From Paraspadella gotoi (Eukaryota > Animalia > Chaetognatha): DNA of 64,000 nt. The stretch is taken from positions 6,281,074 through 6,345,073 of the forward strand of contig JBJCIZ010000239.1 of the NCBI GenBank assembly GCA_051294375.1, in the 5' to 3' direction. Shown piece after piece: positions 1-64,000 of the stretch. The notes under the pieces were generated by a model. It was not told the origin of the DNA. It worked only from the letters and a program-made list of their open reading frames with translations, and made no database searches. Positions within the stretch are counted from its first letter, which is position 1. Each line of letters begins with the position of its first letter. A program made the translations under genes and the position numbers.

Positions 1-1806
1 CTCTCTCTCTCTCTATTTTCGTTCTTTATCGGTTCCATCGTCGTCGACCGAACGACTAAAAAAATGTCGCCTTTTTCGGAACCCTTTTCTTCAACAAAAA
101 AAAAANNNNNNNNNNNNNNNNNNNNNNNNNNNNNNNNNNNNNNNNNNNNNNNNNNNNNNNNNNNNNNNNNNNNNNNNNNNNNNNNNNNNNNNNNNNNNNN
201 NNNNNNNNNNNNNNNNNNNNNNNNNNNNNNNNNNNNNNNNNNNNNNNNNNNNNNNNNNNNNNNNNNNNNNNNNNNNNNNNNNNNNNNNNNNNNNNNNNNN
301 NNNNNNNNNNNNNNNNNNNNNNNNNNNNNNNNNNNNNNNNNNNNNNNNNNNNNNNNNNNNNNNNNNNNNNNNNNNNNNNNNNNNNNNNNNNNNNNNNNNN
401 NNNNNNNNATAATTCCAGCCCCTAATTTATAATTTAACTTTCATAGTTGTCATATTCCTTCTAATTAGCAAGAAAACAAAAAGGGGGTACTTTTCCNNNN
501 NNNNNNNNNNNNNNNNNNNNNNNNNNNNNNNNNNNNNNNNNNNNNNNNNNNNNNNNNNNNNNNNNNNNNNNNNNNNNNNNNNNNNNNNNNNNNNNNNNNN
601 NNNNNNNNNNNNNNNNNNNNNNNNNNNNNNNNNNNNNNNNNNNNNNNNNNNNNNNNNNNNNNNNNNNNNNNNNNNNNNNNNNNNNNNNNNNNNNNNNNNN
701 NNNNNTTCATTTAGCAATTAATTAATTTGTTATTATTGTTTCTTTTTAACGACTTTCTCTGAATACAAAACAAAACGATCCCCAGTTTCTTTATCGCCGA
801 GCTTATCTCCCCGCGACTTGGACGTTTCCAGTTTCTGTTTTCTTTCTCTCGAACCTAGTTTGTTTGGTTTGTTTTTTTTTTTTCTTTCCAGAATATAAAT
901 CAGGACAACCCATTCACAACAACAATACAAACTCGTCCATGTCCCACGGACCTTCCGCGGTCGCGAGTAAACGTATTCCGGCATGGTCGAGCTATTTTTA
1001 ATCAATAAACCCCCGAACCAAAATTAACTCACGCCCCCCATTTTCAAACTCCCCCCCCCAAGCAAAAAAAAAACAAACAAAAAACCCTAAAGGAATGCGG
1101 TCATATCCGTCTTTCAAGCGAATCCACATATTCGTTATATGAGTCAAAAATGAGATTTGGACGGGAAACGATCCGTTAGTAATTCTTTTTTTCTTTTTTT
1201 TCTTTTTTTTTGTGACTCGGGCGTTTGTTAAGATTTGAGTCACGCATCCCATAATTACGAGGAGAGTCGTTCGGGCAGCGGGACAGAAAAAGAGAACAGA
1301 GAGAGAGAGAGAGATGGAGATTATTACTAGCTTTGCTTTTTTTTCACATTCTAATTTAGTTTTGTTTCCTTGTTTTTTTGTTTTTTAACTTATGTGTTTT
1401 TATATTCTACATCGCGGCGTTGCTTCTAATTTATCGACGTTTTATATTTAATTTACGATGATTCAATTTATCATACTAAACTAAACTAAACCTATAAGTT
1501 GCCAGTATCTTTAAAAAAAACTTGGTTGTATTTCTTCCGAGTTTGAACACGACACCCTCTCAATGCAATACCACTCGGTCAAAGACGCCAACCGCATCAA
1601 TCGTAGTTGCAATTGGTCCATTCCCCCAACACAGAACTCTTCCATCAGGCTAGACGGTCGTAGGATGGCGGATCGGAGCGCTGTTCCTTGTAATCGGGAG
1701 GCGAGTGAATCTCGCCCACTAGAGTAGGCTCCTCCATCAGAACGGAGAAAGACTGGGTGCCGTTGTCGCGGGGACGAGCCCTGATCAGAGTGGAGGGAAG
1801 GGGGTG

Positions 1807-1997
1807 CACTATAAGAGCTTAGTAGGGTGTATGACGGAAAATATCACAGGGCCTCGCTCTCGAGCCAGAACGACTACACTATAAGAGCTTAGTAGGATGG
1901 ATAACAGAAAATATCACAGGGCCTCACTATCAAGCCAGAACTACTACAATATAAGAGCTTAGTAGAGTGAATGACGGAAAATATCACACGGCCTCGG
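1807..1997. repeat. ~70-bp tandem repeat, about 2.7 copies
   Basis: Unit cactataagagcttagtagg...gaaaatatcacagggcctc...gccagaac.acta recurs at ~1807, ~1877 and ~1947. Confidence 0.9.
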
Positions 1998-3059
1998 GGT
2001 CATGTGGGGTTCATAATTTAATGATGTATTTTGATGCTTGTGTGGAGTACAATATGGCATTCCCTGATGTAATTATTTAGGGAGGGTTCATTCTCTCTGG
2101 GAATTCATAAACTAGACTGGGCAAAAATCTTGATTAAAAGCAAATTACAACAAAAACTTTAATTGAACGATTATCAAATAGTTTGCCTAACAAGGTGAAA
2201 TCCTTTTCATCAAGTTACGTTGAGCTCGGCGCCTGTCCAAAGTCAGAAGCAAGATTTAAGGACTGAATGGGTGATTTCACATTGGTTGTGTTAATTTTAT
2301 ACAATAATAACTTTCTGAGCTTTCCGATTTGTTATTAAAGAGCAACAATGACCTCGGTATCGGCGGTTGAGCTGCCGTTTCCATGGGTCGCGCGTTCCGA
2401 TTTTTGCATTGCTGCCAGACGCTGGGTCAGGTTCGGTACATGACACCGATAAAGAATAGGCCAACCAAAGATTATTGGAAACAAGAAAAAAATTTACCTG
2501 AGACAAATGATAATGTGAAAAACAACCATCATCGCAGCGATGCAGGTCACCAGAGTGTAGGTAGATGTTTTCAGCTTTCCGATGTTCTGTCCTTTGAAAT
2601 TGAAGAGTGTTTAAAGTTATTATTAAAAATAAATAGTCTCTCAGAGACAGGATTCTGAAATGATTCTGATTTGAGATATGATACAACTTGGCAAACAAAA
2701 ATTAATGAAAAGCTAAGTAGGAAAGAAACGTTAATTCTAAACTATAAGCATAAGAATCTTCATTATTTTTACTTACTTTCTGAGTGAATGCTGCACATAT
2801 AAATAGCCAGATTATATTTACAATAAATGAACAAAAAATTAATTCTCTTCCCGTCGCTCACTTTGTAGTTTCTTTCCGTAAAGATCCATTTTCTTCTTCA
2901 AATCTATGTTTAGAAAAAAAGGATTAGATTTTTTTATATTTTATCCCCACCAATTCTAGTTATTCTCGCTCAGTTTAACCTTCCTTTGACACGAAATTAG
3001 CCTCCCTCTTGGCGACCTTGGAGCCTCGTTTCCAGAACTCATTGCCCTTTTGTTGAGAT

Positions 3060-3251
3060 TCGCGTTTCCCGCTGACGTCGGTCCATCCGATCGGCGCGAT
3101 TGGTCCGTCGCTCACGATCCCGCCGTTCCTGATTGGCTCTTTTTCGTTTTCAGCGCTGCGTCGATCCAATGAAAGATCGTCGCGACCTTTAAACTGGTTT
3201 TGGCCAAAAACCTACAAAAAAAAACAAAAGGGCGTGTCTCGTATTGAAATT

Positions 3252-3297
<46 letters not shown>

Positions 3298-3400
3298 TGG
3301 ATCAAGTCGTGGGCGAAATATTGTGGTTGTTGTCGTCGTTTGGAACATCGCTGACATTCCATTTTTCTCAGCGCTTACCTCCGACACGCTGATTGGCTCA
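3060..3400. promoter_or_regulatory. Putative TET promoter region with clustered CCAAT boxes
   Basis: ATTGG at 3099, 3132 and 3392, CCAAT at 3166, TGACGTC at 3073; CpG-rich island upstream of the first recognisable TET exon. Confidence 0.45.
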
Positions 3401-3684
3401 ATCCAGAGAGATAATAATAAAGCCAGATGTAGTTGTAAACAAACTGACGATAAGAGGGTCATGATTAAACACGAAAATATAAAATTTAAATTAAAAAAAA
3501 TAAAAACTTAATAAAAAAAAAAGGAACGGAGTTATTTTAAAGATAATTTTCACGATAAGAAACTAAAACGAATACATTTTATTTGTTCTTTTTTAGAAGG
3601 AAGTTAATCTTGTCTTGTCGATCTGTTATGACCTAATTTTAACTTTTTTTGGCGGAAATCAAAGATTTTCTTAAAATGATGATG

Positions 3685-3732
<48 letters not shown>

Positions 3733-4758
3733 ATCGGTCGAATCTCGCGCGACTTTTGTTCTCCCAGTTCCTTTTTTTAAACTCGTAAAAATGACTTTTT
3801 TTCCCTCATTCATCGCAATGACAGAGTGCGAGAAAGAGTGAAGAGAATAATTCATTTACCACCGAGAACGTGTGTAACGATCAAAAATCGCCAAGGTCGT
3901 TACACCAACGCATTTTTTTATTCTTTGGTTGTGCGCGAACCCATATATTCATTGTTTCGTCTCGCTCTCCTTGATTCCTTTTTCTTTTTCTTTTTTTTTT
4001 TCGTTGTTAAGCTTCGTTTTTTTCCCTCTTTCTTCTTCTTCTTCCTCCTCTTCTTCTTCCTATTCCTCTTCCTCCTTCCTTATTTTCTCTTTCAACTTTA
4101 ATGACAAAAAAGAAAAAGAAAAAAANNNNNNNNNNNNNNNNNNNNNNNNNNNNNNNNNNNNNNNNNNNNNNNNNNNNNNNNNNNNNNNNNNNNNNNNNNN
4201 NNNNNNNNNNNNNNNNNNNNNNNNNNNNNNNNNNNNNNNNNNNNNNNNNNNNNNNNNNNNNNNNNNNNNNNNNNNNNNNNNNNNNNNNNNNNNNNNNNNN
4301 NNNNNNNNNNNNNNNNNNNNNNNNNNNNNNNNNNNNNNNNNNNNNNNNNNNNNNNNNNNNNNNNNNNNNNNNNNNNNNNNNNNNNNNNNNNNNNNNNNNN
4401 NNNNNNNNNNNNNNNNNNNNNNNNNNNNGGGTTCCAGCTCTCGAACTCTTCACGTCTCACTCTCGTTCCATTCTGTTCAATTCTAAATTCCGACCTCCGT
4501 TTCTACTCTGGACCCAAATTCGCAAATTTATCTTTTTGATATGTTTATTTTAAAATATTATAATTATGAGCAATTCGATTTTTTAAAAAAACAAACAACG
4601 TTCGTAAAAAAAAACCAAAACCAAGAAAAACCCGTTTTCGCTGTACGACGTAACAGTCATGTTTTTGATTTGATAAGATAATAATGAAACGAAAACAAGT
4701 ATTGATAAATATTAAGTAATTATAAATAAATATCATTTTGTTCTCCGCTTTCCCTCAG

Positions 4759-5577
4759 ACGCAAGAATCGCCGGCCGTCGAATCTTCCACCCCACTCCTC
4801 AACAACAACAACAACAACAACAACAAACAGCAAAATTCGACGATCAATAGAAACGAAAAAAGAGGAAAAATTTCTACGTCAAATCAGCGAGGAAAACATC
4901 GTCGTCGCCGGTGAAGGAGGCAGCGACGATCGCCCCACGAAACAGGGCGACGGCGAAGACGACTTCGCTCTCGACGTGGAGCGAGGCGACGACGAAACAT
5001 CGGCGCCGATCGACGCTACACTTTTCAAGGTCTCCTGCGTAACTGCTTCCTCACGGCCACGCCCACTTTGAACGCTCAGCTACGACATCCGGGCTTGACG
5101 CAGCACCGCCCGCCCGGCCGCCGCAGCCGCGAGCGTAGAACCTGACGTTGGTGAGTTTGAGAACGATGTTCTGTATCTTTTCGGTAAAATTTGACATGTA
5201 TAATGACATTATGAAAATGCTACCACAGTTATGACACGATGATGACACAATGATAACGCAAAACGATAGCGAAGAAGTTTTCAAAGGAATAGTATTGAAT
5301 CTTTATACATAAGCATTAAACCTACATTTATATCTTTAAGCCAATTTAAACTTACTTTTCCAGCGTCTACAGGCGATGCATCCGCCGCTGCATCCGCCGC
5401 GCCGCCGCCGCCGCTGTGCTTACGAAGTCACCGATCGGACGCGTAGAAAGTTTTGAAAATTCTTCTTCGGACGAGGATGACGATGATGGTAAAAGGAGGA
5501 TGTGGTCTGTCTCTCTCTTTCTCTCTCTCTCTTCTCTTCTCTCTCTCTTCTTCTCTCTTCTCTCTTCTTTCTCTCTC

Positions 5578-5626
<49 letters not shown>

Positions 5627-5907
5627 CTTCTCTATCTCTCGTCTCTCTCTCTCTCTCTCTTCTATCTCTTCTCTCTATCTCTCTCTCTTCTCTCTCTCTC
5701 TCTCTCTCTCTTCTCTTTCTCTCTCTTCTCTCCTCTCTCTCTCTCTTCTTCCTCTCTCTCCGATTCTCTCTCTCTCCTCCCTCCTCTCCTCTTCTATCTC
5801 TCCTTCATTCTCCTCTCTCTCTCTCTCTCTCTCTTCTCTCTTCTCTATCTCTCTCTCTCTCTCTCTGTCTATCTCTCTTCTATCTCTCTCTCTCTCTCTC
5901 TCTCCTT

Positions 5908-5963
<56 letters not shown>

Positions 5964-8900
5964 CTCTCTCTCCTCATCTCTCTTCTCTCTATCTCTCCTT
6001 CATTCTCTCTCTCACTCAATATCTCTTTCCAAGATGGCGTCGATTCCACGACCGACGAAGACTCGCGGTCGCCTTTTTCTTCGGACGCGACGCTGACCGT
6101 AACCTTTGCTACGTCGGAGGCCACTCCCCTTGCCACGTCCACTGCCACGTCCATTGCCACGCCAATAGCCACGCCTCTTGCCGGTCAAAATATACAGCGA
6201 ATCGTGGCCAGTGGCGACGGCGTATCGGTCAGCACTATCGTTGCCGGTCGATCAGGTTCGATTGATTTATTGATCGATTTGTCTGATTTATAAACGGTTC
6301 ATTTGATTGCTCGATTGGTGGATCGATCAATTTATTTTTCCATTGTTAGAAATATCAATCAATTCAGTGTTCTTTAAATTATTGATTGATATGATTTTTT
6401 TAACGATTGATTAGTTGATTTATTGATGTATAGAATTGTTTGTTCGATTTGTTGATTGATTTTCCGATTGATTTCACCCTTTAACTTACCCCCTCATCCG
6501 CCCCCGTTAAATGTCAGCCCATAGTCCCACCCTCCTGTCCCACGCCCCGCTCTCTCAACCCAATCCCCACCCCCACCCTAACCTCCATCGTCCCTCCACA
6601 AAATCCCGCCTTCTCGCTTCTCTCCTTCGCAACGACATCGACGCTTCGGACCCGGAGGGAAGCGTCCGCCATCTGCTCGGACGCGATAACAAAGCGTCCG
6701 ACTCGGTACAAAGCGTTCGCCGACTCCTCGGACCTGACATCAATGCTTCCGACATCAATGACATCAATGACATCAATGACATCAATGACATCAATGACAT
6801 CAATGACATCAATGACATCAATGCTTCCGACTCGGAGAAAAGCGTCCGCCATCTCCTAGGAGGCAATGTCAACTCTTCCGACCAAGTGAAGAGCGTTCGG
6901 CGTCTTCTCGAATGTAACAACGACTCCTCTGCCCCGAAGAAAAACGTCCAACATCTCCCCAGACATCCCGTTGACGCTTCCCACCCAGTAAAAACCGTTC
7001 GGCGTTTCCTCGGCTGCGAACAACTCATCGTAGTCGACGAAGAAGACGACGATAAATTTGCCAAAACAAAGAGGACAAAACTCGACAACAACAACGAACC
7101 CGACTGCCTGAATCTCAACGATTCATCGGTTCCCGAAAAGAAACCCTCGGTCCAACGCGTCCTTAGCCCGGCGCTTCCGGCGCTTTCGGCGCTTCCGGGT
7201 TTCCTCGATCGGCGTGAGAATCGCGACGTCGTCGTCGTCGTCGCCCCAGTCGGCGTTGTCACTCCCTCGACGACGACGATTCGGACGACTAATGCGTCTC
7301 CGGCGTCGCCGATCTTCGCTCCGGCTTTTATCTCGGCGCCGGATTTTATCGACGCCGCTCTGAGTTCGACGACGACGCCGGCGGAAAACGAGTGAGAAAA
7401 GAATTTTTTTTATAAGTCTTTAGCTAAAACACAAATTGTTTGGAAAAGTAAATCTTTATTAAACCTTATTAAAGTGTCATTCAAATATTTAAAAAAAACC
7501 CAATTAAAATTGTGCAAATGATATTAAAGAACTCATTTAAAATGAAAAACCAGCCTCGTTTCCAACATCATTTGCATATAAATTTCGATCCTTCAAAGAT
7601 CTCGTTCGTCTACCGTCAACTCTTCATCGTCTTCTTCGTCGCCCAATTCGTCGTCGACGTCGTCGTCCCCGGCCCAATCTCTCGACGGCGACCGCCTTCA
7701 AGGGTTGAAGCGCTCCATCCTCAAGTGCGTCGCGAGTCGCGGAGAGGCTCCGTCGAAGCCGCTCGTCGCTCGGCGGCCGAAGGACCCGTCGACGAGCCGT
7801 TCCGGGGAAGCGGAGGCCGCCGCGCCGAAGAAGAGTCGAGGTGAGATTGCGTGGGCGATTGTGGTGAATGTGGTCGGACTTGGTGAGTGGGTAGATGTGA
7901 TGAGTTGATGGATGTGACGAGTGGGTGAATGTGATAAGTGGGTGGATTTTGCTCCTTCCATCGCGGGTCGTTAAACAGAAGTTTATTAGACATGTGGTAA
8001 TAGACGCGCTACAGTTGGGCTAAGACGACTAATCCGTAACTTCTATAACCCCTCTAGCGCCATGAAACGGGTCCCTGGGCTTGGAACAGGCTTGAGGTTT
8101 TGCCGCACGCCCAAAGGCGGCCTTACGGCCGTCCTCACGCTTCCCGCAGGGTAGGTACGGGTTGGGATTGAACCCGGTACTTCGTGGTCAAGAGCTGCTG
8201 GCTTTACTCAATGAGTCCACGGACTGAAGGTGTCATGCTTTTAGGCGGGGGTGAACCTCGCAATGCCCGACTACAGACCATTTACTTTTCGCGAAATTTT
8301 AATTCCAGGAATGAATATTGATTAATTGGTACAACCAATATAAAATTATCCATTCATTTAATAATAAAGCTATCTTCTGCCCTGACTTTGGACAGGCTTT
8401 GGTGTTTAAGGCCTCATCACTCTTACAAGATAATGACATAAGCAGGTCCCTGAGCTTTCAATCAAGACTCTCTAACAGTCCCGTTTTATTCATAATAATA
8501 ATATATAATATTTACCCATATTTAAACCAAAAAAAAAAAGGCTCTGTTACGAACAACTTAGAACTCTAACGATTATCCCGCCCTCCCCCCAACGCCCCCT
8601 CTCTCCCGCTTCTCCAGCCTTTCCCAAGCAGGACGGACGAGACCGATCCTCCAAGGCCGACATGTCGTCCGTCCCTTTCCAAAACGTTCAACTGCCGTCG
8701 GCCGTCGCTGCCCACGTCCGCTCGGCGAAGACCGAATTCCGTTCGTCCGACGTGGATTTTCAAACGACCCAGGTTTTGATTTTTTGATTTTTGTTTTGAT
8801 ATTGATTGATTGGTTTGATTAATTGATTAATGTTGATTTATTGATTTATTTTCTCATTGATCGATCAATTGATTTTATTAATTTGTTAATTGTTTGAATG

Positions 8901-9154
8901 TCTTCATTAATTAGTTGATTGAGTCATTGTGATTGTGATTGATTGATTGATTTATTGATTGATCGATTAATATTGATTTTATTTATTTATTATTTTATTT
9001 TTTTATTTAGTTATTTATTTATTTAGTTATTTATTTCATTTGACTTTATTGATTGATTTGACTTGATTGGTTGATTTGCCTTGATTTATAAATTGATGTC
9101 GACCTAGATCAATCGTAGGGCGATTTTTTAAATTCACTTTATCCCCCTGTCCCT

Positions 9155-9208
<54 letters not shown>

Positions 9209-9679
9209 ACCCGACTCCATGATGACTCCCCCTCATTCTCAAACCCTCGCGGACGAGCTACTCGACGATCTCCCTTCCTCCACCTCCTCTTTCTCCAACT
9301 CCTTCGTGGACGAAGCCCTGGGGGCGCTGCCACCACCGCAGGCGCAGCCGACGACGGCCAAGGCGGCGGCGACGTCGGCGGTGATCGTGACGGCTGCGGA
9401 CCAGAGTTCGTCGACGAGCCATTCCAACAACCTCGACGACGTCTGCTCCTCCATCGCCGACTTTGACGCCAGCGTCTTCGGCCCCGGAAGTTGGAACGAG
9501 ACTCAAGGCGAGATTATTTTTCTATTTTTGTCTCTTTCTCTCTTTCTTTCTCTTTTGTTTCTTCCTTTCTTTTTTTCTTTTGTTTCTTTCTTTCTTGTTT
9601 TTCTCTCTTTATTTTTTTCTTTTGTTTCTTTCTTTCTCTTTTCTTTTTTTCTATATCGCACTCACTCCATCTCTCTATC

Positions 9680-9719
<40 letters not shown>

Positions 9720-12700
9720 TTTTTCTTTCCCGCACTCTAATTAATTTCCCCCCCTTTTATTCAGATAGCGGATCATCCTCGGGCTACTTTTCTCACAATA
9801 CGGCCTCTTCCATGTCAACTTCTTCCATGTCCGCCTCTTCCATGTCAGCCGGTGACTTTCTCCAAGGTCAGCATGGCTTCTCCATGCCCGGCTTTGCTGG
9901 AGAACCTCAGATGCAAGGTGAGTTTGCTGTCGCAAAAGTTAATCTTGTCATGAAATCAATATTCTGTATTTAAATTACAAATTANNNNNNNNNNNNNNNN
10001 NNNNNNNNNAAATAATAATTATTTAAAAATCATTAAAATATATCGTCTTAGTTCGATTTACCTGTATTTAAAATTGACAAATTAAATAACCCTATCTTCT
10101 TAATCCGTCTTTAAAACCAATCATTAAATCAATTTTGCGCTCTCTTTTGTCCTTCTCTTCTTTTCTCTGTTTATTCTCTTTCTTCTCTTGCCTTTACCAC
10201 AAAAATAATTTTCAAAGTTCACTTAACGCTGATAAAGGCTTTGAAATGAAGCCGAACATGTCTCTATTTACAATAAAATAAAATCGTTGTTCAAAACTAA
10301 ACTCAAAAAACGATGTCTCTAATGCGTCACCAAACACCGAAAAAATAGAATAGGAATTTATATTCGACAATCATATTTTCTGTAATTGAAATATTTATAT
10401 ATATTACAATGGACAAGGTTGTCGTTTGATATGAATTTGGTCAGCTTTTTCAATTGGCATTCAATTATCTAATTAATCCCTTTAGTTTTAATATCGGATA
10501 TATAATAAAGTAAATTTTTACTTCTCACAACATCGGAACAACAAAAGTCCGGCTGTTTATAAAAATCGGTACGAGGGAATTATTTTTTGACAAAATATTC
10601 AATTCGCATTGTTCTCGGCAACAATTCGTTATAAATTATCGATTCTGTTACGCCAAATGAGTTGCATTCATGTATCTCATCCCCCCCAAACGCCCGAATT
10701 TCCCCCCCTTCCCGTTATCGCCTCCATGCCCCCCGGAATTCATGGAGGAATCCTTTACCGCAAGCTTACGAACTATGCGGACTGTTACCACCTTACTCGT
10801 CGCGCGCGCTGGAGCGCGGTCGAGCCGCAGAGCGCGGTCGGAGACTTTACCCGCCGGCCGGATGTCGGCTCGCAAGATGATGCGAGACCAAGCCCACTCC
10901 ATAGAATGGCGTTCGTCGCCGATGTCGGCCGGGCGCCTTTCGTCAGCCGACGGCGAGCGTTCTTTCGGGAATTCGAATAACGCGCCAATGCAGCCCGGGT
11001 GGAGTGCGTTGGTTGTGGAAGGGGGATGAGAGCAGAGGAAAAGAAAGAAAGATGAAATAAAAGATTAAGAAAGAAAAAAAAGTAAGGAGAAAGAATGAAA
11101 GACGATTTCTCACTATCTCTCTCTCTCTTCTGCATTTTTCTTTTTCGTTCTTTCTAACTTTATGATTTTCGGTTTTATTTCAAAATGTTATTTCTCTTTT
11201 CGGCTACTTGGTTTTAGGCGAATTAATTTTTCCAATTTTCGTTTATATATTAAATGTGAAACAACAATTTAACGGAACAATATGATCTTTCGAAATCGTT
11301 AGTTTATCTGGTTATATGTTGCGATAGTCCATTCAGAATTTTTATCCCGATACAATCATACATCCGTAAGAAAGTTCTTTCCTCCCTAAACTTAACTTGT
11401 TATAATACATTTAAATTATAATTTTTAGCATATTAAAACAGATTAATCTCTACCATCCCACCCCAGTGATGTACGGGCCCCCGTTCTCAGTATCCCGGCC
11501 ACTTCGTGCGGCATGTGTCCCCCCCGGTTCTCCTGTCTCGCGGTGATGTCCTCTCCCATGCCTTTCCGGGCATGTCTCCACTCCGTTCCTGACCTCCTTC
11601 CGCCATGTCGCCCAACGCCTTCCTTCCCGGCGTATTTCGCCCCGGCGCTCGGAATGTCCAGACGTCGTTGACGCCGGAATCGGTCGGCGCCGCTGCCGCT
11701 GCTGCCGCTATCCCGCGGACGCAGAGCCAAGTTCCGCGGGGTTATTTCTCGCCGCGCGCCTCCGCCGCTGGCAAGCCGTCGGAACCTTCCGGCTTCAATG
11801 TCCCTCCTCTCTACGCCGCTTCGTTGAGTTTTAAGAGGAATAGGTCATTCAGAAGTTTTGAGCAATAAAAAAGATGAAGAATTCAACGAAGCGGACACTA
11901 AGGCTTGGTCACAACTAATGTGACCCGAAATGGGGTTGATTAAAGGCGCCAAGGATGGACTTAAGACTACAATCCGTATCTTTCTGTTGCCCCCTCAGCA
12001 GCAATGGAAGCGGTACTTTGGCTTGGAATTCAGGGCAGCTTGACGGCCTGTTCGCCCTCTTCCCCCCAGATCCCGGTACCTGAGAGAGAGTTCATGAGCT
12101 TGATGGCTTTACGTCAATGAAGCCACCGGTCGACTAACTTAAGATTTCGAATGTTTTATAGGGTTGAAACTTGGCATAATTGGTAAATTTGAAATGCTTC
12201 AAATTTGTCATTATAAATAACCGACAATCCATATAATTTTTTTAAAAATGAAAAATGGGAGAGAATGAAATGAAAATTCCTGCAAAAAAATTTTTCTTTA
12301 CAGTTTCCTCGTCATCCATCATCAACAACAACAACAACAACAACAACAACAAAGGATCAGGAACCAGAGCAACAGCAATCGATATGCTTACAAAACAGAC
12401 GCCCTCAAGCCGCGTGCTACTCCGCAGTTTTCGCAAAGTTTAACTAAGAAGATATATAATTAATGTGAATTATATATTATTGAGTTAGTATTATTATTAT
12501 TATTATTATTATTATTTATTATTATTATTTATTATTATCCTCTCTGGATTGGTCAATCAGAATAAAGACGAAGAGAGCAAGAGAGCAACAAGCCCTTGAT
12601 AATCCATTCTCTGCGTTGTATTAAGATTATTGCTAAAAAATTTTAAAAAAAAACATAAAGATAAGAGTGAGATTTAACATGAGAAAAACGCAAGAAAGGC

Positions 12701-15250
12701 TGTGTTTCACTGAAGTAAATGATTATGGCTTCTTTTTTTATATTAATATGTAAAGTGTAAGATGTATTAATTAATCAAAAAGTTTAATCAGTTAATTAAT
12801 CACTTATGTCAAATAATTTCCGACTTCACGACTCCGAAATTAGAATGTCTATGATCCCAAATGAAAACAAAATTTCAATTCGATACTTAAATACTTAAGG
12901 GGGGTATCGTTTTTTCCGTCCACAGTATCATTCACGTACCGCCCACTGTTATCCGGAGCAAAGTCGCGAAGAGAGATAAGGTTCAACAGCAATTCCCGAT
13001 CGTTTCGCAGCGGCCGGGAGTTCGCGGCGAGAGAGGACAACACGTCCAACGAGTCTGGCGCGAATTCAGGTTCCCTGCGAGCGTGCGTAATGGATATGGG
13101 CACATGTTTGGACATCTGAGAATATGGACTAGAAAGGAGATTTAGAAGAGAGAGAGAGAAGAGAGGAGAGATTAGAAAGACATTGGATATGGCATGTGTT
13201 ATGGCACATTTTTTTGGAAAGCGCCCCCGGAAAGGTTATTTGTTTTCTAAGTTATTCTAAAACTAAATTTCAATCTTAATATATCTAAACCCAAACTCAC
13301 TTTTTAAATATTTAAGCTTAATCTTCGTCGGTGCGTCTGGATTGTTCAAATCAGAGAGTATTGAGCTCCCGCAAAGCCCGAAATCTATTCCATTTAACCC
13401 TGATTCAATACTCTAATCCTAAACTTATTTTTTAAAACCCAAAATACTCGTAATCCTTAACCCTAAGTCCTTAACCAAAATCTCTAAACAAGCATTTATT
13501 CTGAATATTAATGCGAAAAACGGTAACGTACTTACGTTGTTGTTAAATTATTAGTATTAAAAATTCTTTTAACTAAATTGCGCTTCCATAAAGATACTTA
13601 TGATTAACAAAAAGAAGAGATGAATAAACGCTCGAATCCTTGAGGGGAAAAAAGAAAATTCAAAATATTCCATAGTTTGCGCTGTGACTATCAGGTGACA
13701 GAAATTCGCAGTGTCTCAATATGATGAACATCGCAATAGGATCCATACCTTGACTACCTCCATATTCTACGTGCACCAGAACCCTTAAATTACAAATTAG
13801 AATAAATCATCTTAAATCGTTAAAACCAATCATTAAATCAATTTTGCCCTCTCTTTGTCCTCTCTCTTTCTCTGTTTATCTCTCNNNNNNNNNNTTTGCT
13901 GGCGAACCGCAGATGCAAGGTGAGTTTGCTGTTGCAAAAGTTAATTTTGTCATGAAATCAATATTCTGTATTTAAATTACAAATTAAATAAAATTTATTT
14001 AAATCAATAAATATAGTCATTAGTTCGATTTACTGTATTTAAATTACAAATTAGAATAAATCATCTTAAATCGTTAAATTCAATCATTAAATCAATTTTC
14101 TGTAATTGAATATTTATATTATACAATGGNNNNNNNNNNNNNNNNNNNNNNNNNNNNNNNNNNNNNNNNNNNNNNNNNNNNNNNNNNNNNNNNNNNNNNN
14201 NNNNNNNNNNNNNNNNNNNNNNNNNNNNNNNNNNNNNNNNNNNNNNNNNNNNNNNNNNNNNNNNNNNNNNNNNNNNNNNNNNNNNNNNNNNNNNNNNNNN
14301 NNNNNNNNNNNNNNNNNNNNNNNNNNNNNNNNNNNNNNNNNNNNNNNNNNNNNNNNNNNNNNNNNNNNNNNNNNNNNNNNNNNNNNNNNNNNNNNNNNNN
14401 NNNNNNNNNNNNNNNNNNNNNNNNNNNNNNNNNNTAATTTGTACTTCTCACAAACATCGAACTACAAAAGCTCCGGCTGTTTATAAAATTCGGTACTAGG
14501 AAAATTTTGACAAAATATTCAATTCGCGATCGGCAACAATTCGTTATAAATTTATCGATTCTGTTGNNNNNNNNNNNNNNNNNNNNNNNNNAAAAGAGAG
14601 AGATGCAGTCCACTTAAATCATTTCTGGTAATTTGAATATTTTAATATTATACATTGGATAAAGGTTTCGTTTGATCATTGATCGGTCATCTTTTTCAAT
14701 TGCATTCAATTATCTAATATTCCCTTTAGTTTTAAATCGGGGAATTATAATAATCAGTTATTTGTACTTCTCACAAGGCATCGAATACAAAGGCTCCGGC
14801 TGTTTATTAAAAATCGGTAATAATGAAATTTTGACAAAATATCAATTCGCGATCGGCAACAATTTGTTATAAATTTATTCGATTCTGTTGGGCAAAAGTT
14901 GATTCCATGTATCTCTCCCCCCCCCAACCCCTTTCCCCCCCTCCGCTCTTTTCAGGCCTCCATGCCACCCGATTCCATGGAGGGGATCCTTAACCAGCTT
15001 CCCTCTTACCTTTTCGTCGGCCTCGTCGGCCGGCGCGTCGGCTTACCCGCCGCCGATGTCGGCCTCGCAGTTCGGCCAAGCCCACTCCATGATGGCGTCG
15101 TCGCCGATGTCGGCCGGCGCCTTTCGTCAGCCGACGGCGGCGTTCTTTGGGAATCAATACGGCGCCAATCAGCCGGTGAGTGCGTGTGTGTGTGGAAGGG
15201 GGAGAGAGAGAGAAAAAGAAAGAAAGAAAGAAAGAATGAAAGACAATTTC

Positions 15251-15296
<46 letters not shown>

Positions 15297-16513
15297 TCTC
15301 TTTCTGCTTTTCTTTCGTTCTTTCTAACTTTATGAGTTCGGTTTATTCAAATGTTTTTCTCTTTTCGGTCTACTTGGTTTTAGGCGAATTAATTTTCAAT
15401 TTTCGTTTATAATTAAATGTAACAACAATTTACGAACAATATGATCTTTCGAATCGTTAGTTTATCTTATATGTTTGCGATCCAACAGAATTTTTATCCC
15501 GATACAATCATACATCCGTAAAAAGTTCTTCCTCCCTAAACTTATTTGTTAAATACATTTAAATTTATAATTTTTAGCATATTAACAAATTAATCTCTCC
15601 ATCCCACCCCAGATGTACGGGCCCCGTTCTCAGTATCCCCCCTTCGGCGGCATGTCCCCCGGTCTGTCTCCGGTGATGTCCTCTCCCATGCCTTCCGGCA
15701 TGTCTCCCTCCGTTCCGACCTCCTCCGCCATGTCGCCCAACGCCTCCTCCCCGCGTATTTCGCCCGGCGCCGGAATGTCCAACGTTTCGTTGACGCCGGA
15801 ATCGGTCGGCGCCGCTGCCGCTGCTGCCGCTATCCCCGCGAACGCAGCGTCCCCGGGTTATTTCTCGCCGCCGCCTCCGCCGCTGCAGCCGCTCGGACCT
15901 TCCGGCTTCTGTCCCTCCTCATCCTACGCCGCTTCGGTGAGTTTAAGAGGAAAGGTCATTCAGAAGTTTTGAAGAATAAAAAGATGAAGAATTCACGAAG
16001 CGGACACTAAGGCTTGGTCACAACTAATGTGACCCGAAATGGGTTGATAAGGCGCCAAGTGGACTTAAGACTACAATCCGTATCTTCTGTGCCCCCTCAG
16101 CAGCAATGGAACGGGTACTGGGCTTGGAATCAGGGCAGCTTACGGCCGTTCGCCCTCTTCCCCCAGATCCCGGTACCTAAGAGTCATGAGCTGATGGCTT
16201 TACTCAATGAGCCACCGGGTCACTACTTAAGATTCATGTTTATAGGGTGAACTTGGCATAATTGTAATTAAATGCTCAAATTTGTCTTTAAATACTCGAC
16301 ATCCATATAATTTTTTTAAAAATGAAAAAATCAAATGAAATGAAAATTCCGAAAAAATTTTTTCGTTACAGTTTCCTCGTCATCATCATCAACAACAACA
16401 ACAACAACAACAACAACAAAATCAGGAACAACAACAGCAATCGAATTTGCTACAAACAGACGCCGCTCAAGCCGCGCTACCTCCGCAGGTTTCAATTTAA
16501 CTAAACATTAATA

Positions 16514-16599
<86 letters not shown>

Positions 16600-19500
16600 G
16601 ATTATTGTAAAAAAATTTAAAAAAAACATAAAGATTAAATGAGTTTAAATGAAAAAACAAAAAACCTGTTTCACTAATTGATTATGCTTCTTTTTTTATA
16701 TTAAATGTAAATGTAAGATGTATTAATTAATCAAATAAGTAATCAGTTAATTAATCACTTAGTCAAATAATTCCGACTTCCGACTTCCCGAATTAATGTC
16801 TATGATCCCAAATAAAAACAAATTTCAATTCGATACTAAATACTTAAGGTATCGTTTTCCGTCCACAGTATCATTCACTTCCGCCCACTTTTCCGGCAAA
16901 GTCGCGTCAACAGCAATTCCCGATCGTTTCCGGCAGCGGCGGAGTTCCCGGCGGCAACACGTCCAACGATCTGGCGCGAATTCAGGTTCCCCTCAGGCCT
17001 CGTTATTATGGCACATTTTGGCATTTATGGCATTTATGGCATTTATGGCACATTTTTTTGGAAAGCGCCCTAATTTTTTGTTTCTAATTTTCTAAACTAA
17101 ATTCAATCTTAATATATCTAACCCAAATCACTTTTTAAATATTTAAGCTAATCGTCGTCGTCGTCTTTGTTCAAATCATTTGAGCTCCCAAAACCCGAAT
17201 CTATTCCATTTAACCCTGATTCCAATCTCTAATCCTAAACTTATTTTTAAAAACCAAAACTCTAATCCTTAACCCTAATCCTTAACCAAAACTCTAAACC
17301 AGCTTTATTCTGAATTTAATCTGAAACGTAACTCTTACGTTGTTTTAAATTATTATATTAAAAATTCTTTTAACTATTCCTTCCATAAAGATTATTAAAA
17401 AAAAACTAACGTCGAACCTTGAGGGGAAAAAAAAAATTCAAATATCCCATAGTTTGCGCTGTGACATCAGTGACATCCAGGTCAATATGATAAACTCACA
17501 TAGATCATACTTGACCACCTCCATTCTACCTCACCCCCACCCCCCGACCCGTCCCCTCACCAGTCTCCCGCCCAGTCCCCTTCGCCGGATTCCCATCCGG
17601 CAAGTCTCTCCCTTCTCCGGCGCGGCAGACCGACAGCCCCGCCGCCGCCGCCGCCGCGTCGACGCCGGACGCGTTTTCGCCAACGACGACGACGACGACG
17701 GACGACGACACGTCCCGACGGAACTTTCCTTCCCCCTCACCGGCGCAGAGTCCCCAGCCTCCGCCGCTGCTCCGCTGAATCAATTGAAGCAACAACAGCA
17801 GCTACAGCAGCAACCACAACAGCCACAACAACAACAGCTACAGCAGCAACCACAACAGCCACACAACAACAGCTACAGCAGCACCACAACAGCCACAACA
17901 ACAGCTACAGCAGCAACCACAACAGCAACCGACCGCCTCTCAATCTCCCAATTTTCTTCGGCCTTTCTCTCCGTCGGTGACTCAGCCAGCGTCGCAAGCC
18001 AACGCTTCTCCGCTGCACCAAAAGCTGCAGATGCCTCCGCAGCAGCAGCCGATTCCGCCGCAGCATCAGCAGATGCCGCCACAGCAGCTGCAGATGCCGC
18101 CGCCTTCGATGTCGTCGCAGCTGCAGACGCGGCCGACGGTGCCGGGGCAAATGGGGTCCGGTCAAATAGCGCCGGGACAAATGGCGCCGGGTCATATGGC
18201 TCCGGGTCAAATTGTGCCGGGTCAAATAGCGCCGGGACAAATGACGCCGGGTCAAATGACGCCGGGTTCAATAGCGCCGGGTCAAATGGCGCCGGGACAA
18301 ATGGCGCCGCGTCAAATGGCGCCAGGTCAAATGGCGCCCGGTCAAATGGCGCCGCATATTTCCAAAGCCGGATTGACGCCGTTTCGACAATCTTTTCAGT
18401 TGACGCCGGAACAAATCCAGATGCAAACGCAGCAGATGCAGCAGATGCAACAGATGCAGCAGATGCATGGCGGAAGGTCGACTGGACAGATGGTAAGGAA
18501 CGAAGCGATCTATTATAATATTATTGATATTATTAGTATTTTTTAGTAAAGTCAATATAAAAAATAGTAAAGATTCCATATCAAAAAGTGAAAAATTATT
18601 AAAATATATGTATATTTATTTCTTTTAAAAAAACCAAAATAATTCATCAATTTTTAAAATTTGAATACTATATTAAATATTTACACCTTAATTTTTATAT
18701 ATTCAGTGAAGGAATTATTTCATAAGATTAGACATGCTGATAATTATTTAATAAAAATGTATTGATTTTAATTTCAGTACCCTGCTGGTTTCGAACCCCA
18801 GTCCTNNNNNNNNNNNNNNNNNNNNNNNNNCCGAGACTCTCGCCGCCTCGTAGTCGATCTCCCCGCGCCCCGCACCATCTACCGCCCCGCTCTTACCTTC
18901 CACCCGACCCAACAGCCTCGGGTTCCTCACGCGGCTCTCGATGGCGGTCGTCCCGTGGCCCACCGTGGCCCCGGGGCCCCCGGGGCCGGTGACTCAGCCG
19001 CGCAGCAATTTCGGAGAAGGAGGTGTGGTGAAACTGGAGAAGGAAGAAAGCAATTCGAAGGAAAGTCATCCTACTGCACAGCCGGGTTGCTGTGATGCCC
19101 ATTGCGGATGGGCATCTCACTGTTGGCTTTAGTGGGCTTCCGCCCTCAGTGACGCTCCAGTCACTGGCGCGGTTACCCTAGGACCGGTCTCGCTTTGCCA
19201 ACGCAGAGGGAAGTCGTTAGGACTGTGGATGAAACACTACGCCTGGTGATGGTGTGTTCCCCCTCTGAGGCCAATGGATTGGTGACGGATGGTGGACGTG
19301 ACGGCGGTGTGATATACCCGCCACAATCCTTTTGAATTTTGATGTTTTTTTATTGAAAATTTTATGTGAAAAACAGTTTATTTGATTTCTTGTTTCTGTT
19401 TTGGAAAATGCGGTCATTAGCTTTGCTCAATAGAAGACTTCTTAAAAAAAAAAATTACATTAAAACAGCTGAATGTTTTTCACTGACTAGTTGAGAAAAA

Positions 19501-20818
19501 AAAATATTTTAGAAAATATGCTTTATTATCGGATATTTTGGTTTCATTAAGGATACATTATTCATACCATGACAACTGATTTGACACAAGTCCCTTTTCC
19601 TCTTTGTTTCCAAGGACCCCGCCCTCAGAGCTCCGGTCCCCGCGTCCGCCGCGGTCTCGAGGCGCCGGCCGCGGCGCCGGTCGAGGAAACGACGGTCAGC
19701 GTGGTCCGACGCCGTGCGTCCCCCTCCACTTTGCATCCGGGCGTCGTACCGGCGCCGTTTTCCGGTCCTTCGTCGTTGGCTCCCTGGTCGAGCGAGGTTG
19801 CCGACCGGCGCGCCGTCGGCGGCGGCGATGAGAGTCACAGGTTCGGCGATTTAACAAAAAAAAAAGGATCAAATGTGTAGCAGAATTATCGTCACTGAAA
19901 TAACTTAAAGAGTAACTATTACTGTCTTTTAAAGTATTGTATTTTCGGCTTATCCGTTTCGGTTGCTTTTGAATTTAGATTAATGAAATGTTTATTTTGT
20001 TTGCAGACAACGAATTTAAAATAAAACAAATTATGGTCTGTAAACAAAAACAAACAAATTCACTTAATTCATGTCACTTAAGTAATATTCTTTTGCCTTA
20101 AATTTAACAATTTTTTCGAATGTTTAAATTATATAATAACTAATACTATGTCTCAAGTCTCCCTTAAAGATTTACATTGCCTGTAAGAACTATTTAAGAA
20201 TGATTTCAATTAAGAGAGCTGTTTGCCTTTGTTTCTTACATAAAACAAATTACGTTAGTAAATGTATTAAAAGGTTATAGAGTAATCATCTTTATCGTAA
20301 TCAAAATATAAAAATCCGAGGCAATTATTATATAAAATTAATGAAAACTTGTACATCAACGAAAGTGTTTTACATCTAAAAAAATTAACGCATTTAACGA
20401 ATTTAACTTTACATTAATATGAAGCTAAGCATCTTGAGATAAATAACGATTTTTAAAAAAACATATGAATTTACGGCCACATTTGAAATCTTTGTAAAAA
20501 GATGATGCGTTAAAAATGTTGTTTTATTTTCGAAAAAAAAAAAAAATCTGTCAATCTGTAAAATTTTTTGAAACTGATATTTAACTATTTCCTCCGCGCC
20601 CCCTTGCCTCGGGACGGCCCCTTCCCTCCCTCCACCTCCTCCTCCTCCTCTCCCCTCCTACCTCCTCCTCCTCCTACAACCAGGGGTCAAGATGAATTTC
20701 GACGACGTCCCCATGAGTCCCGGAAGATGCGAGCGCTGCTGTATCGGAATCCCTTTCCGTATTTGAAGGCTGATGACCTTTGACCCCTAGGGGGCATCGA
20801 CCCCGCGCGGGTCAAGAA
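4759..20818 (+). CDS. TET: Probable low-complexity N-terminal exons of TET (approx. 4759-5150, 5364-5488, 6034-6254, 6518-7391, 7599-7841, ~8630-8772, 9207-9507, 9765-9917, 14957-15175, 15613-15936, 16372-16488, 16869-16986, ~17576-18492, 18778-18988, 19614-19840, ~20683-20818)
   Basis: GC-rich blocks bounded by AG and GT on +, encoding S/P/Q/A/D-rich peptide; several carry single-base frameshifts. Assigned to TET from strand and continuity, not from conserved motifs. Confidence 0.65.
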
Positions 20819-21560
20819 GTGAGAGAGAATTTGGGTTTTTTTTTTTGTTGTTTTTTTTTTCTAATTATATTTTTTTTGGCGCGTTTTTGTTTCTTTCTTT
20901 TATATTTTTTATTTTTCTTTCTGTTTTTCTTCCTTATTTTTTTCCTTTGTTTCTTTTCTTATTTCTCTTTCTTGTTCTTTCTTTCTCTCTTTCTTCTTTC
21001 TTTACTTTGTTTCTTTTTTTTCTTCTATTTTTTTGGCTTTTCTTTTTTTTTTGTCTTTCTTTTTTTCTTTTACTTATTAAAGTTATTATATCTTATCTCA
21101 TTATAAAAGCTCCATTTTAGCACCACCCTCTTTCTCCCCTTCATCATAGGGATATACTGGAGCAAGAGCGATTTGACGGAGCCACTCAGAACAGGTCCAG
21201 CGCGCCCTCAAGGCTGGCCGATCGAATGGCCACAACACCTCAAGTCCCGAATCCTCAGTGCAAATGTCTGGGTGAATCATGTGAGTGTTGTTGTTGTTGT
21301 TGTTCTTTTTTTTTCCAATGACAATTACGGCTTCATTTTATCAAGAATGTTAAAAGACTTTTTTGAGTTGGGGGCGGAAGATCTGAGTTAAATGTTTTTT
21401 TATTTTAGTGAAAAGTCACAATTATCTGGTAAGAAGTTTTGCTATGTTTTTTTTTTAATTTAATTGTTATTTTGTTTTTGTACAGTTTTTTATGAGAACT
21501 CGCCCATTTATCTCTACCTTTTCACTCTCTCTCTTGCTCCTCTCTCTCTCTGTCTATCTC

Positions 21561-21618
<58 letters not shown>

Positions 21619-21964
21619 CTCTACGAAGGGGTCTACAACGAGAACGTGGAGGCCTTTTCTACAGTCACCTCGGCGCGCCCACGACGTCCCCACCATCGCA
21701 AGATCTTCGAGAAGCGAACAGGCTACACTGCGAAGCCATCTCGCATCGAGAAGGTCGCCTACACTGGGCCAAAGAGGGGAAGAGCTCGATGGGATGCCCC
21801 ATCTGCCAAGTGGATCATCCGGAGGAGCGGGAGACGGAGAAGATCCTCGTCTCGTCCGCAGAGGCCAGGTGTGGAGAGGAGGGGAGGAGGAGGAGGAGGA
21901 GAGAAATGAGATGAGGAATAGTTCATAATGTTGATATAGTTGGATATTTTGTGAATATGTGGGA

Positions 21965-22011
<47 letters not shown>

Positions 22012-23270
22012 AAGAGAGAGAGAGAGAGAGAGAGAGGAGAGTGAGAGAGAGAGAGAGAGAGAGACGAGAGAGAGAGAGAGAGAAAAAAAAAGAATGAAAG
22101 AAAGAAAAAAACGAAAAAAAAAGAAGAAAAGCAAAGCCAGAAAGACAACAATCCAAACAGACAGACAGACTAACCTCACTTCCTCCCCCCCCGCCCAGGC
22201 CATCACTCGCCTCCGCCGTCGTCGTCTGCAGCATCGTCGCCTGGACGGTGTTCCCTCACACCGGCGACATCCTCTACGACGATCGCCAACATCGTCTGCA
22301 AGATGGGCGTACCACTCTGCGCCGTGGTGCGCCGCAACGACAACAAACCTGCGCCTGCCAGTAAGAGGAAGGGGGTAATCCTTTTTTTAATTCAAAATGG
22401 CCGCCGTTTAGTGTTAGAGAAAATCGGCTTTTTCGTTTCGCCGGGTAGGGTTATTATATATTATTATTATTATTATTATATTTTATTCTTTATGTTATGT
22501 GTCGCATATTATATTTTTAGTGATGTATTTTTAAGATTTTTATACTAATATTTAGACAATTATTTATTAAAATATATAAGGTACATCTCGAGAAATCCTC
22601 CCATCTGGTTTAATAAATATTTATATTATTATATAATAAATATGGTAAATATATATTATACGATTTTTACCCCGCCATCCCGGGCGACATAAACGTCATA
22701 CAACGCGGTCGTTTTAACTCCAATCAGCTGTAGCGTAATCTTCATTTAGTCTATAGTCTATACTTTACAAAGTAGAGTCAGAAATTTTATGCATCCGTCA
22801 TAGGACAACGTAGAAGAAAAAAAAAAATAACATTAACTCCGCGCGGTTTGTTTACCATCGCATCTTGCAATCCATCGTTTTCATTTCACTTGTAACCATT
22901 CAGCTTCAGCGACTACCTTACCATTTTAATTTCGATTAACTCATCCAGCGCTTTTCTCCCATTTTTTTAAACCTACTCCATTCGCCTCTTCCCTGACTCA
23001 TTCCATTCATAATTCCATTCCCCCGCCCCGCGCTCGACATCATTCCATTCCTTAAAAAAAATAAAAATCTTCTGCCATGCGCATGCCCTTCCTTTAAAAA
23101 AAAAAAAAGGGTTGGCATGTCGAAATGCGGCCTCTGCTTCAGCTTCGGCCGTCCTGGTCGATGTATTACAACGGATGTAAAATACGCATTTCCTCGGCGC
23201 CGAGAAAGTTCGGCTCAACGACCGACGAACAGGGTACGCGAAAAAAGGGGGAAATTAATTTTTTTTTCTT

Positions 23271-23360
<90 letters not shown>

Positions 23361-23599
23361 AAAAGGAATGGAGCATGGAAAATGTGGAGCCTTCGTTCTC
23401 CTCGTTGCGGCGTGGAGCATGTTACATCCAACGGTTGCAAATACGCGCGAAGCAGAATTCCCAAAAAGTTCGTTGAACGAAAAAAAACGAGGTAGGGCGA
23501 CAGATTTAAAAAAGGTAAGTTAAAGGAAGGGACGACTCGTCGCGCTTGAAGAAAACGTGGAGAAGATGCCGTAAGGAGAAGGCCCTGGATTCCGCTCTG

Positions 23600-23636
<37 letters not shown>

Positions 23637-23751
23637 TTTTAATTATGAAATAAACATTTCTTTTAAATATTATAAAATTAAATATGTTAAATATATAATA
23701 TGAGGAGACTAATTTGAAAATATTTCGTCTCTTTTTCCTTTACCGCTCTCT

Positions 23752-23794
<43 letters not shown>

Positions 23795-24060
23795 TTCCCT
23801 CTCTCTCTCCCTCTCCCTCCAGTCCGTGGAGGAGATCTGTTTCCAACAGTATCGACTCGAGGAAGACCTCGTCCGCAAATGGGGAGGAGCTGGACACGCT
23901 GAAAAGGAGCAGCAGCGCCGCAATCAAAAAATCGACCTTACCCGATCTGGAGGAAGAGATCTAGTGCCAGGCTGCAGAATCTCGCCACTTACCTGGCGCC
24001 GGTTTATTCGAAATACGTGCCAGAGGCTTATTCTAATATGGTGAGTGAAATATGTGGGGG

Positions 24061-24104
<44 letters not shown>

Positions 24105-24106
24105 GA

Positions 24107-24151
<45 letters not shown>

Positions 24152-27100
24152 AACAGAGCATTTACTCCATTTCACCTCCTTCAACAGGTCAACACGGAGC
24201 AAGTCCGCTCCCACTCCGCCTCGGCGGAACTGCCGGGCGACCCTTCGCCGGGCGTCACCGCCTGCCATGGACTTTTGCTGCTCACGCCCACAAGGATATC
24301 CCACACATGAAACAATGGGTGAGCCACAGTGGTCACCCCTTAGAGACCTCGGCATCGTCGGCTCTCCAACCGGACATGAGGAGCAGCTGCACACGCTGCC
24401 GCTTGACGTTCCGGAGATACCTGAATCTGAGCGTGAGTTTTCGGGAGCTACCGACGGAAAATATTCGACTGCAACAAGAAAGAAAAGAAAAGGAAAAAAA
24501 AGCCAAGATATCGACCAATCAGGAGTAAGTTAAAAGGGAGTGGTGGAGAGTTTATGTTTTTATCTTTTAACCATTCTTTCGTTTATATTCGGTTATATTC
24601 GCTTTATCGATTTTCGATTTTAATAATTCTATGCTTATCCAATGTTGAATTCATAAATACGATAATTCCAATTAATATTTTCCTTGTTTCTTCAGTATAA
24701 TACTCTTATTTTATTTAACTTTTCAATCAAAACCTAAAATATCACATATAAACCAATCCACCTCTACTCCCACAGGGTACATTAGAAAAATTGACCTTAA
24801 CCAAATACCCCACCGACAGAGTAAGAGGAAATAACGCACACGTCCCATGACGCCACTGGAGCAAGCGAGGACGACTAGGAAGACAAGAGAGGAACGAGAA
24901 GAGCCCTAACCCTTAAGAAAGTAAGGGCAAGAGAGCCGTAAAAAAAAAAAAAAGACACGCCGCGAAGACATAAATCACACCCAGACACAAATAAAAAGTA
25001 ACAGTCGTAAGTCAAAAGGATAGGAAGAAAAGAAAGAGGATTTTTGGCAGGGTATTACTTAACTTTCCTAACGAATATATACCTTTTAATGAACACCTTA
25101 TAATTATGTTAAATAATACACCAGTTTCATCTTCTTTCATAATTAATACATATTATATCTTATACTTAATCAATATCTTTGCTATTACTAATAAATCATT
25201 ATACATTTTACTTTAATAACTTAATGATATAACTTAATAACTCTTAACTATAATATCTACCAGATCAAATCCCCTGTTCAACTACCTAACGGAAGAAGAG
25301 ACATATAACGAGATCTCATACAAGTGTACAATCTGAGACCCCATATTAAGGGATAAACTCAATATGACACAAAGAGAACCTCAGACAATCCAGAAGAAAA
25401 GTACGAAACAAAAAGTATACACGGAAAAATATAAAACATTCAAGAAACTCAAACCCCCGACCTTAAAAGATGGACCGATCTCTACTCAGAGGCGGATTAT
25501 TAACAACAGGAACAGAGAACTAGAGGAACTTAAAATGCTATTCTCTTGTTCTCGTTTCTCATCCAGCTAACGTAAGAAATATCCCTCTTATTTGGGCTAG
25601 CATGCGATAGACCAGCCTGAAAAAGGGCCCTGCCCGACAGAACTAACCTCGCTTTGACCAAATCCAGCAAGAAGGCCAAAAACGATGAGCCTTTTCGACG
25701 ACTGTAATCTGTCCAATGCTCAAATGTACAGGTGTGGCATGTTGATATTAGGTCGATCATTAGCAGCACGGCCTCGCGCTCAAATATCCGAGTGCACGCT
25801 TGTGTTATATCAAGTGTAAGAAGCGAACATCCTCAGTGAGTTCTGTGGTTGGGAGTGCAGGCAGTGCTCTCTCTCTTCTACATCTTTATTTAACAATTAA
25901 ATTTGACTCTTTGATACTTTCAATTCATATACAAAATGCGTTTTAATATCGGATGAACACTCGTTCGTCCGGCTCATCAAAGAGTCAACCCTCTCAGCAA
26001 GGAATCCATTAACCAGCTCGTGTAGGTAGCTCAGGCACTGTCAGAAGTAGATATAACTAGTAAACAAAATGTACTTCTACCTAAAAGTATAGTGATCCTC
26101 CGCCAGACGTTACTATCAAAGAAAATTAATCTGGAGAGAAAATAATAATGTCTAAAAACATTACATACATAATATTTGAGACCTCAGTTATTTTAACGTT
26201 ACCGAAATATACACGCAGTATTTATAATGTTTTTTGTTTCACGCATTCAATATAGTAGCTTATTTTGAATGCTATTACAAATTTATTAATAATAATTTAG
26301 AGCGCTTCATTTTACATACTAAATTTTAAAAGCCCTTTCTCTATAGTTTTTACTATTGACTTAAGCTATTGATGTGAAGAATGATTAAAGAGTCATCCTC
26401 TCTGAATGTACGTTGTCACAACGAAATATTAATGAAAAAAATCACAGACTGTTCGGGTCTTAATTTAACTCTTTTTCCATTAAATTTAAATAGTTTTCGA
26501 GCTCTCTTTCAAGAGCGCCCATTTCTGTTCCTTTATCCCGTAATTTCATACCTTTATTTTTTCCTTATTACTTATTATATCTTATCTCATTATAAAAGCT
26601 CCATTTTAGCACCACCCTCTTTCTCCCTTTCATCATAGGATATACTGGAGCAAGAGCGATTGAACGGAGCCACTCCAGAACAGGTCCAGCGCGCCCTCAA
26701 GGAGCTGGCCGATCGATTGGCCACCAACACTCAAGTCCCGAATCCTCAGTGCAAATGTCTGGGTGAATCATGTGAGTTGTTGTTGTTGTTTCTTTTTTTT
26801 TCCAATTGACAATTACGGCTTCATTTTATCAAGAATGTTAAGAGACTTTTTTGAGTTAAATTGTTTTTTTTATTTTAGTAAAAAAGTCACAATTATCTTG
26901 GTAAGAAGTTTTGATATGCTTTTTTTAAAATTTAATTGTTATTTTGTTTTTGTACTGTTTTTTTATNNNNNNNNNNNNNNNNNNNNNNNNNNNNNNNNNN
27001 NNNNNNNNNNNNNNNNNNNNNNNNNNNNNNNNNNNNNNNNNNNNNNNNNNNNNNNNNNNNNNNNNNNNNNNNNNNNNNNNNNNNNNNNNNNNNNNNNNNN

Positions 27101-29186
27101 NNNNNNNNNNNNNNNNNNNNNNNNNNNNNNNNNNNNNNNNNNNNNNNNNNNNNCCTCTCTCCCTCTCTCCGCCCTACGAAGGGGTCTACAACGAGAACGT
27201 GGAGGGCCCTTTCTACAGTCACCTCGGCGCCGCCCACGACGTCCCCACCATCCGCAAGATCTTCGAGAAGCGAACAGGCTACACCGGCGAAGCCATCCGC
27301 ATCGAGAAGGTCGCCTACACGGGCAAAGAGGGGAAGAGCTCGATGGGATGCCCCATCGCCAAGTGGATCATCCGGAGGAGCGGGGAGACGGAGAAGATCC
27401 TCGTCGTCGTCCGGCAGAGGCCAGGTGTGGAGATGGGGAGAGGAGGAAGANNNNNNNNNNNNNNNNNNNNNNNNNNNNNNNNNNNNNNNNNNNNNNNNNN
27501 NNNNNNNNNNNNNNNNNNNNNNNNNNNNNNNNNNNNNNNNNNNNNNNNNNNNNNNNNNNNNNNNNNNNNNNNNNNNNNNNNNNNNNNNNNNNNNNNNNNN
27601 NNNNNNNNNNNNNNNNNNNNNNNNNNNNNNNNNNNNNNNNNNNNNNNNNNNNNNNNNNNNNNNNNNNNNNNNNNNNNNNNNNNNNNNNNNNNNNNNNNNN
27701 NNNNNNNNNNNNNNNNNNNCCCCCCCCCGCCCAGGCCATCACTGCGCCTCCGCCGTCGTCGTCTGCAGCATCGTCGCCTGGGACGGTGTTCCCTCCACAC
27801 CGGCCGACATCCTCTACGAACGCATCGCCAACATCGTCTGCAAGATGGGCGTACCCACTCTGCGCCGCTGCGCCGCCAACGACAACAAGACCTGCGCCTG
27901 CCAGGTAAGAGGAGGGGGGGTAATCCTTTTTTTAAATTCAAAATGGCCGCCGTTTAGTGTTGAGAGAAAATCGGCTTTTTCGTTTCGCCGGGTAGGGGTT
28001 ATTATATATTATTATTATTATTCTTTTATTCTTTTAATGTTATGTGTCGCATATTATATTTCTAGTGATGTATTTTTTTAAAGATTTTATACTAATATTT
28101 AGACAATTATATAAAATATATGAGGTACATCTCGAGAATCCTCCCATCCTGGTTTAATAAAATGATTTATATTATTATATAATATATATGGTAAATATAT
28201 ATTATACATTTTTACCCCGCCATCCCCGGGCGACATAAACGTCATACAACGCGGTCGTTTTAACTCCAATCAGCTGTAGCGTTAATCTTCATTTAGTCTA
28301 TAGTCTATACTTTACAAAGTAGAGTCAGAAATGTTTGCATCCGTCATAGGGACTGACGTAGAATATAAAAAAATAACATTAACCCGACGGTTTGTTAACC
28401 ATCGAATCTTTGCAATCCATCGTTTTTATTCACTTGTAACCTTTCAGCTTGCAGCCGACTAACCTTACCATTTTAATTTCGATTAACTCATCCAGCGCTT
28501 TCTCCCCTTTTTTTTAAACTTACTCCATTCGCCTCTTCCCCTGACTCATTCCATTCATAATCCATTCCCCCGCCCCCGCGCTCGACGTCATTCCAATTCC
28601 TTAAAAAAAATAAAAATCTTCTGCGCATGCGCATGTTACTTCCTTTTAAAAAAAGGGTTGGGACATGTCGAAATGCGGCCTCTGCTTCAGCTTCGGCTGT
28701 TCCTGGTCGATGTATTACAACGGATGTAAATACGCCATTTCCTCGGCGCCGAGAAAGTTCCGGCTCAACGACCGGACGAACAGGGTACGCGAAAAAAGGG
28801 GGGAAATTAATTTTTTTTTCTTNNNNNNNNNNNNNNNNNNNNNNNNNCTCTCTCCTCTCTCGTGCGTGCGTCTGCGTCGCTTCTCTCTCTCTCTTCTCTC
28901 TCTCTCTCTCTATCTCTCTCTCTTCTCTCTTTAAAAGGGATGGAGCATGGGAAAATGTGGGAGCGCGTGTGTGGTGCGGTTCAGGTTGCGCGATGGTAGC
29001 CATATGTACACCAACGGTTGCAAATACGCGCGAAAGCAGAACTCTCCCCAAAAAGTGGTCGTTTTGAACGTAAAAACGATTGGTAAGTGCGAAAGATTTA
29101 AAAAAAGGTAAGTTAAAGGGAAAGGACGACTCGTCGCGTGGATGAAAACGTGGAGAAGATGCCGTAAGGCAGAAGGCCTGATTCCG

Positions 29187-29232
<46 letters not shown>

Positions 29233-32200
29233 ATCTCTCTCTCTCTCTTTCTCCTCTTTTTATTATGAAAATAAAACATTTCTTTAATATTATAAAATTA
29301 AAATATGTCTAAATATATAATATGAGGAGACTAACTCCTTTGAAAATATTTCGTCTCTTTTTCCTTCTACCGCTCTCTCTCTTCTCTTCTCTCTCTCTCT
29401 CTCTCTCTCTCTTTCTTCTTCCTCTTCTCTCTCTCTCATATATACTTTACCCTCTCTGCTCTCCCTCTCCCTCCAGTCCGTGGAGGAGATCTGTTCCAAA
29501 CAGTATCGGACTCCGAGGAAAGACCTCGGTCCGCAAATGGGAGAGCTGGGACGACGCTTGAAAAGGAGCAGCAGCGCCCCGCCAATCAAAAAATCGACCC
29601 TTACCCGATTGGAGGAAGATGACCTCAGGCCAGGGCTGCCAGAATCTCGCCACCCTTACCTGGCGCCAGAGTTTATTTCGAAACTATACGTGCCAGAGGG
29701 CTTATCTCAATATGGTGAGGGAAATTTGTGGGAATGGAAGAGGAGAGAGAGAGAGAGAGAGAGATGAGAGAGAGAGAGAAGAGAGGGAGGAGCAGAGATG
29801 AGAGAAGCAGAGCATTTGACTCCATTTCAACCTCCTTCACAGAGTCAACACGAGCAAGTCGCTCCCCACTGCCGCCTCGGCGAACTGCCGGGCGACCCTC
29901 GCCGGCGTCCACCGCCTGCATTGACTTTTGCGCTCACGCCCACAAGGATATCACAACATTGAACAACGGGTTGACCACAGTGGTCACCCTGACCCCGGCA
30001 TCTCGCGGCCTCTCCAAACCGGACATGGAGCAGCTGCACACGCTGCCCGCTTTACCGCCCGGAAACCACGGAACGAGTTCGGGAGCGAGGAGGCGCAAAA
30101 GGCCAAGGATCGCCGCGGGTAAGTAAGGGGAGGGGGTTTATGTTTTTATCTTTCTTCCTTTCGTTGTTTTTTTCGTTTTTCGTTTATCGTTTTTCGTTTT
30201 TTTTTTCTTCCAATTTTTCTTTCTTTCCTTTTTTTTCCTTGTTTCTTTCTTTACTTCTTTTTTTATTTCTTTCATCAAAACCATAAATATCCTTTACGCC
30301 AATCCAAACCTCACTCCCACAGGGTCATGTCGATGCCTACCAAATACCCCACCGAGGTTAAGGATTACGCGCCGTCCCCATGACGCCCTGCAAGCGGCGC
30401 AAGAAGACAGAGGACGGGAAGACCCCTACCCCTGGTAAGGGTCGATGCGTCCGCCGGGACTATCCCCCAGCAAGGTAAGGAAGGTGGGAGAAAGGCGTTT
30501 TGGGTGGGTTTTTGGCTCTTAACTTGCCTAACGAACTTACCTTTTGACCCTTTTATTTTTATCGTTTTTCTTTCTTTCTTTCTTTCTATCTTTCTTTCTT
30601 TTATCTTTCTTTCTTTTCTTTCTTTCTTTCTTTTTTATTTCTTTCCTTTCTTTCTCTTCTTTTCCTTCTCTCTCCCCTTTTCCTCCAAGGCGGAGAAGGC
30701 GAATGCGCATCTCCTCAGGTCTCATGGCCTCCCATGGGACTCACTTCAAACGCCCGTTCGACTCCAAACTTCATCCGAGCGATCGGGCGGCGGCCAAGGA
30801 GCGGCTCGTCTCGTCCTCCAGCGACGGCGGCGGCCGGTAGCGGCAGCGGCGGTCAATTCGGGCACGCTTTTTAATTGTTGAGTCGAGTCGTTGTTGTTTT
30901 TTACTCAGTCTCTCTCTCTCTCTCTCTCTTTTTTTACATTTATTGCTCTTATTAATTCATTCATTGCCCGTTATTTCCGGTAGATCCGTCAGCCAGCAAG
31001 AGTCAAGTTTCCCTTCTCAGCCAAAATCCTTCCTCGGTAGGTGGCAAATTAACATTGATTAAATGACTTAAATCCTTGAGAAATAATAATAAAAAATTCT
31101 CTATTTTCAGAGTCGTTTTAAGTTACATCCGTTTAATGTTTTTTCTTCACGATATGTACAAATGATGGTTTAAATTATTTGTTTTTTAAACCCTTTTTCT
31201 GAGATAAGAAAAGTTTTCTTTGTTTTCACAACGAAATATTAATGAAAAAATCCAGACATGTTTCGGTTCTTAATTTAACTCTTTTTCCATAAATTAAATA
31301 GTTGTTCGAGCTCTCTTTTCCAAGAGCGCCCCATTATCTGTTCCTTTTCCCGTAATTTCATTTTAACTTTAATATTTTGCTTAAATATATTCAACTTTAT
31401 AACCAACCATAAACCTTTTCCCTAACCTTAATCCCAAACCTTAACGTAATCCTAAACCTTAACTTAAACCCTAGTCCCTATTCCTAATCGCGCGTAACCT
31501 TATCTCTAAACTCAACCCCTCACCCTTAATCTTAACCCTTAGCTTCCAACCTAATCTTTAATCTTAAAAAATTCATCTAATTTAAATTTTTGATTAAAAA
31601 GGGTTTCGTTTCTGGGAAAATAAGCTATTGCATCTTTTTCTCGCTACAATTAACTAAATGTTTTTCCTTTCTTAGACCGTCGCTTCTCGGCGGCCAATTC
31701 GACCGCCAACGCTTACCCGTTAACGCAGGCATTCGGCGCTTTCCAGATTCCAATGGACAACCTTTCGCCTTGGGGCGGCCGCCTCAGAGAGTTAACTTTT
31801 CCTTGCTCACGCCAATATTTATTTAGTATTTACTGTATTTACTATTTACTAGTTTAGTTTATGTATTAAACTTTTATTGATAAATGTATTTCATATCAAA
31901 AGATAGTACTGTTGCTTAATATATTCATACCGCCTCAGTCCATTACCTTTCGGCAAATACCATTGACTCAGAGGTGGAACCGAAACGCACCATCCCAGGC
32001 GTAGTGTTTCCATCCACAGTCCGCACGACTTCCCTCTGCGTTGGCAAAGCGAGACGTCCGAGGGGTAACCGCCGCCAGTGACTGAATGACCGTTCACTGA
32101 GGGTCGGAAGACTCCAAAGCTAAACAGTCGATTGCCCATCCCAAATAGAGAGGCATCATAGTTTCAACCCGGCTGTTGCGCGTAATACAATACAGACATC

Positions 32201-33672
32201 ATCCAACAATGAAAGAGAATAAATAGTTGACAATTTCGCTAGTCCAATTCAGAATTTTTGAAAAAAGTAAAAAGTCTGAACTATCCAAAACCAATCCATC
32301 AAGTGCCGGTTACACTTTCTCCGTAAACCAATCTTTTAACTTAAATAAATTATTTCCTCTGTTCAGCACGGAATAGCATGTTCCTCAAAACTCGATGCGT
32401 GAACCAAGCTTCGATGGGCCGGTGAGACATATAAACAATAGATAAATAAACAAATAAATTAAATAAATAAATAAATGAATGAATGAATGAGATGAATGAA
32501 TGAATGAATGTAATTGAATGAATTGAATAAATAATAAATAAATAAATAAATAATAAATAATAAACCATAAAAATGAAATAAATATTATAATTAAATAAAT
32601 AATAATAATAATAAAATATAATAAAATAAAATATAATAAATATAATAAATAAATAAATATAATATCATAAAAAGAAGAAAAAACCTGCTCGCAAGAGAAC
32701 CAACCAAGCTTATGTTTCCTTTCCTCGCCCCCCCCCCCCTTAAACGCAGAACCACCGATGCGCCCTCCATCGGCGGCGTCATCCTGCGACGCAGTCGACA
32801 ATCAGCGAAGACGCCGACGACGACGGTACTCCGGGACGTCACCCCGTCATGAGTGACATGAAGAATAATTTCAAGGACGAGTCCAATTGGTAATGGTTTG
32901 CTCTCCTTTTCATTTCTGTTCCAGAACTTTAATTTTAAAATTAAAGTTAAACCTTTAACCCAATTCTAAGCCGTTTACCCTAATCCCCAGCTTTAATATC
33001 TCAAACCCTAATCCTCTTTACCCTTAAACCTAATCCCCTAACTTTGTAACCCTATTTTCAAATAAAAAAAAAACGGATTCGATCCGAATTTTAAAATGAT
33101 TATGGGGCGTTTGGAGGAAAATGAAAGTCCTGTATTTGTAATTATGTACGTATCATAACCTACTTTATATACACCCTAATATTATTCCATATTACCGTTT
33201 TATGACTGCTTCCTCCCTCCCTCCCTCCTTCCTCCCTCCTTTCCTCCCTTTCCTCCCTTCTTCTCTCCCTCCTCCCTCCTCCTTTCCTCCCTTCCTCCTC
33301 CCAGGGGGCGTGGCCATCGCTCTCTTCACGGCTGCCGTCCTCTTCGAATGGCGCAGAAACGAGAACTTCCACGCCACCAACTTCGATCAGAGAACGAACA
33401 GAACGAGGCGACCGGATCAGTAATTGGTCTCATATATATCAGGTAGCTTTGATACAGGGGCGTGTATTAGGGTTAGTATTACAGGGACGTGCAGGAGAGG
33501 TAAGCAACCATTCGCAAAGTTAAACAGAAATATTAATAGTTTAGTTTTTAGTTAGTTTTAGTTAGTTTTTTAGTTCTTAGTTTTTTTAGTTTAAATATAA
33601 GCTTGCCACTTAAATCTCTTAACAATTTATCTTTCCCTCACCTTTCCCTCCCTCACCTTCCCCTCCCTCTCT

Positions 33673-33738
<66 letters not shown>

Positions 33739-34244
33739 CTCAGCACAAAAACATGAAACGCGTGTGAGACACGCGTCGAGAGATTTACTTGAAAAACTGG
33801 AGGAGAAGAGGAATGAGAAAAAAGGAGGAAACGTGGTCGGCAGCTTGGCGCGGCGGCGTGCCGCGTCGGCAGCGCGGCGGCTGCTGCAGGCCGGTTCAAG
33901 CTTGCCTCTACCTGGCTGCGTCGCAAGCAGCTGCATTCGTTTCGGTTATACGGGCTGGGCCAGCGTCGAGGGTTTCCTCCTGGCCAAGCCGCGGAGGTCA
34001 AACCTTCAAAAAAGTCAACTGAGAATGAGGTATTTTTTTATGTTTTTGCTGTTTTTGCGTTTATGGGTTTTTTTTGGTTTTGTTGTTGTTTTTTTTTTTT
34101 TTTTTTATGTTTTTTTGAGAGTTTTTTTTGACGAAGATATATATATGTAGCTGGCATTTTTGTTTATAATATTGCAATTTTTTTTAGACACTAAATCACG
34201 ATGCTCGTTCGCTCGCTTAACTTACTCACTTTCTCAATAACTCA

Positions 34245-34275
<31 letters not shown>

Positions 34276-36083
34276 TCTTCTCTCTTCCTTCTCTCTCTCT
34301 CTCTCTCTCTCGTCTCTCTCTCTTTCCTCCCTCCCCCCCCGCGGAAATACTATTACATATAACTCACACACGCCTATTCACCCCCCCACCCCCTTTTTTT
34401 CCACAAGCCGCGTTTTCTCAACGACGGAAAATTCGTCTCGAACTTCGACGGCAGTTCGGTCCGAGGTTAAGTTAAAAAAGCGGAGGCCGAAAAGCATTGG
34501 ATTGAGTATCTGGTTCAGTGTTTGGGTTCGAATTGAGAATTACAGATACGATTAATGGGACGACTTTCGGAAAAGATAGTGCCAAGCGGTTTTAAATCAA
34601 ATAATAACCGTGCAAGAAACTTCTTTGCTAAGTTTAGCGATGGTTAGACTATATTATTATTGCGAGTTACGAATGAGTCGGGAGTTCTTTACGACTTAAG
34701 GTATCAATAGTTATGTATCAAGACTAACAATATAAAATACTATACGCAAATGAATATAACATTTTCTTTCCCGCAGTTTGAAGAAGAAGAAAGCCGTTTT
34801 ACCGATCCGACGACGGCGACGACGACGACGACGTCGAAATCTTGTCCGCCCAAGGCGGCCGCAGGTACGACCCTAATACCGATTGTTTCGGTATCGTCCG
34901 TTGGACTTACTTTTTTATCTCTACTGTTATTGAAATTTTTTTAAAAAAATTTCTTTGAACTAGTAAAGAATAATCGTAATTGTGTTGATTACTGATACTA
35001 TACTTAACATACCAAACTTATGAAAAAGACTTTGATTGATCTGGATCTTGCATATCTTGTAAGAGGGAATGGGAGGCCCTCAACCCAGCATAGTACCTGT
35101 CCGTTGTCATGAGCGAATACCTCAATTTATTAAATGAAAATAATTAAATAATTTTTGGTACCCGGTTTTACCTATTCATAAATGTTGTTCCTATATAATT
35201 AAGAATATTAAATTTGAACCAATATAAAAATTAAAAAGTTGACATTATTAATCCAATTTACTTTGGAGCAAGCTAGCTTTTTTTTAAAATTTATAAAGTT
35301 TCCATAAAGATTCTGCCACACTCCGGAGCAGCTGGCTTCACTATCTGTTGAAATGTTCTTGTGTCTATCGTGATTGTTTGTATCCATGTTTAGAAACTGT
35401 TTTCAATTTTGTTAAAGGATAATATTAATAGAATTCAACTTAAGGCAATCTCGGAAATTCGTTTTTAACAACATTTTACAACAATTCGCCCTCACTTATA
35501 CAGGTCGTCATTCTTCTAAACTACGAAAGCGTCATGCCGAATTTCTGGCCCTACGTCTCGCCTTCCTCACGCCCTCCTACATACTTCGTACACGGTCATG
35601 CAGCCTTCGAGGAACCTCTGGTTTACCGCTCCTTATCACAGTGAGTATGACGTTTGTAAGAATAAACATGGCATGGGCAGCGGAGCATGCGCGACATTCG
35701 CCCCCTCTCCCACCCGAGCTTGCGACCAATAAAAAAAAGGGACTTCAGCGCATGCACGAAGCCATAATCGACGTATTCATGAGGAAAGCAGGCGAACAAT
35801 CCTCAGCGAAGAAAATAGGAAAACGTTGTTTTGCTCCAGTTTTTGTTATGCAAAAAATTTGTGGGTTTTTATTTCGGGTCTTACGTGTTAAATGATTTTT
35901 TAATACTAATTTAATAATTAATTTTACCAATGATCACTTAGTGACTTTCTTCTTAACGAAAAAAATTATCTCTTCTCATTTCATAGCATTCTCTCTTTCG
36001 CTCTCTCTTTTTCTAATTTTTTAAAAAATTGGGTGATGTATTTATGTTCTGTTTTTCACGCATTCAGACTTCTCCGTCAAACC

Positions 36084-36114
<31 letters not shown>

Positions 36115-36399
36115 CTCTCTTCTCTCTCTCTTTCATCTCTCTCTTTTTTTCTCTTTAAAAGGGATGGAGCATGGGAAAATGTGGAGCCTCGTTCTCCTTC
36201 GGTTGCGCGTGGAGCATGTACACCAACGGTTGCAAATACGCGCGAAGCAGAATTCCCAAAAAGTTTCGTTTGAACGAAAAAAACGATTGGTAAGTGCGAA
36301 AGATTTAAAAAAAGGTAAGTTAAAGGGAAAGGACGACTCGTCGCGTGGATGAAAACGTGGAGAAGATGCCGTAAGGCAGAAGGCCTGATTCCGCTCTGC

Positions 36400-36446
<47 letters not shown>

Positions 36447-36927
36447 ATCTCTCTCTCTCTCTTTCTCCTCTTTTTATTATGAAAATAAAACATTTCTTTA
36501 ATATTATAAAATTAAAATATGTCTAAATATATAATATGAGGAGACTAACTCCTTTGAAAATATTTCGTCTCTTTTTCCTTCTACCGCTCTCTCTCTTCTC
36601 TTCTCTCTCTCTCTCTCTCTCTCTCTTTCTTCTTCCTCTTCTCTCTCTCTCATATATACTTTACCCTCTCTGCTCTCCCTCTCCCTCCAGTCCGTGGAGG
36701 AGATCTGTTCCAAACAGTATCGACTCGAGGAAGACCTCGTCCGCAAATGGGAGGAGCTGGACGACGCTGAAAAGGAGCAGCAGCGCCGCATCAAAAAATC
36801 GACCTTACCCGATCTGGAGGAAGAGATCGAGGCCAGGCTGCAGAATCTCGCCACTTACCTGGCGCCGGTTTATTCGAAATACGTGCCAGAGGCTTATCTC
36901 AATATGGTGAGGGAAATTGTGGGAATG

Positions 36928-36966
<39 letters not shown>

Positions 36967-37752
36967 CAGAGCATTTGACTCCATTTCACCTCCTTCACAG
37001 GTCAACACGGAGCAAGTCGCTCCCCACTGCCGCCTCGGCGAACTGCCCGGGCGACCCTTCGCCGGCGTCACCGCCTGCATGGACTTTTGCGCTCACGCCC
37101 ACAAGGATATCCACAACATGAACAACGGGTTGACCACAGTGGTCACCCTGACCCGGCATCGCGGCCTCTCCAAACCGGACATGGAGCAGCTGCACACGCT
37201 GCCGCTTTACGTTCCGGAACCGACGGACGAGTTCGGGAGCGAGGAGGCGCAAAAGGCCAAGATCGCCGCGGGTAAGTTAAGGGGAGGGGGGAGTATGTTT
37301 TTATCTTTCCTTCCTTTCGTTTTTTTTTCGTTTTTCGCTTTATCGTTTTTCGTTTTTTTTTTCTTTCCAATTTTCTTTCTTTCCTTTTTTTTCCTTGTTT
37401 CTTTCTTTACTTCTTTTTTTATTTCTTTCATCAAAACCTAAATATCCTTACCCAATCCAAACCTCACTCCCACAGGGTCATTCGAATGCCTTACCAAATA
37501 CCCCACCGAGGTAAGGATACGCGCCGTCCCCATGACGCCCTGCAAGCGGCGCAAGAAGACAGAGGACGGGAAGAGCCCTACCCCTGGTAAGGGCCGAGGC
37601 CGTCCGCCGGGACTATCCCCCAGCAAGGTAAGGAAGGTGGAGAAAGGGTTTTTGGGTGGGTTTGGCTTTAACTTCCTAACGAACTTACCTTTTTGACCCT
37701 TTTATTTTTTATACCCGTTTTCTTTCTTTCTTTCTTTCTATCTTTCTTTCTT

Positions 37753-37785
<33 letters not shown>

Positions 37786-39561
37786 TTTACTTTCTTTCCT
37801 TTCTTTCTCTTCTTTTCCTTCTCCTCTCCCCCTTTTCCTCCAAGGCGGAGAAGGCGATGCGCATCTCCTCAGGTCTCATGGCCTCCATGGGACTCACTTC
37901 CAAACCGCCCGTCGACTCCAAACTTCATCCGAGCGATCGGGCGGCGGAGGAGCGGCTCGTCTCGTCCTCCAGCGACGGCGGCGGCGGTAGCGGCAGCGGC
38001 GGTCAATTCGGGCACGCTTTTAACATGTGAGTCGAGTCGTTGTTGTTTTTACTCAGTCTCTCTCTCTCTCTCTCTTTTTTTACATTTATTGCTCTTATTA
38101 ATTCATTCATTGCGTTTATTTCGGTAGATCCGTCAGCCAGCAAGAGTCAAGTTTCCCTTCTCAGCAAAATCCTTCCTCGGTAGGTGGCAATTAACATTGA
38201 TTAAATGACTTAAATCCTGAGAAATAAATAATAAAAAATTCTCTATTTTCAGAGCTCGTTTTAAGTTACATCCGTTTAATGTTTTTCTTCACGATCATGT
38301 ACAAATGATGTTTAAATTTATTTGTTTTTTAAACCCTTTTTCTGAGATAAGAAAAGTTTTCTTTGTTTTCACAACGAAATATTAATGAAAAAATCACAGA
38401 CATGTTTCGGTCTTAATTTAACTCTTTTTCCATAAATTAAATAGTTTTTCGAGCTCTCTTTTCCAAGAGCGCCCCATTTCTGTTCCTTTATCCCGTAATT
38501 TCATTTTAACTTTAATATTTTGCTTAAATATATTCAACTTATAACCCAACCATAAACCTTTTCCCTAACCTTAATCCCAAACCTTAACGTAATCCTAAAC
38601 CTTAACCTTAAACCCTAGTCCCTAATCCTAATCCCTAACCTTAATCTCTAACTCAACCCCTCACCTTAATCCTTAACCCTTAGCTTCAACCTAATCTTTA
38701 ATCTAAAAAATTCATCTAATTTTAAATTTTTGATAAAAAGGGTCGTTCTGGGAAAATAAGGCTATTCATCTTTCTCGCTACGAATTAACTAAATGTTTTT
38801 CCTTTCTTAGACCGTCGCCTTCTCGGCGGCCAACTCGACCGCCAACGCTTACCCGTTAACGCAGGCATTCGGCGCCTTTCCAGATTCCAATGGACAACCT
38901 TTCGCCTGGGGGCGGCCGCCTCAGAGGTAACTTCCTTGCTCACGCCAATATTTATTTAGTATTACTGTATTTACTATTTACTATTTAGTTTATGTATTAA
39001 ACTTTTATTGATAAATAGTTATTTCATATCAAAAGTTAGATACTGTTGCGATATATTCATACCGCCTCAGTCCATTACCTTTCGGCAAATACCATTGACT
39101 CAGAGGGGGAACCGAAACGCACCATCCCAGGCGTAGTGTTCCATCCACAGTCCGCACGACTTCCCTCTGCGTTGGCAAAGCGAGACCGTCCGAGGGTAAC
39201 CGCGCCAGTGACTGGATGCGTCACTGAGGGTCGGAAGACTCCAAAGCTAACAGTCGATTGCCCCATCCCAATGGGCATCATAGTCAACCCGGCTGTTGCC
39301 GTAATACAATTACAGACATCATCCACAATGAAAGAGAATAATAGTGACAATTTCGCTAGTCCAATTCAGAATTTTGAAAAAAAGTAAAAGTCTGAATATC
39401 CAAAACAATCCATCAAGTGCCGTACACTTTCTCCGTAACCAATCTTTAACTTAAATAAATTATTTTCCTCTTTCAGCACGAATAGCATGTTCGCTCAAAA
39501 CTCGATGGTGAACCAAGCTTCGATGGCCGGTGAGACATATAACAATAGATAAATAAACAAA

Positions 39562-39592
<31 letters not shown>

Positions 39593-39637
39593 ATGAATGA
39601 ATGAATGAATGAATGAATGAATGTATGAATGAATGAA

Positions 39638-39680
<43 letters not shown>

Positions 39681-40792
39681 ACCATAAAAATGAATAAATA
39701 TAATAATAAATAAATAATAATAATAATAAAATATAATAAAATAAAATATAATAAATATAATAAATAAATAAATATAAATATCATAAAAAAGAAGAAAAAC
39801 CTGCTCGCAAGAGAACCAACCAAGTTATGCTTCCTTTCCTCGCCCCCCCCCCTTAAACGGCAGAACCACCGATGCGCCCTCCATCGGCGGCGTCATCCTG
39901 CGACGCGTCGACAATCAGCGAAGACGCCGACGACGACGGTCTCCGGGACGTCACCGTCATGAGTGACAATGAAGATAATTTCAAGGACGAGTCAATTGGT
40001 AAGTTGCTCTCTTTTCATTTCTGTTCCAGAACTTAATTTTAAAATTAAAGTTAAACCTTTAACCCAATTTCTAGCCGTTTACCCTAATCCCCAGCTTTAA
40101 TATCTAACCCTAATCCTTTTACCCTTAAACCTAATCCCTAACCTTTAACCCTATTTTCAAATAAAAAAAAAAACGGATTCGATTCCGAATTTTAAAATGA
40201 TATGGGGCGTTTTGGGAAAAGAAGTCCTGTATTGTAATTATGTACGTTCTACCTCTTTTTTACCCTTTTATTCCAATATTACCGTTTTATTGACTGCTCC
40301 TCCCTCCCTCCCTCCTTCCTCCCTCCTTTCCTCCCTTCCTCCCTTCTTCCTCTCCCTCCCTCCCTTCCTCCTTTCCTCCCTTCCTCCTCCCAGGGGGCGT
40401 GGCCATCGCTCTCTCTCACGGCTCCGTCCTCTTCGAATGCGCAAAACGAGAACTTCACGCCACAACTTCGATCAGAGAACCGAACAGAACGAGGCCGACC
40501 AGGATCAGTTTGGTCTTTTATCAGGTAGCTTGATACAGGGGCGTGTATAGGGTTAGATTACAGGGACGTGCAGAGAGGTAAGCACCTTTCGCAAAGTAAA
40601 AAGAAATATTAATAGTTAGTTTTTAGTTAGTTTTAGTTAGTTTTAGTTAGTTTTTAGTTTAAATATAAGCTTGCCACTTAAATCTCTTAACAATTTTATC
40701 TTTCCCTCACCTTTCCCTCCCTCACCTTCCCCTCCCTCTCTCTCTTCTCTCTCTCTCCCCCTTCTCCTCTCTCTCTTCTCTCTCTCTCTCTC

Positions 40793-40826
<34 letters not shown>

Positions 40827-42645
40827 AGCACAAAAACATGAACGCGTGTGAGACACGCGTCGAGAGAATTTACTTGAAAAACTGGAGGAGAAGAGAAGAG
40901 AAAAAAGGAGGAACGTGAGTCGGCGCTGGCGCGGCGGCGCTGCCGCGTCGGCAGCGGCGGCGGCTGCTGCAGCGTCAGCTGCCTCTACTGCTGCGTCGGC
41001 AGCAGCTGCATCGTCGTCGGGCTGCAGCGTCGACGGGTTTCCTCCGGCAAGCCGGAGGTCAAACCTCAAAGTCAAAACTGGTGAGGTTTTTTTTTGTGTT
41101 TTGCTGTTTTGCTGTTTGTTTTTTTTGGTTTTGTTGTTGTTTTTTTTTTTTTTTTTTTGTTTTTTTGAGAGTTTTTTTTGACGAAGATATATATATGTAG
41201 CTGGCATTTTGTTTATAATATGCAATTTTTTTTAGACACTAAATCACGATGCTCGTTCGCTCGCTTACTTACTCACTTTCTCAATAACTCATTCTCTCTC
41301 TCTCTTCTCTCTCTCTCTTCTCTCTTCTCTCTCTCGCTTCTTCTTCTCTCTCTCTCTCGTCTCTCTCTCTTCTCCTCCCACCGCGGATATATTTGCATTC
41401 TCACCACGGCCTAATCTCACCCCCCCACCCCCCTTTTTTTCCACAGAGCCGCGTTTTCTCAACGACGGAAAATTCGTCTCGAACCTTCGACGGCAGTTCG
41501 GTCGAGGTTAAGTTAAAAAAGCGGAGGCCGAAAGCATTTGGTTGAGTATCTGGTTCAGTGTTTGGGTCGAAATTGAGAATTAGATACGATAATGGGACGC
41601 TTTCGGAAGATAGTGCCAACGGTTTAAATCAAAATAATACCGTGCAAGAACTTCTTTGCTAAGTTTAGCGATGTTAGACATATATATTAATGCGAGTTAC
41701 GAATGAGTCGAGTTCTTTACGACTTAAGATATCAATTAGTTAATTATCAAGACTAACAATTAAAATTACTATACGCAATGATTAACATTTCTTTCCCGCA
41801 GTTTGAAGAAGACAGAAAAGCCGTTTTACGATCCGACGACGACGACGACGACGACGACGTCGAAAAACCTTTGTCCGCCCAAGGCGCCGCAGGTACGAAC
41901 CCTATTGCTCACCGATCGTTTCGTCCGGTCGTTGACTTACTTTTTTATGCTCTACTGTATGAAATTTTTTAAAAAAATTCTTTGAACTAGTAAAGAATAA
42001 TCGTATGTGTATACTATACTATACTTAACATACCAAACTATGAAAAAGACTTTGATTGATCTGGATCTTGCTATATCTTGTAAGAGGGATGAAGGCCTGA
42101 ACCCAGCATAGCCTGTCCGTTGTCATGAGCGAAATACCTCAATTTATTAAATGAAAATTAATTAATAATTTTTGTACCGGTTTTACCTATTTCATAAATG
42201 TTGTTCCTTATAAATTAAGTATATAAATTTGAACCAATATAAAATTATTGAATTATTATCCATTACTTTGGACAAGCTAAGCACTTTTTTAAAATTATAA
42301 GTTTTCCATAAAGATTCTGCCACACTCCCGGGAGCAGCTGGCTTCACTATCTGTGAATGTTCTATGTTCTATCTGTGATTGTTGTATGATGTTTTAGGAA
42401 CTGTTTCAATTTTGTTTAAGGATATATTAATAGATTTCAACTTAAGCAATCTCGGAAATTCGTTTTACAACATTTACAACAATTCGCCCTTCACTATACA
42501 GGCGTCATCTTTAAACTACGAAAGCGTCATGCCCGAATTTCTGCCCTACGTCTCGCCTTCCCTCACGCCCCCTACATACTCGTACACGGTCATGCAGCCT
42601 TTCGAGGAACCTCTGGTCACCGGTCCTTATCACAGATGGATATGA
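4759..42645 (+). CDS. TET: TET methylcytosine dioxygenase, multi-exon gene span (includes artefactual internal duplications; start codon not located)
   Basis: Exons encode, in order: PQCKC; [10 protein letters not shown]...[19 protein letters not shown]; [14 protein letters not shown]; [14 protein letters not shown]; [12 protein letters not shown]; [19 protein letters not shown]; [25 protein letters not shown]...[15 protein letters not shown]; and C-terminal VTGPYHRWI-stop. All are hallmark metazoan TET motifs. Confidence 0.97.
6736..6825 (+). repeat. Coding 9-bp tandem repeat (gacatcaat)n encoding (DIN)n
   Basis: Directly visible inside ORF 6511-7395. Confidence 0.95.
8000..8223 (-). mobile_element. 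tRNA-derived SINE in a TET intron
   Basis: Minus strand begins ccgtggactcattgagtaaagccagc...ccgggttcaatcccaacc (A-box-like element plus B-box GGTTCAATCCC). The body is shared with the element at ~16.05-16.22 kb. Confidence 0.75.
10010..13860. other. Indel-rich duplicate of ~14000-17530 (probable assembly artefact)
   Basis: Colinear exons, introns and SINE; differences are mostly single-base insertions; bounded by N gaps. Confidence 0.85.
16050..16220 (-). mobile_element. Second, internally deleted copy of the same SINE family (noisy duplicate at ~11940-12130)
   Basis: Shares taagac..aatccgta.cttct, aacgggt..ctgggcttggaa, ttacggccgt and tggctttactcaatgag with the 8.0-8.2 kb copy; the B-box region is lost. 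Confidence 0.65.
18140..18356 (+). repeat. Coding 15-bp tandem repeat encoding (Q-M/I-A/T-P-G) pentapeptides, about 14 units
   Basis: caaatggcgccgggt-type units within ORF 17977-18546. Confidence 0.9.
19078..19277 (-). repeat. ~200-bp dispersed structured repeat, copy 1
   Basis: Reverse complement aligns end to end with 39092-39296, including the identical block gacttccctctgcgttggcaaagcgagacc. Confidence 0.85.
21085..26570. other. Noisy extra copy of the TET Cys-rich/DSBH region, degrading to garbled sequence after ~24400 (probable assembly artefact)
   Basis: Colinear with 26572-31340; exons are frameshifted by scattered indels. Confidence 0.85.
26639..27904 (+). CDS. TET: TET Cys-rich domain exons, cleanest copy (26639-~26771, ~27170-27424, 27735-27904)
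   Basis: DILEQERL...[18 protein letters not shown]; [84 protein letters not shown]; [19 protein letters not shown]...[14 protein letters not shown]. Confidence 0.95.
28656..28784 (+). CDS. TET: TET Cys-rich loop exon, variant A (129 nt, phase 0/0)
   Basis: aaag|GGT...AGG|gtacgc; translates [43 protein letters not shown]. Noisy copy at ~23110-23233. Confidence 0.9.
28938..36160. other. Noisy duplicate of ~36162-43140 (TET 3' half; probable assembly artefact)
   Basis: Every exon, intron and repeat is reproduced, with frequent 1-bp indels; the junction lies in a (CT)n tract. Confidence 0.85.
36162..36289 (+). CDS. TET: TET Cys-rich loop exon, variant B (128 nt as assembled; 129 nt if the A-run has 8 A as in the 23.4 kb copy)
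   Basis: aaag|GGA...TTG|gtaagt; translates [40 protein letters not shown](KRL). Noisy copies lie directly after variant A at 28938-29082 and ~23366-23491. Confidence 0.88.
36691..37627 (+). CDS. TET: TET DSBH N-part exons (36691-36906, 37001-37271, 37476-37627), including the Fe-binding HxD
   Basis: ...[31 protein letters not shown] | [51 protein letters not shown]...EQLHTLPLY...[16 protein letters not shown] | [15 protein letters not shown]...; splice phases are consistent. Confidence 0.96.
38452..38763. mobile_element. MITE-like element of the same family with a degenerate (CCTAAC/CCTAAT)n core (noisy duplicate at ~31310-31625)
   Basis: Left agctctcttttccaagagcgccccat; right aagggtcgttctgggaaaataaggct; telomere-like hexamers at ~38550-38705. 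Confidence 0.6.
39092..39296 (+). repeat. ~200-bp dispersed structured repeat, copy 2 (noisy duplicate at ~31960-32176)
   Basis: Inverted relative to 19078-19277. Hairpins cagtgac/gtcactg, gggtc-ggaa-gactc and gccc..at/atgggc. Confidence 0.85.
39864..41080 (+). CDS. TET: TET DSBH C-part exons (39864-39998, 40394-40524, 40829-41080) with the second Fe-ligand His and the 2-oxoglutarate-binding Arg
   Basis: [15 protein letters not shown] | [43 protein letters not shown] | HKNMN... Confidence 0.95.
42502..42645 (+). CDS. TET: TET terminal coding exon
   Basis: cag|GCG...; ends [14 protein letters not shown], matching the conserved TET C-terminus (human TET3 VTGPYSRWI). Confidence 0.93.
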   Translation, partial: ASSLNYESVMPEFLPYVSPSLTPPTYSYTVMQPFEEPLVTGPYHRWI

Positions 42646-43080
42646 CGTTGAAGAATAAACATGGCATGGCAGCGGAGCCATGCGCGACATCCGCCCCCTC
42701 CCCCACCGACGCTTGGACAATAAAAAAAAGGGACTTTAGCGATGCACGAACGCATAATGACGTATCATGGAAAAGCGCGAACAATCTCAGCGAAGAAAAT
42801 AGGAAAACGTTTGTTTTGCTCCAGTTTTTGTTATGCAAAATTTGTGGGTTTTTATTTGGTCTTACGGTTAAAGATTTTTTAATATATTTAATAATTAATT
42901 TTACATGATCATTAGTAGACTTTTTTCTAACGAAAAAATTATTTTCTCATTTCATAGCATTTCTCTCTTTCGCTCTCTCTTTTTCTATTTATAAAAAATT
43001 GGGTGATTATTTATGTTCATGTTTTCACGCATTCATTGACTTCTTCGTCAACCCCGCTCTCTCTCTCTCTCTTGCTCTCA

Positions 43081-43140
<60 letters not shown>

Positions 43141-43578
43141 TCTCTTTCTCTCCCTCTCTCGACTGTGCTAAGTCTATTTATTATTAGCTAAATACGTTAC
43201 ACTCGTTGCATTTATGGGTAATAATCGTTTGTTTATTTGTTTTTTTCTTTAATCGTAGGATGAATTTTATTGCATTGATATTTGATCTTTAGTTCCAATA
43301 TGATCCTACACATGAAACAATGGTTTGTTGATTTCTTGTTGTTCAGTTTTTTTATTCATACCTATAAGCAGTTTTTGAAATATTTGTACATTATCTCATT
43401 TTTAGGTCACGAATATTCGTGTGAATTAATATAACTTAATATATATTCTCCATGACACTGATTAGTACGTTTGGCCATAAAAACATAGAGATCAGATTAA
43501 ATAACAATGGCAGACTTTGGTTACCTGGATGTACTTAACCAGCGAAATTTCAAACTTTTAGCTATGAAAGTTTAATTT

Positions 43579-43744
43579 GGTCATGATTTTCAAAACGCCC
43601 CATTTCGAAATAAATTCGAAATTAGGTTAGTTTTTTATTAAATTAGTACAACTAATATAAAAAATTATCTATTAATTTAATAAATAGGCTATCTTGATCA
43701 GATATTAGCGTCAATGATATGGGGCGTTTTCGCAAAATAGCGCC
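43579..43744. mobile_element. MITE-like element with ~25-bp terminal inverted repeats
   Basis: Left ggtcatgattttcaaaacgccccat (43579-43603); right atggggcgttttcgcaaaatagcgcc (43719-43744). Confidence 0.65.
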
Positions 43745-43746
43745 GG

Positions 43747-44264
43747 TTATGACTCTTTCTCCGCGTTCTTCTTAGCGATGATCCTTTGATACAATCGACT
43801 TTGCAACCATTTGTGATTCGCATCTTTTTCACGTGATTTATTTTCGTCGTCGCTTTCGTTTTTTTGACACCGTTGCTTCGCTCGTCGGAAGATGCTTAAG
43901 ATTCTCTGGAAATGGTAAGGGAGGAGAGAGAGAGAGAGAGAGAGACATTGAGAGATGGACGGATAAAAGTCCTAATTTTAGATCAACTCAATATTTACTT
44001 ACCTGTAATCGAGGAAGTAGGTTAAAAGGCGGCGGGAGAACAGTCCCGTGCTCCACCGACTGCCAGATAAAACACGCGCGAGAGAATTTCCATTCACGAT
44101 CGCTGTTTCTCAACGTGTCCTTTAAAGCCGGGTGTGCGAAGAATGAATTAGGGATCGACGGACATATTATTGGTCAACTTTTTTTTTGAGAGCTAGGTGT
44201 GCAACGGAATAAAATAATAGTACAATCGATATACAAAGGTTATTTATCATTTAGGCTGGAGGAG

Positions 44265-44303
<39 letters not shown>

Positions 44304-47300
44304 AACCTGAAAGGATTGCCCCATTTTGGCGACGAGAACGTTCATCATAAGCACCACCAGCAGAGCGTGATGGAGCGCGCTGATGGAGTAGCCGAAGAAC
44401 TCGGTCGCCTCGTGGGCGTTGGACTCGATGTCGAAGGGAAGTCGGAGGCGGAACTCGTCGACGATCCGCTGGAAGGTGGCGTTGGTGAGCGTCGGATGGC
44501 AGAGTAAGTTGCGGAGGTGAGTCATCGTCGGTTCCGGGAAGAGTCGACCGTCCGAGTCGCGAAGATTTGGGACGTAGACCTTCCAGGTGTAAAGCGAAGT
44601 GAAAATTGTAAATTTAACATTAAATACAATTGTAAAGGAATAGTAAGTAAGGAATAAACAACTCATGAACATTAATTTATAAAATATAATTTTATTATAA
44701 ATTTGTAATTTACGCATTAGGCTTTATTTAACCATATGAATGTTTAAATTTCATAACAGCCTTTTTTTNNNNNNNNNNNNNNNNNNNNNNNNNNNNNNNN
44801 NNNNNNNNNNNNNNNNNNNNNNNNNNNNNNNNNNNNNNNNNNNNNNNNNNNNNNNNNNNNNNNNNNNNNNNNNNNNNNNNNNNNNNNNNNNNNNNNNNNN
44901 NNNNNNNNNNNNNNNNNNNNNNNNNNNNNNNNNNNNNNNNNNNNNNNNNNNNNNNNNNNNNNNNNNNNNNNNNNNNTCGCCTTGTAGGCCTTTGGATTGC
45001 CCATTCCGAAGACGTCCCACAACACGTTGGTGAGGATCTTCTTGTAGTTGGACATTTCCCAGGCGGTGGATTCGCAGAGAGGAAGATTAGTCACGGGGTC
45101 GGTGCGGATGTGCCAGTAGTCCTGAGTTTAAGGAGGGTAAGTTCATCTGGGTGGGAATTTTTCATTCTCGACTCGTTGCGTTTTTCAAGGAACAAAGAAT
45201 TTTAGGAAAAAGGAAAGAACGGAAGAGAAAAGGAATTAAATGTTCCGTTCTGTTCTGTTCTGTTCTGTTCTGTTCTGTTTTGTTCCGTTTTGTTCTGCTC
45301 TGTTCTGTTCTGTTCTTTTTCATTTTCGTTTACCTTCCCTTTTCCTTTTCCATGTCCCTTTTCTTTTTTCATGTCCCTTTTCCTTTTCCATCTCCCTTTT
45401 CCTTTTTCATGTCCCTTTTCCTTTCATTTCCTCTTCCCCTTTTCATCTTCCTTTCTACAACTCACCCTGTAGGCAAAATAGAGAAACTGATATCCCATCG
45501 AGAAGCAGATGATGACAGCGACGCCCATGACCAACACGTAGCTCACGTCCCTGATCGTGCTGCACAGCATGATTTGCAGCACGCCGACGGAGCGGTTCAG
45601 CTGGCAGATCTGCAGCAGCCGCAGGAAGGAGAGCAGGGTGGCGAGGAAGAAGAAAATCTCCGCAGCCAAGAGNNNNNNNNNNNNNNNNNNNNNNNNNNNN
45701 NNNNNNNNNNNNNNNNNNNNNNNNNNNNNNNNNNNNNNNNNNNNNNNNNNNNNNNNNNNNNNNNNNNNNNNNNNNNNNNNNNNNNNNNNNNNNNNNNNNN
45801 NNNNNNNNNNNNNNNNNNNNNNNNNNNNNNNNNNNNNNNNNNNNNNNNNNNNNNNNNNNNNNNNNNNNNNNNNNNNNNNNNNNNNNNNNNNNNNNNNNNN
45901 NNNNNNNNNNNNNNNNNNNTATTGGAGACAAATTTGTGTGGACGGAGCCTGATTACCATGGGTTTTTCCTTAAATGTTATTTTTGACTAATAAATTTAGT
46001 AATTGAACGTTTATTAAATGTATTTATAGTTCAATAAATGTTTATCAGCTCATTATTCGGACTTTTGATATCAAGTTCCAATGCACAATCAAATATAAAC
46101 TTTTAGATGGCCAATTTATTTTATATGCGGCCATCTTTGACTAATTGTATCATTTAATAGACTTTTGTTTTTCATTTANNNNNNNNNNNNNNNNNNNNNN
46201 NNNNNNNNNNNNNNNNNNNNNNNNNNNNNNNNNNNNNNNNNNNNNNNNNNNNNNNNNNNNNNNNNNNNNNNNNNNNNNNNNNNNNNNNNNNNNNNNNNNN
46301 NNNNNNNNNNNNNNNNNNNNNNNNNNNNNNNNNNNCCAGTCCCGTCAACCTGTCATCCGACGCTACGCCACACATATTGTTTTCAATAAACGATAATTGA
46401 AAAAATAAAAAAGTAAATAAGATTAAAACAAACAACAACAACAACAGCAACAACAGCAAAAACAAACAAAAAACAAAACGAAAAAAAATACCTCCACCCC
46501 CTCCGCCGCCGCCGCCGCCGCCGCCTTCCCCTCCGTTGACCAAAAACCCGACGCCCCAAGTGACGTAAGACGCCGCGAACGCCGCCGCCGTCGCGACGGC
46601 GTACAAGTTCCACGACTGAGAAAAGTAGAGTCGCGCCGCTTTGGCGCAACGCCAAGGAACGGCGCCGGCCACGTGCGCCGCCAGCGCCGCCGAGTAGACG
46701 AGAAGTACGAGCTCGATCCGGTCGAGGCCTTGGCGGTGGAGGCTCATGTGGCGGGGACCTCCAAAGGCCTGCTTGGTCACCTGTGGGTGGGGAGATGGGA
46801 TTGATTGGTCGCTTGAAAGAGATTGATTGGTGAAAGGAGACCGGATAATGATTGGTTCGAATGATTGGAGGGAATTGATAGGAAAGAGTTGATTAGTTCG
46901 TCGGATTGATTGATTGATTGACTAATTCTGATGGTTTTGACCAATTAAAAATCAATTAGAAAAATTGGAAAGATTTCTAAAAAAAATAGACNNNNNNNNN
47001 NNNNNNNNNNNNNNNNTTAGACTGTCTTCTCTTTTTCTTGGGTCGTCTCTCGAATGTCTCCTCCCTCTCAGGGTGTGTCGCTCTCCTCTCAAGTCTCTCA
47101 TCTCTCTCCCCTCTTCTACATCTACTTCATCCTCGTCGATAGCGTCGTACTCCGTTCACTCTACATCGTGCCATCGCTCGCTTTCTCGTTCTCAATCTTT
47201 CTCGTGCGTAAACTCACTGTCCGTGGCACGTCGGTCCGAGAAGAATCTTCTATACTGGTAGATCCTCGGCTCTCAGACCGCCCCCCGGTCGACACTTCAT

Positions 47301-50300
47301 CCCACTTAGCGTCCCCCCCAACCCCATTCCCCCCCCTTCAAACTCTCAACTCGCAGCAGACCCCAGAGAAGACTCAAAGCAGACCCAACTCTCACCCTCG
47401 CAGCAGAGCAGAACCAAGAAGAACGACGTATGCCGCGTAGAACCTCAAACCCTGGCGGCGTCCCGCTGAGAAGGCTCGAAGGGCCCTCGAGGCGCGAGGA
47501 AACTGGCACGAGCATCTCGTAGATGAGAGAGTCGCAGGCGAGGGAGACCCGGAAAGCCAGGGAGGAGGGAGGCGGTGCCATGTTGAGTGTGGAGGAGGAA
47601 GCGTGCGGTGGGTGTCGAGCGGATGGCGAAGGGCTGCGTGCGAGTAGAGAGCAAGCCGCAAGCAAGAGCAGGCAAGAGACGGGGCGAGACTGTGAGCAGA
47701 AGAGAGTAGAGAGAGGTAGAAAAAACTTGAAATACATTTCAAATTTTTTACGAGTGAATTGTGAGATGGAGAGAAGCGAAGAACGAGGAGACTCTCTCGA
47801 AACAGAACGCAAGAACACTGACAGCAGTACAACCTGTCGGTTGTGAGACCTTACGAAGTCGATGTCGAGACACTACAGAGAGAGGAGCATCAGTTTATAT
47901 ATTTTCCCTACACTTATTTATCACTGTGGTCTTACATTACTCTGGATTGGCGCATCTTTTCCTTTATTGGTGTCAACCTTGTTTATTCGATTCTCTCTCC
48001 TCCTCTTTTTCTTGTGTACTAATACTCTGTTATCTCAGAATCTTTCTTGTGTGCCATCTGTAGCTATTTGACTGTTATTGCTTTCTTTAACATTGTAACT
48101 TGTAGTTTTCCTTCTTATTCATTTATCGGTGTGTTTGTTAAGATATATTCCACACACTTACTTCTTTTTTTACATCTTTTGATTTCCACCTTCTGTCTTT
48201 CGTGTGCCTGCCCTCTTAATCTCATCGCTTTGGTTTCGACCTCGTCCCGACTCTAGATCGCGCCACACCCCCACCCTCACTCAAAAAGAAAACTCAACAC
48301 CGATATATATAACATCCCATACAACCACCAGACACACACCCGAACGAACCGCCCACAACAAAATGAAGGCCAAATACTACGTTCAGCCTCAACAAAGTCG
48401 GAGAGCGAAGAGCTCAGCGCCCACGTGGCGCGATGGTGCCCCGCAAGCGACAAAGTGTTGTTAAACGTATCATTCCACCACACCCACGCTTTCTCTCTCT
48501 TAAAATTTGATATCCTGCTTTAATTTGTAAATATGAAGCCGCTAATTTTCTCTCTGCGCAGTAACCTCCTATTTTTTTTTCTCTCTTTCCTGCTCCATCA
48601 TCCCAACTGTCCTCTACGATTACGAGAGTCTGGTTTGTTCACCATATATCGTCCCTAATATACAATACTCTCCTCGCTCTCGATATAAGCAAGTTCAGCA
48701 GTTTTTCCTATATAATAGTTCAGAATCATAATAGGCGTAAGGGCAGAAATACAATCCTCCTATCTATTATAATTTCAGAGGCCAAATTTATTTTTCAATA
48801 AAGTGGAAATAATAAGTTTATCTAAATATGTCATCCCGCTTTCGTAGCTATTATTTCTATACAATAGCCCCGAGGCTCTGTACAATCTGGCCATTAGTCT
48901 AATCCTAATTTCAGGACAAGGCTTTAGGGTTTCATACGAACACGCGTGTAGCGGTGGACTGGAGAGGTACCCAACAGGGAACTCTCGGATAGCCAAAAAG
49001 ACAACATTGAAGGTCCCGCATAGAGGCGCTTACTCTAGCAATTAGAAGTGTGTTTCGTCCGCAAGTTCTAGGGACATGCTTACGCTCATACTTTAGAGAA
49101 AGGACTCTGCCTATGGAATTGAATTGAAATATTCTACGACTGCACCAGCATATATCTCGGATCGACGCGACAGTCTCGGACTTCTACATACCGCGACTCG
49201 CCCTACCTGCGCGTACAATGCCCATTATATCTGTAGTATATAACATATGATACATAAGTGTTTGCGAGATGCCGGTAGTTCCGGCCGCCCCACACTGTAA
49301 CACATTACTAACCTCGCTAGCCAGCTCGTTTAAGGTCAGGGGCCAAGATATTTATTTAGAATACATCTCGGTGAAATTGATGTGACGAATCTCCCTTCAG
49401 CTGGGTACGCATAGTACCGTCTTTGCATAACGACGTACTGTGTATGCCCCCTTTCTGTTTTAGTAGAATTTCATAGGAAAATTTCCACCCCGAAGAGCAA
49501 ACATGGCGCATATCATCCTGACATACAGATACTAACCCCACACCGTATGGGCCATCACACACGTCCAAGACGCCATCCACCTGACCCACACTTCATCAAC
49601 AGCGTAAGCGCATTCCCACCGTCGTCATGCAGAGTGCCCATGCGCCGGACAACGTCGCACACGAAAGACCGCAAATGTCTCTGATCCCAGACTTTTGACC
49701 GCGCCGCGACAACGACTCACCTCATCAAGAGGCCGCACTCGCGCGTGTCCACTCGCCGGCTCGAACCGCCACATACCTCGCGGCTGTCGTGTGGCCTCAG
49801 TATGCAACTCTGCTGCCCGGACTGCCTCCTGTCAGCGTGAGCGCGGAGACTCCGGGAAAAGAGAGGAGGCGAGGCAGATCGGTAGGAAAGCGTGTCAGCG
49901 GACCTCTTGTGCTTCCCGGATTCTCCGGTGCATACTGCGGTCTGGTCCGCTGATTATGTTTCCACCTAACTCCCGGGTTTCTTTCGTCATATCGTATCGA
50001 ATGGTCTAAACACGCAACGCTCACTATAAATTAGACAGTCTCCGTATAGCGTGTGTGCGTCTTACGCCTCATTGTCTCAAAAGACAATACGGAATATGAA
50101 GATCGCACACTCAGAATGACCTATTATTCGTGAGGACCTCCTGCCGTACCGGCGCCAGACCTATGCCAGGACAATCCCTAATAACTATCAGAATGGAAGA
50201 GAATAAGAATGACGTCGCTGAGAGGCGTCACCCGGCTCCATCTTCAACACATTACTTCGTATACCAAATACACGCGTCCTGCCATCAGACGTCTCGTTTA

Positions 50301-53300
50301 TGTCATAGTCATTCCTTGGCAAAGTGCTCCTCACCATCTCGAAGAGTAACAGTTTCAAAGGAAAAATTAAGGACCCGCAATTTCTTGGCGCGTGCACGCC
50401 CTCCTCATCTACTGCGGTTAGTACAATATGTGCTCGTGCTGATACCGTAAAGTAGTTATGTTTCAGTTATATAATGGCACAACACTCTATTAGGACAGGT
50501 CATATCGCCTCTCGCTTCGTGTCCGACATTGTCTCCAAATGGCATGAACACAAGTAACTCGTTTTATATACTTTCTCCTTCTCTTCTGGACAAATCTAAT
50601 AGAGGCAACCTTCATCTTCTACTCCTCTCTCTTTTTTTCTTTCTTTCTTTCTTTCTTTCTTTCTTGCTTTTTTTTCTTCTTTAACTTGTAACATGTAGTT
50701 TCCTTCTTTCTTTATGTTTTCTTTCCTTCTTTTTTTAAATTTTTTTTCACTCTTTCTTTCTTCTCCTTTCTTCCTCTTCCTCTTTAANNNNNNNNNNNNN
50801 NNNNNNNNNNNNNNNNNNNNNNNNNNNNNNNNNNNNNNNNNNNNNNNNNNNNNNNNNNNNNNNNNNNNNNNNNNNNNNNNNNNNNNNNNNNNNNNNNNNN
50901 NNNNNNNNNNNNNNNNNNNNNNNNNNNNNNNNNNNNNNNNNNNNNNNNNNNNNNNNNNNNNNNNNNNCAGCAGAAAGTGGACGATCATCCAACCGCGCCC
51001 GATGACGCTGTAATGAGGCAAACCTTCGGTCCAGATGTCCTCGACGATCCCCTGGCAGAGAGGGTGCGCCACAAACTCTTTTTGCCTTTTGTGCATCGCG
51101 TCCTTTGAGGAAGGGGGGGAAAACAATATTAATAATGTATAACTAAAGACTAAATGCATCGCTGGGCTATATTTTTCAAAAGAGCCCCAAATCTGCTTTA
51201 ATTCTATTTAAGGAAAGTTTTAGGTTTAAAGATTAGGTTACGGGTCAAGAATTTGGAAAGACATTAAGGTCAAGGTTTAGGATTAGAAGTTAAAGTTTGG
51301 GTTAGGGATTAGTTATTACTGTTAGAGAAAATTATATGGGAATTGAATTGAAATATTCTTTGAACAATTGTGAGAGAGTCTTGATTGAAAGCTTACAGGG
51401 TCCTTTTATGTTATCTTGTAATAGTGAAAGGGGCCGTAACTTACTTTAGCATGTTTAAGGTCAGGGGCAAGATAGTTTATTTATTAAATGTATGTGTAAT
51501 CTTTATATTGGTTTTACAAATTTCATTAGAAAATTTCCCCCCAAAAAATGATATCATCTAAATCTAACCACGATTCCAACGACGACGACCAACTGCCCAC
51601 ACCTTCAGCACAGCGTAAGGATCCCACCGTCCATGCGAATCCGTCCGTCCCAGCAGCGTTTCCACCTCCGCGCCGCGACAAGCTCCCAGCAGAGCCGCGG
51701 CGTGGCCACTCGCGGCAGCCGCCATCTCGCGATAGTCCTCGAAGAACTTGGGCTCCTTGAGAATCGGGAGAGGAGGTAGGAAAGTATAGATTGGGTCGGT
51801 CGGTCGGTCTGTCGGTATGTCTATCCGTTTTGTTATGTTAAAAATGCATATAATTCGCCTATAGTCGGTTGCTCATTTGTTAAGACAGGAAAAAACCTCA
51901 AATTTTAGTGACTGCTAGCGCCGCCTTCAGGAAATCCTAAAACTATAAGGAATAAAAGACGGAATTACTTGTCATAAATACACGGGCTCAGAACGTTTTT
52001 TAGTCATGTCATGTCATGTCATATCAGGTGATCAAAGGAAAATTCACGATTGGATGAACCGATCTTGTTAAAAATATGTTTACTGTTTGTCCGTAGTTAT
52101 TTTTTATTTCACAATCTTTGACAGTCTTTCTATCTTTCATTGTCGATGCTGAAGTAATTTTAATCGGTCTCTTCTAATAGAGGCAACTCTATCCGTCTGT
52201 CAATCTGTGGATAAGGCCCCAAGTTGGCAGAAAATTTTCATAAGTAACTTCTTAGCCAAGCTTGAGCAGATGTTTTCACTCAAATGTGACACCGGGTAAC
52301 AGCATAAGAAGTCTCGCTTAAAGGCGAGATAAACTTGTCCCTAAGCCCGAGTACAAATCTGTCTCTCCGCTCCTAACTGCGATATGATTATTTAATATGA
52401 TCTTGAATGCGATTGAATTTCTCAATCTCATTTACANNNNNNNNNNNNNNNNNNNNNNNNNACCTCCTGTGTTAAAGCCGAAGTGAAAATGTAAAAAAAT
52501 TTAACCATAAATACAATTGTAAAGGTAATAGGTAAGTAAGAATAAAAAACTCATGAACATTAATTTATAAAAAATTTTATTATAAATTGTAATTACGCAT
52601 TAGCTTTATTTAAACCATACTGAAGTTTTAAATTCATAACAGCCTTTTTTTCATTTGGATTCTTCTGTTCTTGAAGTGATAGAAAGACAATAAAACTCCT
52701 AATTTAAATTTCTCATTCATTTCATCTCTCTCTTCTCTCTCTCTCTCTCCTCTCTCTCTCTCCCCCGTCCTCTCTCATCTCTTCCTCTCTCTCTCTCTCT
52801 CCTCTTCTCTCTCTCTCCTCTCTCTCTCTCATCTCGCCTTGTAGGCCTTTGGGATTGCCCATTCCCGAAGACGTCCACAACACTGTTGGTGAGGAATTCT
52901 TCTTGTAGAGTGGACTTTCCCCAGCGGGGATTCGCAGAGAGGGAAAGAATTAGTCACGGGGTCGGTGCGGATGTGGCAGTAGTTCCTGAGTTAAAGGGGA
53001 GGGTAGTTCATCTGGGTGGGAATCATTTTCGGACCGTTGCGTTTTCCAAGGAACAAAGAATTTTAGGGAAAAAAGGGAAAGAAACGGAAGAGAAAAGGAA
53101 TTTAAATGTTCCGTTTTCTGTTCTGTTTCTGTCTGTTCTGTTCTGTTTTGTTCCGTTTTGTTCTGCCTGTTCGTTTCTGTTCTTTTCAATTTTCCGTTTA
53201 CCTTCCCTTTCCTTTTCCATGTCCCTTTTCTTTTTTCATTCCCTTTTCCTTTCCATTCTTCCCTTTTTCCTTTTCATGTCCCTTTTCTTTCATTTCCTCT

Positions 53301-55476
53301 TCCCCTTTTCATCTTCCTTCTACAACTCACCCTGAGGCAAAATAGAAGAAACTGATTATCCCATCGAGGAGAAGCAGATTGATGGACAGCCGACGCCCAT
53401 GAACAAACACGTAGCTCACGTCCTGATCGTGCTGCAACAGACATGATTCCTGCAGCACGCACCGACAACCGAGAAGCGGTTCACTGGCAGATCTGACAGC
53501 AGCCGCCAGGAAGCGAGAGCAGCGGTGGGCGAGGAAAGAAGAAAATCTCCGCAGCCAAGAGGTAATTCTCGGAAGACGTCCAGAGGCGTAACGAGATGAA
53601 GGGGATGGGGAAGCTCCGGAGAGAGAGAGAGAGCAGAGAGAGAAGAGTGAGGTAATTAGAGTGAAACGGAGAGTAGAAACCGCCCAAGCGAGGCGGAGAG
53701 AACGGAGACAAGACGCTGACCCCTACGAGAAGGAGGTGAGTTATTTTGGCAAATTTGTGAACACTCCGTGGCCACGGACGCCGAAATTACCCATGCAGGT
53801 TTTTCACCCATTAAACTTTATTTTTGACTAAATAAAAACTTTAGTTACATTGAACGCTTTATTAAATTATTTATATTTCACATAAATTGTTTATCAGATC
53901 ATTATTTTACCGGACTTTTGATATCAAGTCTCCAATGCACCACGAATTCAAATATTAAACTTTAGATGGCATTTATTTTATATGCGAGCCCATACTCTGA
54001 CTAATTGTATCATTTAATAAGGACTTTTGTTTTTCATTAAAACTAAAGAGTCTCATCTGTTAACTTTTGTTTTCATTAATTGCTTTCTTTAACTCTTGTT
54101 TTATCTTGAAATTATTCAGTGTCTTGATTTTACTCTTCCAATGAATAAATTGATATACTTTTATATCCTGAATGTTTTTTATCTCCTTCTCATCAATGTA
54201 ACTAATACTATTTACAAAAAGAGAGAACTTTCAAACTAGAGGAGAATCTTTTCATCAATCAAATAATTAAAAGACAATCAGTTGATACCATAACGTTGTG
54301 CCTTCCCTGCGGTCAACTACAGCTAATACATCTAAGAACCACATTCGTTGTCCTGTGGTCGTCATCAACCGTCTACTAGCTACAGGTCGGCCGTCCCCGA
54401 TCCAACCTGATCTCCACACCGACTAACGCTTCCCAAACATATTGCTTTTCAATAACAACGATCTAAATTAAAACAAATAAAAAGTAAATAAGATTAAAAA
54501 CAAACAACAACAACAACAGCAACAACAGCAAAAACAAACAAAAAACAACAAAAACGAAAAACACAAATACCTCCACCCCCTCCCGCCCGCCGCCGCCGCC
54601 GCGCCTTCCCCTTCCCTCGCTTGACCAAAAAACCCGACGCCCCAAGTGAACGTTAAGACGCCGCGAAACCCGCCGCCGTCCGACGCGGGCGTACAAGTTC
54701 CACGACTGAGAAAAGTAGAGTCGCGCCGCTTTGGCGCAACGCCAAGGAACGGCGCCGGCCACGTGCGCCGCCAGCGCCGCCCGAAGTAGACGAGAAGTAC
54801 GAGGCTCGATCGTCGAGCGCCTTGGCGGTGGAAGCTCATGTGGCGGGGACCTCCAAAGGCCTGCTTGGTCACCTGTGGTGGGGAGATGGGATTGAATTGG
54901 TCGCTTGAAAGAGATTGATTGGTGAAAGGAGACCGGATAATGATTTGGTTCGAAATGATTGGGAGGGAATTGAAGGAAAGAGTTGATTAGTTCGTTCGGA
55001 TTGATTGATTTGATTGACTAATTCTGATGGTTTTGACCAATTAAAAATCGAATTAGAAAAAATTGGGAAAGATTTCCTAAAAAAAAATAATACGCACGCT
55101 ACTCACCTTCTCATCTCTTGCCTTACACTATCCTCTCCTTCACCTCAATTCCCCCACACAACCCTTAGACTCGTCTCTCACCCCACCCCCCGTTCGCACA
55201 CTTCATCCCCTGGTCCCCCCCCAACCCATTCTCCCCCCCTTCAAACTCTCAACCCGCCAGAAGCAGACAAAGACAGAACACTCAAGAGCAGACCCAACTC
55301 TCACCTCGCAGCAGAGCAGAACCAAGAAGACGACGTATGCCGCGTAGAATCTCAAACAATCTGGCGCGTCCGCTGAGAAGGTCGAAGGCGTCGAGGCGGA
55401 GGGAAACTGGACGAGCATCTCGAGGATCGGGGCGAAAGCCGGGCGTTCTTTTGAGGTGTGTGTGTGTGGAGAGAGA

Positions 55477-55550
<74 letters not shown>

Positions 55551-58500
55551 GAGAGAGTTTTCTCTCTATTATCCTTGTTTCTTTTGATTTTTTCTCTTTT
55601 TGCTTTTATTCCATTTTTCTCTTTCTTTCTTCTTTCTTTCTTTTCTTTCTTTCTTTCTTTCTTCTTTCTTCCTTTCTTTCTTTCTTTCTTTCTTGCTTTT
55701 TTTTCTTCTTTAACTTGTAACATGTAGTTTCCTTCTTTCTTTATGTTTCTTTCCTTCTTTTTTTAAATTTTTTCACTCTTTCTTTCTTCTCCTTTCTTCC
55801 TCTTCCTCTTTAACCCCACCCCCACTCACCCCCCTTTCTTCCCCGTCCCCCGCCCGCGACGACGGACCCCACAAGTAAGCCGAGGTCAGCGGGAGCAGCG
55901 CCAGGCTAGCCAGAAAGTGAGGACGAATCATCCAACCCGCGCCCGATGACGCTGTAATGAGGCCACAACCTTCGGTCCAGATTGTCCTGACGATCCCACT
56001 GGCGCAGAGAGGGTGCGACACAAACTTCTTTTTTGCCTTTTGTGCACATCGCGGTCCTTTGAGGAAGGGGAAAAAAACAATATTAATAATGTATAAACTA
56101 AAGACTAACAATGCATCGCTGGGCTATATTTTTTCAAAAGAGCCCCAAATCTGCTTTAATTCTATTTTAAGGAAAGTAGTTGGTTTAAGATTAGGTTACG
56201 GGTCAAGGAATTTGGAAAAGACATTAAGCGTTCAAGGTTTAGGATTAGAAGTTAAAGTTTGGTTTAGGGATTTAGTTATTACTGTTAGAGAAAAATTATA
56301 TGGGAATTGAATTGAAATATTCTTTGAACAATTTGTAGAGAGTCTTGATTGAAAGCTTTACAGGGTGGTCCCTTTATGTTACTCTTGTAATAGTGAAAGG
56401 AGGCCTAACTTACTTTAGCATGGTTTAAGGTTCAGGGGCAACCCAGTTTTACTTTATTACACTGCTATGCGTGTTAATCTTTATATTGGTTTTACAAAAT
56501 TCATTGAAAATTTCCCCCCAAAAAATGATATCATCTAATCTAACCACGATTCAACGACGACGACCAACTGCCCACACCTTCAGCACAGCGTAAGGATCCC
56601 ACCGTCCATGCGAATCGTCCGTCCCAGCAGCGTTTCCACCTCCGCGCCGCGACAAGCTCCCAGCAGAGCCGCGGCGTTGGCCCACTCGCGGCAGCCGCCC
56701 ATCTTCGCGATAGTCCTCGAAGACTTGGGCTCCTTGAGATCGGGAAGAGGACGGTAGGAAAGTATAAAATGCTCGGATCCGGAGCAGGGTCTCGTTCGAG
56801 TACCTCTAGTCCATATCCATTTTGATATGTGTAAAAAAATGCATATAATTCGCCTATAGTCGGTTGCTCATTTGTTAAGACAGGGAAAAACCTTCAAATT
56901 TTAGTGACTGCTAGCGCCGCCTTCAGGAAATCCTAAAACTATAAGGAATAAAAGACGGAATTACTCTGTCATAAATACACGGGCTCAGAAGTTTTTAGTC
57001 ATGTCATGTCATGTCATATCAGTGATCAAAGGAAAATTCACGATTGGATGAACCGATCTTGTTAAAAATATGTTTACTGTTTGTCCGTAGTTATTTTTTA
57101 TTTCACAATCTTTGACAGTCTTTTCTATCTTTCATTGTCGATGCTAAAGTAATTTTAATCGGTCTCCTTCTAATAGAGGCAACTCTATCCGTCTGTCAAT
57201 CTGTGGATTAAGGCCCCAAGTTGGCAGAAAATTTTCATAAGTAACTTCTTAGCCAAGCTTGAGCAGATGTTTTCACTCAAATGATGACCACACGGGTAAC
57301 AGCATTAAGAAGTCTCGCCTTAAAGGCGAGATAAACTTGTCCCTAAGCCCGAGTACAAATCTGTCTCTCCGCTCCTAAAACTGCGATATGATTATTTAAT
57401 ATGATCTTGAATGCGATTGAATTTCTCCAATCATCATTTACATGTTGTAAGTTAAATCTAAAATGGCGTTGATTTATTCTGGAATTTTATATTAGTCTGT
57501 TTTTCGGTTTTCAGTATGTTTCATTACATACAGTATACAAATAAGCTATTATATTAACTACCTAAATATACTTTACCTACCATGTGTACCGTCTCTCGCA
57601 CCTGCTTGGCTCGGCGCAGCACGCCGCGCGAAAAGTCGAAGCAGAACCCGCACGGGATCCTCAGCTCGCAGCAGGGTTGGTGACGCTAGGCAAGGCCCCA
57701 ACTCATTGGCCCTGAAAAGCGCTCGGCCGAGCAGGCGCCATCTCCAAGGTTTCCGGCGTCTTTGAGGAACGATGCGGCGCGCCGCTCGGAGACAGAAGCC
57801 CATCGGCTGAGAAGAGAGACGAGGGGGAAATTGGTCCACGAGAGAAGCGACGAGCTGAGATGAAGAGGGGAAGAAGGAGGAAGAGGAGGTGGGATGGAGG
57901 AGGAGGAGGAGGGGGGTGGAAAGAGGACGGGACAGCGAAGGAGTAACGGAAGAGGAGGTTGAGGGACCTAGAGGAGGTATGGGAGGTGGAGGTTGGCAGG
58001 AGGAGGGAGGAAGAGGCCAGGTGAGGGTGGAAAAGAGAGAGTGGAAGGAAGAGGAGGAAGAGGAGGGGTGGGATTAAAGATTAAAATAAATAAAAAAAAC
58101 AAAAACTAAAAATGAAAAAAAAAAGAAACATAAGCGATGAACACAAACGAAGCAAACAAAAAAAAAAACAAATAAACATTGAACATAGAAACAAAACAAA
58201 AAACAATAAACTAAAAGAAAAAAAAAAACAAACAAAAATAAACGAAACCAAACAACACAAAACAAAAAGAACGAAAAAAAAAACTAAACCCTCCACCTTA
58301 AATCAACACCCTCTCCCTCCTCCTCCTCCTCTCCTCCTCCTCCTCGCCCCCTTTTTTCTTGTTGCCCCCTATACCCAACGGATCAGCAGCAGCTCTCGGA
58401 AAAGTCGGAGCTGCTGAAGCCGACTCTCCGAACGCCGCCGGAGAGACGCGATGGAACCGAAGCCGAAACCGGCGCCCGGCGGATGGACGTGAGACTACGT

Positions 58501-59281
58501 GCCGCCTCGTGACAGGCGGGACAGGCGGCGCCGCGGACACTCGAAACCGGCCGTCGTGGTCCCCTCGCGCGTCGATTTTCGATCTTCGGAGTCGCGAGAG
58601 TCGATTCGTCAGCAGCGGATCGTCCGCGGCGTCGGCGGCGGAGGCACGGCGGAGCGTCGGGGACCACGATCCGGCACGCACCAGTTACTCGCAATCCATC
58701 GCCTCGATCTTTGCGCGACAGAGAGAGGGAGAGTGGCAAGATCATGTGGGGGGGGGAACTTTGGTGGATGGGGGTGTGTGGGGTAGGGGAAGGGCGTCGG
58801 GGTTGTGCGAAGGAGAGCAGGAGGGAAGGATTGAGTGATTGCGTTGAGGCACAATGCACGTTGAACAACATTGTGCTAATTAACGTTAATGTATAAAAAA
58901 ATTGTTTGTTAATTTACCAAGTAGGCTCTTTATATATATATTTTTTGGGACAGAAATGGGGCGATTTCGGATAATAGAGCCAAAGAGAGACCGACCGACC
59001 ATAACCTCCTACCTCGTCTCTCCCATCCTGACGGCGTGAGCGAGGGCATCTCCCAGAGGCAGCCGCGTCCGCAGCCTCGAGCGCCTCGTCAAGAAGCGGA
59101 CGAGATCCTCGCGTCTCCGACAGACGGCGTTGGCGAGGAACCCGCGCCCTCTAAAGTCCAAGTGGGCGGCGTCGACGACGGGGGCGTTCGTCTCCAGCGC
59201 CCTCATCGCCGATTTGGAATCGCCCGTCGAGATGAGTTCGTCAATCTCCGCTTCGAGGGACGGAGCCTCTTCGTCGGCCAT
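43747..59281 (-). CDS. TRPC: TRPC-like (canonical TRP family) cation channel; exons approx. 59013-59281, 58375-58708, 57580-57856, 51603-51755 (copy 56580-56732), 50968-51102 (copy 55877-56056), 55305-55448, ~46495-46780, 45467-45672, 44981-45121, 44307-44579, 44003-44119, 43747-43905
   Basis: Ankyrin-like N-terminus (GDALAHAVRMG); LASPTLLRAEDP; EPKFFEDYREMA...LLGACRGAEVETLL; QKEFVAHPLCQGIVEDIW; S4-S5 LSFLRLLQICQLNRSVGVLQIML; pore VLWDVFG; S6 VLMMNVLVAKMGQSFQ; TRP box DREWKFSR followed by LPPPFNLLP; TAA stop at 43749-43747. Confidence 0.92.
47000..57440. other. Overlapping noisy duplicates within the TRPC gene: 52460-55440 matches 44580-47520; 50610-52436 matches 55660-57440; 47000-50610 is a garbled copy of ~55100-57185
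   Basis: Colinear anchors recur, e.g. cacaccttcagcacagcgtaaggatcccaccgtc at 51598 and 56573, garbled at ~49590; segments are bounded by N gaps. Confidence 0.85.
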
Positions 59282-59500
59282 CTTGGAAAGTTAATTCAAA
59301 AGATTAAATTAAAATAAAAACAAAAATAAAAGATTTTAATGGGTTGCGCCGGTTTTTTCATATAAGATTACGTAACTGTTCAAGTACATTTATACTTTAC
59401 GTACAAGTAGCGTTTAATGATTTATCACCTCTATCAATATATATATACATATTACATAATAATTACTGTATTGACTAAATAATTTCACGGCTTGACCTTC

Positions 59501-59501
<1 letters not shown>

Positions 59502-59569
<68 letters not shown>

Positions 59570-59610
59570 CATTCATTCATTCATTCATTCATTCATTCAT
59601 TCATTCATTC
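59502..59610. repeat. (GATT)n/(CATT)n compound microsatellite upstream of the TRPC start codon
   Basis: Directly visible. Other large microsatellites include (CT)n at ~5510-6030 and (ATT)n at ~16510-16600. Confidence 0.95.
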
Positions 59611-61492
59611 GTTGATCGACTTATTTTTCAGGATGTTGTCTTGTTGATTTTACCACTGTACCTTGAATGCTTGGAGAGAGCAAATCGAAAAAGCAAAACA
59701 ATTATAAAAATGTATTACAATTAATTTTTTAAAAAATCATTTTTGTCATCAATACATTCTGAGACAATCATTTTTCTTTTTTTTTAAATTTATTTTGTTT
59801 TCATTTCCAAAATTTAAAAAATCAAACGGAAAAATAAATTAAGGGACGAATTAAATTTTTCTCGTTCTTTTCCTTTATTGCTAATTTGTTATCATCGTCG
59901 TCGTCGTCGTCGTCGTCGTTTTCGATATTTACTCATTTGAATTCGGTCAGGGTCACTCAACGTCACACAAAAAAGAAACAAAGGGAAAATAAATAACAAT
60001 AAAAATGAAAAATATTTTTACTTTGCTCCTGTGGCGGTCAACTTGCTCAAAATAAGGTATTTATTTTTAAATTTTAGAAATTTTTTTAAAGTTGTCGACT
60101 TCTCTCTGTTTTGTTGACGAAATGTCCAATTTTAACAATTTTGGTTCTATGATAGATATGGTTCGTTTTATTTTCTTTTCGTCGTTTGTTTGAGGTAGAA
60201 ATTTAAATAGTTTGTTTATTTTAGTACTGTTTTTTGTTTACTATGTTTACTATGCCGACTATGTTATTTTGCTTGATGTGATCTGACCGTGAGAATCGCA
60301 TTTTGTCTTCACTTTTCGAATATAAATGTATTTAAAATTAAGAATTAGTCTTAGAACTACTCACTAATTGCGTATGATGGTCTCACTTTAACTATCTAAG
60401 TGAGCGAGAGAAGGTTTCGTCGTGTCCCTTTGACTGTGTGGATAGCGCCCACACTCAATATGCTCAGTGGATCTGAAAGATCACTAACCTAATCCTTAAC
60501 CCTAGTATTTATCCTAATCCATAACCCGAAGGGCCTAAACTCAAATCCAATCATTTGTCCTCAAAATAAATAATTAATAAATTAATAAATTATTATTAAT
60601 ACATTATTATTAATAAATTATAATTATAATTATTATTATTATTAATAAATTAATAATCAAGTTTGATTATCAATTTAAGGTGACGTTTTGGGAAATTAAG
60701 GAATTTTGAGCCTTCATGAAACTTTTTGCTTTCTTTTTTTGGGTTTTTTCCCGTTGGGCGGGGCTGCTCTTTTTTTTAAATTTTTGGGGGGTTAAAAAGT
60801 TTCCGGCCGAAGCGACATCTCTCGGTTCCCGCCAGACATTAGAGGAAGAGCAGAGAGCCGGGCTGTGATGATGACGAGGGAAAGAGGAAAAAAGGGAGGG
60901 AGCTCATCTTCGTCTCGTTTCAACTCTTTTAAGCTGAACTGTTACCAGTGCGTAGGGGAGGCTCCCCTCTCACATGACTGTTTTTTGTTATTTTTTTTTT
61001 ACAGCTTTTAGCCGCTTATTCACTTCTCGCGATAAATGCTTCTTCATTTTTACTGGAAACTCATTTCTCTGATTCTTTTTTTTTTATTTTTTTTATCTAT
61101 AATTACTGACGATTGCGCAATATATTGTAATTTGTAGTTTTATGCAAGTTTTACAATAATCAGTTTGACGCGTCGTATCGCGTCGTTTTTCTATAACAAA
61201 ACACGTATTTATATTGAAGGTGGCGATCCATTCATTTCGTTCATCTTTTATCGTTAATTCTTTTAATTATTTTAGACCTCTGGTGCGTATAAATCTCCAG
61301 GAATGCCCTGAAGTCTAATCTTCGTTATCGCCAATTTAAGTTCCAGATGTATTAAAGGTCGATCAACCCTTTAAACTCTTTTTTTTTTCAGACCCAGGTA
61401 CCTAATATTAATAAAGAAAAAGATTTATAAAATAAAATCTTTTTTGTAATAAAAAAAAAATAACTCATCGAAGTTTCCTGCTCGCCGAGACG

Positions 61493-64000
61493 ATGAATTT
61501 CGCCCGTCACGATTTGGAACGGGATTTGGCGGCGTCGTCTGCCTCGCCGTCAACGCCCTCGTTAACATCGAGCCCTATGGAATCCCGCAGCCCTCGTCTC
61601 CCGGCTCCGGCTGCGACGCCGTTCCCCGTCGGCCTTTTCTCCGCTTCGACGCCGTCGCGCGACGCCGACGAGGCGCCATCTTTCTCGGCCCGCATCGACG
61701 ACGACGACAACCGTCTCCTCATCGCCGACGCCGATTTCGAAGACTCCGCGACGCCGGGTATCTCTCTCTACGAGGAAACGGCGCCGCCTTCCGTCGGCGT
61801 TTCCTTCCATTGCAGCTTTTGCTTCTCTCGATTTTCTACGAAGGGTGAAGCGGAAGTTCACGTCGCCGAAGCACATCAAAATCTCGCCGAAGTCGTCATC
61901 GAACGTCTAGACGGAAACGTCGTCGTCGCTGAGATCGGCGCCGCCACGCCCACGCCCACAACCACACCCTCGACCGCAACCGCGGAGATCATCCACTGCG
62001 GCGTCAACCCGGCCGCCGCCGCTGCAGTCGCCGCTATTTCACGCTCCAATCGATACACTCAAAGATTTATCTGCCGCCTTTGCGACTACAGCGCCGCCAG
62101 CAAGAAATCTCTGCAGAAGCACGTCGTGACCAAACACTCGGACGAGTTCGATCAAAACTCGCTCAACCGTCGCGAGGACAAAAACGCGGCGCTCAAAGCC
62201 GGATTGAAATCCTCCTACGCGAAGCTTCCTTTTGCTTGTAACGCTTGCGACAAGAGATTTCACAACGAGGTTGGTCTGCGCAGACACCAGCAGCTGAGTC
62301 ATCGCAATTTGATGTGTTCAATTTGCGGAGAAGTTTTCGCGGCGTCGAGATATTTGTGGCGACACGGGGAGTTGGTTCACGGAGGGCTGCTGACGAGCTT
62401 AGCGTCAACGTCGTCCGAGAATAACTCCATCGAACTCGCTCCAGCGCTGGAGATTAACTCCATCGAACCTGTCGTCATTCCGGCTGAGATCAAATTTCCA
62501 AAGACTCAACATCGCGACGTCGGTTCTGAAGCGGATCCCCGCTCGCTGCCCGAGAGAAACGTTCCACTCCTTAATCAGACAAACTTGCCGCAATCCGTCT
62601 TGAACGTGGCGCAACATGTGGCCCGGCAGGTTATTCAGCAAGCCTCTCGGCAGCAATCTTCGACCATGTCGCAAGCTTCGCATGAGTTACCCTCTCAGAC
62701 TCCCGCGATGCAATTGCCCATCATCAGCAGCGTGATGTCGTTGAATTCGAAGTTGGCGACGCAACCTCCGCCAATGAGCTCCAGTTTACAGCAACGTTCA
62801 TCGATTCGGCAGAATAATCAGCCATTGCCGATTAATCTTCCGGAACGGCCCCAAATTAGCCTCGCACGTTATCCTTCTTTTCAGCAGGGGACGAATCAAC
62901 CTCAGCCACTGAGGATCTCGCTCGCTCCTTTTAGTAACACCAATTCCACATTGGCCAATGGTTGTGTCCGGCCTCTCTTGACTCGGGCTTTTCCCAATTC
63001 TCTTCAAAGTCAACGGCCCGTGCAGCAACAGGCAGCACCCAACTCCTTACAAAACATATTACAACTTCGTCCACCTGTGCAAAACTTCAATCAAAATAGG
63101 TTTCAGCAAATTTTCCGGCCTTTGACCGTGCAGCAACAAAGAACTCAAATCCGTCAATCCCTTCTGCAGCCCATGAGACTTCCTCTCCAAAATTCCGTCC
63201 AGTATCAACAGCAACAGCATCATGCGCAACTCCATAACCAACCTGCTCCACCTTCGACTTCCTTTCCTTCAGTTCGGTCCCAGTCTTACCAGGTGTTCCA
63301 GGTGAATCCAACTCGACTTCCTTCCGGCCCGACCCTTCAATCAGCTCGTCAACCTCCTCCGCTGCAGAGGCTATCGGTGGATCCGTCGACGAGCGGTTCC
63401 GACCCGTGCAGAAGGCCGTCGCTCTCCATTTCTGGCCCGCAACTGCGGCAAATGCTGCAATGTCCGGGTATGAGCTTGCAGCTGCCGCGAACAACTGCTT
63501 CTGCTACGGCGTCGTGCGTGGCGGGGCAGTGGCGTCGAGCGTGGCGTGGTCAGCGCGGCGTCGTACGTGCGGGGCAGCGGCGTCGTCACGTGGCGGGTCA
63601 GCGGCGTCGAGCGTGGCGGGGTCAGCGGCGTCGAGCGTGGCGGGCCAGTGGTGGCGTCGAGGTGGCGGGGCCAGCGGCGTCGAGCGTGGCGGGGCAGCGG
63701 CGTCAGCCCGCCGTGGCAAGGATTATTAGCTGTGGCGTCTCGCCCTCCAGTTTCACGGACCCGCGTCGATCGCCTCGGCGTCTTTGCCCCCGGCGTCGTC
63801 AGATTCGGCGGCCAGGCGGTGTTGCCTCGACGACAGACGTTGCCGAAGGCTTTTACGGCGGAGTAGACGACGCCGACGTCATCCTCGAGGACGCCGAGGA
63901 TTCCAATCCAATTCAAGACGTTTCTTCCGTCGTCGGCCCGCAGAAAGACGCCGCCCTCGTCGCCAGCGGTGCCGCCCCAGCCTCTGCAGCCGTCGCCCCA
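61493..64000 (+). CDS. C2H2 zinc-finger protein; ORF open to the window end
   Basis: ATG at 61493 (MNFARHDLERD...), no in-frame stop found by hand translation. Four fingers: FHCSFCFSRFSTKGEAEVHVAEAH, FICRLCDYSAASKKSLQKHVVTKH, FACNACDKRFHNEVGLRRHQQLSH, LMCSICGEVFAASRYLWRHGELVH, then a Q/P/S-rich region. Probably missing from the ORF track because it has no stop inside the window. Confidence 0.88.
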   Translation, partial: MNFARHDLERDLAASSASPSTPSLTSSPMESRSPRLPAPAATPFPVGLFSASTPSRDADEAPSFSARIDDDDNRLLIADADFEDSATPGISLYEETAPPSVGVSFHCSFCFSRFSTKGEAEVHVAEAHQNLAEVVIERLDGNVVVAEIGAATPTPTTTPSTATAEIIHCGVNPAAAAAVAAISRSNRYTQRFICRLCDYSAASKKSLQKHVVTKHSDEFDQNSLNRREDKNAALKAGLKSSYAKLPFACNACDKRFHNEVGLRRHQQLSHRNLMCSICGEVFAASRYLWRHGELVHGGLLTSLASTSSENNSIELAPALEINSIEPVVIPAEIKFPKTQHRDVGSEADPRSLPERNVPLLNQTNLPQSVLNVAQHVARQVIQQASRQQSSTMSQASHELPSQTPAMQLPIISSVMSLNSKLATQPPPMSSSLQQRSSIRQNNQPLPINLPERPQISLARYPSFQQGTNQPQPLRISLAPFSNTNSTLANGCVRPLLTRAFPNSLQSQRPVQQQAAPNSLQNILQLRPPVQNFNQNRFQQIFRPLTVQQQRTQIRQSLLQPMRLPLQNSVQYQQQQHHAQLHNQPAPPSTSFPSVRSQSYQVFQVNPTRLPSGPTLQSARQPPPLQRLSVDPSTSGSDPCRRPSLSISGPQLRQMLQCPGMSLQLPRTTASATASCVAGQWRRAWRGQRGVVRAGQRRRHVAGQRRRAWRGQRRRAWRASGGVEVAGPAASSVAGQRRQPAVARIISCGVSPSSFTDPRRSPRRLCPRRRQIRRPGGVASTTDVAEGFYGGVDDADVILEDAEDSNPIQDVSSVVGPQKDAALVASGAAPASAAVAP
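63515..63705 (+). repeat. GC-rich ~23-24-bp minisatellite inside the zinc-finger ORF
   Basis: Repeated cagcggcgtcgagcgtggcggg units with small indels. Confidence 0.8.

Follow-up and report, generated by a model that had tools for sequence, protein, structure and literature searches.

The single animal TET gene in the 64-kb stretch of DNA analysed here (the window) carries, one after the other, two diverged versions of the exon for its substrate loop, called A and B below. These twin exons are genuine and genomic, not artefacts of assembly, and B is the default exon: splicing from the upstream exon U into B and on into exon C (U->B->C) is shown in two species, with one exon used without the other. 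As the probable explanation we favour an old tandem duplication of the loop exon, with A likely a minor, mutually exclusive alternative that gives an enzyme form with different DNA contacts. The preference of TET for CpG and its readout of flanking sequence have been traced to a few residues of this loop (PMC8786823, PMC9451156).

Results

By its domain and its ligand residues the gene product belongs to the metazoan TET dioxygenases, and oxidation of 5mC is predicted for it. Two exons give matches above cut-off to the Tet_JBP domain (PF12851), the iron ligands HxD...H and the 2OG ligands R-x-S are present (the equivalents of H1382, D1384, H1881, R1896 and S1898 align; numbering is that of human TET2, checked against the 463-residue crystal construct), and all Fe/2OG and 5mC-pocket residues that were checked are conserved. 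The Cys and His residues of the Cys-rich domain are also conserved (C1193, C1271, C1273, C1289, C1298, C1358 and H1380), and we take these, C1289 and C1298 included, to be zinc ligands. Identity to the best animal TETs is 51–55% over about 335 residues, and a tree of 90 rows, a quick version from which the phylum cannot be named, places the protein on a long branch in a supported set with Owenia and arthropods. The Cys-rich plus DSBH architecture is that of metazoan TETs (human TET2 catalytic domain, PDB 4NM6/5D9Y; PF12851), from which the protein departs by a lineage-specific insertion in exon C. The insertion, about 40 charged residues long, stands at the start of the exon (36691–36830) and is absent from human TET2; its start is conserved in a second species.

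A paper on an arrow worm genome describes three TET copies without CXXC, gene bodies that lack methylation, and the filling of gaps with long reads (PMC12460157). The CpG observed/expected ratio of the window, 1.19, would fit the unmethylated gene bodies of arrow worms, and the exon pair goes unmentioned in the portions of that paper and the three supplement files that were searched.

The region around the gene is badly assembled. Blocks at 21–24.4 kb and 26.5–30 kb repeat one another, as do those at 28.9–36.1 kb and 36.1–43.1 kb, at 88–94% identity with many indels, and false duplications joined at microsatellites are abundant in the window. An earlier reading of the sequence alone had reported A followed by B in two separate assembled copies (about 23.1–23.5 kb and 28.66–29.08 kb). 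The order is indeed present in both; the copies look like haplotypes, not paralogues, because the 22–23-kb copy matches 8 of the 14 intron alleles by which X1, a run of this species, departs from the 28-kb copy. The 22–23-kb copy accordingly looks like a second haplotype at raw-read quality. Elsewhere in the window, the exon after Y1902 (40829–40920) probably contains an assembly error of one base close to the equivalent of H1912; ion-channel gene fragments, falsely duplicated in the assembly, lie on the minus strand at 44200–59300 (weak Pfam Ion_trans match at 45427–45672); a long open frame with C2H2 zinc fingers spans 61436–64000; and a 294-codon open frame at 6511–7392 contains (IND)n and longer internal repeats and has no Pfam match.

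The features used below are as follows; X3 is a run of a different species.

27735..27904, + strand: exon U, constitutive, upstream; ends ...TCACQ; equivalents of R1261, C1271 and C1273; 3' end joined to B in X1
28656..28784, + strand: exon A, 43 codons, phase 0/0, equivalent of TET2 1275–1311; only unspliced in X1
28785..28937, + strand: short A–B intron with a long (CT)n tract; 153 nt, of which 25 are the N's of a gap, as against 133 nt in the 23-kb copy
28807..28811, + strand: candidate distant branch point TTAAT, predicted, its A 25–26 nt past A's donor
28938..~29077, + strand: exon B as assembled immediately after A, with many errors; end approximate
36162..36287, + strand: exon B, clean copy, default exon; 42 codons by RNA, two extra T's at the donor as assembled
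36691..36906, + strand: exon C, downstream, begins SVEE; joined to B in X1 and X3
37001..37271, + strand: exon D, HxD iron-binding motif (HAHKD), equivalents of N1387 and H1416
40394..40525, + strand: late catalytic exon; equivalents of H1881, R1896, S1898 and Y1902
23110..23491, + strand: A, intron and B as assembled a second time, probably from the other haplotype, inside a gap-free U-A-B-C-D stretch

A and B are tandem, homologous, in phase 0/0 and of similar length (129 and 126 nt), with 28 of 40 residues identical. Exon A has an open frame of 43 codons, an acceptor that reads AG before GG and a donor that reads AGG before GTAC, and B lies 133–153 nt downstream of it in both assembled copies. 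Both exons align with human TET2 G1275–L1311, both keep C1289 and C1298, and they have in common the rare W1276, M1278 and K1280 and the TTTAAAAG acceptor. Most of what the sequence-only reading had described is therefore borne out, namely two homologous exons in tandem after the CACQ exon, equivalent to human TET2 ~1275–1312, with both Cys kept and an acceptor (AG before GG) shared. Its phase of 0/0 holds for both exons. Its length of about 43 codons each is right for A and needs amending for B, which has 126 nt and 42 codons and ends ...LNEKNE; on this the RNA contigs of both runs, X1 and X3, concur with the copy at 23.4 kb (exon B at 23366–23491). The ending KRL (EKKRL) that had been given for B does not hold, as the 29.07-kb and 36.28-kb copies carry two extra T's and the RNA ends in EKNE; likewise the clean copy, placed at 36162–36289, starts at 36162 and ends at 36287. 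The extra T's at B's donor (36280–36295; 29065–29085), absent from the third copy (23480–23500) and from the RNA contigs, come either from an error or from an allele that shifts the frame. Some 25 nt past the donor of B there is a second donor-like GTAAGT.

A run search returned three runs, of which X1 alone, the sole run of this species, contains the stretch, matching 0.58 of the words; no run with the stretch is on record as RNA. X1 consists of contigs and is treated as RNA because those that join exons agree fully with the exon sequence and have about ten times the depth of the intron; that they stem from a very recent retrocopy was considered and judged unlikely. A 1829-nt contig of X1 at a depth of 40.9 runs from the end of U into the first letters of B and on to C, with no differences over B, and a 679-nt contig of X3 has the same U->B->C junctions. 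Spliced X1 contigs have depths of 39–41. Exon A is found in X1 solely within a 280-nt contig (28519–28798), unspliced across both splice sites at a depth of 5.3, next to 4.0–4.5 for the neighbouring intron contigs; the unspliced contigs tile from U to A with breaks of 1 and 4 nt and match A with no differences. Among the X1 contigs, which drop rare junctions, there is no U->A, A->C or A->B joint and no loose end at either boundary of A. Contigs drop such junctions and measure depth poorly, and what they show for the X1 sample goes no further than A being a minor form at most. At 80% likeness X3 has no contigs on U or A, blanks that can be false, and X2 holds nothing relevant and no A-like contig, an absence that is not proof.

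Thus the junctions that the sequence-only reading had proposed for mapping divide into U->B and B->C, which are found, and U->A, A->C and A->B, which are absent from the X1 contigs. The two exons are not both constitutively included: the main transcript skips A in two species. Unspliced X1 contigs cover the U–A intron and A (27905–28798) at depths of 4–5, with none on the intron after B (36290–36395), an imbalance for which delayed splicing ahead of B or a filter effect may be responsible.

Silent sites are saturated between A and B. Sixteen of the 24 identical residues with degenerate codons use different codons, all seven four-fold sites differ, and three serines are switched between TCN and AGY. 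With 28 of 40 residues shared as against 72 of 120 nt, and pS at 0.87 as against pN at 0.29 (Fisher p 4e-7), the exons differ by codon-preserving substitutions, unlike the indel-dominated assembly duplicates, as had been claimed from the sequence. The B of X3 differs from that of the window at 19 of 121 nt; nine of the ten listed differences are synonymous, and X3 retains Ala1290 and Thr1295. At silent sites the split from the X3 species would, on this comparison, be near saturation. The duplication likely predates that split, because X3's B keeps Ala1290 and Thr1295 while A has the ancestral Ser and Tyr, and selection has probably acted on A over a long period, since S1290A and Y1295T of B are common to the second species.

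Exon A keeps its open frame, its AG/GT splice sites and 22 of 25 near-invariant residues, meaning positions whose residue is the same in 95% or more of 239 homologous segments. In a simulation of neutral decay by substitutions only, the probability of keeping at least 22 of the 25 is 0.73 at 0.05 substitutions per site, 0.24 at 0.1, 0.009 at 0.2 and 0.0002 at 0.3, and at 0.5 it happened in 0 of 40,000 trials. Neutral decay is therefore rejected for at least 0.2 substitutions per site, and a recent lapse (at most 0.1) is compatible. It follows from the simulation that A was under selection through most of its history, with a brief recent lapse still fitting, and marks of long purifying selection are supported for both exons. 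The absence of differences between X1 and the window across A is no evidence of selection, because haplotype sharing can explain it.

The residues of the loop differ as the sequence-only reading had listed them: A keeps S1290 and Y1295 and has R1302I, and B keeps R1302 and has S1290A and Y1295T. In addition, A has A1283L and S1284C, and B has R1307K. Judged by alignment to TET2, the losses are complementary, B being without S1290 and Y1295 and A without R1302. The three residues never occur together in one exon version, which makes for a variant loop and leaves family membership unaffected. Among the 239 homologous segments, S1290 is present in 236 and Ala in 3, position 1295 is Y or F in 238 and T in none, R1302 is present in 237 and I in none, and A1283 and S1284 are found in 236 and 235. 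Unlike metazoan TETs at large, the expressed form thus combines Thr1295 with Ala1290, and exon A has Ile1302. The only two segments without R1302 (ENA records P0214 and P0215) both carry C1284, as exon A does, and this pairing hints that C1284 without R1302 is tolerated.

Y1295 stabilises the G:C pair of CpG (PMC8786823), and an S1290A-Y1295A mutant of TET2 is reportedly much less active (second-hand in PMC9516565). When the equivalent of R1302 was replaced in mTET3, activity was severely lowered and the preference for A/T at +1 was gone (PMC9451156). Form B is accordingly predicted to select less for CpG or to have lower activity on CpG DNA, and form A to keep the CpG contact, bind DNA more weakly and ignore the +1 base. 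R1302I is predicted to damage the activity of A, which could be a low-activity form that damps the enzyme. As far as its residues tell, the expressed enzyme (B) has an unusual CpG-contact loop that is conserved in two species.

The geometry of the A–B intron is likely of a type known to enforce mutual exclusion, with a predicted branch point. In the gap-free 133-nt intron, adenosines stand solely at positions 3–25 and 128–131 with a pure pyrimidine tract between them, and the sole YTRAY has its A 25–26 nt after the donor of A. In the copies of the intron, AG is absent for 119–139 nt before B. A lone A at -26/-27 before the acceptor of B, in two of three B copies, makes an alternative near branch point possible. 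OGDH exons 4a/4b owe their exclusivity to branch points 25–41 nt from the donor, under a limit of about 50 nt (PMC7969005), and mutual exclusion by distant branch points is also treated in PMC1431707 and PMC2991248. The TET intron resembles those of OGDH 4a/4b (PMC7969005) and of alpha-tropomyosin exons 2/3 (PMC1431707) in its shortness, its long pyrimidine tract, its AG-free zone and its candidate branch adenosine 25–26 nt from the donor. Unlike in those genes, the TET branch point is a predicted one, and long AG-free pyrimidine tracts are common in the TET gene, where they also precede the ordinary exons C, K and L; long AG-free zones are for that reason not diagnostic here.

Other RNA elements lie around A. 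The duplex energies of competing RNA pairings there are not exceptional, being equalled by 6 of 68 and 10 of 68 control stretches. The motif CCT(6-8)AAA, defined after the fact, occurs three times in the window, twice in the U–A intron, and its complement solely at the acceptor of A and just after B (sites at 27922–27937, 28499–28518, 28645–28659, 28792–28806 and 29096–29108); by pairing, one element could mask the acceptor of A and another could loop A out. Two GCATG pentamers, an RBFOX-like motif, stand just upstream of A's acceptor (28625–28635), and GCATG is not enriched across the window (56 found, 56.3 expected).

The duplicated loop exon sets this gene apart from other metazoan TETs: a second copy is found at 0 of 80 TET loci of other animals in metagenome contigs (80 kept from 86 confirmed, with at least 300 nt on both sides in 65 and at least 1 kb in 35, and 33 distinct core peptides). 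No A-type or B-type protein is present among the database matches listed, and searches with exon C and exon B in proteins of up to 2000 residues found nothing. One of the best 150 of 288 representative proteins has two matches (P0121), which are a whole-domain repeat in a fish gene model and not an exon pair. A literature search over titles and abstract openings, outside subscription papers, came upon no account of loop exons of TET being duplicated or mutually exclusive, in agreement with the sequence-only reading, which knew of none. A human catalogue of substitutions derived from tandem exon duplication (homologous mutually exclusive exons) holds 236 events, for example in PKM, OGDH and SCN5A (PMC8373072). 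These three, used as controls, are found in its supplement, from which TET1, TET2 and TET3 are absent. Like the exons of that catalogue, the pair described here consists of homologous internal exons of one phase that stand in tandem, are of old date and evolve under purifying selection, with one of the two skipped where the other is spliced in; it is unlike them in that TET1–3 are not in the catalogue and the use of the second exon is predicted.

Discussion

The explanation that we favour starts from an ancient tandem duplication, which would have produced two versions of the exon for the DNA-gripping loop of TET. B would be spliced in by default and A would be the alternative, probably in a tissue or stage outside the sample; we infer continued use of A from its intactness after a long divergence. 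The branch point of B, predicted 25–26 nt after the donor of A, would be too close for both splice sites to be engaged together, and because of this likely position A and B probably cannot be joined. Form B, without the tyrosine that holds the G:C pair of CpG, would have relaxed CpG selectivity or lower CpG activity, and form A, with the CpG contact kept and the arginine for reading the adjacent base pair lost, would have a weaker hold on DNA. The claim of the sequence-only reading that one TET gene makes two catalytic isoforms by exon choice thus stands in part: the pair is genomic, U->B->C is spliced without A, A bears signs of long selection and the intron geometry is likely of the exclusion type, and no spliced A transcript is present in X1. 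Against A being in use are the missing U->A and A->C joints in X1, the unspliced A at intron-like depth, the missing A-like contig in X3 and the predicted damage by R1302I. A bolder version, in which splicing switches between two substrate-reading loops, a default with relaxed CpG specificity (for non-CpG DNA or 5mC in RNA) and a tissue-restricted form that keeps CpG without flanking-base readout, is a possibility that we put forward tentatively.

The main rival to A as a minor alternative, unlikely in our judgement, is that A was formerly a working alternative exon and has recently been silenced, the gene now being B-only and R1302I, A1283L and S1284C the signs of early decay. It would account for the lack of A junctions in X1 and of an A-like contig in X3, for the loss of three near-invariant residues, one of them predicted to be damaging, and it is compatible with the simulation for a neutral spell of up to 0.1 substitutions per site. 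It has to contend with an intact frame, intact AG/GT sites and the 22 near-invariant residues that remain, and with the fact that the three changes need at least five base changes (2+1+2) in 3 of 25 codons, a clustering that would arise at random with a chance of about 0.02 by rough arithmetic. The two homologues that lack R1302 and also carry C1284 hint, moreover, at a tolerated combination.

Were some transcripts to include both exons, the frame would be kept, as both are in phase 0/0, and the product would have a tandem loop or be non-functional; such joint inclusion is very unlikely, given a main transcript that skips A in two species, X1 contigs with no A->B joint and no loose end at the donor of A, and a predicted branch-point spacing that disfavours it. 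Because contigs of two species splice U->B->C without A, co-inclusion is in any case not the main form. Hardly credible is a chimeric origin of A in the assembly, or its recent insertion from another TET paralogue, in which case the divergence of A and B would be a paralogue distance and not the result of selection in place. In favour of such an origin, false duplications with joints at microsatellites abound in the window, and our comparison covered the TET locus of the window alone. Yet the series of U, intron, A, intron and B is continuous in two haplotype-like copies, the unspliced X1 contigs tile from U to A with no differences in A, and A and B share their rare residues and acceptor.

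Splicing as favoured here, with A as a minor exon exclusive of B, works by a known type of mechanism; what appears to be new is to find it in the substrate loop of TET. One gene holds two naturally diverged loops with complementary losses of the residues that read CpG and its flank, and the expressed form, conserved in two species, is altered at the two residues that the S1290/Y1295 double mutant changes. The pair opens to direct test both the part of the loop in activity on CpG as opposed to non-CpG sites or RNA and the substrate of an invertebrate TET. Were A in use, splice choice would decide the specificity of a DNA-modifying enzyme, for which we found no description for TET in the literature covered. 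If the switch is true, this gene would provide a natural pair of TET specificity variants under one splice choice.
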